Source of the DNA: Antedon mediterranea
Taxonomy: Eukaryota > Animalia > Echinodermata
Length of the DNA stretch: 64,000 nucleotides
Direction: 5' to 3'
Assembly (NCBI RefSeq): GCF_964355755.1
Contig: NC_092672.1
Location: 34,850,437 to 34,914,436 of the forward strand
Shown: positions 1 through 64,000 of the stretch, in pieces
Numbering within the stretch: the stretch's first letter is position 1
Layout: each line of letters begins with the position of its first letter
Position numbers and translations under genes: made by a program
The notes under the pieces: model-generated
What the model was told of the DNA's origin: nothing
The model's input: only the letters and a program-made list of their open reading frames with translations
Database searches by the model: none

Positions 1-2043
1 CGAATGAAACGCAACCACAGATAGTAGCAGAAGGAGATACACCACAACGATCTAATAATGATGCTGCAGGTAACTACGCTGCTTTGGTCGTTGTCACCAG
101 TAAGGAAATGACAGAGACACCAAATGTAAATATGAATAACAACATCTGTAGATCTACTGACATAGTCACTATAGAACCGGATCATACAGTTAAATTTGGT
201 GCCATTGGTACAACTGATCTGGTTACCAGAGAGCAGGAAAATGTAGTTCCGTTGGATACCATTGGTGGTACAACTGACGTGGTTACCAGAGAACCGGAGC
301 ATACAGTTACATCTGGTGCCATTAGTACAACTGATGCGGTGACCAGAGAACCGAAGCATGGAGTTGTACTGGATGCCATTGGTGATACAACTGACGTGGT
401 TATCAGAGAACCGGAGCATACAGTTGCATCTGGTGACATTAGTACAACTGATGCGGTGACCAGAGAACCGAAGCATGGAGTTGTACTGGATGCCATTGGT
501 GCTACAACTGACGTGGTTGTCAGAGAACCGGAGCATGCAGTTGCATTTGAAGACTATTCTCCACAATCCATTGATAACACTTCCGAGATTCTGCAAGCGA
601 CTGGAAACACGACTGACGTTTCAACAAGGTAATCATTTGTGCTGTTATATTTATATACAAATTCCAGATAACTTTGAGAGACAGTTTTTTGTATAGGTCT
701 AGTTATATATTATTTGAATTCGTTTTCTAAATACTGTATAGACATTTGTTAAAACCCCTGACATGTACAGTCAGACTTTTTCTATAAAAAGTATTTGTTT
801 GCGCTTAGATTGACGTGTTGAACCTAAAACAGTTGGAGTGAAATTTAATGATTAACAATTTTGTATGAAAAAAAAAATACAAAAAGCAGTAACTTCGATG
901 TATTATGTCAAATATAAACCGTGTCAAACACATTAATTTAGCAAACGTGATCATTATGTATATAAAATGTTGTTTTCTTCACATAGTTTTGCGCCAACCG
1001 TCACATCAGCACACGACTCAGTCTCATCAGCGTCAATCAAGGAGAAGGGAGTGACGGAAGTCGGGGATGACAACTCTCTCGGGAATGACACGCCTACGAT
1101 TGCCAGCACGAATAAGGAAACACATGCCAATCATACACCGATGGAACAAGACAGTGAAGATGCTAGTAATTTAAATACACAAGAAGTTAGTTCAAGTGGT
1201 AGGCCTACTGAGGTTAACAAGACCCTAAGGACCGAGGAAACACATATTGAGGAGGAAACAAGTGATAGTTTATGTAATGATGAACCAAGTTCAAACATGA
1301 CTGTAGATAATACAGATAGTAGTGATAACTATGAAGATGACAGTAAAAACGTAATTGCTCCCGATTCGAAAAATGAGGGACCGACAGAAAATGAACGACC
1401 GATAGAAAATAAAGGACCGACGGAAAGTGACGAGAGGATGATGATAGATAACGAAAATGAAATATCACCAGAGGGAGAACTAAATACAATAAAAGAAAAT
1501 GAACAAAATGAAAATGCATTCGAAGAAAATGACGTCAGTCAAAATATAGAACGACTTGCAGAAGAAAATGACGTCATGCAAATATCAGAGCGTCATACGG
1601 AAGAAAACGACGTCAGTCAAAATACAGAACGACTTGCTGAAGAAAATTACGTCACGCAAAATAATGCAGAACGACTTGCTGAAGAAAATGACGTCACGCA
1701 AATATCAGAACGACTTACAGAAGAAAATGACGTCAGTCAAAATAATACAGAAGAACGACTTACAGAAGAAAATGACGTCATTCAAAATACAGAAAGACTT
1801 GTAGAAAAAAATGACGTCACGCAAATAGAGCGGCTCACAGATGAAAATGATGTGAGTCAAAACACAGAACGACTTACAGAAGAAAATGACGTCAGGCAAG
1901 ATACGGAACGAGAAGAAAATGACGTCAGTCAAGATACAGAACGACTTAGAGAAGAAAACGAGAGTGCTCCTGCGATTGCAGATCATTTTGAAACTGGAAA
2001 AGACGACCCCGACGATAGCCAGAAGATTGATATCATTATTTAA
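1..2043 (+). CDS. 3' part of a low-complexity, acidic, tandem-repeat protein (exons <1-628 and 987-2043); function unknown
   Basis: Frame open from base 3 to donor AG|gtaatc (628/629). Acceptor ttcacatag| at 986 restores frame (phase 2, AG+T=Ser) into ORF 967-2043. Contains 20-aa repeats (TTDxVTREPEHxVxxxAI) and ~13-15-aa repeats (ERLxEENDVxQNx). Confidence 0.65.
150..545 (+). repeat. Coding 60-bp tandem repeat with alternating A/B units (120-bp higher-order unit)
   Basis: Recurrent 'acaactga..gtg....cagagaaccg.agcat' every 60 bp; 301-420 is nearly identical to 421-540. Confidence 0.85.
1520..1960 (+). repeat. Coding ~39-45 bp tandem repeat (EENDVxQNxERL)
   Basis: About 11 copies of 'gaagaaaatgacgtca...gaacgactt'. 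Confidence 0.85.
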
Positions 2044-3308
2044 TGAAATCAAGAAATTTACAAATTAAACAATCTTTAAGGAGGAGAATGGCAAACGAGG
2101 CATGAACTGACAACCAAAATGAACCGCCAACGAAATGATTCAGTCACCACGCGTCATAAAACACAAAAAAAGTGGTGTTACACAGTAAAATTTAAAAAAT
2201 AAAATTAAATATTTCTAACGATGATGAAAACTCAGGAGAACAAGATAATTTGTAAATATTTAATTGCCTGTACATATTTTTGTAAAGATATATATATATA
2301 TATATATCTAGTGTGTAAATAAATAGTATTTACATTATTTAAGTGCACTGTGTGTGTAAAAAATAAGGGGAGTCCCCCGCGTGATTGATGGTAATTTAAG
2401 AACAAAGACAATATTACTTAATACACACGGTCAGTATTAACAACTCTTGTCAATATTTATTTTAATTACATTTAAAAAAAACATTAATATACTGTATCTC
2501 AACATGTTAAAATACGGACTATGGAGTGTATATAACCAGGAAGTGATGATTGAATATCATTGTACTTTATACCTGAAATAAAACTGTTTTAATAATTTCA
2601 TTTTGGATCTAATTTCCAAAATAAAACAAATCAAAGAATGTATCGTGATGCCAAAGCTGTGATGCTGATTAAGATTTTTTAAATTATGATTTTATATCAA
2701 GGCCGAAAAATGTTTTTTTATTACCACTATGCTACAGGATTTATACCAAAATGACCCTTAAAACCCTTTCTTGCAATTAGTTTGATCTAAGTGGGCCGGC
2801 AGTTGACTAATTATGATACACAATTCTGAATTGCACCAATCATATAAACAAAACACTATTTAAGTAATAGCAAACATTGTATGATCAATTGTATTATTTT
2901 AGCGGCCACTTTGAACACATGAAAAATTATCTAATTGATTTAATATTTAAATTTATACTATCAAAATTAGTGGACTATACTAATTCTAAAGATTTTTGGA
3001 AAAGATTTTATATTTATATTACAAAATTATGATATATTGATAAAAATACAATGATGTCTAAATACAATAAGCGACTTACATTACATCACACACCAAATCT
3101 ATACTATGTACAAATATATTAATGGTAAACACACACACATATTACAGTAAATATTAATATAATATAAATATTCGGTCATATAATATACAGCTATGTTCAA
3201 ATATACAGAAATAGAGAAACAAAATAAATTACTTTATAACGCAGGTATTAAGTTTTAAAAAACCGTTTTAAAGGTTTTATTTCTATTTTATAATCTTGAT
3301 TTTGTTAA

Positions 3309-3440
3309 AGCTTTGTCTACAAACTAGTTTGACAAAAAAAGTGTGATGTGTCTAAATATGATAGTGATATGACATCATCAAGTCCATTATTATGGGTACA
3401 TCACATTTTTTTTTGTCACATTGCTAGTGTAGACAGAGCT
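3309..3440. mobile_element. MITE family A copy (degenerate)
   Basis: Ends agctttgtctac.../...gtagacagagct; internal 'gtgatgtg...atatg.tagtgatat' shared with the other copies. Confidence 0.75.
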
Positions 3441-4463
3441 TTAGAGTTTCTAAAACTTCAAAATCAATTCATGGTTTACTTTATATGTGGACATTTATGG
3501 GGAGAAATTGTTAGAGTATGTCTTAGACTGAGATTGTGATGTTTTCCCTTTTCGACACTCAACCAAAAAGAAAAACGCCCAAAATCAATCTGTATTCTGA
3601 GGTTTAATATTAGTAATCAAATTCCAAAACACTGAAAAATATTCAGATGAGATCGAATAGACTATTGTAGCTTTGTTTATATACTTATAAGGTATTAGAC
3701 TGTTAACCTGTTTAGTACTGTAAACAAACCAATTGTACACGTATTGGAAATCTGACTTGAAATGCTAATTTCAAGTGCTATCTAATGGTTGCCAGGTTTA
3801 CATAACAAATTATACAAATAGTTTCCAAGGGCAAGTACACCAATGTTTAGTTTCTAAGTTTGCTCTCTGACGGTTTACAACAATCATGAATTGTTTAAGC
3901 ATTTTAGTGTTTGTTTACATGGCAACGGATCTGTTAGTTACATCATACTCCATGGTTACATGAAAACTAAAGTAAAATACATTGAAATTGACCTCACTGG
4001 ACATTGACTCGCCATAAATTGGACCATCGCAAATTCTTTTCTTTTATTGAAATTAATTCTAAATCTTTCAGTTATGGGTCTACACCAATCTAGGTTGTAA
4101 GCAGTGATTTGGCTTGTTATTCATAAGAATAACTTTTTGGCACACATGGCGTGTCATAACTAAGCTTGAGCTGGAATCTAGTTCTGTAAAAAAAAGTCCC
4201 ACTGGAAAAAAAAACACTAACAAGAACTTTTTAATACAAGCACTTCTGGCTTGTTTAGGTATTGCATAAAATGGGTGTTATGGACGGAGTTTGGTCATAT
4301 AATATATATGTATAAAATTCACATTAAGATTCTACAAGTTTTTATAATGATGCCATATTTATAAATAGGTTTAGAAAAGAATTTTTGTCAAAAAATAAAA
4401 TTTGATCTTTTAGGATATTGCATTATATCAAGGTTAATATTTGTTTAGATTATACTCTAGATA

Positions 4464-4637
4464 CAGGGTTCTCAACAGGCGGCCAAGGGGTCAAATCCGG
4501 CCTGCATGTGTATTTTATGTAGGTTAAACAAATAAAGGTTAAACGAGGGACTTTGACCCGACCTGATAATAAGATGCTTCGATCGCTAAATTCTAGTGAG
4601 AATATTTCTCACATGAGACGACTGTTGAGAACCCATG
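4464..4637. mobile_element. Short hAT(Charlie)-like MITE remnant
   Basis: Imperfect TIR cagggttctcaac / gttgagaacccatg; flanks ctctagat / atctaaat resemble the NTCTAGAN target of Charlie elements. Confidence 0.45.
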
Positions 4638-4683
4638 ATCTAAATGGTAAAAACAATACCTATCCCTGAGGTCAATCAACATG

Positions 4684-5196
4684 CAGTAGAATCTCCCCTT
4701 TGCAACTTTGAAAACCGAAAACTCTCCTAATACCAGACTTTTCTGTCCGAACAGTCCCAAATTAATTTTTAATGGTAAAAATGCATTCGGAATACCAGAC
4801 TTTCCGGAAAACCAGACATATTTGGCCAGCCCACGTAAATCTCTGAAAGATACGTGAAAGATAGCCAAACTACTTCCTAAATATAACTAAACCCAACCGT
4901 CTAAATAATCTCTCTCACTATAAACTAAAAAGAAGTTGGTCATAGGATACGAACCCCATACATCGACATGCAAATCCATAGTCTAATCCATTCGACTACA
5001 CGACGGAAAGCGTATTAAAAAGTTCATTCAGAGGGCGAGCGCAGACCAGATAAAACATGATGCATATTCATAATAATGCTCCCTAAAATGGGACGCCTTC
5101 TCTAGGATTTTCAGAGAAAGTCCTTGGGAAAAATATTTTCGCGGCCAGCCCAATGACCACCTAGTCAAGGACAGGCTCCAAAGGGGATTCTACTGT
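4684..5196. mobile_element. Non-autonomous Tc1/mariner-pogo-like element carrying an internal tRNA-like segment
   Basis: TIR cagtagaatc(t)cccctttg / caaaggggattctactg, followed by TA. Minus-strand A-box (tagtcgaatgg) and B-box (ggttcgtatcc) at ~4945-5005. Confidence 0.65.
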
Positions 5197-5286
5197 ATCT
5201 AAAACTATTTCCCAAATATTTGATATTGTTTACTCCACATGCACATTCTAAATGGAATGCTTAGAAAGTATTAAAACCTATCCAAC

Positions 5287-8200
5287 TTAAATTCCAAGTG
5301 GTCTGGGTCCAGGAGGCTGTGGCGCTGGCAACCCAGATGCTATGCCTCTATTTGCAGACTTCCTTGGTAATGCGTTACTCGACAAAGAGCGCCCCTTTGA
5401 GTTGAATGCTGATTGCACATCTTGTCTACGACCAGTGACGTCCTATGGCAATATGTGACATTTTGAAAAAAAAAAAAAAAATTATTTTGTTTTATTAGAA
5501 GTTATGCTTAATATTTTTACTAACTAATTGTAATATTTTCAAAATTTAAAAAAGCACTTACCTTACTATTAAGGTCAATAGTTTGTTGTGAAGATACTTG
5601 CATCGTCTCAATCTCATTTGACTGTGACCGTGACCTACGACCTGAGTTAGAAATTAAATTAGGCATTTCAGTTTGCCGTAAACTACTATCCCTGCTTTCT
5701 CGCGGTGTAAAGGGCGGAGTAGGTGGTGTTTGCCGTGCCTGGGGTTCCCAGCCTACCTCCCATGATGTGTTGGCTCGCGGTGATATGTTGGACCTTGGGG
5801 AGTTGTCTTGGGAGCTTGATGGCCTGGACATTCCAGACTTCTGCTGATTCATCTTAGGCTGTAGACGTGGTGAGGATGGTTGCAGAGGGCTGGATATTCC
5901 ACTGAGGACTCTTCCTCCAAGACCTCCTATAAAAAAGTATTTTTCTTATAAATTCAATTTCTTGCTAGACCTACAACATACATAAAAATATAGTTCATCT
6001 ACAGACATTAAACTAATTTTTCCCTTGTTCCCTTACCATTAATAGGCTCAATACCACTTGACTTCACTGGGCCTATAGCTAACCCGCCCTCACTGGATGA
6101 GCGTTTCTTTTTCTTCTTTTTTCCACTTTTAGCTGGCTTTACCACTGGCTGGCCATCGAGCGGTAACAGTTGGCGTTGTGCTAGCGGTTGTATTTTGGCT
6201 GGCATGAGTGGTGCACTAGGCGGAGGGAGCGGTGAGCCACTCGATATCAGGGTTCTAGGACTAGGTGTAGGCTTAACTTCAGTCGATTCCATCTACGAAT
6301 AAAAAATATTTATTTATATTGATTTTAGCTAAGAAATTTACTAGGACAAACGTTGTTTTAACTTTATGTATAATATTCTAACCTAAAACATAAAACCCAA
6401 AATGAACAAAGTTCATGCAAAGTAACATAAAAAATCATTAATATTGTTATCATAGTTGCATTAAATATAAACTCACATGCATTTGGTTAGATGGTTGTAC
6501 TTGATGAGGGGATACCAATGAAGAATGTGTGACTGATGGCATAGCATGTGATAATGGTGAAATTGAATGTGGAGCTGGTGGCATCTGGTGAGATGCTGAT
6601 GGTATCACATGTGGAGGTGATGGCACCACATGTGGAGATGTTGACATCTGCTGTGATTGGACATCTGGTTGGTTCATGTTCTGTGATGGTAGAAGTCTGA
6701 CAGGTGATATTGATGGGGGGTATGGTGGTTGAACTTGTATTGCTGGCGTCATGCGTGCATGCACTATTTGACTGCCTGCCATGGGCTTTAATAAAAATAA
6801 GAGATTTTGTGTGTTATTCTGAGAAATACATTATCACACACTATTAAAGTTTCAGTGGCTAAGACCAACCATTCCAGAGCTCTTTCTTTCCTAATACTGG
6901 CAGAGATTGGAATACCCTCCTATACTACACAACTGCGACCAAAACCTTTTTCAATCTCTAATTTTGACTAGCTCTCCACTCTTCAACCTCTTTCTACACA
7001 TTGAGTGATGAGAGTTTTTCAATTACACAATCAAGATATTAATTATAACTTCTTGTGGCATCCAAACTGAACTTGAGTTTTGAAACTTGCAATGTCAATC
7101 GCCAGTTATTAGAATGGTTTACGTAAATGTAAACTTTACCTCTAAAGACCTTTCGGCATCATCATATACAACCTCTTCTTCTATATCCGATACAACCATT
7201 TCAACTTCTATACTGCGGTCAGACATATCACTGTTGTAACTGTCGGAATGCGGGTTGCCATTTGATAGCTCTTTGATAACAGAAGCAAGAAGATAATAAA
7301 TATATAGGTACTGTAGTGTTACTGCGTCAATCAACATTTATTTCGACTGATTTAAAGTATTACACTATGTTTATATACTATATATATAGTCATATCAAGA
7401 AGTACAATAGTACTTGTCATGAAATGACCCTATAAATGTGGGAAACCGGAAGTACCGATAGGGGATCTATACTGTAACCATTCGGGGGTGACGGACATGC
7501 GCGGTAGAATAATTTAGACCGGAGTATATATAGCGGCCCGCACGTGGGTACAGGTGGTGCATATCCATCGTGGCTGAGTAGAAGCAGTTACTATACCATG
7601 TAAATTGTCAGTTATTCGTTTTCAGGTACATTGTAATACTATATCACGGTAATGAATAGTAGTATTGTATTAAACGTGTTATTTATGCTCATATATGTAA
7701 TTGTAATTGATGGTAGAATGACTCGCCGATACACAGTGTGCGAGTTCGGATTACAATATGGCGACCAATACAGTGGTTGTATGTAGTTGTGAATAGTATT
7801 ATGTTAAGAATCTGGTTTACATGTTTATTAATAGATTGGGCTGAATGGAGATGAAGGTTTAGTAAAGATGTGATGCACCATTCCAAAATTAACATCGTTT
7901 AATCCAGGTATAGATGTGGTTATCACTTGTTATATATATAATTGATAATAATGTAACACTAATGTGATGTGTATGTATTGTACTAAAGATAACGTAATGA
8001 GTATAACAATGGTTTGTAATTGTTCGAATGTGGATTATTATGTATGTTTGTTTGTTGTATTTATAGGGGTTTTTTTTCCAAGAGATGGCCGATTGTGGCT
8101 GATACTGTAGTTTATGCGATAAATGCCTGTGAATATGAATGTGAATAAATGAAATACTGATGGAAATCAATGCTGCCTTTATATGATTGTGTCCGACTGA

Positions 8201-11200
8201 TCTCGAACTACCACATAAACAAACAAACATTTTTTATGTAGACATTAATGCCTTCCATAGACATGGGCCAGAGACTGTGGAATAAGAATTGGTGAAAAGT
8301 ATTAATAGGTAAAACCATTTTGAATTACCTTTACGGAACGCTGCATCTTCATCTTCATTTGCTGACGTATGAAATTCACGGTCATCCTTAAAAATATAAA
8401 TGTAATGAAGTTATATTGTATGTGCCAAATGTATATTGTAGGAGTAATCAGCTGCCAAGCATGGTGTAAAAATGAAAAAAAAGTCTGCCTAGAATTATGC
8501 TGCCTTCATAGGGTACTAGTGCCTCTGCATTGCTTGGGTATATAACTTGCAGTTTGGCCTCATAAGAGAATGTCTAGCTAATTATAATTTGAGTTGTATA
8601 AAAATTAAGATGTTATTTGCACCAAAGGCAAACATTTTCTTGCACCGGGTCGCTCATAAAAAATTATTTTAAAAATTATTTTGATATTGAAAATGTTTGT
8701 AGTTGGTCGCTTTCTTGTAGATGCTTTAATTGTAGAATGTAATTATTTTGTTTATATCTGTGCACTGTTCTGGGTTGACCACCTAGCATACAGAAGGTGT
8801 TTAGCACCTATTTAGTCTTTCCTAGCCTTTTATATTTCTTTGTGTCTTTTTCTTTGTATTGTAATCTATATATAAATTTACGTAAGGGCAAAATTTGGTA
8901 AATCGCGCGTTATTTCTAGAATGTTTACTCGATGGTATATAAAGTTGGTTCGTACTTTCGGTACTGATTTTAACCACCAGATGTAACCCTGTTTACTAAT
9001 TAAATTGAGTTCGATAATTAGTTATTGACGATTAAAACGAATTTAGGTTCAACGATTTGCCCCAAATAGGGGTGTTTTTCGATCGCGGTATACACTGTCT
9101 AATGGATGTCCGTCTTGAAAAATACCCGCAGACAATAATACGAGGAGGCTTCGCATTTTCCTATCTCCTCCTACGATAATTGTTTTTAATGGCTGAAAAC
9201 CGGTTTAACAGCTCGAGTACAGCATCATAATGTTGAAGATTTAAAAAAAAAAATACTATTTTGATTTATTTAATTAAGATTTAATATACGTTTATACAAA
9301 TGTATTGATTTGCGATGAATGGAACATTCCAATCTCTGTTCCACAAGTGTCTATTCCCTCAGGCGTCGTAAAGGCAAGTACTGTATACTCATAACAGAAA
9401 TTCGATCCATTTTTTTTTCAACCAACCCAACCATTTCAATCTGTGCTGCAGAGGTTGGATATACATTTTTCGCGCCGCAGCTCTAGCCAGCTATGTCCCA
9501 GGAGGACACATTCATTAATAAGCTGTTTCAAAGCGGTAGCTTTAGTATCTAAGGCTGACAGTTTTGTGAATTTGGAAACTCGACTATAATTTATAGGTAG
9601 CTGCTGGACCCAAAAAACGTCTGGGAGAAGAGAGTCTATATGAAAGCCTTTGCTGATAATACAGTATTATTGAGATGTAGACGGAAATCTGTAAAATCTT
9701 GTTCAATAAATAATAACTTCGTTTTTGCTGTCAACCAGGCCGGTATTATAATAAGTCACTGTCAAACAATCATTCGATAATGGTCAAAACTTTATTTTGG
9801 CTCTGTCAACATAAAGGGAGGTATTTACAATGACTTTCTTTTGACTTTCAATCTAGGCCAATGTTATAATAATACGCCGTCAGATATTAAATCATTGAAA
9901 CAGTCCATGGTAAATTTTGTTTTGGTTATCAGATGCCGTGGGGGGCCCAATCAATTATCGTCAGAAGGTGAACAATCAGTCTAGGTAGCAGCAGCAGATT
10001 ATTAGGAACGCCTGCTCCATTAATTAATCCAGAAAAAGGTTTGTACATTATCTATTTGTTTATTAGCCTTCTCCTAACACAATTATATTTTCTTTAAAAA
10101 AAGGTTTTATAAGTGGTTTCAACATTTATGATAGTAATGTCACAGTTCTGTGTCTGGACGCAAGTTCATAGACCTACTAGTTATATTATTCAAATTAACT
10201 GATACTTACTCTTCATTTACCGTAAAGTTCAGTTTTAATGAAATATATAATATAAATTGGCTTCGTAACAAGGTTAGTTTTTTGGTGATAGGTGAAAATG
10301 ACATGTAACTTCGTAATCAATTTTTTTTTTTGTATAAAGGCCCAATTACACTATGACGATAACGACGGACGATAAAGATATAGCATGCATTTTTTTTACA
10401 TAAACCAAAAGAAATTAGAAAGGTTTTCGTTCTAGACCTATAGGATAATCATTTATGCTGTCTTTGATAAAATTAATGTTTTTCAAATTCCAATCAAATG
10501 ACGTCAGTGAGTGAATGGCCGAGCGGTTAAGACAGTGGAACCGTAATCACGTAGCCATAACATCGGCAGGGGTTCGAGGCTCACTCACTCCATGGTTCTG
10601 GTGGTAGAACGAGTCTTCTCGGATAAGGACTATAAACCGTAGGTCCAGTGTACACATCTAGCTCGTGTGCACTTTAAAGAACCTAGTACATCTTTCGAGA
10701 CGAGTAGGGGGTTACCCCGGTGTATTAGTACATCACAGCCACTGATCACCAACTGGGCCCTCTGGGAGACCAGTCTTTGACTGAAGAGGTTACCCAGTAT
10801 AAATATATATTTCAATTCAATTCATGATAAATAAAAACAATAAAATCGCTGTATTGTCACGATATTATTGGTCTTACTAATCATGACGTCATTTGATTGG
10901 CCGTGTGAAAATATAATTTTCATCAAAGGAATTGTTTATATTTCTTTTGGTTTATGTATTAAAAATGCACATTTGTCTATTTATCGTCGATCGTTATCGT
11001 CCTAGTGTATGGGCCTTATGTTGTAAATGTTCAATTAATTGATCATTCCGATTTTATTAGTTGGACTCTTGCACAGTTGCTGTCTAATCGTTGTTGTGTA
11101 ATATCATTTCGAACCATATTAAAATCATACAGAGATTCATATTCCTTAACATGTGGCTGTGCATGGAAGTCCGGTCTACAAAAACTCGGGCCCGGGATCA

Positions 11201-14200
11201 TTGTTATTGGGCCTGAAAGTGTTGGTGAATTCATAATTATACTTAATATTATATATAATTATATTATTATACAATTGAAAGCAAAACCCGTTGAATCTCA
11301 AATCATTAGGACTAGAAATTTGTCTTATCAATCAAATAAATACTTTCGTTCAAAATGAAACTCCAACCTCTCTAATCAACAGATTGAACTGGAAAACGGA
11401 CCGTTTTTTTTAATTGGGTATGTTGAAACATTTCAATATTCATTTAAAAAAGTACATTAATTGTGGTATTGATCAGTGGCTATAGAGACGTAAAAACCCT
11501 CGGTCAATATCATGTAAAATGCACTGTGGAAGGGTCATTATTAAGACTGCAAAATTGGGCTTATCAACAAATAAATACTTTCGTTCAAAATGTAAAATCA
11601 AGGCTGAAAAATTGGGCTTATCAACAACAAAATATTTTATTATTAGACGCGATAACATCAAGGATAATCAGTATAATTATTAATATAGCCACTGTTACTA
11701 GTTTTATTCTACATGCTAAAGTAAATAAAAATCCACTAGAAAACAAACAAGTCTGAATGTTATGCTTATTAGCCATGTTTTGTTTGTTACTGTAGGCCTA
11801 TGATTGTTTACAATGTTCACATATTATTTCCGTGGGCATATCCATAGTGTATCACTCACAAAAAAGATGTGTGAGGTTCTTTCTTTAGATTTTGAAGAAT
11901 GATTTGTGTTACAGGTTGACACATGAGTCAAATGCTCAAGATATCGGTTAACGCCATGGGACCCTTGGCTTATCAATGAATAATAAATACAGTACTACTT
12001 TCGTTCAATTGAAATCGGAATCTGACCGTTTCATTAAATTGGGTGTGATTAGGCCTAAACATATAATAATTTATTAAAAAGGTACAATAAAAACAAATGC
12101 ATCAGAGGTGTAAAGAACCCACGGTCAATATCATGTAAAATTTATATGGTATAAGCACTGTGGAAGGGGTCATTATTATTAAACTGGAAATTCGGCTTAT
12201 CAACAAATAAATACTTTCGTTTAAAATGTAAAATAAGACTGCACAATTGGGCTTATCAACAAATAAAATACTTTTTTTTCAAAATGTAAAATTAAGACTG
12301 GAAAATTGGGCTTATAAACAAATAAATACTTTTTTTTAAAATGTAAGAAAACATTTTTTAAATATAATCCTTAAGCTCTGTCTATACTATCAAACTAAAT
12401 ATGATGTGCCCATATTATATAGACATGACGATGTCCACTACGATATTCGGGCATATCACTACCATATTTGGGCACATCACACTTTTTTTGTTAAACTAGT
12501 TGGGACAGTGTAGACACAGAACTATGTGATTGAAACATAAGTCGGAATTGGACTGACGCGATTGATTTAATTGGGTATTTGTATTAATGTAATGATTAAT
12601 TAAAAACTATAATACCGATAAGCGTTTGGTATTGATCAATGGTGCAAAAAACCCTGAGAAATAATGGTATAACGCGATTTGGTGATAGCTTAGCAATAAT
12701 ACAACCCATATACTATTATTATAAATACCTATTACAAATCCATTCATATAACTTTTCATCGCGAACCGAAAATGTATAAATGTTATTCTACAGACAGTAA
12801 TTATATATTCAAAAGCCATATTATTATTATTATCAATACCTAAATGCGATAGTAATAACCACATAAACATAAATTATTCCCAATACAAGTTTGTGCGTTT
12901 AATTCTAGAAAGAAACGACTGTGCTGACAGGCCAATGACATAAATCACAAGTAAAGTCCCAATTGTTCACTTGCGTTTTGATTTAGGGCGCGTTTATACA
13001 ACACGCTATTACACGCATATTCTACACGCCTACGAGAAGTGTGTTGTATAACAATGAAGACTGTTCTTACAACTGTCCAGTCAAAAAGTTACGCGGCGTT
13101 TTTTGTAAGAAATATTTCTTGTTTAAACAGATAATGAGCTAGCGCTTTCACTCGCCGTATATTATGTACACATCTTTATTATTGCAGTTAAACCACCCAC
13201 ATCACCACCCTTCCCTCACTGGCATGAGTAGCGTTGTAAAACCAGTAGAGGATGGGCCTACGGTACATCACATGCCCTAACTAAACGCAGAACAACTTTG
13301 GAGGGTAGGGTAGGAACCAACTTAAGTATGAATTGGCTCTAAGAAACAATTGAAAACCATTATGCCTACTAATTAAGTTGAGTTAGATAATTTAATATTT
13401 ATTGACCATTAAATCGAATTTATGATTTTGCCCGAATAGAGGTGGTTTTCACAAATTGTTTTAAATTATATAAACATATACACGTCGTAGTGATGTATCG
13501 TTACATGTACTATACTATTTCAATCGACGGTGATAGTTTCAACAAAGTATTAAATCGCAATGTTTTATACAATTAATATTTTGTTATCTAAATGGATAAA
13601 GAATATATTTAAAAATTGTTCTTCTTTGCACCCATCCTCTTCCCCATCCCTCAACCCTAATGTTACATACAAAACACAAATTAAGTTTGTTTAAATTTGA
13701 CTTAAACAATGTGTCTCATTTTGTGACAAGTTTCTCTTTCGGAAGTAATTCCCAGGGTGCTAATTTTAGTTGAGTACATAAATCAGTGTCTATTTATTCG
13801 TTCCTGTAAACGACATGTATTATTGTCCTGCGGTACGTACATTTGAAATCGCCAGTTCTTTAACGCTGAAATTATTATGTATTCGAGAACCATCTGTGGG
13901 CACGACCTAGCGAGCGTACCATCCAGTATGGCAAAAATTAAATAAATAAAAAACGCATTTCTACATGTCAAAAAGTGAAGGCACATGATTCTGAAAATAA
14001 ATGTATTCTACTAAAATACTTACAACTCCCATACCAGCATCACTTCTTCTATGAGTGTTCTCCTCCTCATCATTCTGATGTAAATTAAACTCATCATCCA
14101 TCTCAATAGGAGGGGCAGATGGGGTCTCTGATGAGTCTAGTTGATGGTCATCACCTTCGCCAACTATATGAGGTTCACCAAGGCTTGGTCTAGGTGGGGG

Positions 14201-17200
14201 CGGTGTTATTTTGCGACCCACTGGTCGAGGCTGCCCCGGCGGTTTTGGATGTTTCTCACCTAGCGTTGGTGAATCAGTTCGGGATACTATTGCACTATTG
14301 TTATTTATTTCAGGAATTTTATTCTAAAAAATTAATTAAAACGAAAAATGAATGAAGAAAAATATAGCCAAGACAAGGGAACCGAAACCACAGCATTAAT
14401 ATTGGCACTGTAGATTTAAGTAACTCATCAGCCATAGTTATGGCAGTCAAAGAAATCTTTTAGGGTAAGAACTTTACAAGTGTAGAGGTCCAGTATACAC
14501 ATCTGGCATGTGTGTATAAGGTAATCCAAGTTTTCCAGTCTTCAAATTTTATCATTATTATATAACAGCTAAATAAATTCCTGATTGGACGATTGTGGGT
14601 CACATGGCGTGCAATAGTATGCACTATTGAACAGTCGTATACCTACTAGTACAATCAATTCATTATGGAGACCACAGGCCTTATATCGCAATGGGACGAA
14701 AGATGTTTACCAAATAATATTAGTTCATTCTTATAGAAGCTCTGCACATTATTACCCAGGTAACTTTTTGGATCAACCACGTATGGAAATATACTCCCAT
14801 AATGCAGCTAGTAATCAGTGCAAAATTGTGTTTTGATCTAACCGGGTACCCATTTAATCCATCTCGGTGGAAAGAGACAAATGTAAAGTGTCTGGCCTAA
14901 GGATACAAGTAGTGCAGCGAGAGTTTGCTTCGAACCACGATCAGTAATCCAACGTCCAACACACTGCGTCACACGCCTTCATTAAATAATATAAAACTTA
15001 CCGATGATTTTGGCTTTTTATGAATATCACCTGAATCATCAACTGATGTTTTTGTTTCAATTTTTCTATTATTTTGCCACTGGTTTTTCTCTGGTTTTTC
15101 TTTTGTTTTATGTTTGGAGAATGAATTTAAGATAAGTAAGCAGTAATGTAGGTTTTTATTGGTAGCATAGTCCATAGCAGTTGCATCAAATTTATCTTGT
15201 TCTTCCATATTTACTAGCAAAAATCAACATAAAAACATTTGTTATATAGATGTACATGTGTGCTAAAAAATAATTGTATTGGAATTTAAAATTAAAGGAA
15301 AAAATATATAAAAAATTGTAATCTTAGGCCCAAAAAATTTTTTCGAGCCTTGTGGTCGCAGCGCTTTACAGAAAAATAATTTTAGTTAGGCGCTATACAA
15401 AAGACAATTATTATTATACTTAAAAAAGAATTATGATGTTTGTTGCCCAAGTACAGCCTCTATTGAAAAACAGGGTAAGTAAGATTTTTCAAACAAAATT
15501 ATTTTCAGCTGATTTTATGTTAATGACTATAGAAATATTAATTATTGCTGTAAAAAAAGATTGTGTAATTTTTCTTTTTTACGGCCTTGTCTCTAAATCA
15601 CTAGACATACCTCCTTCTTCCAGCAGTAGGTTCACCACCTCTCCATGCCCATTAATTACCGCTAAATGTAGACATGTTCTACAAATGTTGTCTGTTTCTT
15701 TCAAACATTCATTGCCTACCATATTTAAAATTATTCTGCATGCTTCCATTGATCCTAAAAATCACACAAAAATAGAAGTTTTCAAGTTTAAAATTATTTG
15801 TTAAAAATATGGTTAATATCTTTATTAACTTTCTACACTCTTAAGCTCTGTCAACACTATCCAACTTTATGTGACAAAAAAATGTGATGTGCCCATATAT
15901 GGACATGATGATGTCATAGCACTACCATATTTTCAAATATCACTACCATATTTGGGCACATCAAACTTTTTTGTCAAACTAGTTTGATAGTGTAGACAGA
16001 GCTTAACATATAACATTCAGACCCAAGCTCCTGAAAATTGAGGAACTCCTTATGAAACAGCCTGTAGTGCATTCATTTATTCATTCATTTATTTATTTAT
16101 TTTTTATTTATTTATTCATTCATTTATAACTAACACCTTTGTTGACTATTTCCATATCAATTACTATTATTTTTAAGTTTAAAAAAACAATGGGTTACAC
16201 AAAAAGGTTGTTTTGAAGCTAGGTTGGGGTTAAGCCAAGTGGAGGGCCAACAACTAACATCAGTCTGGGCATTAAGCCATAAAGGGACAGCAAGACCTTC
16301 AACTTTGGATGACCCAACCAACTCATGTGGCCTAGCAGAATAAACTGGTCCTGGGAGAAATGAATGTTTTACAAGTCTACTTTTATTTTCAATCATATTT
16401 TCTAGAAAGAAAATAAATATTTATTTTGTTAACGTGACGTGTCAAGCCTACCTTGTTCTGCTGCCATGTGTAGTACTGTTTTACCTTCACTGTCCCTGAT
16501 AGCCACTGTGTCTGGTGTTATTAATTTCTACAAAGAAAATATTGTAATAACATTCAGTAATTCATCTTTTTATTTCTGAATACCAGAACATATTATATCC
16601 ATAGCAAAAAAAAAGAAGCTTAATATAAGAAATTATTGTACAGATAACCAAAAAAAAAGAGTTGATCAATTCATTTTTAATATTTTTCATTTGTTTCTAT
16701 TGACAATAGAGACTTTGTGATAATAATTCATCTTATATAGCATTTAATTGAATTGAAATATTCTATTTATACTGGGCGACGTCTTCAATCAAAGACTGGT
16801 CTCCTAGAGATCAGTGGCTGTGATGTACTAATACACCTGGGTAACCACCTACTTGTCTCAAAAGATGTACTAGGTTCTTCAAAGTGCACATGTGTACACT
16901 GGACCTATTGTTTATAGTCTTTATCTGAGAAGACTTGTTCTACCACCAGAACCATGGAGTGAGTGAGCCTCAAACCCCTGCCGAGGTTATGGCTACGTAA
17001 TTACGGTTCCACTGTCTTAACTGCTCGGCCAATCACTCATAATGCTGAAAGTTTCTCAGCTCTTCACATTATTACTCCGGCCATTTTGGAACCGAAATTC
17101 AACTGCCACACTGTTGCAGATAGTAATCAGCACAGCATCTTTCAACCAACTTAGCCACAAAGTTAAAAATATTGATTTAATTACCTTAAGACATTTCATT

Positions 17201-20200
17201 GGTTCCGTTCTTCTAACTGCCCAATGTATCCAAGTCCGTCCATTCATATCTCTCTCAATGCCATCACTTTCTTGTACCTGATTATTTGGTGAATTTAGTA
17301 TCAGCTCTAAATGTCTTGTGTTGTCCATACGACAGGCCCACATTGCAGGTGTCAAGCCATCTCTATCACGTACACTTACGTTAACATTTGCCCTTAACAG
17401 GAGCTGTTGTCAAGTTAGGGAGAAATTGAATATGTTGTGTAACAAATTAAAAGCATCTTATATATCGAATTAAGTGTACAAATAATGGTGAATTGTAATG
17501 CCTTCAACATATATTTTTTCAATCCAATTTTTGGTCAAAGTGATTAAAAATAGTATTATGTATGTGATATTCAACAACAAACATTTAAAAAATGTTTTTC
17601 AGGGAGACAATATATTTGTATAATGTATATTTGTGTACTGATTTGTGATTTTTCCATTTACTATCATAAAGTGCATGTTGAAATCCTATTAACAGATACA
17701 CTACTATTACTAGTATTAAGTAACAACTGAGAGGTGAGGCACATAAAGCAAGATTTTGAATGAAATTGAAACAGCAATTTAAATCCTTTATTACTCACCT
17801 CCATGTTGGCACTAGAGCTAGCCATGGATGCCCAATGGATAGGTGCACGTCCATAGCAGTCCTGCAGGGTTACGTCTGGCTTGTATTGTAAGAGAATCTC
17901 TAAAGCTGTATAGTTGTTGTCATACACCGCACGATGTAAAACAGTTGAACCATCTATGAGAAGAAAAAAAGTAATTTAAGGCCAATACACAGTGATAACA
18001 GAAAGCGATAAACAATATCGTTTCGTTTAATTATTTAGCAAATCAATACAATATAAAAATATACATTTAAAAAAGTGCTGGGCAGGGGCAACTTAAGCTG
18101 TAGTTAACTCAAATGAGTCAGCTACTCCTCATGTAGCGAAAAACAAAATATTAGAATCGATGTTATTTCTTATGCCCATTTACACACAACATGGAATGGC
18201 GGGCGGTTGAGCGGAAACCTGCTAAGGATAGATACAGATTCTATGTGGACAAGCTATGCGGTTTTCTCCTACCGTTATAGCTCAGTGGTGTAAATTGGCC
18301 TTTATAAATAAGTAGCTGTTACTATCATGATGATAGTGAATATTTATGATTATAATGATGTAGTTTATTATATGATAAATATGACGATTGGTTATAATGA
18401 TTTTATTTATTATGATAAATATGATTCTTGATTTGAAAACAGGGTGTTTGAGGTTGCAAAGAAAGTTCATTATTTTATTAACCACTTACCGGTAACGACT
18501 ATAGCCTGATGATGATGATAATGATGATGATGATGATGATAATGATGATGATGATAACGATGATGATACCGATGATGATGATATGATATTACCATAGGTT
18601 ATGATTCATTTTAAATAAAACTGCTTTCTCTGTGGCTTTGCTTTTTATTCATCAGTTTACAAATTGCTGGTGGTATACATGATATATTTAATTTTTTTAT
18701 TTTTATTTTATTAATTTCGGCAAACACAGTTATACAGACCTAAATACAAACAAAATAGCTAGATTGCACCCAGGAGTGGCAAAAGAGGCCAATAGCTTCT
18801 GTCGCCAATTAGGCGTGTCACTCCAACAACAAAAACAACAAAAAAGGTAAAACGAAAAATAATCAATATAAATATATTATATTACACATTCCCAGTACAA
18901 TACATGCAGTATAATGAACATTTTACCATTAGCTTGTATGTTAATGTTAGCATGAAGTTTTAGTAGAGTTGCTACGCATTCATTCTGATTGACATGCACT
19001 GCGTACATTAAAGCTGTCCTCCCTAAGGCATCCACATCATCTTTGCAATTTGTATCTTAAAAAACAAAAAATTAAAATGTTATAAATGAAAAATAACCAT
19101 AATTTATAGCATACATTTCTGCACATATATTTCTTATTTTTGCACTTATTATTACATGTGGCATGTAACATTTAACTTGTCCTGATATTAAATTCTATAT
19201 TTTTCTATTTCAGATGACTTTCAAAAAAATTCTCGACATTTTCTCCTAAAAAAAATAATGGTCTCTTCTTCACATATTCCTAATTCTTGTTTAATGGATT
19301 AAAATCTATTTTGTTGACTGTTGTGTAAAGAACAAAGTACTGTAGATAATTATATTAACAATAAGAATTGACTTTTAGTTCATTCATTGATTGTTAAGAA
19401 CACTGGTATACATTGATGTGTCTAATTACACTCATTATTGTTTGACCCAGAATAAATTAGACAATACACACACTTTAACTGTTAAAGGACAAACTACAAT
19501 ACTACAAATAAACACGGGTATGTGAGCTCTGTCTACACTATATCAAATTTTATGTGACAAAAAAAGTGTGATGTGCCCAAATATGGTAGTGATATTCTCA
19601 AATATGGTAGTGATATAATATCATCATGTCCTGGGTACATCACATTTTTTTGTCACCTAAACTTTGATAGTGTAGACAGAGCTTTAGGGTATGTTTAATC
19701 AAGTAAAAATGTTTTTAATGAATCTTTCATTACACAATACTGTAATAATTACTTTTTCAAAACAATCGTTTTACCAGTAACTTGTTAATTAGATCCTACA
19801 AACATATCTATCATGTAATGTAATGGTATACTAATTTTATTTTATAGAATTACAATTTAATTTAATTACTGTAATGTGAGACACCTGCTTAAAAAATGGA
19901 ATATCCCACAAAAACTCTTGTGAATCTGACCTTGTGCATTGAACCTGATATGTTGCTATGGTACCATAAACTAATTGTATAACCCTATTCATATGCGGCA
20001 ACAATAAATAATATTGCGTCTTAAATTAATCAATAATTACAATGGCAAAGTGTGTTGACATTGTACAGAATAATACAAAGCTTTTCGGAAAAATATGTAA
20101 ATATTTGTAGAGGTTTTTCTTTTTTTTTCTTTTATGAAAACATTGAATAAATCAGGGAGGAGGATCCAGGATTTCCTAAACGGGGAGGAGCCAACATTTA

Positions 20201-23200
20201 TAATAATTAATAGTTTGCTAAAAATAGAAATTGAAAAGTAGTTCATAATTTTAGCTACCAAAAGGAGGGAAGAGTTAAAGCACACCCCTAGCATTCCTCC
20301 TTCCCTGTTTCTGTTACATTTAGATTTGAGCCCCAAAAAGTACTGTAGTGGGCACTACAAATATTATATTTTACAGTGAGTGTGTGTGTGTGGAAAACCT
20401 ATATAACCATGGAGTAAAGTTTACTCCATGCTATAACCAAAAAAATCTATAAATACCTGCTACAACCTGCACAGTTAAATTTTGTAATTTTTTTTTCAAG
20501 TAAAAGTAATCAAATTGAATCAACTAGATGGCACGCTCGCTTCGCTCGCGTACCATCTAGGGGTGCTCACAGATGGTTCTCGAATACAGTAGAATCCACG
20601 GACGGGGACTTTTTTGGGACACTAAACAAAAACGGAAGTGTCCCCCTAATTGGGGTATTCAGAAATAGAGACAACAAAACCAATACTGAATTCCATAAAG
20701 GACAATTAATTTATGTGGATTAAAGAAATTAGGGAGAAATGGAAATGTATGTACGGGAATTGGGCGACACGTGGTGGTGGTGATGGAACCGCAGTAATAA
20801 AGTTGATTGTATTTATATATTATAAGAACCAAACTAAATAAATAGACCTAGACATTCTGCGAAATGAAAATCGGAAATGCAAGCTCCTATTCAGTGAAAA
20901 ATTAAACTGTAGTCTACCTAAATATTTAGGGCAAATCATCGGTTGTGGTGTTGAAATTCCTGTAAACATTTGTGTGAACCAAACTGGGTCGAATTTCTGT
21001 CATGAGTACTGATTTGTTGGCCTGTGATTTATGACGCCTAAGGGATCTATCTAGACTTATTTTTTAGAATAATGTACGTACCTGTCAGATACAATTGTCT
21101 TGTGTCGTATAATAAATAAGTACTGTAATAGTTACTGAAGTTACTATTACAATCTCGTCAATGAAAACACGAAAATGTATATGCACTTACTTATGAAAAC
21201 GTATACAGTATTATACTCAGTTATTGAAACAGTAGGTTTAAAAGTTTCGTTTGTCTGTAAAATGATGTAATCAAGCTGTTTACATGAGTCTTAATTTATA
21301 AGCACATCAATAATAAAATAGTTTATCTATCCTGTAATTGGCGATATTATGGTCGCTGTTGAATGAAATAAAGCCAATCGGTATCATATTTGTACAGAAA
21401 CGTTTTCGCGGCCGAAGGGTGTAACCTAAATTCGTTGTATTATCGTCAAGAACTAACTGTAACTAAACTTACATAGAAAGTAGGGTATCATAAATTTGGC
21501 CTTAGCACTCGGGGGAGTGGCTAAGATGAAGTCCGTGGGACTACTAAATATAAATTGTAATGAACCTCGAGGGACATAAATAGGAATATTTCATGTTTCA
21601 TTATCAATGTATAATAAATGGAAACTGTTTACCGATTCAAATAATAGAAATTGGTTTTTAACATTTTCCGAACCTATTGCAAGTTTATTCTCAAAGGGCC
21701 CATATATTTACCTACCGTATGTGTTAAACCAAGGGCTCATAAATTTACCTACAGTACTTGTGTTAAACCAAACTCTGGCAGACTGAGAGATTGGGATGTT
21801 CCATTCATCGGAAATCAATACATTTGTATAATCGTATATTAAATCTATCAAAATAGTATTTTTTAAAGAAAATCGGCCTGTCTTCAACATTATGATGGTG
21901 TACTCTAGCAATCTATCAAAATAGTATTTTTTAAATAAAATCGGCCTGTCTTCAACATTATGATGGTGTACTCTAGCTGTTCAACCGGTTTTCAGCTATT
22001 AAAAACAATTATCGTAGGAGGAGATAGGAAAATGCGAAGCCTCCTCGCTATGTAACATTAGGGTTGAGGGATGGGAAAGCGGATAGGTACAAAGAGGAAC
22101 AATTTTTAAATATATTCTTTATCCACTGAGTAACGAAATATTTTGTTCATGTTTTATAGGCCTATAAATAATATACCTCTAAATACAGTAGGCCTAAAAC
22201 ATTTGCGATTTAATACTTTGTTAAAACTGTCACTGTCATAATCAATTGAAATATTAAAGTACATGTCACGATACACCACTACGACGTTTATATTTTTGGT
22301 AATTATTAATTAATACAAACGTTGAGAAGGAACTGTCAGTATAAAGTTTATTTGTATATCTAACAGTAGAGCCTATCCACAGTCTCAGTAATAAAGTTTA
22401 TTTGTATATATTTTTATATTACATCTAACAGTACGAACATTCACAGTAAGAAATGTTCGATTCAAATGAAAAATAGTTAATAGGTATTTACAGTATTGTC
22501 AAAGTATTGCAAGTTTATTCTCAAAGGGCCCATATATTTACCTACCGTATGTGTTCAAGGGCTCATAAATTTACCTACAGTACTTGTGTTAAACCAAACT
22601 CTGGCAGACTGAGAGATTGGGATGTTCCATTCATCGCAAATCAATACATTTGTATAATCGTATATTAAATCTATCAAAATAGTATTTTTTAAAGAAAATC
22701 GGCCTGTCTTCAACATTATGATGGTGTACTCTAGCTGTTCAACCGGTTTTCAGCTATTAAAAACAATTATCGTAGGAGGAGATAGAAAAATGCGAAGCCT
22801 CCTCGCATATTTTTGGCGGGTATTTTTCAAGACGGACATCCATTAGACAGTGTATACCACGATCGGAAAACACCCCTATTTGGGGCAAATCGTTTAACCT
22901 AAATTCGTTTTAATCGTCAATAACTAATTATTTAACTCAATTTAATTAGTAAACAGGGTTACATCAGGCGGTTAAAATCAGTACCGAAAGTACGAACCAA
23001 CTTTACATACAATCGAGTGAAAATTCTAGAAGTAAGGCGCGATTTACCAAATTTTGCCCTTACGTAAATTTATATATAGACTAGATGGCACGCTCGCTTC
23101 GCTCGCGTACCATCTAGGTCGTGCCCACAGATGGTTCTCGAATACACAGTGTTTTCCAGCGAGAAAAAAATGGAGATTTCAAATGTACGTACTGCAGGAC

Positions 23201-26200
23201 TATAATACATTGTCGTTTACAGAAACGAATAAATATACACGATGATTTATGTAGTCAGCTAAAATTAGCACCCTGGGAATTACTTCCGAGAGAGAAACAA
23301 AATGAGTCAAATTTTTTTATTTGGACTCATTTAAACAAACCCAATTTGTGTTTTGTATGTAACATTAAGGGTTGAGGGATGGGGGAAGAAGATAGGTACA
23401 AAGAGGAAACATTTTAAAATATATTCTTATCCACTCAGTAACGAAATATTGTTTTTAATGTTTTATAGGCCTATAAATAATATACCACTAAATACAGTAA
23501 AACATTTACGATTTAATACTTTGTTAAAACTCTCACTGTCATAGTCTATTGAAATAGTAAAGTACATGTAACGATACACGTACCACTACGTACGTTTATA
23601 TATTTTTAAATTATTAATTAATACAAACGTTGAGAAGCAACTGTCAGTAATAACGTTTATTTATTTGTATATTATATGTTTATAATCTAACAATACCTTA
23701 ACAGTATTGTACAGCATTGCAATACTATTTATGTTTATTCTCCAAGGGGGCCCATAAATCTAAATCTATACCTCTATGGTTAAACCAAATAATTTGGAAT
23801 GTTCCATTCATCACAAATCAATACATTTGTAAAAACGTATATTACATGTATCAAAATAGCATTTTTTAAAGAAAATCGGCCTGTCTTCAACATCATGATG
23901 CTGTACTCGAACTGTTCAACCGGTTTTCAGCTATTAAAAACAATTATCGTAGGAGGAGATAGGAAAATGCGAAGCGTCCTCGTATTATTGTGTGCGGGTA
24001 TTTTTCAAATTGACATCCATTAGACAGTGTATACCACGATCGGAAAACACCCCTATTTGGGGCAAATCTTTGAACCTAAATTCGTTTTAATCGTCAATAA
24101 CTAATTATCGAACTCAATTTAATTAGTAAACAGGGTTACATCAGGTGGTTAAAATTAGTACCGAAAGTACGAACCAACTTTATATACCATCGCGTAAACA
24201 TTCTAGAAATAACGCACGATTTACCGATTTTTGCCCTTACGTAAATTTATATATAGATATGAACCCTTATGTGCATAAAAAATCAAACCTAGAAATGAGA
24301 AACAAGAAAAACAGAATATCGACTAGGCCTAGTTATTTGTCAACCAATAAAGATTGATTTTTAAACTCATTGTTGTGTAAGTCTCAATCACTCACTGTTC
24401 ATATTCATCTGCATAAATTAGACTATCAGATAGAAAGCATTATCTGTACTGTTGGGTAAAAACGAGTTAATGATGGGTGACACATCTACAGTAGCCATGG
24501 ATGGCTACCTGTTGTACAAGTGGGGTGGATGAGCCAGGTTTTAATAAACAAAGATCCTCTCTTGTTGAAATTGTTAGTATTTAAGCTGATTCAAATAAAT
24601 AGCTAAATTACAATATCCAATTCTACTTTTTTTAAGTACACTCCTTTAATTTTTAAGTACTGTACCTTTCCTTTTAATTGATTAATATGAGACAAATGGT
24701 ACAGTATAACCAATGTTAATTTTTAAATGGGTAGTAGTAGTCGAAGTTTGCAGTTCGACTTTATGAAGTCGAGCTTTTAGCCGAGTTGCACACGTCTGGG
24801 TAACAAAGGCTAAACATTGGCCAATGACAAGAGAGTATTTAAGGAGCAGACGAAATTTTGCGCATTGATATCACTTTCCATTTTCTTACAAAACTTTTTA
24901 CGCATCAGGACTATATACATGAAAAATAATTTTAATCGTTAATTATTAGAACAAGATCAGTATTAATTTAACAGTGAAGTACTTTTGATTAACAAACAAA
25001 ATCTTCAAAATATATTTAGGAACCATTGGCGGTACGGTAACTTTCATATTTTATAGGCCTCCAACAAAGTATGATCGCCACGAACCACGTACTTCCTAGC
25101 GTGACAAGAAAGCGCTAGGCCCCTAAAACATTCCATCGCGTGGTGAATTGCCGCATCTCCATTGTCGCTATGGCGTGACGTAGTTGAAGTCGGACTTGCG
25201 CGAAGAAAATAATGTAGTTTGTATACAGTTGTAAATAAAGATGATTTTCATTATTATAACTTATACCAATGTATTTAATTAAGCTAATATAAAAATAGAT
25301 ATTTCATTCTTCAATATCTGGCCAATATAACAACTCAATGACTGTTACGTTTTTTATAAACATCGTTTAAAAACCATTTAGTCGACCATTTAGCCTGCCC
25401 CCTCCAGGACTAAAAAAATCGATCAAAATCCGTCTCGATTTAGTCGAGGTTGGCCTGATTTAGTCGGTGATTTAGTTGAAGTTCGGTTTATGAATTAAAA
25501 TGACGTCATTTTTTTAGTTTTAGCTCGAACTACGACTAAAGTCCGGTTTAAGAATACGGGCGTAAGTTATTTACTGTATTAGTAAATTTATTGTGTAGAA
25601 CTAGAAGGTTATTGTTTGTTCTGTACTGCAGTCTACAGTACTACCACACAGGATGAAATATTGACAGAATGGTTTAACTGCCAATCAAATCAATATTCAG
25701 TTTATTTAACACAACAAATTACACAAACTGTAATAAAGGCTGTGAATTTGCTATCTGACAATAAATACTTACTATTTATTAATTTTATCCTTAAAAGAAA
25801 AAATATTATTTTATAAGATTCAATCAAGAAGTATCCATCTTAAAGATGTATTGTCCCCCAAAAACATGAAAAATGAAGATTAATTAAATCAGACTTTGAA
25901 TAGGTTATTTTGTAGTTTTAATCAAGTTAATCACTTGCGTAGAGGAAAAAAAAAATAATGTTTTCACTTATAAAATGACAAAATAAATGGTTAAATTCAA
26001 CCAAAAATCCAATGGCTGACAGCCAATTTGACTATTTTTAAAATTTAAATTGCATTATTCAGGTAAATAATTTTTATTTTCAATCAAATTTTGGATGGAG
26101 TGGATAACTAATAATAATAATAAAATGGCATATTCAACAAAAAAAAATTAACAAAAAACAATACATCTTTAATGTTTACAATTTATATACAATTTCTATA

Positions 26201-29200
26201 CTTAATTGATACAGTACATATTGTTGTTTATTATTATTTGTTTATTTAGGTAAATTAGAGGTGACAATAATGCTTAAAAGACAAATATAATTATACAAGC
26301 AACAAAAAGTCTTAAAGTGAGTGGAATTTTTAACCTGCTACAGGATTTGAACCCCAGACCCTTAATCACCAAGCTGCAACTAAAGATAAGACCACATAGA
26401 TAATTATTTATATAATTTAATGCAACCACATCCAACAGCACAAAATCCGCTAATTATAGGATGCCTTAAAAATATTTATATATAAATATATACATAAAAC
26501 CACAGAAAATACAATATGAAACATACAAAAAAAGGCAAAATTAAATAGATTTAGGAACTTTAAACACTAACTCAAATTTGAGCATGCGACTGCAGCCATG
26601 TATATGGCCTTGTTTTTTATCCCACAACAAACTTACCTTTTTCAATCAGTTGTGTAATTAACGTTTCATCGCCTTCTTTAGCAGCTTGTAAAATTAAAGG
26701 CACCGTTTGTATACCATCTGACGGTAAACTCTTTGATAGTCCTTTCTGACTGTCCAAATCCACCCACTTCCACTGAAAGTGATCAGGAATATCTTGATAT
26801 GGTGTCAGAGGGCTTAGACCTCTTGAGATGGAGACAGACGAGCGTAATTTGACACCGGACTGTCGTTCTTGCGTCCTAAGCCATACTGTTTTGAAGTATT
26901 TTTTCATGTGCAGTAAAACGAGGTTGAATCCATCTCGTAGTTCGGCACAGTCTTCATCTTCTGGTAATTTTACGAGGAACTCTTTGATAAATGTTACAGC
27001 TTTCTTAAAATCTAGGAAAAAATAGAAAAACATCAATACTAACTTAATAGACAAAATTAATTTGTACGTTCGTGGGAATTACAGTAACCAGTGGTGATAA
27101 ACTATACAATGATGACATGTGAATTATACTAAAATAAATTTTCTTGTTAGAAACCCAGAAGAAAATATTGATAATTATTGCTTTGGAACGGCTTTATTAA
27201 ATATTATTATCAGAAATTATTATAATATTAACGCCGTGGTTAGGATTCCGGCACCGGAACTCAACTGCCCACCGTTAGGGAATCCGACACGCTATTGCGC
27301 ATGCCCAGAGCTATGGGAAGTGAATAGCTTGCACTAATAGCAAAGAACTTATAACACAAGAATCTCCTGTTCGTCCGAAGCGCGTAACAATTTTCGAAAG
27401 GCATTGTGGGATAGAATAGAGCTATGGGTGCCGCCATTGTGAGCCATGGAGTAGGGCGCCCGCATCAAATTAGAAAGTCAAAATCATAGAGGGGATCTGC
27501 TAATGCTCTAGGGGGGATAGAGTAATTGACTGAGGAGTAGGGCGCCCGCATCAAATTAGAAAGTCAAAATCATAGAGGGGATCTGCTAATACTCTAGGGG
27601 GGTAGAGTAATTGACTTCCTAGTTTGGAGGGGGGCGCTGCTCCATGCTGTGAAATGGCGTCGCCCAGTTTGACCTTTTAACCCTGTACTTCCGATACTGT
27701 GTTTTGAATGCAAATTGAAGAACAGGAGATTCTTGTGTTATAAGTTCTTTGCTAATAGTGCCACACCACACCACCACACCACGGAGAGTCGAAGTGTTAT
27801 AGGGATTTACTGTAGCCTAGATAGTCGTTGCACGAGCGAGAGAGCGATGGATGAAACTTGGCCTATGCCATACAAGAATTAATAATTAAAATACGACTAC
27901 GCCACGCGTTAAAATAATTATAATGATATTAATAAGTATCAGTATCTAAGATTAATCGTAATGCTGTTTTTAGCGTTGTGACCCTGACTTCCCGAACAGT
28001 TTTTTCACATCCACGCGGTGGCTGCAGTCAACAAATCAACTTGTGATTGCATGTTGTTATGTACAGTATAATGCGTTATGAAAAATCATAAAACTAGTCA
28101 TGTAATTATATAATTCATAATGATATGAAGTTTATATATGAATGAAGCAACCACTTTTTAATTACAAAATCAATAGGCCCACTGGTCACGTCTAACTGGT
28201 AGCCCTAGCCTAGATTAGTGGATCCCGTATTAGTAGGCATCTAGGCTAGTTCGCCGTGTGGCGCAGCTATGAAATGATCCATCGTAATATTAATGCATTT
28301 ATTTGTTATGACTATTAGTATGCCTATGAGATGTCACCTGCTCTGCTGATCTGCTTGAACACTATTATCATTTTATTGTTGTTGTTATTGGTGAAAAAAC
28401 CTTGCAAAATAGGGGAAATAATAAACGCCGTGGTTAGGATTCCGGCACCGGAACTCAACTGCCCACCGTTAGGGAATCTAACACGATATTGCGCATGCCC
28501 AGAGCTCTGGGAAGTGAATTATAGCTTGCACTAATAATAGTGCCACACACCACACCACCGAGAGTCGGAGTGTTATAGGGATTTACTGTAGCCTAGATAG
28601 TCGAGTCGTTGCGCGAGCGAGAGATGGATGAAACTTGGCCTATGCCATACATGAATTAATAATTAAAATACGACTACGCCACGCGTTAAAATAATTATAA
28701 TGATATTACAGTAGAACCTCCATTTTACGTACGGTACGGGACCGAAAGGCGTACGTAAAACAAAGGATTCGTAAAATCAAGGTTGACCTTAAATTGACCC
28801 CAAATACGTAGAGATCGTAGCTATAAAGGCTACCCTGTTTGTCTACTTTATTGAACAGCATGCAGGTTGTCACTAGCTAGGCCTTGCCTAGACTATTCAG
28901 GCCAGGCTAGCAGGCCTACTAGCAAGATGTGAGGCCTAACTAGAAAAGTACAGTACTGTACAGTATATACAGGCTGTGAGATGTTTAAATAAAGTGTAAA
29001 ATATCAATGTTCTTGTATTTTCTATCAATAGAAACAGTCGCTGCTTAAAATGCACGTGCGTAGCTTGACTCAAACACACAGCAGAATTCCACACACAGCC
29101 ATGATTGTGGCTTTGTGTGCTTTGTTGTTGTTAAATTGCGCCCTCAATGTAAGAAAATGATGACGTCGTCATCGGTTATTTTAAGCGTACGTAAAATCAA

Positions 29201-30062
29201 GGGAACGTAAAATCAGGGTACGTAAAACACAGGTTCTACTGTAATAAGAATCAGTAAGATTCTTTCTTTCTTTTCAATTAACGTTGCAACCCCGAATTCC
29301 CGAACAGTTTTTTCACATCCACGCGGTGGCTGCCGTCAACAAATCAACTTGTGATTGCATGTTATGTACAGTATATTAAATGCGTTATGAAAAATCATAA
29401 AACTAGTCATGTAATTATATAATTCATAATGATATGAAGTTTATATATGAATGAAGCAACCATTTTTTAATTACAAAATAAATAGGCCCACTGGTCACGT
29501 CTAACTGGTAGCCCTAGCGTAGATTAGTGGATCCCGCATTAGTAGGCATCTAGGCTAGTTCGCCGTGTGGCGCAGCTATGAAATGATCCATCGCTGTATA
29601 GTCAAAACAAAGAATTGGTATAGTATAGAGTCGACGATTACCTCGCTCTGTGCATGCGCAATAGCGTGTCGGATTCCCTAACGCTGGGCAGTTGGGTTCC
29701 GGTGCCGGAATCCTAACCACGGCGAATAATAAACGCCTAGGCTAGGCATAAAGGGATTTATTTAATATTATTGTTATTCTCTGGGGAGTCAAGGTCAGCT
29801 AGCTGTCCCTCATCCACTATCAGCTGCATCTAGTGTAGTAGGCCTAGTAGTAGTAGTAGCAGTCACTAGGCCTACACTCTGGCCTCTATTATAGAAGTAC
29901 TGTACAGTATGCCTAGGCTAGCCTTACTTTACTAACTAGCTAGGCCTAGGCTAGGCCTAGTAGTAGTAGGCCTACTAGGCCTAGTAGGCCTATCTATCAA
30001 ACATAAACAACAAGGAAGACAATTACGACACCGTGCAAATTACCTTTTCCTTTTATTGCCAT
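5287..30062 (-). CDS. Ankyrin-repeat protein (inversin/ANKRD55-like layout) with a long Pro/Ser-rich disordered C-terminus; ~14 coding exons
   Basis: Approximate exons: 30062-30044 (MAIKGK), 27011-26637, 19055-18927 (DALGRTALMYAV), 17952-17800 (GSTVLHRAV..GRAPIHWA), 17404-17185 (GLTPAMWAC..GRTWIHWA), 16527-16452 (GKTVLHMAA), 15753-15611 (RTCLHLAVINGHGEVVNLLL), 15214-15002, 14323-14024, 8386-8329, 7270-7140, 6786-6478, 6293-~6030, 5927-5562, 5442-5287 (...PRPLGI*). GT-AG sites; phases compatible where checked. Confidence 0.85.
6855..7037 (+). mobile_element. Degenerate 3' fragment of a non-LTR retrotransposon (RTE-X/CR1-like)
   Basis: Broken reading 'AKTN..QSSFFP...RDWNTL', typical of LINE ORF2 C-termini, followed by a short 3' UTR. 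Confidence 0.45.
7473..8215 (+). mobile_element. Candidate solo LTR
   Basis: Starts TGTAAC, ends ACCACA; TATATA box ~7526; AATAAA ~8144; flanks TATAC/TAAAC (5 bp, one mismatch). Confidence 0.4.
10338..11016. mobile_element. PIF/Harbinger-like MITE interrupted by a SINE
   Basis: TIR aggcccaattacactatgacgataacga / tcgttatcgtcctagtgtatgggcct; further inverted arms (taaaccaaaagaaat / atttcttttggttta). Confidence 0.7.
10507..10824 (+). mobile_element. tRNA-derived SINE with Deu/Nin-like central domain
   Basis: A-box tggccgagcgg, B-box ggttcgaggc; core 'ggataaggactataaaccgtaggtcc...ttaaagaacc...gagtagggggttaccccggtgt' resembles the DeuSINE (AmnSINE1/SINE3) domain from memory; (ttcaa)n tail; second copy in window. 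Confidence 0.85.
11320..12345 (+). repeat. Dispersed/tandem ~60-bp repeat inside the Helitron interior
   Basis: 'aattgggcttatcaacaaataaatactttcgttcaaaatgtaaaa' at ~11320, 11552, 11610, 11965, 12190, 12245, 12305. Confidence 0.7.
12374..12520. mobile_element. MITE family A copy
   Basis: agctctgtctatactatcaaact...gtgtagacacaga. Confidence 0.75.
14740..14978 (-). mobile_element. tRNA-derived SINE family B (CORE-like), degenerate
   Basis: Homologous to 44165-44443; minus-strand head 'gcgtgtgacgcagtgtgttggacg...ggttcgaagc'. Confidence 0.7.
15844..16003. mobile_element. MITE family A copy (near full length)
   Basis: TIR agctctgtc.acactatc / gatagtgtagacagagct; TTA/TAA flanks. Confidence 0.85.
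16745..17040 (-). mobile_element. Deu-like SINE, second copy (inverted)
   Basis: Reverse complement of 10507-10824 (e.g. ttctaccaccagaaccatggagtgagtgagcctc). Confidence 0.85.
17978..18302. mobile_element. PIF/Harbinger-like MITE
   Basis: Imperfect TIR aaggccaatacac / gtgtaaattggcctt. Confidence 0.5.
18508..18586 (+). repeat. (GAT)n microsatellite
   Basis: Imperfect gatgatgat run. Confidence 0.9.
19525..19683. mobile_element. MITE family A copy
   Basis: agctctgtctacactat...gatagtgtagacagagct. Confidence 0.85.
20524..24257 (-). mobile_element. Head-to-tail dimer of non-autonomous Helitrons (units 24257-23081 and 23080-20524)
   Basis: Minus strand: A|TCTATATATAAATTTACG...CTAG|TCTATATATAAATTTACG...CTAG|T. 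Both units end in the hairpin ctagatggtacgcgagcgaagcgagcgtgccatctag. AT target, no TSD. Confidence 0.85.
27232..28284. mobile_element. Mutator-like (MULE) non-autonomous element, copy 1: right TIR absent, 9-bp TSD present
   Basis: TAATATTAA|cgccgtggttaggattccggc...gatccatcg|TAATATTAA; interior co-linear with 28426-29593. Confidence 0.8.
27341..27751. mobile_element. P-element-like MITE nested in MULE copy 1
   Basis: Perfect ~31-bp TIR caaagaacttataacacaagaatctcctgttc (CANRG start); 7-bp TSD CTAATAG; internal ~86-bp tandem duplication; absent from MULE copy 2. Confidence 0.8.
28426..29724. mobile_element. Mutator-like (MULE) non-autonomous element, copy 2 (complete)
   Basis: ~80-bp TIRs (cgccgtggttaggattccggcaccggaac.../...gttccggtgccggaatcctaaccacggcg); 9-bp TSD AATAATAAA. 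Confidence 0.88.
28709..29241. mobile_element. Tc1/mariner-pogo-like MITE nested in MULE copy 2
   Basis: TA|cagtagaacct...aggttctactg|TA; empty site 'tgatattaataag' visible in copy 1 (~27923-27935). Confidence 0.88.
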
Positions 30063-30771
30063 AATGTCAAAAACTCAGTTCCATTGAGACTGAAATACAA
30101 TGTTTTATTTTGATTATTCAGTTTGTGCATTCCAATTAAATTTGACGTCCAAATATTTTGTTTTTGTAGCATTCTTTTTCGGAAACTGAAAACCGCCATT
30201 TATTTTCTATTTCAGTGTTTGGACTCGTCGATTATTCGCCAGGGATGTAAATCATAATTCCTAAAGTGTCATTCTGTTGGTGGCGCTAACTAACGCGCGC
30301 GTTTAAATACTGTTACACGTCGACAACTTTGTATAAATACAATGCAAAATCAGTTATAATTATTATGTTGACTTATTGGTTTATTATAGAATGATAGAAA
30401 ATTACGAAAAGAGTGTTTGAAATTAACGTTTTTGTTTTACGGGCACCGGCAAGAACAGTTGTGGACTATCATATATACATTTTATCGCTTCTCGTCACAA
30501 ATTCGAGGCTACCACACCGTACAACATATGTTATTAAATCCCTTGCATATTGCACCGGATCTGATAGACACAATTCACCGGTAGTTCTTCTGCCGATACC
30601 GTGGTATTGATTACATTGTTATTATATAAGTTAGTCAATGTTCACACTTAAAGCAAATCAACTATTGTTCTGTATCAACAAAGGTGGTTCAAATACAAAC
30701 ACGTTTGCGCTCGGCGTTCAGATTATACTGTATCATTGAGGAAAGAGGTGATCAAAATAGACCTACTCAAA
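30063..30771. promoter_or_regulatory. Putative divergent promoter region (ankyrin gene / TMEM79-like gene)
   Basis: Start codons ~710 bp apart, head-to-head; YY1-like AAATGGCGG on minus strand (~30193-30201); CpG-rich palindrome aacgcgcgcgtt (~30292). Confidence 0.4.
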
Positions 30772-31335
30772 ATGTCTCCTAAAAAGGACACCCAATCTGG
30801 AATAATACAAGATGGCATCATAGCACTGATTCTGTTCTCCGTCTACTCATACATCGGGTGGAATTACCTTCCTATTGAGACTACAGGCTTGGATTCTGTA
30901 TTCGATCGTCTGATATTCACCGCGCGCTGGCAAGTATTGGAGGTAGTCCTTCTGTTTACGATGATCATGGTAGTAGCCAACACCCGGTTTAGGAGTGTGG
31001 ACAAAATTGGAGATCCGACTAAACCAATGCCACCATCCCATATCATTACCGTGCATATTCGAGTTCTCCAGAATACTGTGGAGCAGTTGGCTCTGAGAGC
31101 ACCGTTTGAACTCATTCTCTCTACATATCTCGAGCAGACGTCAATGAAACTGATTCCGTTGTTGGTCACGTTTTTTGTGGTAGCAAGGATCATTTTCTGG
31201 GTTGGATACACCCGTGGTCCATTTCAAAGAGCTCTTGGATTTTCAATGACATTTATGCCGACGATGTTGATGATGTTTTTCAATCTGTATTGCTTCTTCA
31301 CCAAAGGAGCAACGTTCGGATTGTCTTCTGCTTAG
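30772..31335 (+). CDS. TMEM79: TMEM79-like / MAPEG-superfamily membrane protein, paralog 1 (intronless)
   Basis: Several hydrophobic helices; motifs 'VHIRVLQNTVEQ', 'LSTYL...KLIPLL', 'ARIIFWVGY' match MAPEG/TMEM79-like proteins; first ATG at 30772. Orthology not tested. Confidence 0.75.
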   Translation: MSPKKDTQSGIIQDGIIALILFSVYSYIGWNYLPIETTGLDSVFDRLIFTARWQVLEVVLLFTMIMVVANTRFRSVDKIGDPTKPMPPSHIITVHIRVLQNTVEQLALRAPFELILSTYLEQTSMKLIPLLVTFFVVARIIFWVGYTRGPFQRALGFSMTFMPTMLMMFFNLYCFFTKGATFGLSSA

Positions 31336-32484
31336 ATTAGACGTCGAGCACCATTTGACATGTCTAAGAAGACATGACGTCAACTTCTGTTCTGGTTATC
31401 GTTGTATTAGTATAGAAGAGACTCTAGGAACTCGCCATTAGAAACGATACCGTACGTCACTGACTATAACTGTACTCTTTCTCTCTGTATGTTCTGGACA
31501 GCAAGCTCTTTTGCTTCTTTCGTCAAACTAGCTGTCGATTACAACTTTCAAAACATTTCTTAGAATGCTTGAATATTATTTTTAAAGCAACATCGTCTCC
31601 TTTTATTACTTAAACGTCATTGGTAGCTGAATAATTATGAATATCACAGTAGTAAATCGAAAATAAAAAACAATTTTGTCATTCATTTTTTAATAGAGTT
31701 GAATAAAAAAAACCAAGCGCAATTGATTTTACTTATTAGTAGGACCACAAAGGAGCGATACATGGCCGGAAGGGGATTACGATAGATGATATTGGCACAA
31801 ACAGCGGATAAAGTACCCAGTGATAGGAAATAATGGAAGAGTATAATCTTTACTTTATTTCATTATCCCATGGATGTATAGCCTTTGAATTTGTTTGATC
31901 TTGAACAGCTGCTTGAAAGAATCATTACCGTATTAAGAAAAATGCATTGAATTGCATGAAAATAACTATATTGCATCGGCCTAATCGTTAATTTTGCAGC
32001 ATAGCCGCCATACAACGGGTAATTTCAATGTATTGGTTAAACCATGGAGATCTTGATTAAATATATGCTGCCTCTTCGATAGTCCAAAAAAGATCTATTG
32101 ATTCACGATCATACTCGACGATTTTAATCAATTGACGGAACGTGTATTGATTTATTCCAGGACCCTAATATCAGATTACACCATTGTGCTATTGTATGTT
32201 CAAATAGAGCAAAGAAAACAGTTCTTTGGTTCAACGGACTATTAAAGCAAAGAAAGGAACGAAAGCGGTTCGGAGTTCGAACATATTTGCAGCCAATTAA
32301 ATCTGACCTTTTCCGTTGTATACCCGGTACAATTGTGTTGTTTTTTAAAGGCGTTGTCGTCTTGCAAAGACTAGTGTAACGGTTGTGCCAACTGTCTAAG
32401 CCTTCTCTTTGACGTGACACAGGACTTCATCGTGAATTCAACAGTACTATAAGGTGAATTACTCAATTACCAACTGACCTCAAA

Positions 32485-33021
32485 ATGACACTTAAATCTG
32501 AAATCGAATCCAGAATCAAGAGAGACAATGCAATTGGATTTCTCCTTCTGGCTGCATATTTTTACGTCGGATGGAACTATATCAATTTCCAGACTTCTAA
32601 TCTGAATGCTGTCCTGGATCGTCTGGTGTACACCGCTCAATGGCAGATACTGGATGTTGGCCTTTTGATTGTCATGATTTTGACGGTTGGTATGACTCGT
32701 GGAAGTGACCTTACAAAAGTTGGAGATCCCACTAAGCCTATGCCAGCATCACACGTCATCAACGTTCATTGCCGAGTTCTCCAGAATACTGTGGAGCAGT
32801 TTGTTATCAGAGCTCCTTCGGAACTCATTCTCTCCACATACTTGGACGCAGGTTGTATGAAGATTATACCATTGCTGGTGATATTGTTTGTGGTTGGAAG
32901 GGTTGTTTATTGGATTGGATACGTCAAAGATCCTTTTAAGAGAGTTTTGGGATTTACATTGACACAGATGCCAACCATCTTCATCGTGTTTTATTGTGTG
33001 TATTCTTTGATAGCAATGTGA
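32485..33021 (+). CDS. TMEM79: TMEM79-like / MAPEG-superfamily membrane protein, paralog 2 (intronless)
   Basis: 178-aa ORF co-linear with paralog 1 (GDPTKPMP.SH, RVLQNTVEQ, ELILSTYL, GRVVYWIGY). Confidence 0.75.
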   Translation: MTLKSEIESRIKRDNAIGFLLLAAYFYVGWNYINFQTSNLNAVLDRLVYTAQWQILDVGLLIVMILTVGMTRGSDLTKVGDPTKPMPASHVINVHCRVLQNTVEQFVIRAPSELILSTYLDAGCMKIIPLLVILFVVGRVVYWIGYVKDPFKRVLGFTLTQMPTIFIVFYCVYSLIAM

Positions 33022-33567
33022 TTCTCTATCTATTATAGGCTATCTATACTATAGGCATTTAATAACTATAACTTCGACATTTCTGTCAGCAACATTCTCG
33101 TTAAATGATCACAATCAGTTAACAGCTTTCTACAGTGTTACAACACATACCCGTATTTCTTCATTTTACTCATCAAGAAAAAAATAAAACGAAATAACTG
33201 GTTGAAACGTCAGATAAACACCATTTTTATTGTGTTTATTATATCTTATAAAATATTCTGTATAATTATGAAGAAATAAATAACATTTTGATCTAAAATA
33301 TTAACAGCATTAACTATCTACAGTAAACTAAAGGAAAATGCGTCAATAGTAAAGCTCATGTTTAAAATGAATTAGAAACATTAAATAAAGTTTTCTTTCT
33401 AAACATTCTGTTTATATTATTATTTTGCTTTCTTTAAAAATGCTAAGTTATCATGTGATCTTCGGTTTTTACATTATTATTAGCGGTTTAGTTATTTTCT
33501 CTTTCGTTAAACATTTGATTATGTACAGAGTGAGGCCTAGATTAAACGCAAACAATAAAATAAAATG

Positions 33568-36500
33568 TCACATTGTATTGAGGAAACTTCCTGGGTATGT
33601 CCAATTTCGTCCAAAATCGAACATCTCTATTGGCAATTGGTTGACCACCGGGTCAGTGTAATTCATAAATTCGTAAGCGCTTCTTCTTCGTTTGTATGAA
33701 GAGCTGAAAGAATAAGTGACAAAGTTTAATACTATTTGTTTTATTACGTAGGTCTAAAATTACTGCGCATGCCCTTGATGATGTCATTACCTACCTGTGT
33801 TTGCATAGGCTTGTCCCATCTTTGAATTCCTAACTGGTCTTTCATTTTTTGCTGAATACACGTTACAAAGAACATTTACTTTTGGTACAAAAATGGCGAT
33901 AAAAATAAGAGTTGAATTTAAAGTTAATCCGACACAAACACTTGCTACCTCATAATCCGTATCGTCTGATAAAACATAGACGCACGTCCACGCGATGACG
34001 CAACATATAGTTGAGACGCACGCAAGAAAAATGAATCTCGCCTCGCTATTTACACTTGATGAACTTAAAGCTCCAAAAGATGATATTAATGAAAATAATA
34101 CTAGAAAGCAAGCGTACGATAAAGATATAACTAAATCCAGTTTTTCGAAGGAGCACAGTGTCTCGTTATTTGAATTTAAAACAGTTGATGGATGTTCAAG
34201 AATCAGCCATTCGACAACCAACACAATTTCCGCCATTAAAAATACAAAGAAAAATAGAGTTTGTGATGAAGCACCAATAAATCCGATTGGTTCTTCCGGA
34301 ACCAAACGACGACGTAGTCTATTAATCCGGATGATTTTAACTGATAGTGCAGAGAAGACGATGGCATACACAAAACTGACACCAACTCGTCTTATACCGC
34401 AAACGATTACTGTAGGTTTGACCATAAATGGTAAATTCATTACATACATCAATATCAATCCAATAATTAGCCAGATACTCAGGTTAAGAGATGCTTCAAT
34501 GACAACAGTGTGACGTCTGTAGTAAAATAAGTAACCAGCAACTAACAAAATCAATGCAGCAAATGTTGCAGAAGCCGCCAAAACGATGGTTACCCAGTAG
34601 CCTTCAACATTCCAGACGATACTTTCACTGTCATCAGGTTCATTAGTTTCGCCGGTTGTTTCTGGTGATGACGTCTTGCAATTGCAGAGCGTACCAACAG
34701 GACATGTCGACGTTCTTACACCCTCTTGGAGATTGCCATTGATGTCGTACGACTTGATCTTGGTAACATCAATTAGTAGCGTTCCAGACAGTATACTTCC
34801 AACCTTAAAATGAAATGTCATTTGGTACGGTAATTAAACATACACAAAGGACGACAGTCATGACCTTTGTTTCAGGGTAAGCTAGGCCTATATGGACTAA
34901 TACTTGTTGATGCTATAATACTGTACCTGTATTTCTTTGGCATTCTGATCACCTATCTGATTAAAAATAACAATCTCGTCTTCAATCTCTCCCTCATTAA
35001 ACTTGATAGATTCTTCGCTGATTGGTGGATGAATTTCAACATTTGCTAATGTATTGTATATACCCTTTGAATCAGGTTCCAAAAATTCCCTGCATATCGA
35101 CATTGCATTCTCTTTACAAAGAGTAGAAAGTCTGTTGTGAGCTGCTTGCGCAATCATATATACAGATTTAATCGTTTCAGCAACCAGATCTGATATACGA
35201 AGAAGAGATTCATCAACGCTTGTTAAGGTCAAGCCTTTTTCACATATTGGGACGGGAGACGTAAATTCATCTTCAAGTCTACAATTAGCTAGTATTTCAA
35301 AATACTCTCTAAACCAAGGATTTCCATGATCGTCAAGTGGATTGATGTTTTTCAGATACGTCTCAAATTCAGTAAGATCATACTTGTATTGTCTTCTTGT
35401 GGATAATGTTGCTATTGGTGAGTTCTTAAAAGCTGTGACGTCATGGATGCTTGGAAATGATCCTACCCACATTACATTGGCTTCATTTGTTCCAAAGGTA
35501 GCTCTGCTTTCGAGCAGCATAGAAAAATGGCCGTCAGACAAGAACGCAACTGCCACGCCTACTTCTGATGTTGATATTTCTGAAATGATTCCATCAAACT
35601 GCAAACGACTTCCATCTTCTGGTATTCCCTTATTCACGGCTATACAAACACCAAGATATTCTATTTCTTTTGTAAATTGCTCAGCTTGAAATCGTTCATA
35701 ATCTGCGTCTGTGTATACAATTGCTATGTATGTCCAATTGAAGTAAATCACTAGCTCCTTTAGAGTAGAGAAAGTTGGTAGTTGGCTTTGTTTGGTAAAG
35801 ATATGATACGGCGCTGATGATGTTGATGCACTTTCGTTATCAAACACAGACGGACTGATCTAAAATGATAATATTTCGACGATAATCTATGTACAAACTA
35901 TAACATTGGTTAAAATGTATGACCAATTACATATTTTATTTTGATACAACAGATATGAAATTTAAACGTTTTTAATTTTAGATCCTGATTAGTTCAGAAC
36001 ATAAGACATGAATTATAGGCATAAGAACGGAAATAATCAATTCTGTAGTAGGCCTAATGATTTTGTTAGTCTTTTTTTTAATAATATTTTACTCACGGCG
36101 GTAAAGCCCAGTATGTTTACAGCATTCGGAACTATAGCAGAAGCCACCACTGAATCAACAGGTCCAATGACAGCAAAGTCATGGCCGTACCGACTAGAAT
36201 TACCAACAATATTCACGAACTGATCATACGCCATCAATGTGCTCCCGCAGTAATCAGCAACGGCTGCCCCAAGATTCAGCCCAGGCAATATGTTATTGTC
36301 TCCATTGATTTTATCCATTGCGTAAATCAAAGCCTGCACTGCTACAACTTCCTCTAGGTTCAAGCTGCCACACCTCAAAGCTGAGGAACCAGCAGTGTGT
36401 GTTGAAAATAAAGCGGGAATAACGATGTCTCCATCAATTATCGACAGCTTAGGGTTTTCGTTAGAGCATGGAAGAGTTTTGTAAGGACATTCTGATGCTA

Positions 36501-39500
36501 CATTTTCAAACTCGGCAACGTTTAATCCTTCTAACCCGACACCATCTTTCCAGGATCCGATCTAAAAAGCAACATATGACAAAAGTTACACATTGGAACG
36601 AAATGAAGAGGAAAACTCTATGAGTTATTTTGAATTTCCGCTGACATCGAGTGTATTTAGTTTAATAGTAAATAGCTTACAGTCTGGTAGCCGAATTCCG
36701 AATTAAGTTCCTCAAATTTGTTGACGTCATACACAGCCGAATTTACTTGTCCATTTTCATCAAATGCGACATCTGACCCACTCAAACTTTCAACCATCGT
36801 TTCATTGATATGAGAGAGCCACTCATCCATTGATACCGATTGTAAATCTTTACAGATAGTACCCACTTCAGGACACTTGTCGCGTATCAACATATCTAAC
36901 GCTGTAGAAAGAACGTACACAGCATCTATAACACTGGAAATAGTGCGACTTTGGGCATCCGTTGCGCTTAAGACATCTGAATCTATGGAAAGTAGTAAAA
37001 GTATACATACATTATACGGCAACATATCATATATTGTTCTAAAATACAACTTACTACTACTGCCGGTATACTTCTTCTCTTAAAATGTACAGTTTAGAAC
37101 GAAGTAAATACACCTTAAAATGTAAAACTGTAAATCACTTTTATAATTAGAATGTCATATTAATTAATCTTATACCATACTTTACAATATTTTTATATTT
37201 ACGCGGCTACTCAACATCTAATCCATGTAATAAATAAATCATTCGATTTGAGTGTATGAGTCACAGAATGCGTCAAAATGTATGGAAGGCCAAACCTGTG
37301 CATAATTCGTCATAGAGGATTGGTTGACCCGGTAATTGGCAGTTGTAGCGTCCCATCCAGAATTCTGCGAACCACGGATCAGCAGAATTGTTTGGTTGTA
37401 ATCCGGTAAAATAAGATTCAAATTCTGAATTGACCAGAGATTTTGGAGAGATGGTTATTGAATCTGAAAGTGACGAAAAACCAAAGATAAAATTGTATTT
37501 ATGAAGTATGACTCATTGGAAAATCAAATCATAGTAAAAAATATATTTTCAGTTTCCATTTTAAATCGGCGAATAATTATTTCTGTTTTAAATTAATATA
37601 TTGTATTTACTCTTGGCGACTGATTTAACACCAACTACAGCTGATGAGTCTAAACCCCATTTGTCTGAAGCCAAAATCTGAAATGTCTGCTCTAGTCCGG
37701 CACGATCAATGGCTCTAAGGAACTGGTTTACTTCTTGAAACTCCAAAAAGACAACAATGACGTCGGATGTTGGATACGCCAGTAATTTGTATATTACGTC
37801 ATCATCGAAAGAGGCGTCTTCGTCTACAACAATTGAGTTTGCAACAAAGATATCGGCCTGTTTGGAAAAAAATATTACTGAATTAATACTTCTTCAACTT
37901 CTTCGAACTTGGTGAAAGAGATCATAAATGGTGCTACGAAAATTTTACAATTTGATATGTTTACTGTTTATTTAAGACTTATTTTACCTTAGCGGCAAGA
38001 TCTTTCAAAGTTTTCACGGCTTCATTTGCATATTGACCTTCTAGAATTTGAATATATTTATATTCAGCTTGTAAAAGAACATCAACCAAAACTCTTGCTT
38101 GTTTTTGGTCAGTGCCAACAACATGATAGAAGTTAACAAGGTCAGCAGTAGATGCAGTTGAAAGTTGTCCAATCTGGACCATGTCAACTGCAGCTAGTTG
38201 CTGGTTGACCGATCTAGTGAGGTCATTCCTATCTGCGCCAATAGCCCCGATTGCATACTGTTGATTTCCGCTTTGTTCTCTATTCATAAAAAGTTCTTCT
38301 GTTTGTTGGAACCCGGATGTGAACTGATACGTTTGAGAACCTGCTATTCTGCTATCGGAGCACGTGTCATACGCTTCCATACCAATTGTCACATTTGGAA
38401 GAATGTTCTCATTGTTATTTATCGTCTGGATAGCATACAACATCGCCTGCATTCGAACGTACCCGGATGTCTTGAAAACACTACAATTGACGTCATGAAT
38501 GGAAAACATCCCTGCGAAAATGACATCACCATATATAATAAATGATTTAGCTGAGCTCGAAAGACATATTGTGCAAGAGTCTGGACAAGTTGAAATTGAA
38601 ATGTCTTCAAGCTGCGTGGATGAATTCCATAACTGTAGGTTATTGATATCAAGTGTTATTCCTGTATCTGTGTTCCATTCACCAACCTACAATATAACAA
38701 AATATATAACAATAGATATTAAAAGGACACCTTCTGGACCAACGTCTTAATAGGGGTAACTACTGAATAAAAAAGTTGGCTGTAGTACATGTACGTTACA
38801 ACATCATATTGACATTCGTTCATTTTACGGGAAAGTATCCCCTGAATAGGAGTACCAAAAGAAGAGTAATCGAAGTACAGTAGTTCTGTACAGATCTTTA
38901 TTAATAACAGTATTTCATTCATTTTCTTTATTTCGAATAGTACATCCGTATACAAATCATACAAAAGAACAAAAAGAGAAACAATTTCACCAGGAAATTG
39001 ACAATATAAGCAACTTCCACAAAACCAACCAACAATAACCTAAAATACTAATTTGCACCAACGCTGATGTAGGTTGGATTGTGGAAGTACGTTAACTATG
39101 GTTTGAATTAGATAAAAACATAAATAGGTTAGGATACATAGGATATTTACTTTTATAAATCTAGATTTTAATCAACCAACCTTAACTAAGGTACTATTTC
39201 CATTATTATCCAATTGTACATTGTGAATATCAAACTCGACATGCTTCGGTTCTCCATTATCTTTAAACACAATCGTCTGATTCAAGGCACCTGTAAAATC
39301 ATCTGTCAAAAGTGTACTCAACAAACTTTGGCCAGCCGCTGAACCAAATCGTTCACATATTCCCACGGTTTCGCCACACAATTCCTGGTGAAGTTTTGCT
39401 AACGCTTCAGCATATATAAACACAGCATCGATTATATTTGAAACGATGACGTCAACATTGTTAAACGTCTCTGATGTAAACTCCGTTGATTTGTTACATG

Positions 39501-41855
39501 GTACACCATAGTCGCCATCTTGTGATAAATCACATTCATTCATATTTTCCCAAGCTCGCGCGAACCAAGGGTTCTCCTCTTTCGACACCAAACTTGGGTT
39601 AAGTGAGCTTAAATATGTTTTGAAGTTTTCGTGAATCTGTCTGGTATATTTCATTGATACGAGTCCACGGATGACGTATTTATGAGTGGTTTGAAGTTGT
39701 AGTGTTGGTTCCACGTTAGATACCCACTGGAGGTAGGACGCAGAATCTCCGACACTTGAAATGGCTTCCATTGCACACGACAAGATGGACGTGTCTTCTA
39801 AAAGAAGAACCACCACTAAAACAAACCAAAAATAATCACATAATAATGGAATAAGGATCAGAAAATTACTTTTGTGTCGATATTTTAATATAACCGTACT
39901 TGCCTTTAATATCAGAGTTTCTTAATATCTTCATAATTCCGTTTTCAAATGTGTCCTGGATCTGAGAAGTAACTCGCACTCTTTCAGCCAGGCATATTCC
40001 AGCGTCATTGGCGTTCGTCAGAAGTTTGTCAAATGTTGTCTCCATAGTTTCTGAATACATGACAGCAACATAGTTCCAATTCATGTTCCAAAGCAGATCG
40101 ACTATAACCTGCAAAAGAAACTCAGCATATTCAATAGAAACATAGAAAAATAACTTCACTTTGTCTACACTATCAAGCTGGTGATGTGCTCAAATATGGT
40201 ACTGATATGCCCAAATAGTGTAGTGATATGATATCATCATGTCCATAGGCACATTTTTTATCACATAACGTTTGATAGTGTAGAAACATAGCATTTTTAA
40301 TAGAACTGAAGCTCCCTAAGGTGGTGCAGTATTATGAGTTTAAACTTTAACCTGTGTACTCTTCATACCTGAACTTGTATCTTCTCTGATGGAGCAAGAC
40401 TGAAGAACGAACTGTGAATATCTCTATTTTCCGTGAATTCAGATGACGTAGCTTCTCCATAGACGATTAAAGGAATATTTTGATATGATAAGAGAGGAGA
40501 TACATATTGAGTTACCTCATCAATCATGGGACCAATTATTCCTGAAATAAACATAATGATTGAAAAAGAACAAGCACGTTTGACATTTTAAATTACCTTT
40601 AAGGCTCTGTCTACACTATCAAACTTTATGTGACAACAAAATGTGATGTGCCCATATGTCATCACTACCATATTTGGGCATATCACCAACACATTTGGAC
40701 ACATCACACTTTTTGGAAAACTAGTTTGATAGTGTAGACAGAGCTTTAGTTAGAGCGACATGCGGTAGGCTCGCACATAATTTGCCAGTAATAGTGGTTT
40801 AAAACGTGAATAATGTATTGTTAATATGTATACTTTTTAATTAAATTATAAGATTATTTTCTTTTTTTCTTTGTTCTATATATTTTGTATTACGATAGAA
40901 AACAAATGCTTCAAAATAAATAGCTGGATAACATGTTCTAATTTATATAACATAATGCGATTTATTTTATAATCGCTTACCTGGTCGTAGTATTACGTCA
41001 CTACATAATGACCCATTTATATTGTATAATTGATTATCGATGTAATTAAGGACATGTTGACCTCCTACTTTATGCGATGAGCAGGAATCAAACGCTTCCA
41101 AACCTGACAAAACAAAGAAAAATCCACTTTAAGAAACCATTATAACAATTATATAAGTACGACATATGACAATCAATCAGTACTTTTGTTGAAGATCTTT
41201 CGACAACATATTGGACTGAATAGGCCTTAATGGAATACTGTATTGCATAATCAAATTCAGCAGAAGGCTTACCATTTTACAATATCTATAACTCATTTAT
41301 TTTCAGTATTTGTTCGACAAAAACGTAGGTCTACTAAAGAGTAAATGAAGCTTATGACTCACAGCCAGAAGTATGGCTACAGACGTTGCAAAATAACCTT
41401 TGAACAACAAACAATAACATTCTCCAAACATTACTGTAGGCCTATTTTTGATGCGCTATTTCCTTATTTGATTCTAAAATGGGCCATTGATTTTGAAAAT
41501 ATATTGTTATCGTATCAATCAATATCAACCAATCCCTGAAATCACATACCCATCAACACATTAAATGCATTTTATGCCCATTACATTGACACTTACCTAT
41601 GCTAACTCCTGGGATTTTGGAGGCATCAGGTATATTCTTTACAGCGTAAATGGCAGCCTCCACAAGAGCGATGTTCTCCGCTATTGGTTCGCTGGAGCAG
41701 AAGTCACCATCTTTACCGAAAAATGGAAAGAGAAATCCTAGACGAACGTTACCATCTACAACACCGACCAAAGGAGATGAACACGTCTGAGACGATGTAG
41801 AAGATGACACTAAAACGCTCGCAAACAGGCTTAGTATTAGTAAAACGATTTCCAT
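33568..41855 (-). CDS. Class C GPCR (metabotropic glutamate receptor-like) with three tandem Venus-flytrap domains and a 7TM_3 domain; 13 exons, roughly 1,780 aa
   Basis: Signal peptide MEIVLLILSLFASVLVSS. Approximate exons 41855-41597, 41103-40981, 40541-40369, 40108-39904, 39815-39181, 38686-37988, 37857-37611, 37464-37297, 36983-36681, 36561-36096, 35859-34927, 34803-33791, 33703-33568. VFT motifs (G..LG..F, A..YA...IN....LP....G....D.C, W.Y, N/DPWF, IDAV) recur three times. 7TM motifs CGIRR, ALSVKIIRINR, EARFI, IFVPK. Confidence 0.9.
40160..40290. mobile_element. MITE family A copy (degenerate)
   Basis: ttgtctacactatcaa...tttgatagtgtaga. Confidence 0.7.
40603..40745. mobile_element. MITE family A copy
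   Basis: gctctgtctacactatcaaact...agtttgatagtgtagacagagct. Confidence 0.85.
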
Positions 41856-42249
41856 CCCGTTCCTGTAATAATACGGTATAAAAGATTGTTTTTCAGAAAG
41901 AGAAGTTTTCTCGGGTTGTAGAGGTTAATGCTGATTTATACACAAACACAATTGTGTTTATACAAATTCAAAAGTCAATGTACTGTTTGTTGAACCTATT
42001 GAAATAATTCAAGCCTACAAACTGTAAACATTACAATCATCAAATACAAAGAATGTAGCTTGATGCAGTAAGGTAGACAAGAGAACATTAATCACGCGGC
42101 TCATTTAAATAATTCGCATTCTCAAGCAAAGTTGTTTATAGATATGATTACTGAATGGTGGAAATATTTCACAAGGGGGCCGCAAATAAAGACAATGACG
42201 ACACGAGTTATTAAATTATTATATATCCTACATCTTAGGCTACAGTTGG

Positions 42250-42590
42250 AGCAGGGAGTTATTTCGACTCCCTGGTCGGAGCTATACTTCTTAATTTATC
42301 CAAGATCTAACCAATGAAAAAAATGATAAAAATGCTTCGCTCAGTTCAATATGCCTAGAAGTTTATTGATAAAAATATAGGCTAAATGAATTGGGATACA
42401 AATGGAGTAGCCGGGAGTTGTTATTTATAACTCCCTGGTCGGAGCTACCTTAATACATGAGTATCTATCTAACTATGGATACTATACTTATTTTATCCAA
42501 GATCTAACCAATGATAAAGACGCCTTGCTCAGTCCAATACTCCTAGGCCTAAACGTTTATTGATAAATACTATAGGCTAAAATTGGGATA
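42250..42590 (+). repeat. Imperfect ~170-190-bp tandem duplication upstream of the class C GPCR
   Basis: 'ctccctggtcggagcta...tatccaagatctaaccaatg...gtttattgataaa...tataggctaaa' occurs twice. Confidence 0.75.
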
Positions 42591-42844
42591 TGGTAATAAC
42601 AATAATATAGGAAATTCAGTTGAAGGTATGATTTAATTGTACAAACTCATTGATTCGTGAATATATTTATTGTGTGTAATAGATTCGGCTTGAAATAGCA
42701 AGGGTAAATCGTGATTTTGTTCTGTTAAATAAAGGAATTTCCAAGCTAATTCACTAGAGGTATAAATGCACTATTACATTGTGGCACTGTAGCTCCACTA
42801 ACATTCAAATTATAAAGAACACATATAGGGCCTACTAAAAATGT

Positions 42845-43045
42845 TACAAGATCGCATTATGATCATACCTATTAAAGAATACTATAAATAATTTGACACA
42901 ACCAATACATTTGGAATGGATTTACTAGTGTAGCCTTCTACAAGATCCTCTTACAAGATCGTATTATGATCATCCTTTAAATGAAGAATACAATAGATAA
43001 TGTGAAACAACCAATAGATTGGAATGGATTTACTAGTGTAGCCCA
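42845..43045 (+). repeat. ~105-bp tandem duplication
   Basis: 'ttacaagatcg.attatgatcat...ttggaatggatttactagtgtagcc' occurs twice. Confidence 0.75.
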
Positions 43046-44029
43046 CATCTTCTTTCATAAACCATTATGGGACTTCCACTCGGACACTATTTAACTATGC
43101 TTATACTGTAAACCTTAAAAATCACTTACATGAATGTAGTCTTACACATTAATTCATCCTGCCAAACTGTTCTTCTCAATCTCAACATTCAATAGGCTAA
43201 AAGCATATGGAACCGTTACAAGTCGGTGCGATGCAATAACACCGATATAAATAATAACACTTCTCTGTATCTTTTCATAGCTTTGTTTTGATTCGACAAT
43301 ACACAGCGTTGAGCACTTGTAGGGAAATTCTGAAGCCTGTGATTTCATTGTCTTTTATTGATCAATCCGCGGAACTAAGTCCTTGTGTTGATCCTATCAT
43401 AATTCAATATGCTCTTGTTTTTTTTATTACGGAATACTTAGATAAGTATATTAATACTATTAATTCTCCAAAACAAACGTCGTTTATTTTACAAGAACCG
43501 TCTAATTTTTCGCTAGTATCTTTTTATTATTATCAATATTTTTAATGTACAGTATTATACGACAAATGTGGTGTTCATTTTTCGATTTTGCTTTGTGTTT
43601 TGATGTACAGTATGTGAAAAATAATATCATTTACTTATTTGCACAAATATTCATAAACAGTAAATAAAGTACAATTATATTGCATTTATTAATAATAACT
43701 ACAATCTATATATTACACATTTAATATAAAAAAATTCTTAAGTTGATATTAATAATATTTTTTTTTACTATGGAAATGAAACACTTCAATAACACACAGT
43801 GCAAAGTGCTACAATCTGTACAATTAGAACTAATTAATAAACTCCCAAAAAAGAAAAGAAATTAAAGTAAATATTTTATGAAAAAATAATATTAACGCTA
43901 GACCTAACCGTCAGTGTAAATATTAGCAATAGCAAAGGGTCAAGATAGCTAACTATAAAAAGTAAATCCATGACCTAGTTATGCAGCTCACAAATTCTAA
44001 TGCATAAGTATAGTGTGCAGCATATTACT

Positions 44030-44443
44030 ACAGATAACTCCCAGCAAGGATGGTACCCATTTATACACCTGGGTGAAGAGAAACACGGACACAAATAAAC
44101 TGTATTGTAAAAAGATACAAAGGAAGTCCCATCACCATCCACTGCATCAATATAATACCACATTTATATAGCGTTCTTTTCATGAGTAATCATGCTCAAA
44201 GGCGCTGTACATTATTACCCCAGTCATTTTTTAGATCAAACACGTATGGAAACATACTCCCATAATGCAGCCAGTAATCAGCGCAAAGTTGTGTCTTGAT
44301 CGAACCCATTTAATACACCTGGATGAGGCAAATGTAAGTAAAGTGCCTTGACTAAGTATACAAGCAATGTGGCGAGAGTTGGATTCAAACAGCAACCTCA
44401 CGATCGGTACTCCAGCGTCCAACACACTGCGCCACACGCTCTC
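44030..44443 (-). mobile_element. tRNA-derived SINE family B (CORE-like) plus adjacent fragment
   Basis: Minus-strand head gagagcgtgtggcgcagtgtgttggacg, 'tcaaggcacttt', 'caggtgta..aaatggg', L2-like tail 'cgctatataaatg'; homologous to 14740-14978. Confidence 0.7.
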
Positions 44444-44809
44444 ACAACTGACGTCTTTATCATAATAAAGATTGAAGAAAAACACTAAATCACTCTACGA
44501 TAATAATTAATATGTGACCATAAATAGAAGTATGCTTTGAACTACTATAGTTTTTTCTTCAGCGAGTTCCCCTTTTTTCACTATCAACATCATACAGTAG
44601 AACAACACTAGGTTGCCAGCTTGTTCAACTCTTATCCAAAAGTTCTTTTTACATATTTATATTTATCTGGTAATTTCCAAAAGTTTTAATAACCCATTCT
44701 TTGGTTTCTATGTAACTTTGTACAGCAATAATACAAAAAATATATACTTTTAAAATGCTTTCCTAAATCTACTATATTTTTTTTTACAGACAAGGTATTT
44801 TATTTTATG

Positions 44810-45055
44810 AATAAATGTTAAATATAATAGCAGATTTGTGTTCTACATTTACATGATTTTTAATACTTTCAATTTAAATTAGTGACAAAATTCATAAATG
44901 TTATAGAATTCTGATTTCCTACATAAAATATATTTTTTCGGCTTGAATTCATTTGACTAAATGTTAAATGTTATAACAGATTTGTGTTCTAAATTTACAT
45001 GATTTTAATACTTTAAATTTAAATTAGTTGGCAAAATTCATAAAGAATTCTGATT
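44810..45055 (+). repeat. ~150-bp AT-rich tandem duplication
   Basis: 'cagatttgtgttcta.atttacatgatttt...tttaaattagt...caaaattcataaa' occurs twice. Confidence 0.7.
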
Positions 45056-45405
45056 TATCGTCTGTTGTTGTCATGTCTTTGACAGAATTAATTCAATGGA
45101 CTACACATAAATACAGAAATACTATTGGTTACAACTTTATGAATATATTAATTGTAGAATATATTTTATGCACATTTCAATAATGGAATGTTTGCAATCC
45201 TAATGTTTAATTCATTAGGGTAAATTATCTGCATATTACAGATTGTGTGATTGGGTAAAATACTAGTCCATCACTAGTTAATACAACTCATTTTATTGGT
45301 GAATTTATCTTACAATCTAAATTACTTACGACTCATACGATTGGTTATAAAAAAGATGAATGGACAATTCTTAAAATTCAGCTTCATTAGACATCAATGT
45401 TAGGA

Positions 45406-48400
45406 TTAGTAATGGTCTGGATGAGGAGGCTACAATAAAACATACAGTTACTGTATTAAGATGTTTAAAAACTCTATTATTAGGATAAAACATCAGTACA
45501 AGTTGTACGAGTACAATAACTAAGTAATAAAGACTCTCCCAATACCAGACACCTTTGGGCTGGCCTAACATTGTCTAGTTTTCGAATATGTTTTTAATGG
45601 TAAAACTTAATTTGGGACCTTTTGGACCACCAGAAAAGTCTGGTTTTGGGAGAGTTTCTGAAAGTCAAGTATTGGGAGAATTGTGAATGTACTAGACTCA
45701 CCTTTTTAACTCTTGAATGTGTCTTATTCGACGTCTGCCTTCTTCCGTTTACTGACAATGGCTCTTCATTTGTGTCAAGGGTCACCGATCTTGAGCTGAC
45801 ATGGTGGCTAAAAATTAGAAATAAAAATACATTTATTTTTGGTATTTTAAAAAAGAACTATTAACTCATGGATATTCAAAACCAGATGAACATTTTTAAT
45901 CACATTTATAGAATTTGCAATTGTCACTAAAATTATTTCTATGTTTTTTCTGTTAATTACTTTGAGACAGGAAAACAAATTGACTGCATATTCAAAAGAT
46001 ACCTCGTTCTCGCATTCCTTGCATGCTGGTCATGTGACCTATGACGAACTGGGTGGACATCACCATCCTTTTGGGGCTTTGTTCCATTAGCTGTGTAATT
46101 GACCGTTTTTTGCCGCTGGGCCTTTTCAGTGAATCTCCTTACTTGGTCCGCATGATTTTCAGTTTTTTCACTGGGGCTGTATGGTTCTGAAGATATTTTT
46201 CTAGTTCTTGAAGGCTTCTTCTCAACTAAAAATTTAAAAATTTGTACTTGGATCAACAAAAAATACATTTATTAACATTATTTAACTAATAGATGCACTG
46301 ATTATGTTTAACATAGCTGTTATTTAATTTCATCAATTTAAACATTTTCATATTTTTTCCTTAATCTGGATGATGATGCATTGTGGGAAAATATGCACTC
46401 ACCTTTTAGCTCTTTACCTGAATAGTTAGCAGGTATTTCGTTTCTGTTAGATCCATATATATTGACTGATGCACCGTTCCGAATGCCTGCTCCTCCACTC
46501 CTATTGGCTGGTGCTCGCACTCTGTTAGCCGGGGCTGCAGTTCTGTTGGCTGGCACAGTACTTCTATTTTTTGGTTGATAAATCTGATCTTGTCGTCCAT
46601 CTTGTGAGCCAAATGATTTATACAGATCTTTATTTCCGTGCGAAGTGTTTCTTGAAGATGAAACTGTATAAACAAGTATAGTTATCATGTCAGTATAATA
46701 TTTATCTTTCATTTATTTATTTTTTTAAAATTTAATCTTATTTATAGAGGACGATCTTAAAATGCTGAATATCAAGGGGCCCTCATATTAAACAAACATG
46801 GTAAATATAACACAAATCAAAGTTAAAGTTTAAGCAGTTTAATAATAGGCTTAGTCATGTTGGAATATGAAAACAAAGTAATACACTTAAAATTAATCAA
46901 TCTCTTCAAAAATAGGAAGGCCAAAGTTGTAAGATTTAGAGGGGACTACTCCTTTTGAATTCCTGCTCTAAGGCCAGACTAGTTAGGCCTGCATCCTAGC
47001 ATACCCTGAATGGTACTTCAGATTCAGAGATTCAGATTCGATTTATTAAGTCATTCATACATAGCATAATGATAATTGTTTTCTTGGCAGAAAAACACAA
47101 ACAAAACAATACACACATAATATTTACATTCATTATCAACATGGAACTAACAACAACAACTGATCAAGCAAAATAAAATACAACAGACCTAATGACCTAT
47201 CTTTGAAAATCATTGTTGTGTAGTCTAATAGCGCTAGGTAAGAATGAAAATTCATGTCTACTAGCCCATCTGACGAAAATGATTTGATAACATAGTGAAC
47301 ATAAGCTCTGTTTACACTATCGAACTAGTTTGACAAAAAAAAAGTGTGATGTGCCCAAATATGGTAGCGATATGCCCAAATATGGTAGTGATTGTCATCA
47401 TCATGTCCATATATAGGCACATCACATAAAGTTTGATAGTGTAGACAGAGCTTAATAATCACAAGTTCGTTAGAAGTGTGATGAGGGCTACAGAACCCAA
47501 ATTCCCAAACGTTGTGTAATGAGATACTTCTTACAATCATAATTACTTGTTTTCTTGTGTACAGGTGAAGGAAATGCTTCAGAATTAGTAAACGTATCAA
47601 CATCATCATTAAACGATGGAATTTCAGAATTTATGTCATCATCATCATCAAGAAATGGTTGAAATCTTCCCTGAGCTTGCATTGACGACTCTACACAGTG
47701 AAACACAAATTTGGGTTATTAGAACAATAATGAAATATATAGTAATTTTCATTCATTGTAAAAGAGACACGCCTTGGGGAGACACGCCCTTTTGCGATAG
47801 TTGTCTTTGACAGCTCTTGTCTCTCCTCAGTGTTCCCTTTTTATATTTCACTGAAAGGAATAAATAAATAAACGTACTGTATATACTGTATACAGTACAT
47901 TACAGTACATAGGCCTACTGCTCAGACAATCAACTTACTGAGACGTAATGTACACAAGATAAACCTAAAATGGTTGCAACAATACTTACGACTAGATGAC
48001 TGTTTCATTTCATGAGCTTTCCTGGTGGAATTTCCATAGGCGTGTGTTATATGGGAACCACTCATGGACGAAAAGTTGGAAGAAGAATACTTGCTAACAG
48101 GCGAGGGCAGTAGACTGGCATCTTGTTGATATGGCAAATGATTACTTCTGGATCTGGTTGCCACGCCTGCAAAAACAAAACAAAGTGTTTTCTTAACAGT
48201 TTATTTTCACGAAACTAAAGTGTGATGTGCTAAAATATGGTAGTGATATGGGAACATCACATTTTTTTTCCACATAAAGTTTGATAGTGTAGATAGAGCT
48301 TTAGATGTCATATCACTACCATATTTGGGCACATCACACTTTTTTTCGTCAAACTAGTTTGATAGTGTAGACAGAACTTAACACTCAATGGGATCGAAGA

Positions 48401-51400
48401 GGGTTGAGAGAGTAAAGTGATAAGTGTATGTGTACCATCAAACTTTATGAATAACCTCTTTATTACTTTACAAGCTTACTTACTATCATATAACGGATTC
48501 TTCTTTGTGACCAGCTTCGGCCTACTGTTTGCCATCATGATGTTGCTAGGGTCAAGAGGGTGGTTGTTGTGTTCGGACGGTAACGGTGTTGTTGTCCTGT
48601 TCTTGTCACACGTAGGCTGGGGAAATATTATAACATTTAGTTTTAATGAATGTAACAAAAAACTATTAGTTTAAAATGATGTTTTTTATGGTTTACAGTA
48701 AATACTTACCTGATGGAATGCTATACTATCAGCTGGTAACAATACATTACAAAATTCACAAGGTAACATTGCCACTTCTTCGTCGGCAAATCTAAATATA
48801 ATACCAAATAGAGATTGGTGAACTTAAACATACTTAACAGGATTGACTTTAAGCTCTGTCTACACTATCAAACTCTATGTGACCAAACATGTGATGTGCC
48901 CATATATGGACATGATGATGTCATATCACTACCATATTTTGGCATATCACTACCATATTTGAGTTCACCACACTTTTTGTAAAACTAGTTTGATAGTGTA
49001 GACAGAGCTTTAGAGAGAGATGGAATTGAATTCACACAAGCAGCTAGTTTCATTAGAGTAAACTCACCTATCAGGTTCAAAACTAACAGACGGTGGAGGG
49101 GATGGAATTCGTAAAGGAGGAGGCCCTCTACTGATCAATCTATCGCGACTCTGTCTTGACTCTCTTGGACGCTGGTCAAACTGACAACCAGACTGAAAGG
49201 AAGAAAATAGTGGTACATACAATTAATATTTGATGCATACATTTTTGTAAGTTAACAAGGTATACTTTTTTTTTCATTTTATGTGTTTTAATTATTATTA
49301 TTTGCACTTATTTATATGGTATATATTCACTTACTTGGTGTAATATTAGGTCTTGGGCTGGAACTGGTTTACCACAAAACTCACATGGTAGCTTTGTACC
49401 ATCATCCTGCTCTGAAATCGGAGTAAAATGTATTTTGATTGATTTGACTTTAATTTATTTGGAAACTTATTATAAAAATGACATACAAAGTGAAAATACT
49501 GACATTACTAATAACTGCATTGATAAAAGATTTTCCAGAAAAAAAGCTTATTAGCTTATGTCCGTTGGGAAATGAACTTTTCAGAGTATAATGCATACCA
49601 TTGGATAAATGACTCAATTAGATGGTTAGATCTAGAAGGTACTATGTATCATTAGTATGAAAGCCAAGAGATGCCACCATGATTGTGGCATGATAAAGTA
49701 TAAAAGCTATGAGGTGCCACCATGATTGTGGCATGATAAAGTATAAAAGCTATGAGGTGCCACCATGATTGTGGCATGATAAAGTATAAAAGCTATGAGG
49801 TGCCACCATGATTGTGGCATGATAAAGTATAAAAGCTATGAGGTGCAACTAACGTACCTGCTGAATCATGTACATCTAAATATCTGGCTGCCGCAACAGG
49901 AGGGTCTGGAATGGTATAAGCTTCTTTTAACATAGTATCGATATCACTTTCAAATACTGCCGCTCCTCGGACATCCCTCTCTTTTGAAAGGTCCTGAGCA
50001 AGGTGTCTTGTTAAGAAATCCATCTCACTTGGGTTGGACAGTCTGTTCTGTGACCTATGACCTGCAACAAAATTGATTCATTAAGGAATGCACAAGGTGT
50101 AGAAAAAGATATAAGCTTGGTTTCCGCTAGGACACAACGCAAAGGCTTAAGAGCAACGGAAGTAATTTTATTTAAACTATTGCGTGTCATTGGTCAATTT
50201 ACTTGTGTTGTGCATACGTCCTTGCGTTGCATTCTAGTGGAAAGCAATCTTTAACTGGTAATGTTTGTGTATAATTAAAATTATAATTTATTCAACTTAT
50301 AATTATCTATCAATGTTTTGATTTTTTTTTAAATATAAAATGCTTAGAATAACAATTTTAAAAACCTTTTCTGTTGTCTGGCTTGCTTTTTTCTCCTAAA
50401 AGATTTTGCACACGTGACTTATTCTTTCCATGTTTCCGTTCATCAGTATTACGTGGAACATAAACCGGAGGGGATACTGTTCGACTATCAAACATACCAA
50501 AGTTTTCGGTAATGTTAAACCCACTATCGAAATGCTGCGGTGCTCCAAATCGTCCATCTGCCTGGTAACCCAACAAGAACGCCTGATTGTCATGAAGTTT
50601 ATTGTGCGTTGTTGACACTGGGGGCGCTTGCTCCGGAAGAGAACAAGCTGAGTTCTCATGAATCTCTCTGTCTTTAATGCAGATGTAGCGGCTGCATATT
50701 GGACATGGTTCCGTTCTGCTTCCACAGAAGTCTTCATGAGAGAATAAGTCTTTGACTGCCATGTCCATCTCACAGAATTTACACATTTTCATGCGTAGAT
50801 TGCATTCATCTTTCTATTAAGAAAAAATAATGTAATTAAAACATGTAATAATTATTCTATACACATTTAATTCATATCTTAATAATGTTAATAATAATTA
50901 TTTAAATATAATATATTTAGTTATGGCCAATTATATATTTTAAAATTGTGCATACCTTGTGGTCTTCTAGATTTTGTTTTTCAACTTTTTCGCCACACTC
51001 ACAATTCACCTGAAAATATTCAACAAGATTATAGTCACAGTTGGGTTGTATGCGAAATAAAATATTTCCCGAAACCAGAATAGCAGCTATAAGCAGGCCC
51101 GTATCCAGGGGGGGGGGGGTGCGTTGGGTGCAGACGCACCCCCCCCCCCAAGTCCCAAAAGGTCCACTATTTCCTCGATTGGTATTTTTTTTTGTCTTGT
51201 TTAACTAAAGACAATATCATTATATATATACAAAATTTACATTATCAATGGTATACAAACAAAAATATGCTAATATAAAATGAAAAAATACCGGTAATTA
51301 AATTACGGAATCTGAACTGACTACAAACTCGATGTAAAACATGCGCAGTCGATCATGTGACGACAAGCAATAGCTTAGCGCATCATGTACGCGGTACGCG

Positions 51401-52086
51401 GTAAAGTGTTTGCTGGAAATACAGACAACTTAACCGGCGGTAAAGACGTGTCTGGAAATACAGACACTATCGACGCTGTCTGAGTTGGCCTCATCATGAA
51501 AGCGTTAAGTTTTGGTGTCCATCGTTCAACTAGCCCAAGCCACAACAGAGAGTCTTAAATCAGTCTTTAGAACGTCAAATAACGCAAATTTTGCCAGGGC
51601 CTTCGTCCCCTAGACCCTGACCGGGGGCCCTTGGCGGCCCCCTGGCCCCCAGCCATTGTTGCTCGCTTCGCTCGCACCCCCCCATTATAAATGCTGCATA
51701 CGGGCCTGTATAAGATATACATATACATTACCTTGGCGTGAACCTCTTCAAAATGTTGTTCCATTTGCCTGTGAGGTACAGTTTCACCGCAGTGTTTACA
51801 GAGCGAAATATTTCTGGAGCAGTGAGATTGGTGCATGATGAAATTTTTGGCTGGAATATCCCGCTTGCTGAAAAAAATACAGATTAGTAAATTGTTTAAT
51901 GAAAATATGAGAAGATTGTTAACATTTTAATAATTCTACTGCATGATTGGATCTGGAAGATTTCAAAATATATAAAATCTTCATTCATTGAGTCAACTGC
52001 TACTGTTGAAATCCAATTTTACTACAAAATAATTGAACAAAAATACTATACCAGTTGCTGCAGTGTTTTGTTTCTTCTTCAGCCAT
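45406..52086 (-). CDS. TRAFD1: TRAF-type zinc-finger protein (TRAFD1/FLN29 - XAF1 family), multi-exon
   Basis: Spliced N-terminus MAEEETKHCSNC|KRDIPAKNFIMHQSHCSRNISLCKHCGE...H|VNCECG..|CNLRMKMCKFCEM...HEDFCGSRTEPCPICSRY. Two LPCEFC motifs (~49395-49378 and ~48768-48751). Low-complexity C-terminal exons. Last exon (PPHPDHY*, 45429-45406) is uncertain. Confidence 0.8.
47016..47290 (-). mobile_element. 3' fragment of a Rex1/Babar-CR1-like LINE
   Basis: Minus-strand reading ASRHEFSFLPSAIRLHNNDFQR*, then 3' UTR, AATAAA and (gaatct)n tail. Confidence 0.6.
47304..47452. mobile_element. MITE family A copy
   Basis: agctctgtttacactatc...gatagtgtagacagagct. Confidence 0.85.
48218..48378. mobile_element. 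Two abutting partial MITE family A copies
   Basis: Two successive right-hand TIRs (gatagtgtagatagagct ~48300; gatagtgtagacagaact ~48378). Confidence 0.7.
48852..49009. mobile_element. MITE family A copy (near full length)
   Basis: TTA|agctctgtctacactatcaaact...agtttgatagtgtagacagagct|TTA. Confidence 0.88.
49673..49844 (+). repeat. Perfect 43-bp x4 minisatellite with an internal hairpin
   Basis: gccaccatgattgtggcatgataaagtataaaagctatgaggt x4; stem tgccac/gtggca. Confidence 0.92.
51094..51708. mobile_element. hAT-like non-autonomous element
   Basis: TATAAG|caggcccgtat...atacgggcctg|TATAAG; G/C-run subterminal hairpin. Confidence 0.75.
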
Positions 52087-53592
52087 CTTGTTTTGGAGAC
52101 AACACTTCAATTCAATTATCTATCAAAAAGAGAGTAGAAATCCTTTTAGTTCTAGTCTAAGTCTCCAGTAGTAGGCATAACTTGAGACGACTATCCACCA
52201 ACCGGATACAATGACAGGGACAAGCTGAAGTCGGCCTAGGCCTAGTACACAGTAGTAGGCTCTCTATACTATGTGTAGAGCCTAGCACTGTTAGTCGTCG
52301 GGGTATCACCTCTTCTTAAATAGTTAGTCCTAGCCTTGCTTGCCTACCTGACCTACCTACACAATATTAACGATTTCGCTACCTTAAGATTCAAACAATC
52401 GCATTTACATTGAACAATAGTTAAAATCAGTTTTTGCAAACATTTATATACTTAAAAAATTAATCATTTTCAATATAAATTACCTAATATAGGACAATTA
52501 CAGAATACTGGAAAAACCAAAATTATGATCGCTTATCTCTGGTTTGTCTATTTTTGTGTTTTGTAGGCGTAGTGGAAAATACGAATAGAAACGGTTCAGA
52601 CACATCATTGATGATGCTGCTAAGTTACTAATATGGATTCAAGACGGAGTTTTGACTTAATATTAGTAAATATGTCTAGCTAAGGTGTGTATTCTTTTTT
52701 AATAATGTTTAAACCAAAGAAATTAACATTTATTTTACCTATTTTCTTTAAAAATATAACAATAATGAAAGTCAAATACTATGATATATGAGTCATGATT
52801 GGTTATTCATCTCATTTATAACAATTTTTGCGTCGGCGAAAAGTAGTGGGAAATTTCATAATACGCATGCGCATTAGTCTACGCTGTTAATCCGCGCGAA
52901 TAAATTCGCTTGATGAAAAACCAGCCTAATTTTACCGGTAAATAAAAAAACCAGGATTTTCATTGTTGATATTTTGTTTTCGTTGTGCCGGATGTTATTT
53001 ATCGGATCGACAGTAACCGCCACGTATTGTTTTGTTGTTCATTACGTGCTGGCGTTGGCTAATTAATCTCTATTTTTTAATAAAAGATCATAATTTTAAA
53101 GCGCACATTACAAGTTGCGCCACTTTAGGCAAAAGTTCATGCTCTTCCATCAAGTGCTCTTGCGTGTTTGTGTGGTTTAAGCAATCAATGCGATATTTAG
53201 GTTAATTACCGTATTAAAACACGTCAGCTAATTTAGTGACTGTTGGTGCATTTTCTTTTAATTTACCGGTAACACTTTTCTCTCATTGGTTTAACGTAAC
53301 ACAAGGAGGACGTACGCGCTACGCACGAAATTGACCAATCAGGGGCGACAATCTGATAATCCGTCCGACTCTCGACCTAACGTTATGACGTAATTTCACT
53401 TTAAATAGACCATGCCCCTACATGCAATTACGTGTAATAACCAACTTCAAATATCTTGCAATATCATCAAATGAAGCGGTCTTCTCTAGTGACGTCATCG
53501 TTTTGGGTGTAGTCTGAATGGGAAACTTGCGTACACACGGACCGACAACATTTCTGATTCTGTACAACTTTAGACTGCTTCAAAAAATAAAA

Positions 53593-54471
53593 ATGTCTTT
53601 AAATTCAACGTGTGATTACAATACTAACTTCCAACAAACCATTGTGAAAGGATTTATTTTTGTAACTATTCTGTGTTGTTTAAATCTAACTTTCAATGGT
53701 TTAATCATCTTTGTTATTCTGAAATCGAAGGTGCTTCGAAAAAAACATAATTTTTACATCGTATCATTAGCCTTGGCAGATTTCATAAATGGAGTGATTT
53801 ATTTTACGTGTATAATAACGGTATATTCAAATACCGTTTTGTCTTTAATGCAACCTTCACTGATGCTTACTTCGTTACTGAGTGTTGCGTGTGTTGCGCT
53901 GGACCGTTACATCGCGTTGGTTTTCGCTCCATTGCGTTACACCGTGATCGTCACCACAAAACGTCAACTGATCATCGGCGCTATAATTTGGCTTGTGCCG
54001 ATTTTAATCGTTATTATGTTATTTCAAACCATGCAATCTTTTAATATCGCCTTGGCATTAGTCTGTCTTACGCTACAATTAATTACTATCAATCTTTATT
54101 TTCTCATTTACCGAAGTATTCGCAAATCTGATCATTATATTTCATCGATGAATGTTTTCAATTTAAAGCGATCGAAGAAATTACTAACTACGTGTTTGAT
54201 TATAACACTGGTTTACTTCTTCTCATGGCTGCCGTTTTTATGCCTGAATTTCTTCACTGCATTTCCGCAAATAATATGCTCTATGGACTCGTTATATGTA
54301 CATTTATTTTTCTATTCTTGCAATTTAGCGTTTATAAACACAGTGATAAATCCAGTTATCTACTGGTTTAATTTACCAAATTTTCGAGAAGCAGTTTATG
54401 AAATTTGTGGAAAAAACAAAAAGTCATCTACGCTAGCTTTAAATAATTTCCCCAAAAACACAAACATATAA
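53593..54471 (+). CDS. Intronless class A (rhodopsin-like) GPCR, divergent cluster member
   Basis: 7 hydrophobic segments; N(TM1), SLALAD, DRY, W(TM4), SWLP, NPVIY. ORF is open from 53518; MSLNST start is inferred from paralogs. Confidence 0.9.
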   Translation: MSLNSTCDYNTNFQQTIVKGFIFVTILCCLNLTFNGLIIFVILKSKVLRKKHNFYIVSLALADFINGVIYFTCIITVYSNTVLSLMQPSLMLTSLLSVACVALDRYIALVFAPLRYTVIVTTKRQLIIGAIIWLVPILIVIMLFQTMQSFNIALALVCLTLQLITINLYFLIYRSIRKSDHYISSMNVFNLKRSKKLLTTCLIITLVYFFSWLPFLCLNFFTAFPQIICSMDSLYVHLFFYSCNLAFINTVINPVIYWFNLPNFREAVYEICGKNKKSSTLALNNFPKNTNI

Positions 54472-54932
54472 AACATTATATAAACAATGACAGTAAAGCA
54501 TAGGCATACTAGTCGTCACAACAATTCAAACCTTAGAAAGGATTCAACTTCTATAAAAGGGCCAACAATTTATTTACGATTTATTTCGTCAAATCCTGAC
54601 ACTCAATCAAACACTCAAGAAAATTAATAACAATACCGAAGACTTAATAATAACGTTAACCATGATTGACAAAGAAGTTTTTAATAACATTGAATCTTGG
54701 TGGATAGGTACCAATGCACTTCAAACCAATTATTACATGTACACTATTACAGTATTATGACGAAGTATATAGACGAAGGAGTAAAGCAAGCTTAAATTCT
54801 ACATCTGAACACAACGTTGGAAATTGTCTAAAGATGGCTCTGTTCTCTCTTATAACTAAATTATCTTGACGAAGAATTGGGTGTTGGGTGAGTCTATAAG
54901 GTTGATCACAAATAGCGAGTGCGTGGCGCGTA

Positions 54933-55002
54933 GTGGGAAAGGTTTAGGCTAGGAGCAAACGTCACGTACGCGTCGTGACGTTTGCTCCCAATCCTTTCCC
55001 AC
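54933..55002. repeat. GC-rich foldback palindrome
   Basis: gtgggaaagg...ggagcaaacgtcacg-tacgcgt-cgtgacgtttgctcc...cctttcccac. Confidence 0.8.
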
Positions 55003-55431
55003 CATGCATTGTGCAATGACGTTCCTCGGGAAATCAAGCTATTTGCAATAACCTTTTAATCTCTGCAACTAAATCTATCTTGTTTTAGACGTAAATTACG
55101 TTTGTTTTTCTGATGACATACGTGAAGAAAACTTCACGAGGTACAGGGATATCGATAACATTTCTTATTTACATTCTTATGGAAACCTATTTGATGAGAA
55201 ACTAATTTTTGAATATTGTGTTTTAACAGAAACATTTGATGCTAAATGAAGTATGGATAATCTAAAAATATTGCTTGTTAAACCCAATAAAGAAGATTTT
55301 GGATATTATATTATCACTGTATGCTGTAACTGATGACGTAGACAATTCTCACGGTGCACTTCTGAAGGTTCTAGGAAATAACAATAATATCTCTATACTT
55401 CAATGACATTTTAACCACTGCAAGTTTTACA

Positions 55432-56313
55432 ATGAATATCTCTACCAATAATTCATCTTGTGAATCAATTTATATTGAGTATACTAAAACGTTCTATGAA
55501 TACGTACTTACAGCTATCAAACCAGTGGTTTCAATAATTTGTATTTTGATTGTGCTTTTAAATGGTGTTGCAATATTTGTAATTCTTAGATCTAAGAAAC
55601 TGCGAAAGAAACACAATGTTTTCATCGTATCTTTGGCATTTGCAGATTGTGCAAACGGACTTGGATATTGTGTGTATGTTATTTTATATATATTTCGATC
55701 GAGTACAAATGATGTTATTTATTGGTTTTTGATGTCGATCATTTTTGCGTCAATGCTTAACGTAAATTGCGTTGCTGTAGATCGTTACATTGCGTTAGTA
55801 TACGCTCCTTTACGTTACGAAGTAGTCGTAACATTTAAACGTCAGATAACCGTTTGCGCTGCGATTTGGATTGGACCAATGTTTATTATGTTTGTCTTGT
55901 TTTACATTACTGCATTTTATTTTACTCTGTTAATAATAGCAGTAATTGTTCTCATGGTTTTAATAATAACTGTTTGTCTTTATTTTAAAATTTATCACAG
56001 TATTTCTAAATCAGATCATTATCTCGCTTCAATGAATATTTCAAACGCAAAGAAGTCCAGAAAATTACTAAAAACCTGCTTAACAATAACAATCCTGTAT
56101 TGTATTCTCTGGTTGCCATATCTTGTAATAAGTTGTCTTGTTTTTATACCAGGGTTAGCATGTTACCTCGGTAGATCACTTGTTTATATGAATTTCTTTT
56201 CTGGAAGTCTGGTTTTTATCAATTCTTTGACTAATCCTCTAATATACTGGTATAATTTACCGGATTTCCGAAACTCATTTTATGATATTTGTGGAAGAAA
56301 AGAGAGATGTTAA
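55432..56313 (+). CDS. Intronless class A GPCR (293 aa)
   Basis: SLAFAD, DRY, LWLPY, NPLIY; N-glycosylation sequons NIS/NSS. Confidence 0.92.
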   Translation: MNISTNNSSCESIYIEYTKTFYEYVLTAIKPVVSIICILIVLLNGVAIFVILRSKKLRKKHNVFIVSLAFADCANGLGYCVYVILYIFRSSTNDVIYWFLMSIIFASMLNVNCVAVDRYIALVYAPLRYEVVVTFKRQITVCAAIWIGPMFIMFVLFYITAFYFTLLIIAVIVLMVLIITVCLYFKIYHSISKSDHYLASMNISNAKKSRKLLKTCLTITILYCILWLPYLVISCLVFIPGLACYLGRSLVYMNFFSGSLVFINSLTNPLIYWYNLPDFRNSFYDICGRKERC

Positions 56314-59011
56314 ATAAGTTACAATAAGATACCGAACTATACAGACTTTGTTTTATAAAAATGACAATATATTACACACATACTATTCGCATATAAGTCA
56401 ACAGCCGGCATATTAAACACGAGTAAATAATTATAATTTTAACAAACTTTGAAGTTATTTTTCAACCAATCAAATGTAAGTTTAAATAACAATGATAAAA
56501 CAACAATAAGAAACATTGGTGTTGTTGAGTTTTATCATTAGCTTAATCTTACTTATAGAATTGAAATCTCATATTAGATAAAACAAATACCTACACATAG
56601 GTGATTATAGTTGGGTTTTCACTAACATCTAGGCTATCGGTAGTAAGTTTGTTTTATATAAGCATTACTATTATTACTTATTATTGATTGTATGTTGCAG
56701 GGATTGTATATCGAAATAGAAACTTATGCTATTAATAAAAAAAACAAAACATTGATTAAACATTAAGAGATTAATAAACGGTTCGTTTTGCACATTTATT
56801 AACCTTCAATGTAGGCTATAATCTGTATACTAGACGATTAATTACCGACTTGAAAGTAATTTTGGTTTTATAAAAATTGAAATCGTGTTAGTTTTACCTT
56901 CAATGTTTAAAAAAACCTCTATTTTTAAACACGATTTTCATATTTAGTAAATTTGTAGAAACAAGTTTGATGTAAATTAAAACCATGTAATAATCTACAA
57001 AATGAGAAAATCGATTTGTAATTATGTAACGTAACATTCATAGACTAATTATAAAATAAATGAAACTGAGTAGAGATTTCAAACACAATAGCTGTTGAAA
57101 AATTTATCAAATAATCTGAAAAATAAAGAATAAAAAAATACAACCAACCGATAAAAACTATAATCGAGCTCAAACACTGACTGTAATACTTGGCAAAATC
57201 AAAGATCTATGAGTAAAAGGTTTCTAAGATATTTTGCAAAATGGACAAAGCGATAGAGGGTGCACTATTTGTAATTCTTTAAGATACAGATAACTCGATA
57301 TTTTAATAAGCTTTGGTATCGTCCACAATAAACATTTCACATTTAATTATGTTCAATTAGTGAACTATGTACATTTATTTTTTTCTGGATGTATATCTTT
57401 TTTCAATTATTGGCAACCTTATAATATACTGGTATAATTTACCGTACATGTACAGATTAAGGCTCAAATCTTAAAAAACAAACTTGAGTCTGAGTATTTT
57501 CAAATAGGCCTATAAATAAATATAAGTATATCCTTAATTATTTTTTTATGACTATTATGAAACATTTTAAATTTTGTTAACTAAAGATCAACGAAGATGC
57601 GGTTTGTAACTAAATGACCTACGAAGATGAGAGAAGAATTTTTTCAAAAGGCCAATTTCTGCTAAATTGATTTAGGTATAAGAAGACCTCGTCAAAAAAT
57701 TAGCATTTCGTCAAATCAAGCATGTAAATAAAAATAACATCAATGTCAGAGAACATTAATAACAACACCGAAGGTAATAACGTCTATTACGTGTGACAAC
57801 CAAGGTTTTAATAAAACAAAATTTACGAATATTTAAAAATGGATTAAGTTTCTTATTAAAACTTGTGTAATTAGTTAAATTAAATTAGATTGAAATGACA
57901 CAAAATGATATGCCTATGACAACAACATGAGCCTTATATTTGGACAATCCCATGAGAAGTGACTATTTTAGAACATTGTGTACAAACAACAAAAAATATC
58001 TAAAGAATTTAATTTTTAGCATCGGCCATTTTGAAATCCAAGATTGCCGACAGATTATCGCTTTACATAGTTAAAATTGTATAATGGGTAATACCATCAA
58101 AACGGACTTGTTCCACATTCATAATTAATATTCTGTCTGCCATCTTGAATTTGGTTCTTTAAATGTCTTTAGAAAAAATGGCAACATATTTTTTTTTTCA
58201 TTACTTATATTATGAAGATATTAAATAAAGTCAAAGTTTGCTTTTAACAAAAGATGTACACGACATTCATATAAACGACATACCAGCCTACACTACTAGT
58301 TTGAAACTATAGTGACAATTTATTTCAGTCATGCCGCTAATGATTGAAAACCTCACTTTTTGAGCTTTTAAAACGTAACGCTACCCGGGGCTCCAGCGTC
58401 TAATTGATACAAAATGCAATCAATAACATCAATGTCAGAGAACTTTAATCACAACAACAACAACAATAACGTCAATTACGTATGACAACCAAGGTTTTAA
58501 TAAAAACAACAATTATTAAGAATAGTCGACACACTGTTAACATGATTTTAATAGATTAATTAAAGAGGTTTTAGAAGTATATAAAAATGAGAAAAATGTA
58601 CTTTGTTCGCATCTGTCGTCGTTGAAGCAAAGGAATGAAAGCATATACGTAAACTATACATCTGATTGTTTCCATATTGATGGTCTTTTTGTCTAAACTT
58701 TAACAAATATTAAAACTTGACAAAGTACTGTGCGTGTTTGGCGAGTCTTTTTCCAAAGAAGCCTACATCAGATTTTTATGGAAGCAAACATTTTTGCTGC
58801 GAAACACGTTTTTTTTTTAAACTTTACTACTAATCATACACGTAGTATATTTGATGCTAAACGAAGTTCGTAATAATTGAATAATCTAAAATAAACTTTC
58901 ATTCTGTGGACAATTTTCTCACGTTCTACTTGTTTAAAGGTTCTACGAAAGACTAAATATCGTATCTTCATTTACAAGCAAGTGTCGCCATTCATCACTG
59001 CAAGTTTTACA

Positions 59012-59892
59012 ATGAATATCTCCACCAATAATTCATCTTGTAGATCCGTTTCTGAGTATACTGAAATGTTCTATGAATACGCAATTACAGCTATCATACC
59101 AGTGGTTTCAGTAATTTGTATTTTGATTGTTCTTTTAAATGGTGTTGCAATATTTGTAATTCTTAGATCTAAGAAACTGCGAAAGAAACAAAATGTTTTC
59201 ATCGTATCTTTGGCATTTGCAGATTGTGCAAACGGAATTTGGTTTTGTGTGTATGTAGCTGTAAGCTTCTATCGTCAGATTTTGGGTTTAATTATTGTTA
59301 TAAACGTGTTATTAACGTCAATTCTTTTTACCTCAACGCTTAACGTAATTTGCGTTGCTGTAGATCGTTATATTGCGTTAGTATACGCTCCTTTACGTTA
59401 CACAATAGTCGTAACAATTAAACGTCAGTTTGCGCTACGATTTGGATTGGTCCACATTGCATTATATATATACTTTTTTACATTAATACTCATACTTATT
59501 TTAATCCGTTAATATTTGCCGTATTTTTCCTCATGGTTTTAATAGTAACTGTTTGTCTTTATTTCAAAATTTATCAAAATATTTCCAAACCAGATCATTA
59601 TCTCGCTTCAATGAATATTTCAAACGCAAAGAAATCCAGAAAATTACTAAAAACCTGCTTAACAATAACAATGGTGTATTGTCTCCTCTGGTTGCCATAT
59701 CTTGTAATAATTTGTCTTGTTTTTATACCAGGGTTTACATGTTCTCTTGGTATAATACTTTCATATATGCGTTTCTTTTCTGGAAATCTGGTTTTTATCA
59801 ATTCTTTGACTAATCCTATAATATATTGGTATAATTTACCGGATTTCCGAAACGCATTTTATGATATCTGGGGAAGGAAAAAGAAATGCTAA
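59012..59892 (+). pseudogene. Class A GPCR pseudogene (frameshifted)
   Basis: Versus 60598-61479: 7-bp deletion at ~59428 (cgtcagtt[gactgtt]tgcgct) splits the frame into ORFs 58982-59512 and 59533-59892. Confidence 0.85.
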
Positions 59893-60597
59893 TTAAAATA
59901 TACGACAAATGTTAATTAAAATAAAAAGTGTATAGCATGGTATAAACGAGGACCTCGAGTACACCAGCAGTGAATTCAACTGATACTATGTCAATGACGG
60001 CCATGTTTTCAGATGATTTTAGATAGCACACAGGAATTTCTCGCACAAAAGCCAGAAGCCGCCACTGTAGACGACATTGATAATTTGAACAAAAGTCAAT
60101 ATATTTGTTATAATTTGAAATCGTGTTGCAATAAAGTTGAAGTGGTTTTATAATACAGAAGTAATAATCTTTAGGAATAGAATAATTATAAAACCACAAG
60201 AAAAATCGATGATTGTGAGACTTGGAGTTAATAAACTCTTCCATCAGTACGTTCAGTATATTTTTCATAAAACATGACAACCATTGGTCAATTAAGACAA
60301 CAGGGAATGATGGACAGAATACTTTTACAAGTTTATTCTATCGACATATTATTAAACCGACCGAAGTTTCAACAAAATTGATGTAGTGTACGGTGTTCAT
60401 TGTACTTTTCCCATTGTCTTTGCTAGTGCGTTCTACATTTTCCTTGCAATACTGATTCTGAAAACTTTAACTGTGCTGTAACGTGATTCGTTGGACAATT
60501 TTTTTCACGTTCTACTTGTTTAAAGGTTCTACAAAAGACTAAATATCGTATCTTCATTTACAAGCGAGTGTCGCCATTCATCACTGCAAGTTATACA

Positions 60598-61479
60598 ATG
60601 AATATCTCCACTGATAATTTATCTTGTAGATCCGTTATTGAGTATACTGAAATGCTCTATGAATACGCACTTACCGTTATCATACCAGTGGCTTCAATAA
60701 TTTGTATTTTGATTGTGCTTTTAAATGGTGTTGCAATATTTGTAATTCTTAGATCTAAGAAACTGCGAAAGAAACGTAATGTTTTCATCGTATCTTTGGC
60801 ATTTGCAGATTGTGCAAATGGACTTGGATATTGTGCATATGTAGCTATACGCTTCTATCATCCGAGTTTGGGTATAATTATTCTTATAAACTGGTTATTA
60901 ACGTCAATTCTTTTTACGTCAATGCTTAACGTAAATTGCGTTGCTGTAGATCGTTATATTGCGTTAGTATACGCTCCTTTACGTTACACTGTTGTAACAA
61001 TTAAACGTCAGTTGACTGTTTGCGCTGCGATTTGGATTGGTCCAAATTGCATTATATGTATCTTTTTTTACATTAATACAACTCCTTTTATTTCGTTAAT
61101 AATAGCCATATTTTTTCTCATGGTTTTAATAGTAACTGTTTGTCTTTATTTCAAAATTTATCAAAATATTTCCAAACCAGATCATTATCTGGCTTCAATG
61201 AATATTTCAAACGCAAAGAAATCCAGAAAATTACTAAAAACCTGCTTAACAATAACAATGGTGTATTGTCTCCTCTGGTTGCCATATCTTGTAATAATTT
61301 GTCTTGTTTTTATACCAGGGTTTACATGTTCCCTTGGTATAATACTTTCATATATGCGTTTCTTTTCTGGAAGTCTGGTTTTTATCAATTCTTTGACTAA
61401 TCCTATAATATACTGGTATAATTTACCTGATTTCCGAAACGCATTTTATGATATCTGGGGAAGGAAAAAGAAATGCTAA
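60598..61479 (+). CDS. Intronless class A GPCR
   Basis: Complete 7TM ORF; SLAFAD, DRY, LWLPY, NPIIY; ATG at 60598. Confidence 0.92.
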   Translation: MNISTDNLSCRSVIEYTEMLYEYALTVIIPVASIICILIVLLNGVAIFVILRSKKLRKKRNVFIVSLAFADCANGLGYCAYVAIRFYHPSLGIIILINWLLTSILFTSMLNVNCVAVDRYIALVYAPLRYTVVTIKRQLTVCAAIWIGPNCIICIFFYINTTPFISLIIAIFFLMVLIVTVCLYFKIYQNISKPDHYLASMNISNAKKSRKLLKTCLTITMVYCLLWLPYLVIICLVFIPGFTCSLGIILSYMRFFSGSLVFINSLTNPIIYWYNLPDFRNAFYDIWGRKKKC

Positions 61480-62156
61480 TTAAAATATACGACAAATGTT
61501 AATTAAAATAAAAAGTGTATAGCATGGTATAAACGAGGATCTCGAGTACACCAGCAATGAATTCAACTGATACTATGTCAATGGCGGCCATGTTTTCAGA
61601 TGATTTTAGATTGCACACAGGAATTTCTCGCGCACAAAGGACAAAAGCCGCATCCGTAGACGACATTAATAATTTGAATAAAAGTCAACATATTTGAAAA
61701 CGTGTAATGTTGCAATGAAGTTGAAGTGGTTTTATATTAATAATAATACTATAGGAGACCTAGAGTAATTATGAAACCACAAGAACAATCAATGATTGTG
61801 AGACTTGGAGTTAATAAACTCTTCATCAATGACAGAGTTCAGTATATGTTTAATGAAATATCAATTCGTCAAGAGTTTCATAAAACGTGACAACCATTGT
61901 TCAATTGAGGCAACAGGGAATGATCAACACATTTGATGGACAGAATACTTTTACAAGTTTATTCAATCGACTTAATATACCGATCGAATTTTCAACAAAA
62001 ATTGTGTACGGTGTTCATTGTCCTTTTACCCCTTTTCTTTGCTGGTGCGTTCTACATTGTCAATGAATTCCTTGCAATACTGTTTCTGAAAACTTCAACT
62101 GTGCTGTAACGTGATTCGGTGAACAATTTTCTCACGTTCTACTTGTTTAAAGGTTC

Positions 62157-63777
62157 CAATAATAACAATATTGGTAATGATGATAATAATAATGTTCTTG
62201 TTAATGAAGACGAGGTCTTAAGAGAATTTGCACGTGTAAAAGTCAATAAGGCAACTGGACCAGATGGGATTTCAAACAGAATTTTAAAAGTGTGCAATAT
62301 CCAACTATGTCCAATTTTTACTCATATTTTTAATATTATTTTTAGAAATGGTACTGCTCCACGCATATGGAAAACTTCTATCATAAATCCATTGCCTAAA
62401 GTTAATAAACCTAGTATACCAAAAGATTTTAGACCAATTGCAATTACTTCAAATTCAATGAAATGCTTAGAAAGGTTGATTGTTTCTAGACTTAAGGAAA
62501 ATATTGGTAATGCAGATAAGAATCAATTTGCATACAAGAAAAATAGAGGGGTTGACGATGCTGTAAATTCTTATCTCCATGATACATATCATCACCTTGA
62601 TTCTAAAAGAAATTATGTACGGTCTATATTTTTCGATTTCTCCAGTGCTTTTAATACTATTTTACCACATGTTTTAATTGATAGATTATTAAGTTTTAAT
62701 GTCTCACCTCAGCTCGCCAAAGTTATATATAGTTTTTTGATTAATAGACCGCAGATGGTTAAGTGCAATGGTATCCTATCCAACAAAGAATCTACCAGTG
62801 TTGGAGCTCCTCAAGGATGTGTTATCTCTCCAATTTTGTTCTCTTTTTCTCTCTAGTAGTTTTAATATTTTAAGTAAAGATTGCAATATTGTAAAATACG
62901 CTGACGATACTGTAATTAGTGGTTTTCTTTGCGATAGTAAGCATAATGTAAATGAATTTGTTAATGAAGTTGGAAGATTTGTTAATTGGTGTGAAGATAT
63001 GAACTTAATACTTAATATTACTAAAACCAAAGAGATGATAATAGATTTTCGTAAAACCGCAGTTGAACATAATGTAATAACTATTAAAGAAACCGAGGTT
63101 GAAAGAGTAACCCAATACAAATACTTAGGTACTATAATTGACAACAAATTAAAATGGGAGTCAAACTCTCTCATGATTTCCAAGAAGGCATCTCAAAGGC
63201 TCTACTTTCTCAGAAAACTCAAGCAAATTAGAGTTGATAACACTATTTTAATTCTATTTTATCAAAGTATTATTCAAAGTATTCTATCTTTTAGCATTGG
63301 ATGTTTTTATGGTAACTTTACTGAAAATGATAAGAAAAATATTGAGAGACCACGTAAAATTACACAACGTATTATTAAAGCTGATCTTACGCCTTGTTCA
63401 TTTATATATGAAAAGAGTATTCTAAAAAAAGTAAACAATATTATGAAAGACCCCACTCATCCGTTACATTACTGTTATAACTTAAATAGATCAGGCATTA
63501 GGCTACGACCTCCAAGAGCAAATCTTTGTAGAACTAGAAAATCCTTCGTTGTAAATAGCATTCATATTTTAATTCTATGTAAGACGTTAATGCAATTTTT
63601 AATAGTTTTACATTTTTAACAGTATTTTTAACTTTTTATCTTGTATTTTTAATCTGTTATAATACTGCACGTTTTTAAATTGTTGCAATATTGTTGTTTT
63701 AATCTACCAAGCAAAGTGAATTTCCATTTTTATGGACAAATAAAATGTCTTGAATCTTGAATCTTGAATCTTGAATC
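62157..63777 (+). mobile_element. 5'-truncated non-LTR retrotransposon (Rex1/Babar-like, CR1 group); RT frameshifted
   Basis: KATGPDGI, DFRPIAITS, QFAY, FFDFSSAFNTI, GAPQGCVISP, (frameshift ~62850) KYADDT, YKYLG, KASQRLYFLRKL; 3' hairpin tccat-tttt-atgga, AATAAA, (TCTTGAA)4 tail; no endonuclease domain. Confidence 0.92.
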
Positions 63778-63845
63778 TACGTAAGACTAAATATCGTATC
63801 TTCATTTACAAGTGAGTGTCGCCATTCATCACTGCAAGTTTTACA

Positions 63846-64000
63846 ATGAATATCTCCACCAATAACTCATCTTGTAGATCCGTTACTGAGTATACTGAAA
63901 TGCTCTATGAATACGCACTTACAGCTATCATACCAGTGGCTTCAATCATTTGTATTTTGATTGTGCTTTTAAATGGTATTGCAATATTTGTAATTCTTAG
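63846..64000 (+). CDS. Class A GPCR paralog, 5' part (cut by window edge)
   Basis: MNISTNNSSCRSVTEYTEMLYEYALTAIIPVASIICILIVLLNGIAIFVIL..., co-linear with the starts at 59012 and 60598. Confidence 0.8.
   Translation, partial: MNISTNNSSCRSVTEYTEMLYEYALTAIIPVASIICILIVLLNGIAIFVIL

Follow-up and report, generated by a model that had tools for sequence, protein, structure and literature searches.

The locus analyzed here raises the question of whether one gene can place three Venus-flytrap (VFT) modules in series on a single 7TM and, if so, what such a receptor would sense. In the literature that we searched, class C receptors have one flytrap per chain, with a CRD or a short stalk linking it to the 7TM. 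The window is a stretch of 64,000 nucleotides from Antedon mediterranea (NC_092672.1, positions 34,850,437 to 34,914,436); the coordinates below are positions within it, and all the features described lie on its minus strand.

Exon structure and reading frame

Manual splicing of the window joined 13 coding exons into one stop-free frame of 1,752 aa (33663..41855). Exons 1 to 5 lie at 41855-41597, 41103-40981, 40541-40369, 40108-39904 and 39815-39181, exon 6 at 37988..38686, exons 7 to 9 at 37857-37611, 37463-37296 and 36982-36681, exon 10 at 36097..36561, and exons 11 to 13 at 35859-34927, 34803-33795 and 33703-33663. The introns are GT-AG in 11 of 12 cases and GC-AG in the remaining one. The original prediction, that a single gene encodes a signal peptide, three VFTs and one 7TM, is upheld by this frame, by the orthologue and by the family described below, with two changes at exon ends. 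Exon 10 ends at 36097 and not at 36096, and the first proposed end of the CDS, 33568, is rejected; it needs a donor at 33791 that was never seen. A contig of run X1, which we guess to be RNA, contains the splice from 33795 to 33703, and RefSeq and the orthologue use the same donor at 33795, so the CDS ends at 33663.

It was also claimed that the modules do not belong to three neighbouring genes, and we reject that alternative on the evidence of the two junction exons and of the colinear orthologue. Exon 6 holds the end of VFT1, a three-cysteine linker and the start of VFT2, while exon 10 holds the end of VFT2, a linker and the start of VFT3, and in each the frame stays open past the last strand of the preceding VFT and on into the following one, with neither a stop nor a new signal peptide. 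When the part before the 7TM was scanned for hydrophobic segments (KD19 > 1.6), we found aa 1-22 and four weak segments (1.62-1.77) within the modules, and none at any module start. The predicted signal peptide (about aa 1-22; 41790..41855) is based on that first hydrophobic segment and not on a signal-peptide predictor. An assembly artefact is rejected as well, since DNA contigs from other runs cross both junction exons, one single piece spanning 34950-38929, and sequence identity between modules is no more than 20-22%.

In a second crinoid, Anneissia, the colinear orthologue has 1,763 aa and is 62% identical overall (VFT1 64%, VFT2 62%, VFT3 60%, 7TM 71%, and the two junctions 54% and 62%).

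VFT modules, linkers and 7TM

The expected domain content, three ANF_receptor matches and one 7tm_3, was recovered as three successive ANF_receptor passes and one 7tm_3; the Pfam run covered 11 of the 13 exon frames, with a match in nine and none in two. A single mGlu7 VFT query found three domains in the model (iE 3e-39, 1e-55 and 1e-26). Module 1 (aa 30-500; 38582..41768, exons 1-6) has the extra cysteines Cys25 and Cys120 and the lobe-2 cysteine Cys224. Module 2 (aa 512-963; 36484..38548) has the best-kept pocket, lacks a lobe-2 cysteine and is followed by a two-cysteine linker. The membrane-proximal module 3 (aa 975-1438; 34699..36450) has the lobe-2 cysteine Cys1164 and a divergent pocket. 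A short stalk (34615..34698; pLDDT < 50), made of a cysteine stub and a Ser/Thr/Glu-rich stretch, stands where the nine-cysteine CRD would be.

The gene has the features of a class C GPCR, namely VFTs after an N-terminal hydrophobic segment and a 7tm_3 domain (PF00003, E 1.5e-32) that folds into seven helices in the AF2 model. This 7TM (aa 1467-1713; 33874..34614) retains the TM3-ECL2 cysteines (C1538/C1620), the K3.50/R3.53/E6.35 lock and the TM7 PK; the tyrosine of the PKxY motif is N in A. mediterranea and Y in Anneissia. The last coding exon encodes a C-terminal T-x-L, common to all four three-module members, which we take to be a PDZ-type motif.

The AF2 model, from which module 1 was omitted, folds VFT2, VFT3 and the 7TM at a mean pLDDT of 83, module 2 being folded as a VFT. 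It gives no rigid path between modules, because the linkers have pLDDT < 50 and the pTM is 0.45. The 38 Foldseek matches listed for this model all carry mGlu, CaSR or (class C) GPCR in their titles.

Comparison with known receptors and ligand pockets

The best sequence and fold matches are mGlu1-8 and the invertebrate class IV receptors (PDB 7mts, 6n52, 9mb9), with which the receptor shares the VFT fold and its cysteines, the class C 7TM, the ionic-lock residues and the lobe-2 cysteine. It differs from them in having three VFTs per chain instead of one, a glutamate pocket that is not intact, a tree branch separate from the single-VFT receptors, and stubs with 3, 2 and 3 cysteines after modules 1, 2 and 3 instead of the nine of the mGluR CRD. 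In the Pfam comparison, NCD3G, the nine-cysteine CRD, was matched in frog mGlu7 and had no match in our receptor.

We compared each pocket with the glutamate pocket of mGlu1 at R78, K409, S165, T188, D208, Y236 and D318 (mGlu1 numbers). Module 1 keeps one of these seven residues, module 2 five and module 3 two, so that an intact full glutamate pocket is absent from all three modules at the positions compared. Modules 1 and 3 lost most backbone residues, while module 2 retains R78 and lost S165. Since only VFT2 keeps most of the amino-acid-pocket residues, three equivalent amino-acid sensors are unlikely, and from its sequence the receptor probably responds to small molecules, glutamate not being among them. 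The pattern differs from that of class IV mGluRs, in which, according to PMC6307864, the backbone residues are kept and R78 and K409 are replaced.

CaSR, T1R, V2R/OlfC and GPRC6A share the class C architecture, with one VFT and a full CRD, and respond to nutrient and chemosensory ligands; by analogy they are a plausible functional model. The CaSR match is much weaker (E about 1e-30, against 1e-72 for mGlu5). Venus kinase receptors are invertebrate proteins with a class C-like VFT, but they are single-pass tyrosine kinases with one VFT. The bacterial sensor kinases BvgS and EvgS are described as dimeric receptors with VFTs in tandem, in which the distal module behaves differently from the proximal one (PMC4352136); these are histidine kinases and not GPCRs, and we liken them by analogy, without sequence comparison.

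Multi-VFT family

It had been guessed that multi-VFT models might exist among uncharacterised invertebrate annotations, and this proved correct: an old family with 2-5 modules occurs in echinoderms, hemichordates, amphioxus, molluscs, a nemertean and arthropods. The 7TMs of 34 of 35 multi-VFT receptors fall on one branch apart from the mGluRs (SH-aLRT 99), supported at 100/100 in a careful tree of 25 rows; most single-VFT rows in these trees are unnamed, and CaSR, T1R and GABA-B outgroups were not deliberately included. Our gene fits this clade in all features, having at least two VFTs, linkers with 2-3 cysteines and a 7TM in the shared branch. Saccoglossus XP_002735016, Anneissia XP_033109263, Lytechinus XP_063971536 and Branchiostoma XP_035696128 agree with it in clade, in the type of linker and in how the modules are laid out; such relatives with 2 to 5 VFTs are database models only, labelled "uncharacterized" or "mGluR-like". 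A 3,927-aa Polypterus record named "CASR" was rejected as a member, since it falls elsewhere in the tree and has the look of adjacent genes fused into one model. No description of a multi-VFT GPCR was found in the literature searched, and subscription papers or bioRxiv supplements may hold one.

Within the family, the gene falls in a three-module subfamily of echinoderms. Three-module members with a 7TM from sea urchin and starfish, the latter N-terminally cut, group with the crinoids (support 100/99). A paralogue with four modules also exists, and the three modules of the subfamily match its modules 1, 2 and 4.

Across the family, inner modules that have the lobe-2 cysteine are followed by at least three linker cysteines in 79 of 80 cases, and inner modules without it by at most two in 13 of 13, from at least three separate losses (alignment-column counts). 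Last modules gave no cysteine parity signal (p = 1) in a regex count, which misclassed several cysteines. According to PMC11362167, mGluRs have one VFT-CRD disulfide, and the co-variation suggests a disulfide of the mGluR type per module. In our receptor, modules 1 and 3 would each have such a bond between lobe 2 and the linker that follows, and module 2 would have none. With module 2 lacking the coupling cysteine and module 3 keeping so little of the pocket, no module resembles a complete mGluR sensor, and the module whose pocket is kept changes from one lineage to another; both points weigh against the reading proposed below. The helix-B loop has a cysteine in 24 of the 26 N-terminal modules but in only 10 of the 98 others, which is no more than a hint of a dimer link.

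Proposed working and alternatives

To the following reading we give slightly better than even chances. The three modules and the 7TM would be translated as one chain, an orphan class C GPCR that would form dimers, with module 1 perhaps providing a link at the tip. Such a dimer would display six clamshells and, as originally suggested, might serve as a multi-ligand or coincidence detector. Membrane-proximal module 3 would move the 7TM as in mGluRs, and the 7TM would couple to G proteins. At the two outer modules, small molecules that are not glutamate would be sensed in addition or would modulate the response, with an amino-acid-like ligand at module 2. As for its origin, the chain would likely go back to an mGluR-like module that was flanked by phase-0 introns and duplicated in tandem.

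The poor pockets of VFT1 and VFT3 would also suit a structural role, in which the same chain uses its outer modules as an arm that binds a protein, the matrix or a surface, or senses force. The many N-glycosylation sites of the 1,752-aa protein, the flexible linkers of the model, the Pro/Thr-rich stalks before TM1 in several multi-VFT relatives and the range of module number point the same way. However, all five backbone-binding residues are kept in module 2 of the Acanthaster three-module receptor, in module 1 of that of Lytechinus, in module 3 of several four-module receptors and in several mollusc and nemertean modules. In the per-module phylogeny, moreover, modules group by position, each position having stayed a separate clade for a long time, and we regard a purely structural role as unlikely.

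GABA-B2 and T1R3 are the model for a ligand-poor partner in a heterodimer, and the receptor could play that part in an obligate heterodimer, its partner being, for instance, the four-module paralogue. Both types are present in crinoids, sea urchins and starfish, and the three-module type lacks the counterpart of module 3 of the paralogue, which keeps the amino-acid pocket and is the best kept there, yet has the more canonical 7TM motifs. Against this, the two types differ in length by one module, so their registers would mismatch along the whole chain, and we consider such a pairing improbable.

Returning to the single three-VFT chain, its continuity depends on intron 4 (39816..39903), the GC-AG intron of 88 nt. 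RefSeq takes a GT donor 4 nt past the GC donor and thereby splits the locus into XP_071944918.1, which matches aa 1-253 of our model, and XP_071944917.1, which matches aa 345-1752. Taken literally, the GT donor at 39900 would give a secreted fragment of 287 aa and a receptor of 1,408 aa without a signal peptide, the locus being split or degraded in this species and no three-VFT chain being made. These two models favour that outcome, as do the GC donor that the continuous model requires and the lack of an intron-4 joint among the X1 contigs, at low cover. On the other side, aa 254-344, which both RefSeq models fail to code in frame, share 66% identity with Anneissia (62% overall), the intron-4 junction aligns with the orthologue without gaps, U1 pairing fits the GC donor at 7 of 9 positions and the GT donor at 6 of 9, and the 1,408-aa model begins in mid-module and lacks a signal peptide. 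We judge a real split very unlikely; the RefSeq division is probably wrong.

Run X1, with low cover over the VFT exons, shows two of the 12 introns spliced (9 and 12; introns 4-12 were covered). One contig, with 20 letters on its short side, joins 36681 to 36561 between VFT2 and VFT3 and extends to 36194; another has intron 9 unspliced. The VFT1-VFT2 and VFT3-7TM joints and a whole-gene transcript were not seen among introns 4-12 of this run, and at such low cover missing joints say nothing. There are at least 27 coding polymorphisms, some of low depth; those listed comprise 10 synonymous and 17 non-synonymous changes (p = 0.06), and 3 of the 19 listed in the VFT region are synonymous.

Skipping of exons between the introns after 39181, 36681 and 34927, which are phase 0 at an identical alignment column in all three modules so that module skips stay in frame, could yield isoforms with one, two or three modules of which the short ones signal, and one module does separate the three- from the four-module type, but X1, at low cover, has no skip joint, and at module boundaries it shows just the 9-to-10 joint, which skips nothing; we find this scarcely credible.

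Meaning of the multi-VFT architecture

More broadly, and quite tentatively, these receptors may form an undescribed class C family that is bilaterian-wide and not seen in vertebrates, in which 2-5 differently tuned flytraps would read several chemical cues and integrate them on one 7TM. A disulfide of the mGluR type would tie every flytrap to the linker after it, and lineages would retune the receptor by adding, dropping or uncoupling whole modules, as in the three-module form of echinoderms. Invertebrate GPCR catalogues thus contain a large orphan family labelled "mGluR-like" or "uncharacterized", whose members are sometimes split as at this locus. Two to five flytraps in series raise the question of how, or whether, closure of a membrane-distal module reaches the 7TM, and the family offers natural variants for that question: receptors with three or four modules, and modules with or without the coupling cysteine.

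Gene model and transcript evidence

The minus strand of the region 32500-43000 was examined, and the exons assembled from splice signals gave 13 coding exons that form a stop-free frame of 1,752 amino acids, from an ATG at 41855 to a stop at 33663. Intron 4 has GC-AG borders, the other eleven GT-AG. A splice acceptor lies at 41861-41862 (minus strand), 7 nt before the start codon, and suggests a non-coding upstream exon. In the frames of 11 of the 13 exons, Pfam placed ANF_receptor, the Venus-flytrap (VFT) module, in eight, 7tm_3, the class C transmembrane domain (7TM), in one, and nothing in two; by Pfam positions, the ANF_receptor profile is traversed three times in succession, and the VFT of frog mGlu7 as a lone query returned three domains. 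The modules occupy residues 30-500, 512-963 and 975-1438, and the 7TM residues 1467-1713. Pairwise identity among the modules is 20-22%, so they are old repeats rather than an echo of the assembly; the junction exons are also spanned by DNA contigs from other runs, one of which is unbroken from 34950 to 38929.

RefSeq divides this gene in two. XP_071944918.1 (287 aa) equals residues 1-253 of our model and is thereafter out of frame, because its GT donor lies 4 nt beyond the GC one. XP_071944917.1 (1,408 aa) begins at M345; exon 6 matches an A. mediterranea RefSeq protein at 100%. The crinoid Anneissia japonica has a single 1,763-aa chain, XP_033099524.1, that carries three ANF_receptor stretches and one 7tm_3 and is colinear with our model (62% identity overall). 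Residues 254-344, which the split leaves uncoded, are 66% (60/91) identical to this orthologue, and the GC donor agrees with the U1 consensus at 7/9 positions against 6/9 for the GT donor. These comparisons favour a continuous gene across intron 4. Given the stop-free frame and the colinear orthologue, the original prediction of three VFTs and one 7TM on a single chain is upheld, and we are highly confident that the gene encodes it.

Run X1, which we counted as RNA by guess, has low cover of the locus, and its joints were listed over 33600-40170 and thus for introns 4-12. Its splice from 33795 to 33703 places the C-terminus at 33663 and disfavours the end at 33568 first proposed. One X1 contig joins 36681 to 36561, with 20 nt on the shorter side of the joint, and continues into module 3; an unspliced intron-9 contig is also present, and this low-cover listing holds no further spliced joints, intron 4 included. 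Two tandem intronless MAPEG-family ORFs (30652-31335 and 32458-33021, plus strand) are arranged tail to tail with the receptor gene, and their 3' ends may overlap, since a single X1 contig spans the second ORF and the last two receptor exons.

A family of multi-VFT receptors

Word searches recovered four-module receptors in Amphiura (2), Lytechinus, Acanthaster and Diadema. When residues 33-1200 of the Anneissia orthologue were compared by phmmer with 1.84 billion representatives, many proteins of 1,300-2,900 aa came up. Our model and 158 stored proteins made up the 159 rows examined; 37 of these have at least two near-complete modules and a 7TM match, and 20 of the 149 new rows were traced to named organisms. 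Four modules occur in Saccoglossus, a second Anneissia gene and a scorpion, three in Lytechinus, and two and three in Branchiostoma; Acanthaster has three stretches in an N-terminally cut record, and the other rows named are from two bivalves, one gastropod and one nemertean (5) and from a stick insect. Three Logan records encode proteins of 2,376-2,802 aa, each on one contig of 8.6-10.2 kb, a length that fits spliced transcripts. The top ESM Atlas cluster, a 1,368-aa 7tm_3 and ANF_receptor group commonest in arthropods, is only a lead.

A quick tree was built from 87 7TM domains, after excluding 71 rows without a 7TM above 200 aa and one duplicate (P0001); one side of a branch with SH-aLRT 99 holds 34 of the 35 multi-module rows. 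The remaining one, Polypterus KAG2462629.1 (P0029), annotated as "CASR", has 3,927 aa and ten ANF stretches, lies outside the multi-VFT clade and is probably a fusion of neighbouring genes. A careful tree of the last module and 7TM of 25 chosen rows supports the multi-module clade at 100/100, an ambulacrarian clade at 100/99, a three-module group of two crinoids, starfish and sea urchin at 100/99, and a four-module group with Saccoglossus at 97/94.

In per-module trees, modules 1, 2 and 3 of the three-module echinoderm subfamily pair with modules 1, 2 and 4 of its four-module paralogue (supports 97, 93 and 99 in one tree set; 100/100, 98/95 and 89/89 in another), and either the three-module form lost module 3 or the four-module form gained it. 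All three modules of our receptor carry a phase-0 intron near their end, in the identical alignment column, which fits a tandem duplication of a symmetric unit; the positions of the other eight introns within the modules do not match between modules.

Multi-VFT GPCRs are described nowhere in the mostly open-access papers searched, nor in excerpts of PMC6307864, PMC12716839, PMC7042368, PMC6267866, PMC8115157 and PMC11362167; five identifiers are absent from the 12 supplements of PMC6307864. In excerpts of other papers, tandem VFTs occur in BvgS (PMC4352136), and the Saccoglossus four-module protein is a GPCRdb mGluR, consistently misclassified, with no comment on its architecture (PMC5568607).

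Ligand pocket, linkers and coupling

Seven mGlu1 pocket positions, including R78 and K409 (from an excerpt of PMC6307864), were transferred to the modules through the frog mGlu7 alignment. Modules 1, 2 and 3 keep 1/7, 5/7 and 2/7 of these residues, and those of Anneissia 1/7, 4/7 and 0/7. The full pocket is found in 0 of 61 multi-module domains, so glutamate is an unlikely agonist; the five backbone residues, the other pocket positions, are all kept in 9 of the 61, versus 8/8 single-VFT controls. Which module keeps the pocket varies among lineages. Our best guess is that module 2 binds an amino-acid-like ligand.

The linkers differ from the mGluR-type cysteine-rich domain (CRD; NCD3G) in having two or three cysteines instead of nine, and NCD3G had no match in any long member scanned except the Polypterus record. 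Among 93 inner modules, whose relatedness inflates these counts, at least three linker cysteines accompany a lobe-2 cysteine in 79/80, and at most two occur in 13/13 without it; the sole exception has a long linker, with three cysteines in a separate count. Despite this relatedness, there were at least three separate losses of the lobe-2 cysteine: in module 2 of the crinoids, module 1 of Lytechinus and module 3 of the scorpion/stick insect group. Since the two sites co-vary and one CRD cysteine of mGlu5 is bonded to the VFT (excerpt of PMC11362167), we infer a similar disulfide in modules 1 and 3, absent from module 2. Modules 1 and 3 would then be pinned to the following linker and module 2 would be unpinned, which cuts against a simple coupling picture, as the module with the best pocket is the one lacking the putative bond. 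We lean only slightly towards the specific sensing mechanism proposed.

Two extra module-1 cysteines occur in 16/16 proteins checked, one of them in the helix-B loop, the site of the inter-subunit bond in mGluRs. The 7TM retains K3.50, R3.53, E6.35 and the TM3/ECL2 cysteines, and T-x-L is the C-terminal motif of all four three-module members. Modules 2 and 3 with the 7TM were modelled by AF2 (mean pLDDT 83, pTM 0.45, low-confidence linkers), and Foldseek matched this model to chains of mGlu, CaSR and other class C receptors.

Variation and genomic neighbourhood

Among the differences listed between individuals, some at low depth, 16/19 are non-synonymous in the VFT region (34927-41103), 1/6 in the 7TM and 0/2 in the segment just before it; relaxed or diversifying selection on the VFT region is possible. 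Short, very high-copy repeats at 40180-40300 (intron 3), 40600-40750 (intron 2), both with 21-bp units, and about 38940-39110 (intron 5) are likely small transposable elements. On the plus strand, four clustered intronless class A GPCR-like ORFs lie at 53518-61479, the first matching 7tm_1 and the third (58895-59892) broken across two frames, and a reverse-transcriptase-like ORF in two overlapping frames at 62110-63619 is presumably a broken non-LTR retroelement.

The feature is real, and its three-module architecture is a new variant among class C GPCRs; judged by its sequence, the receptor belongs to an old invertebrate multi-VFT family.
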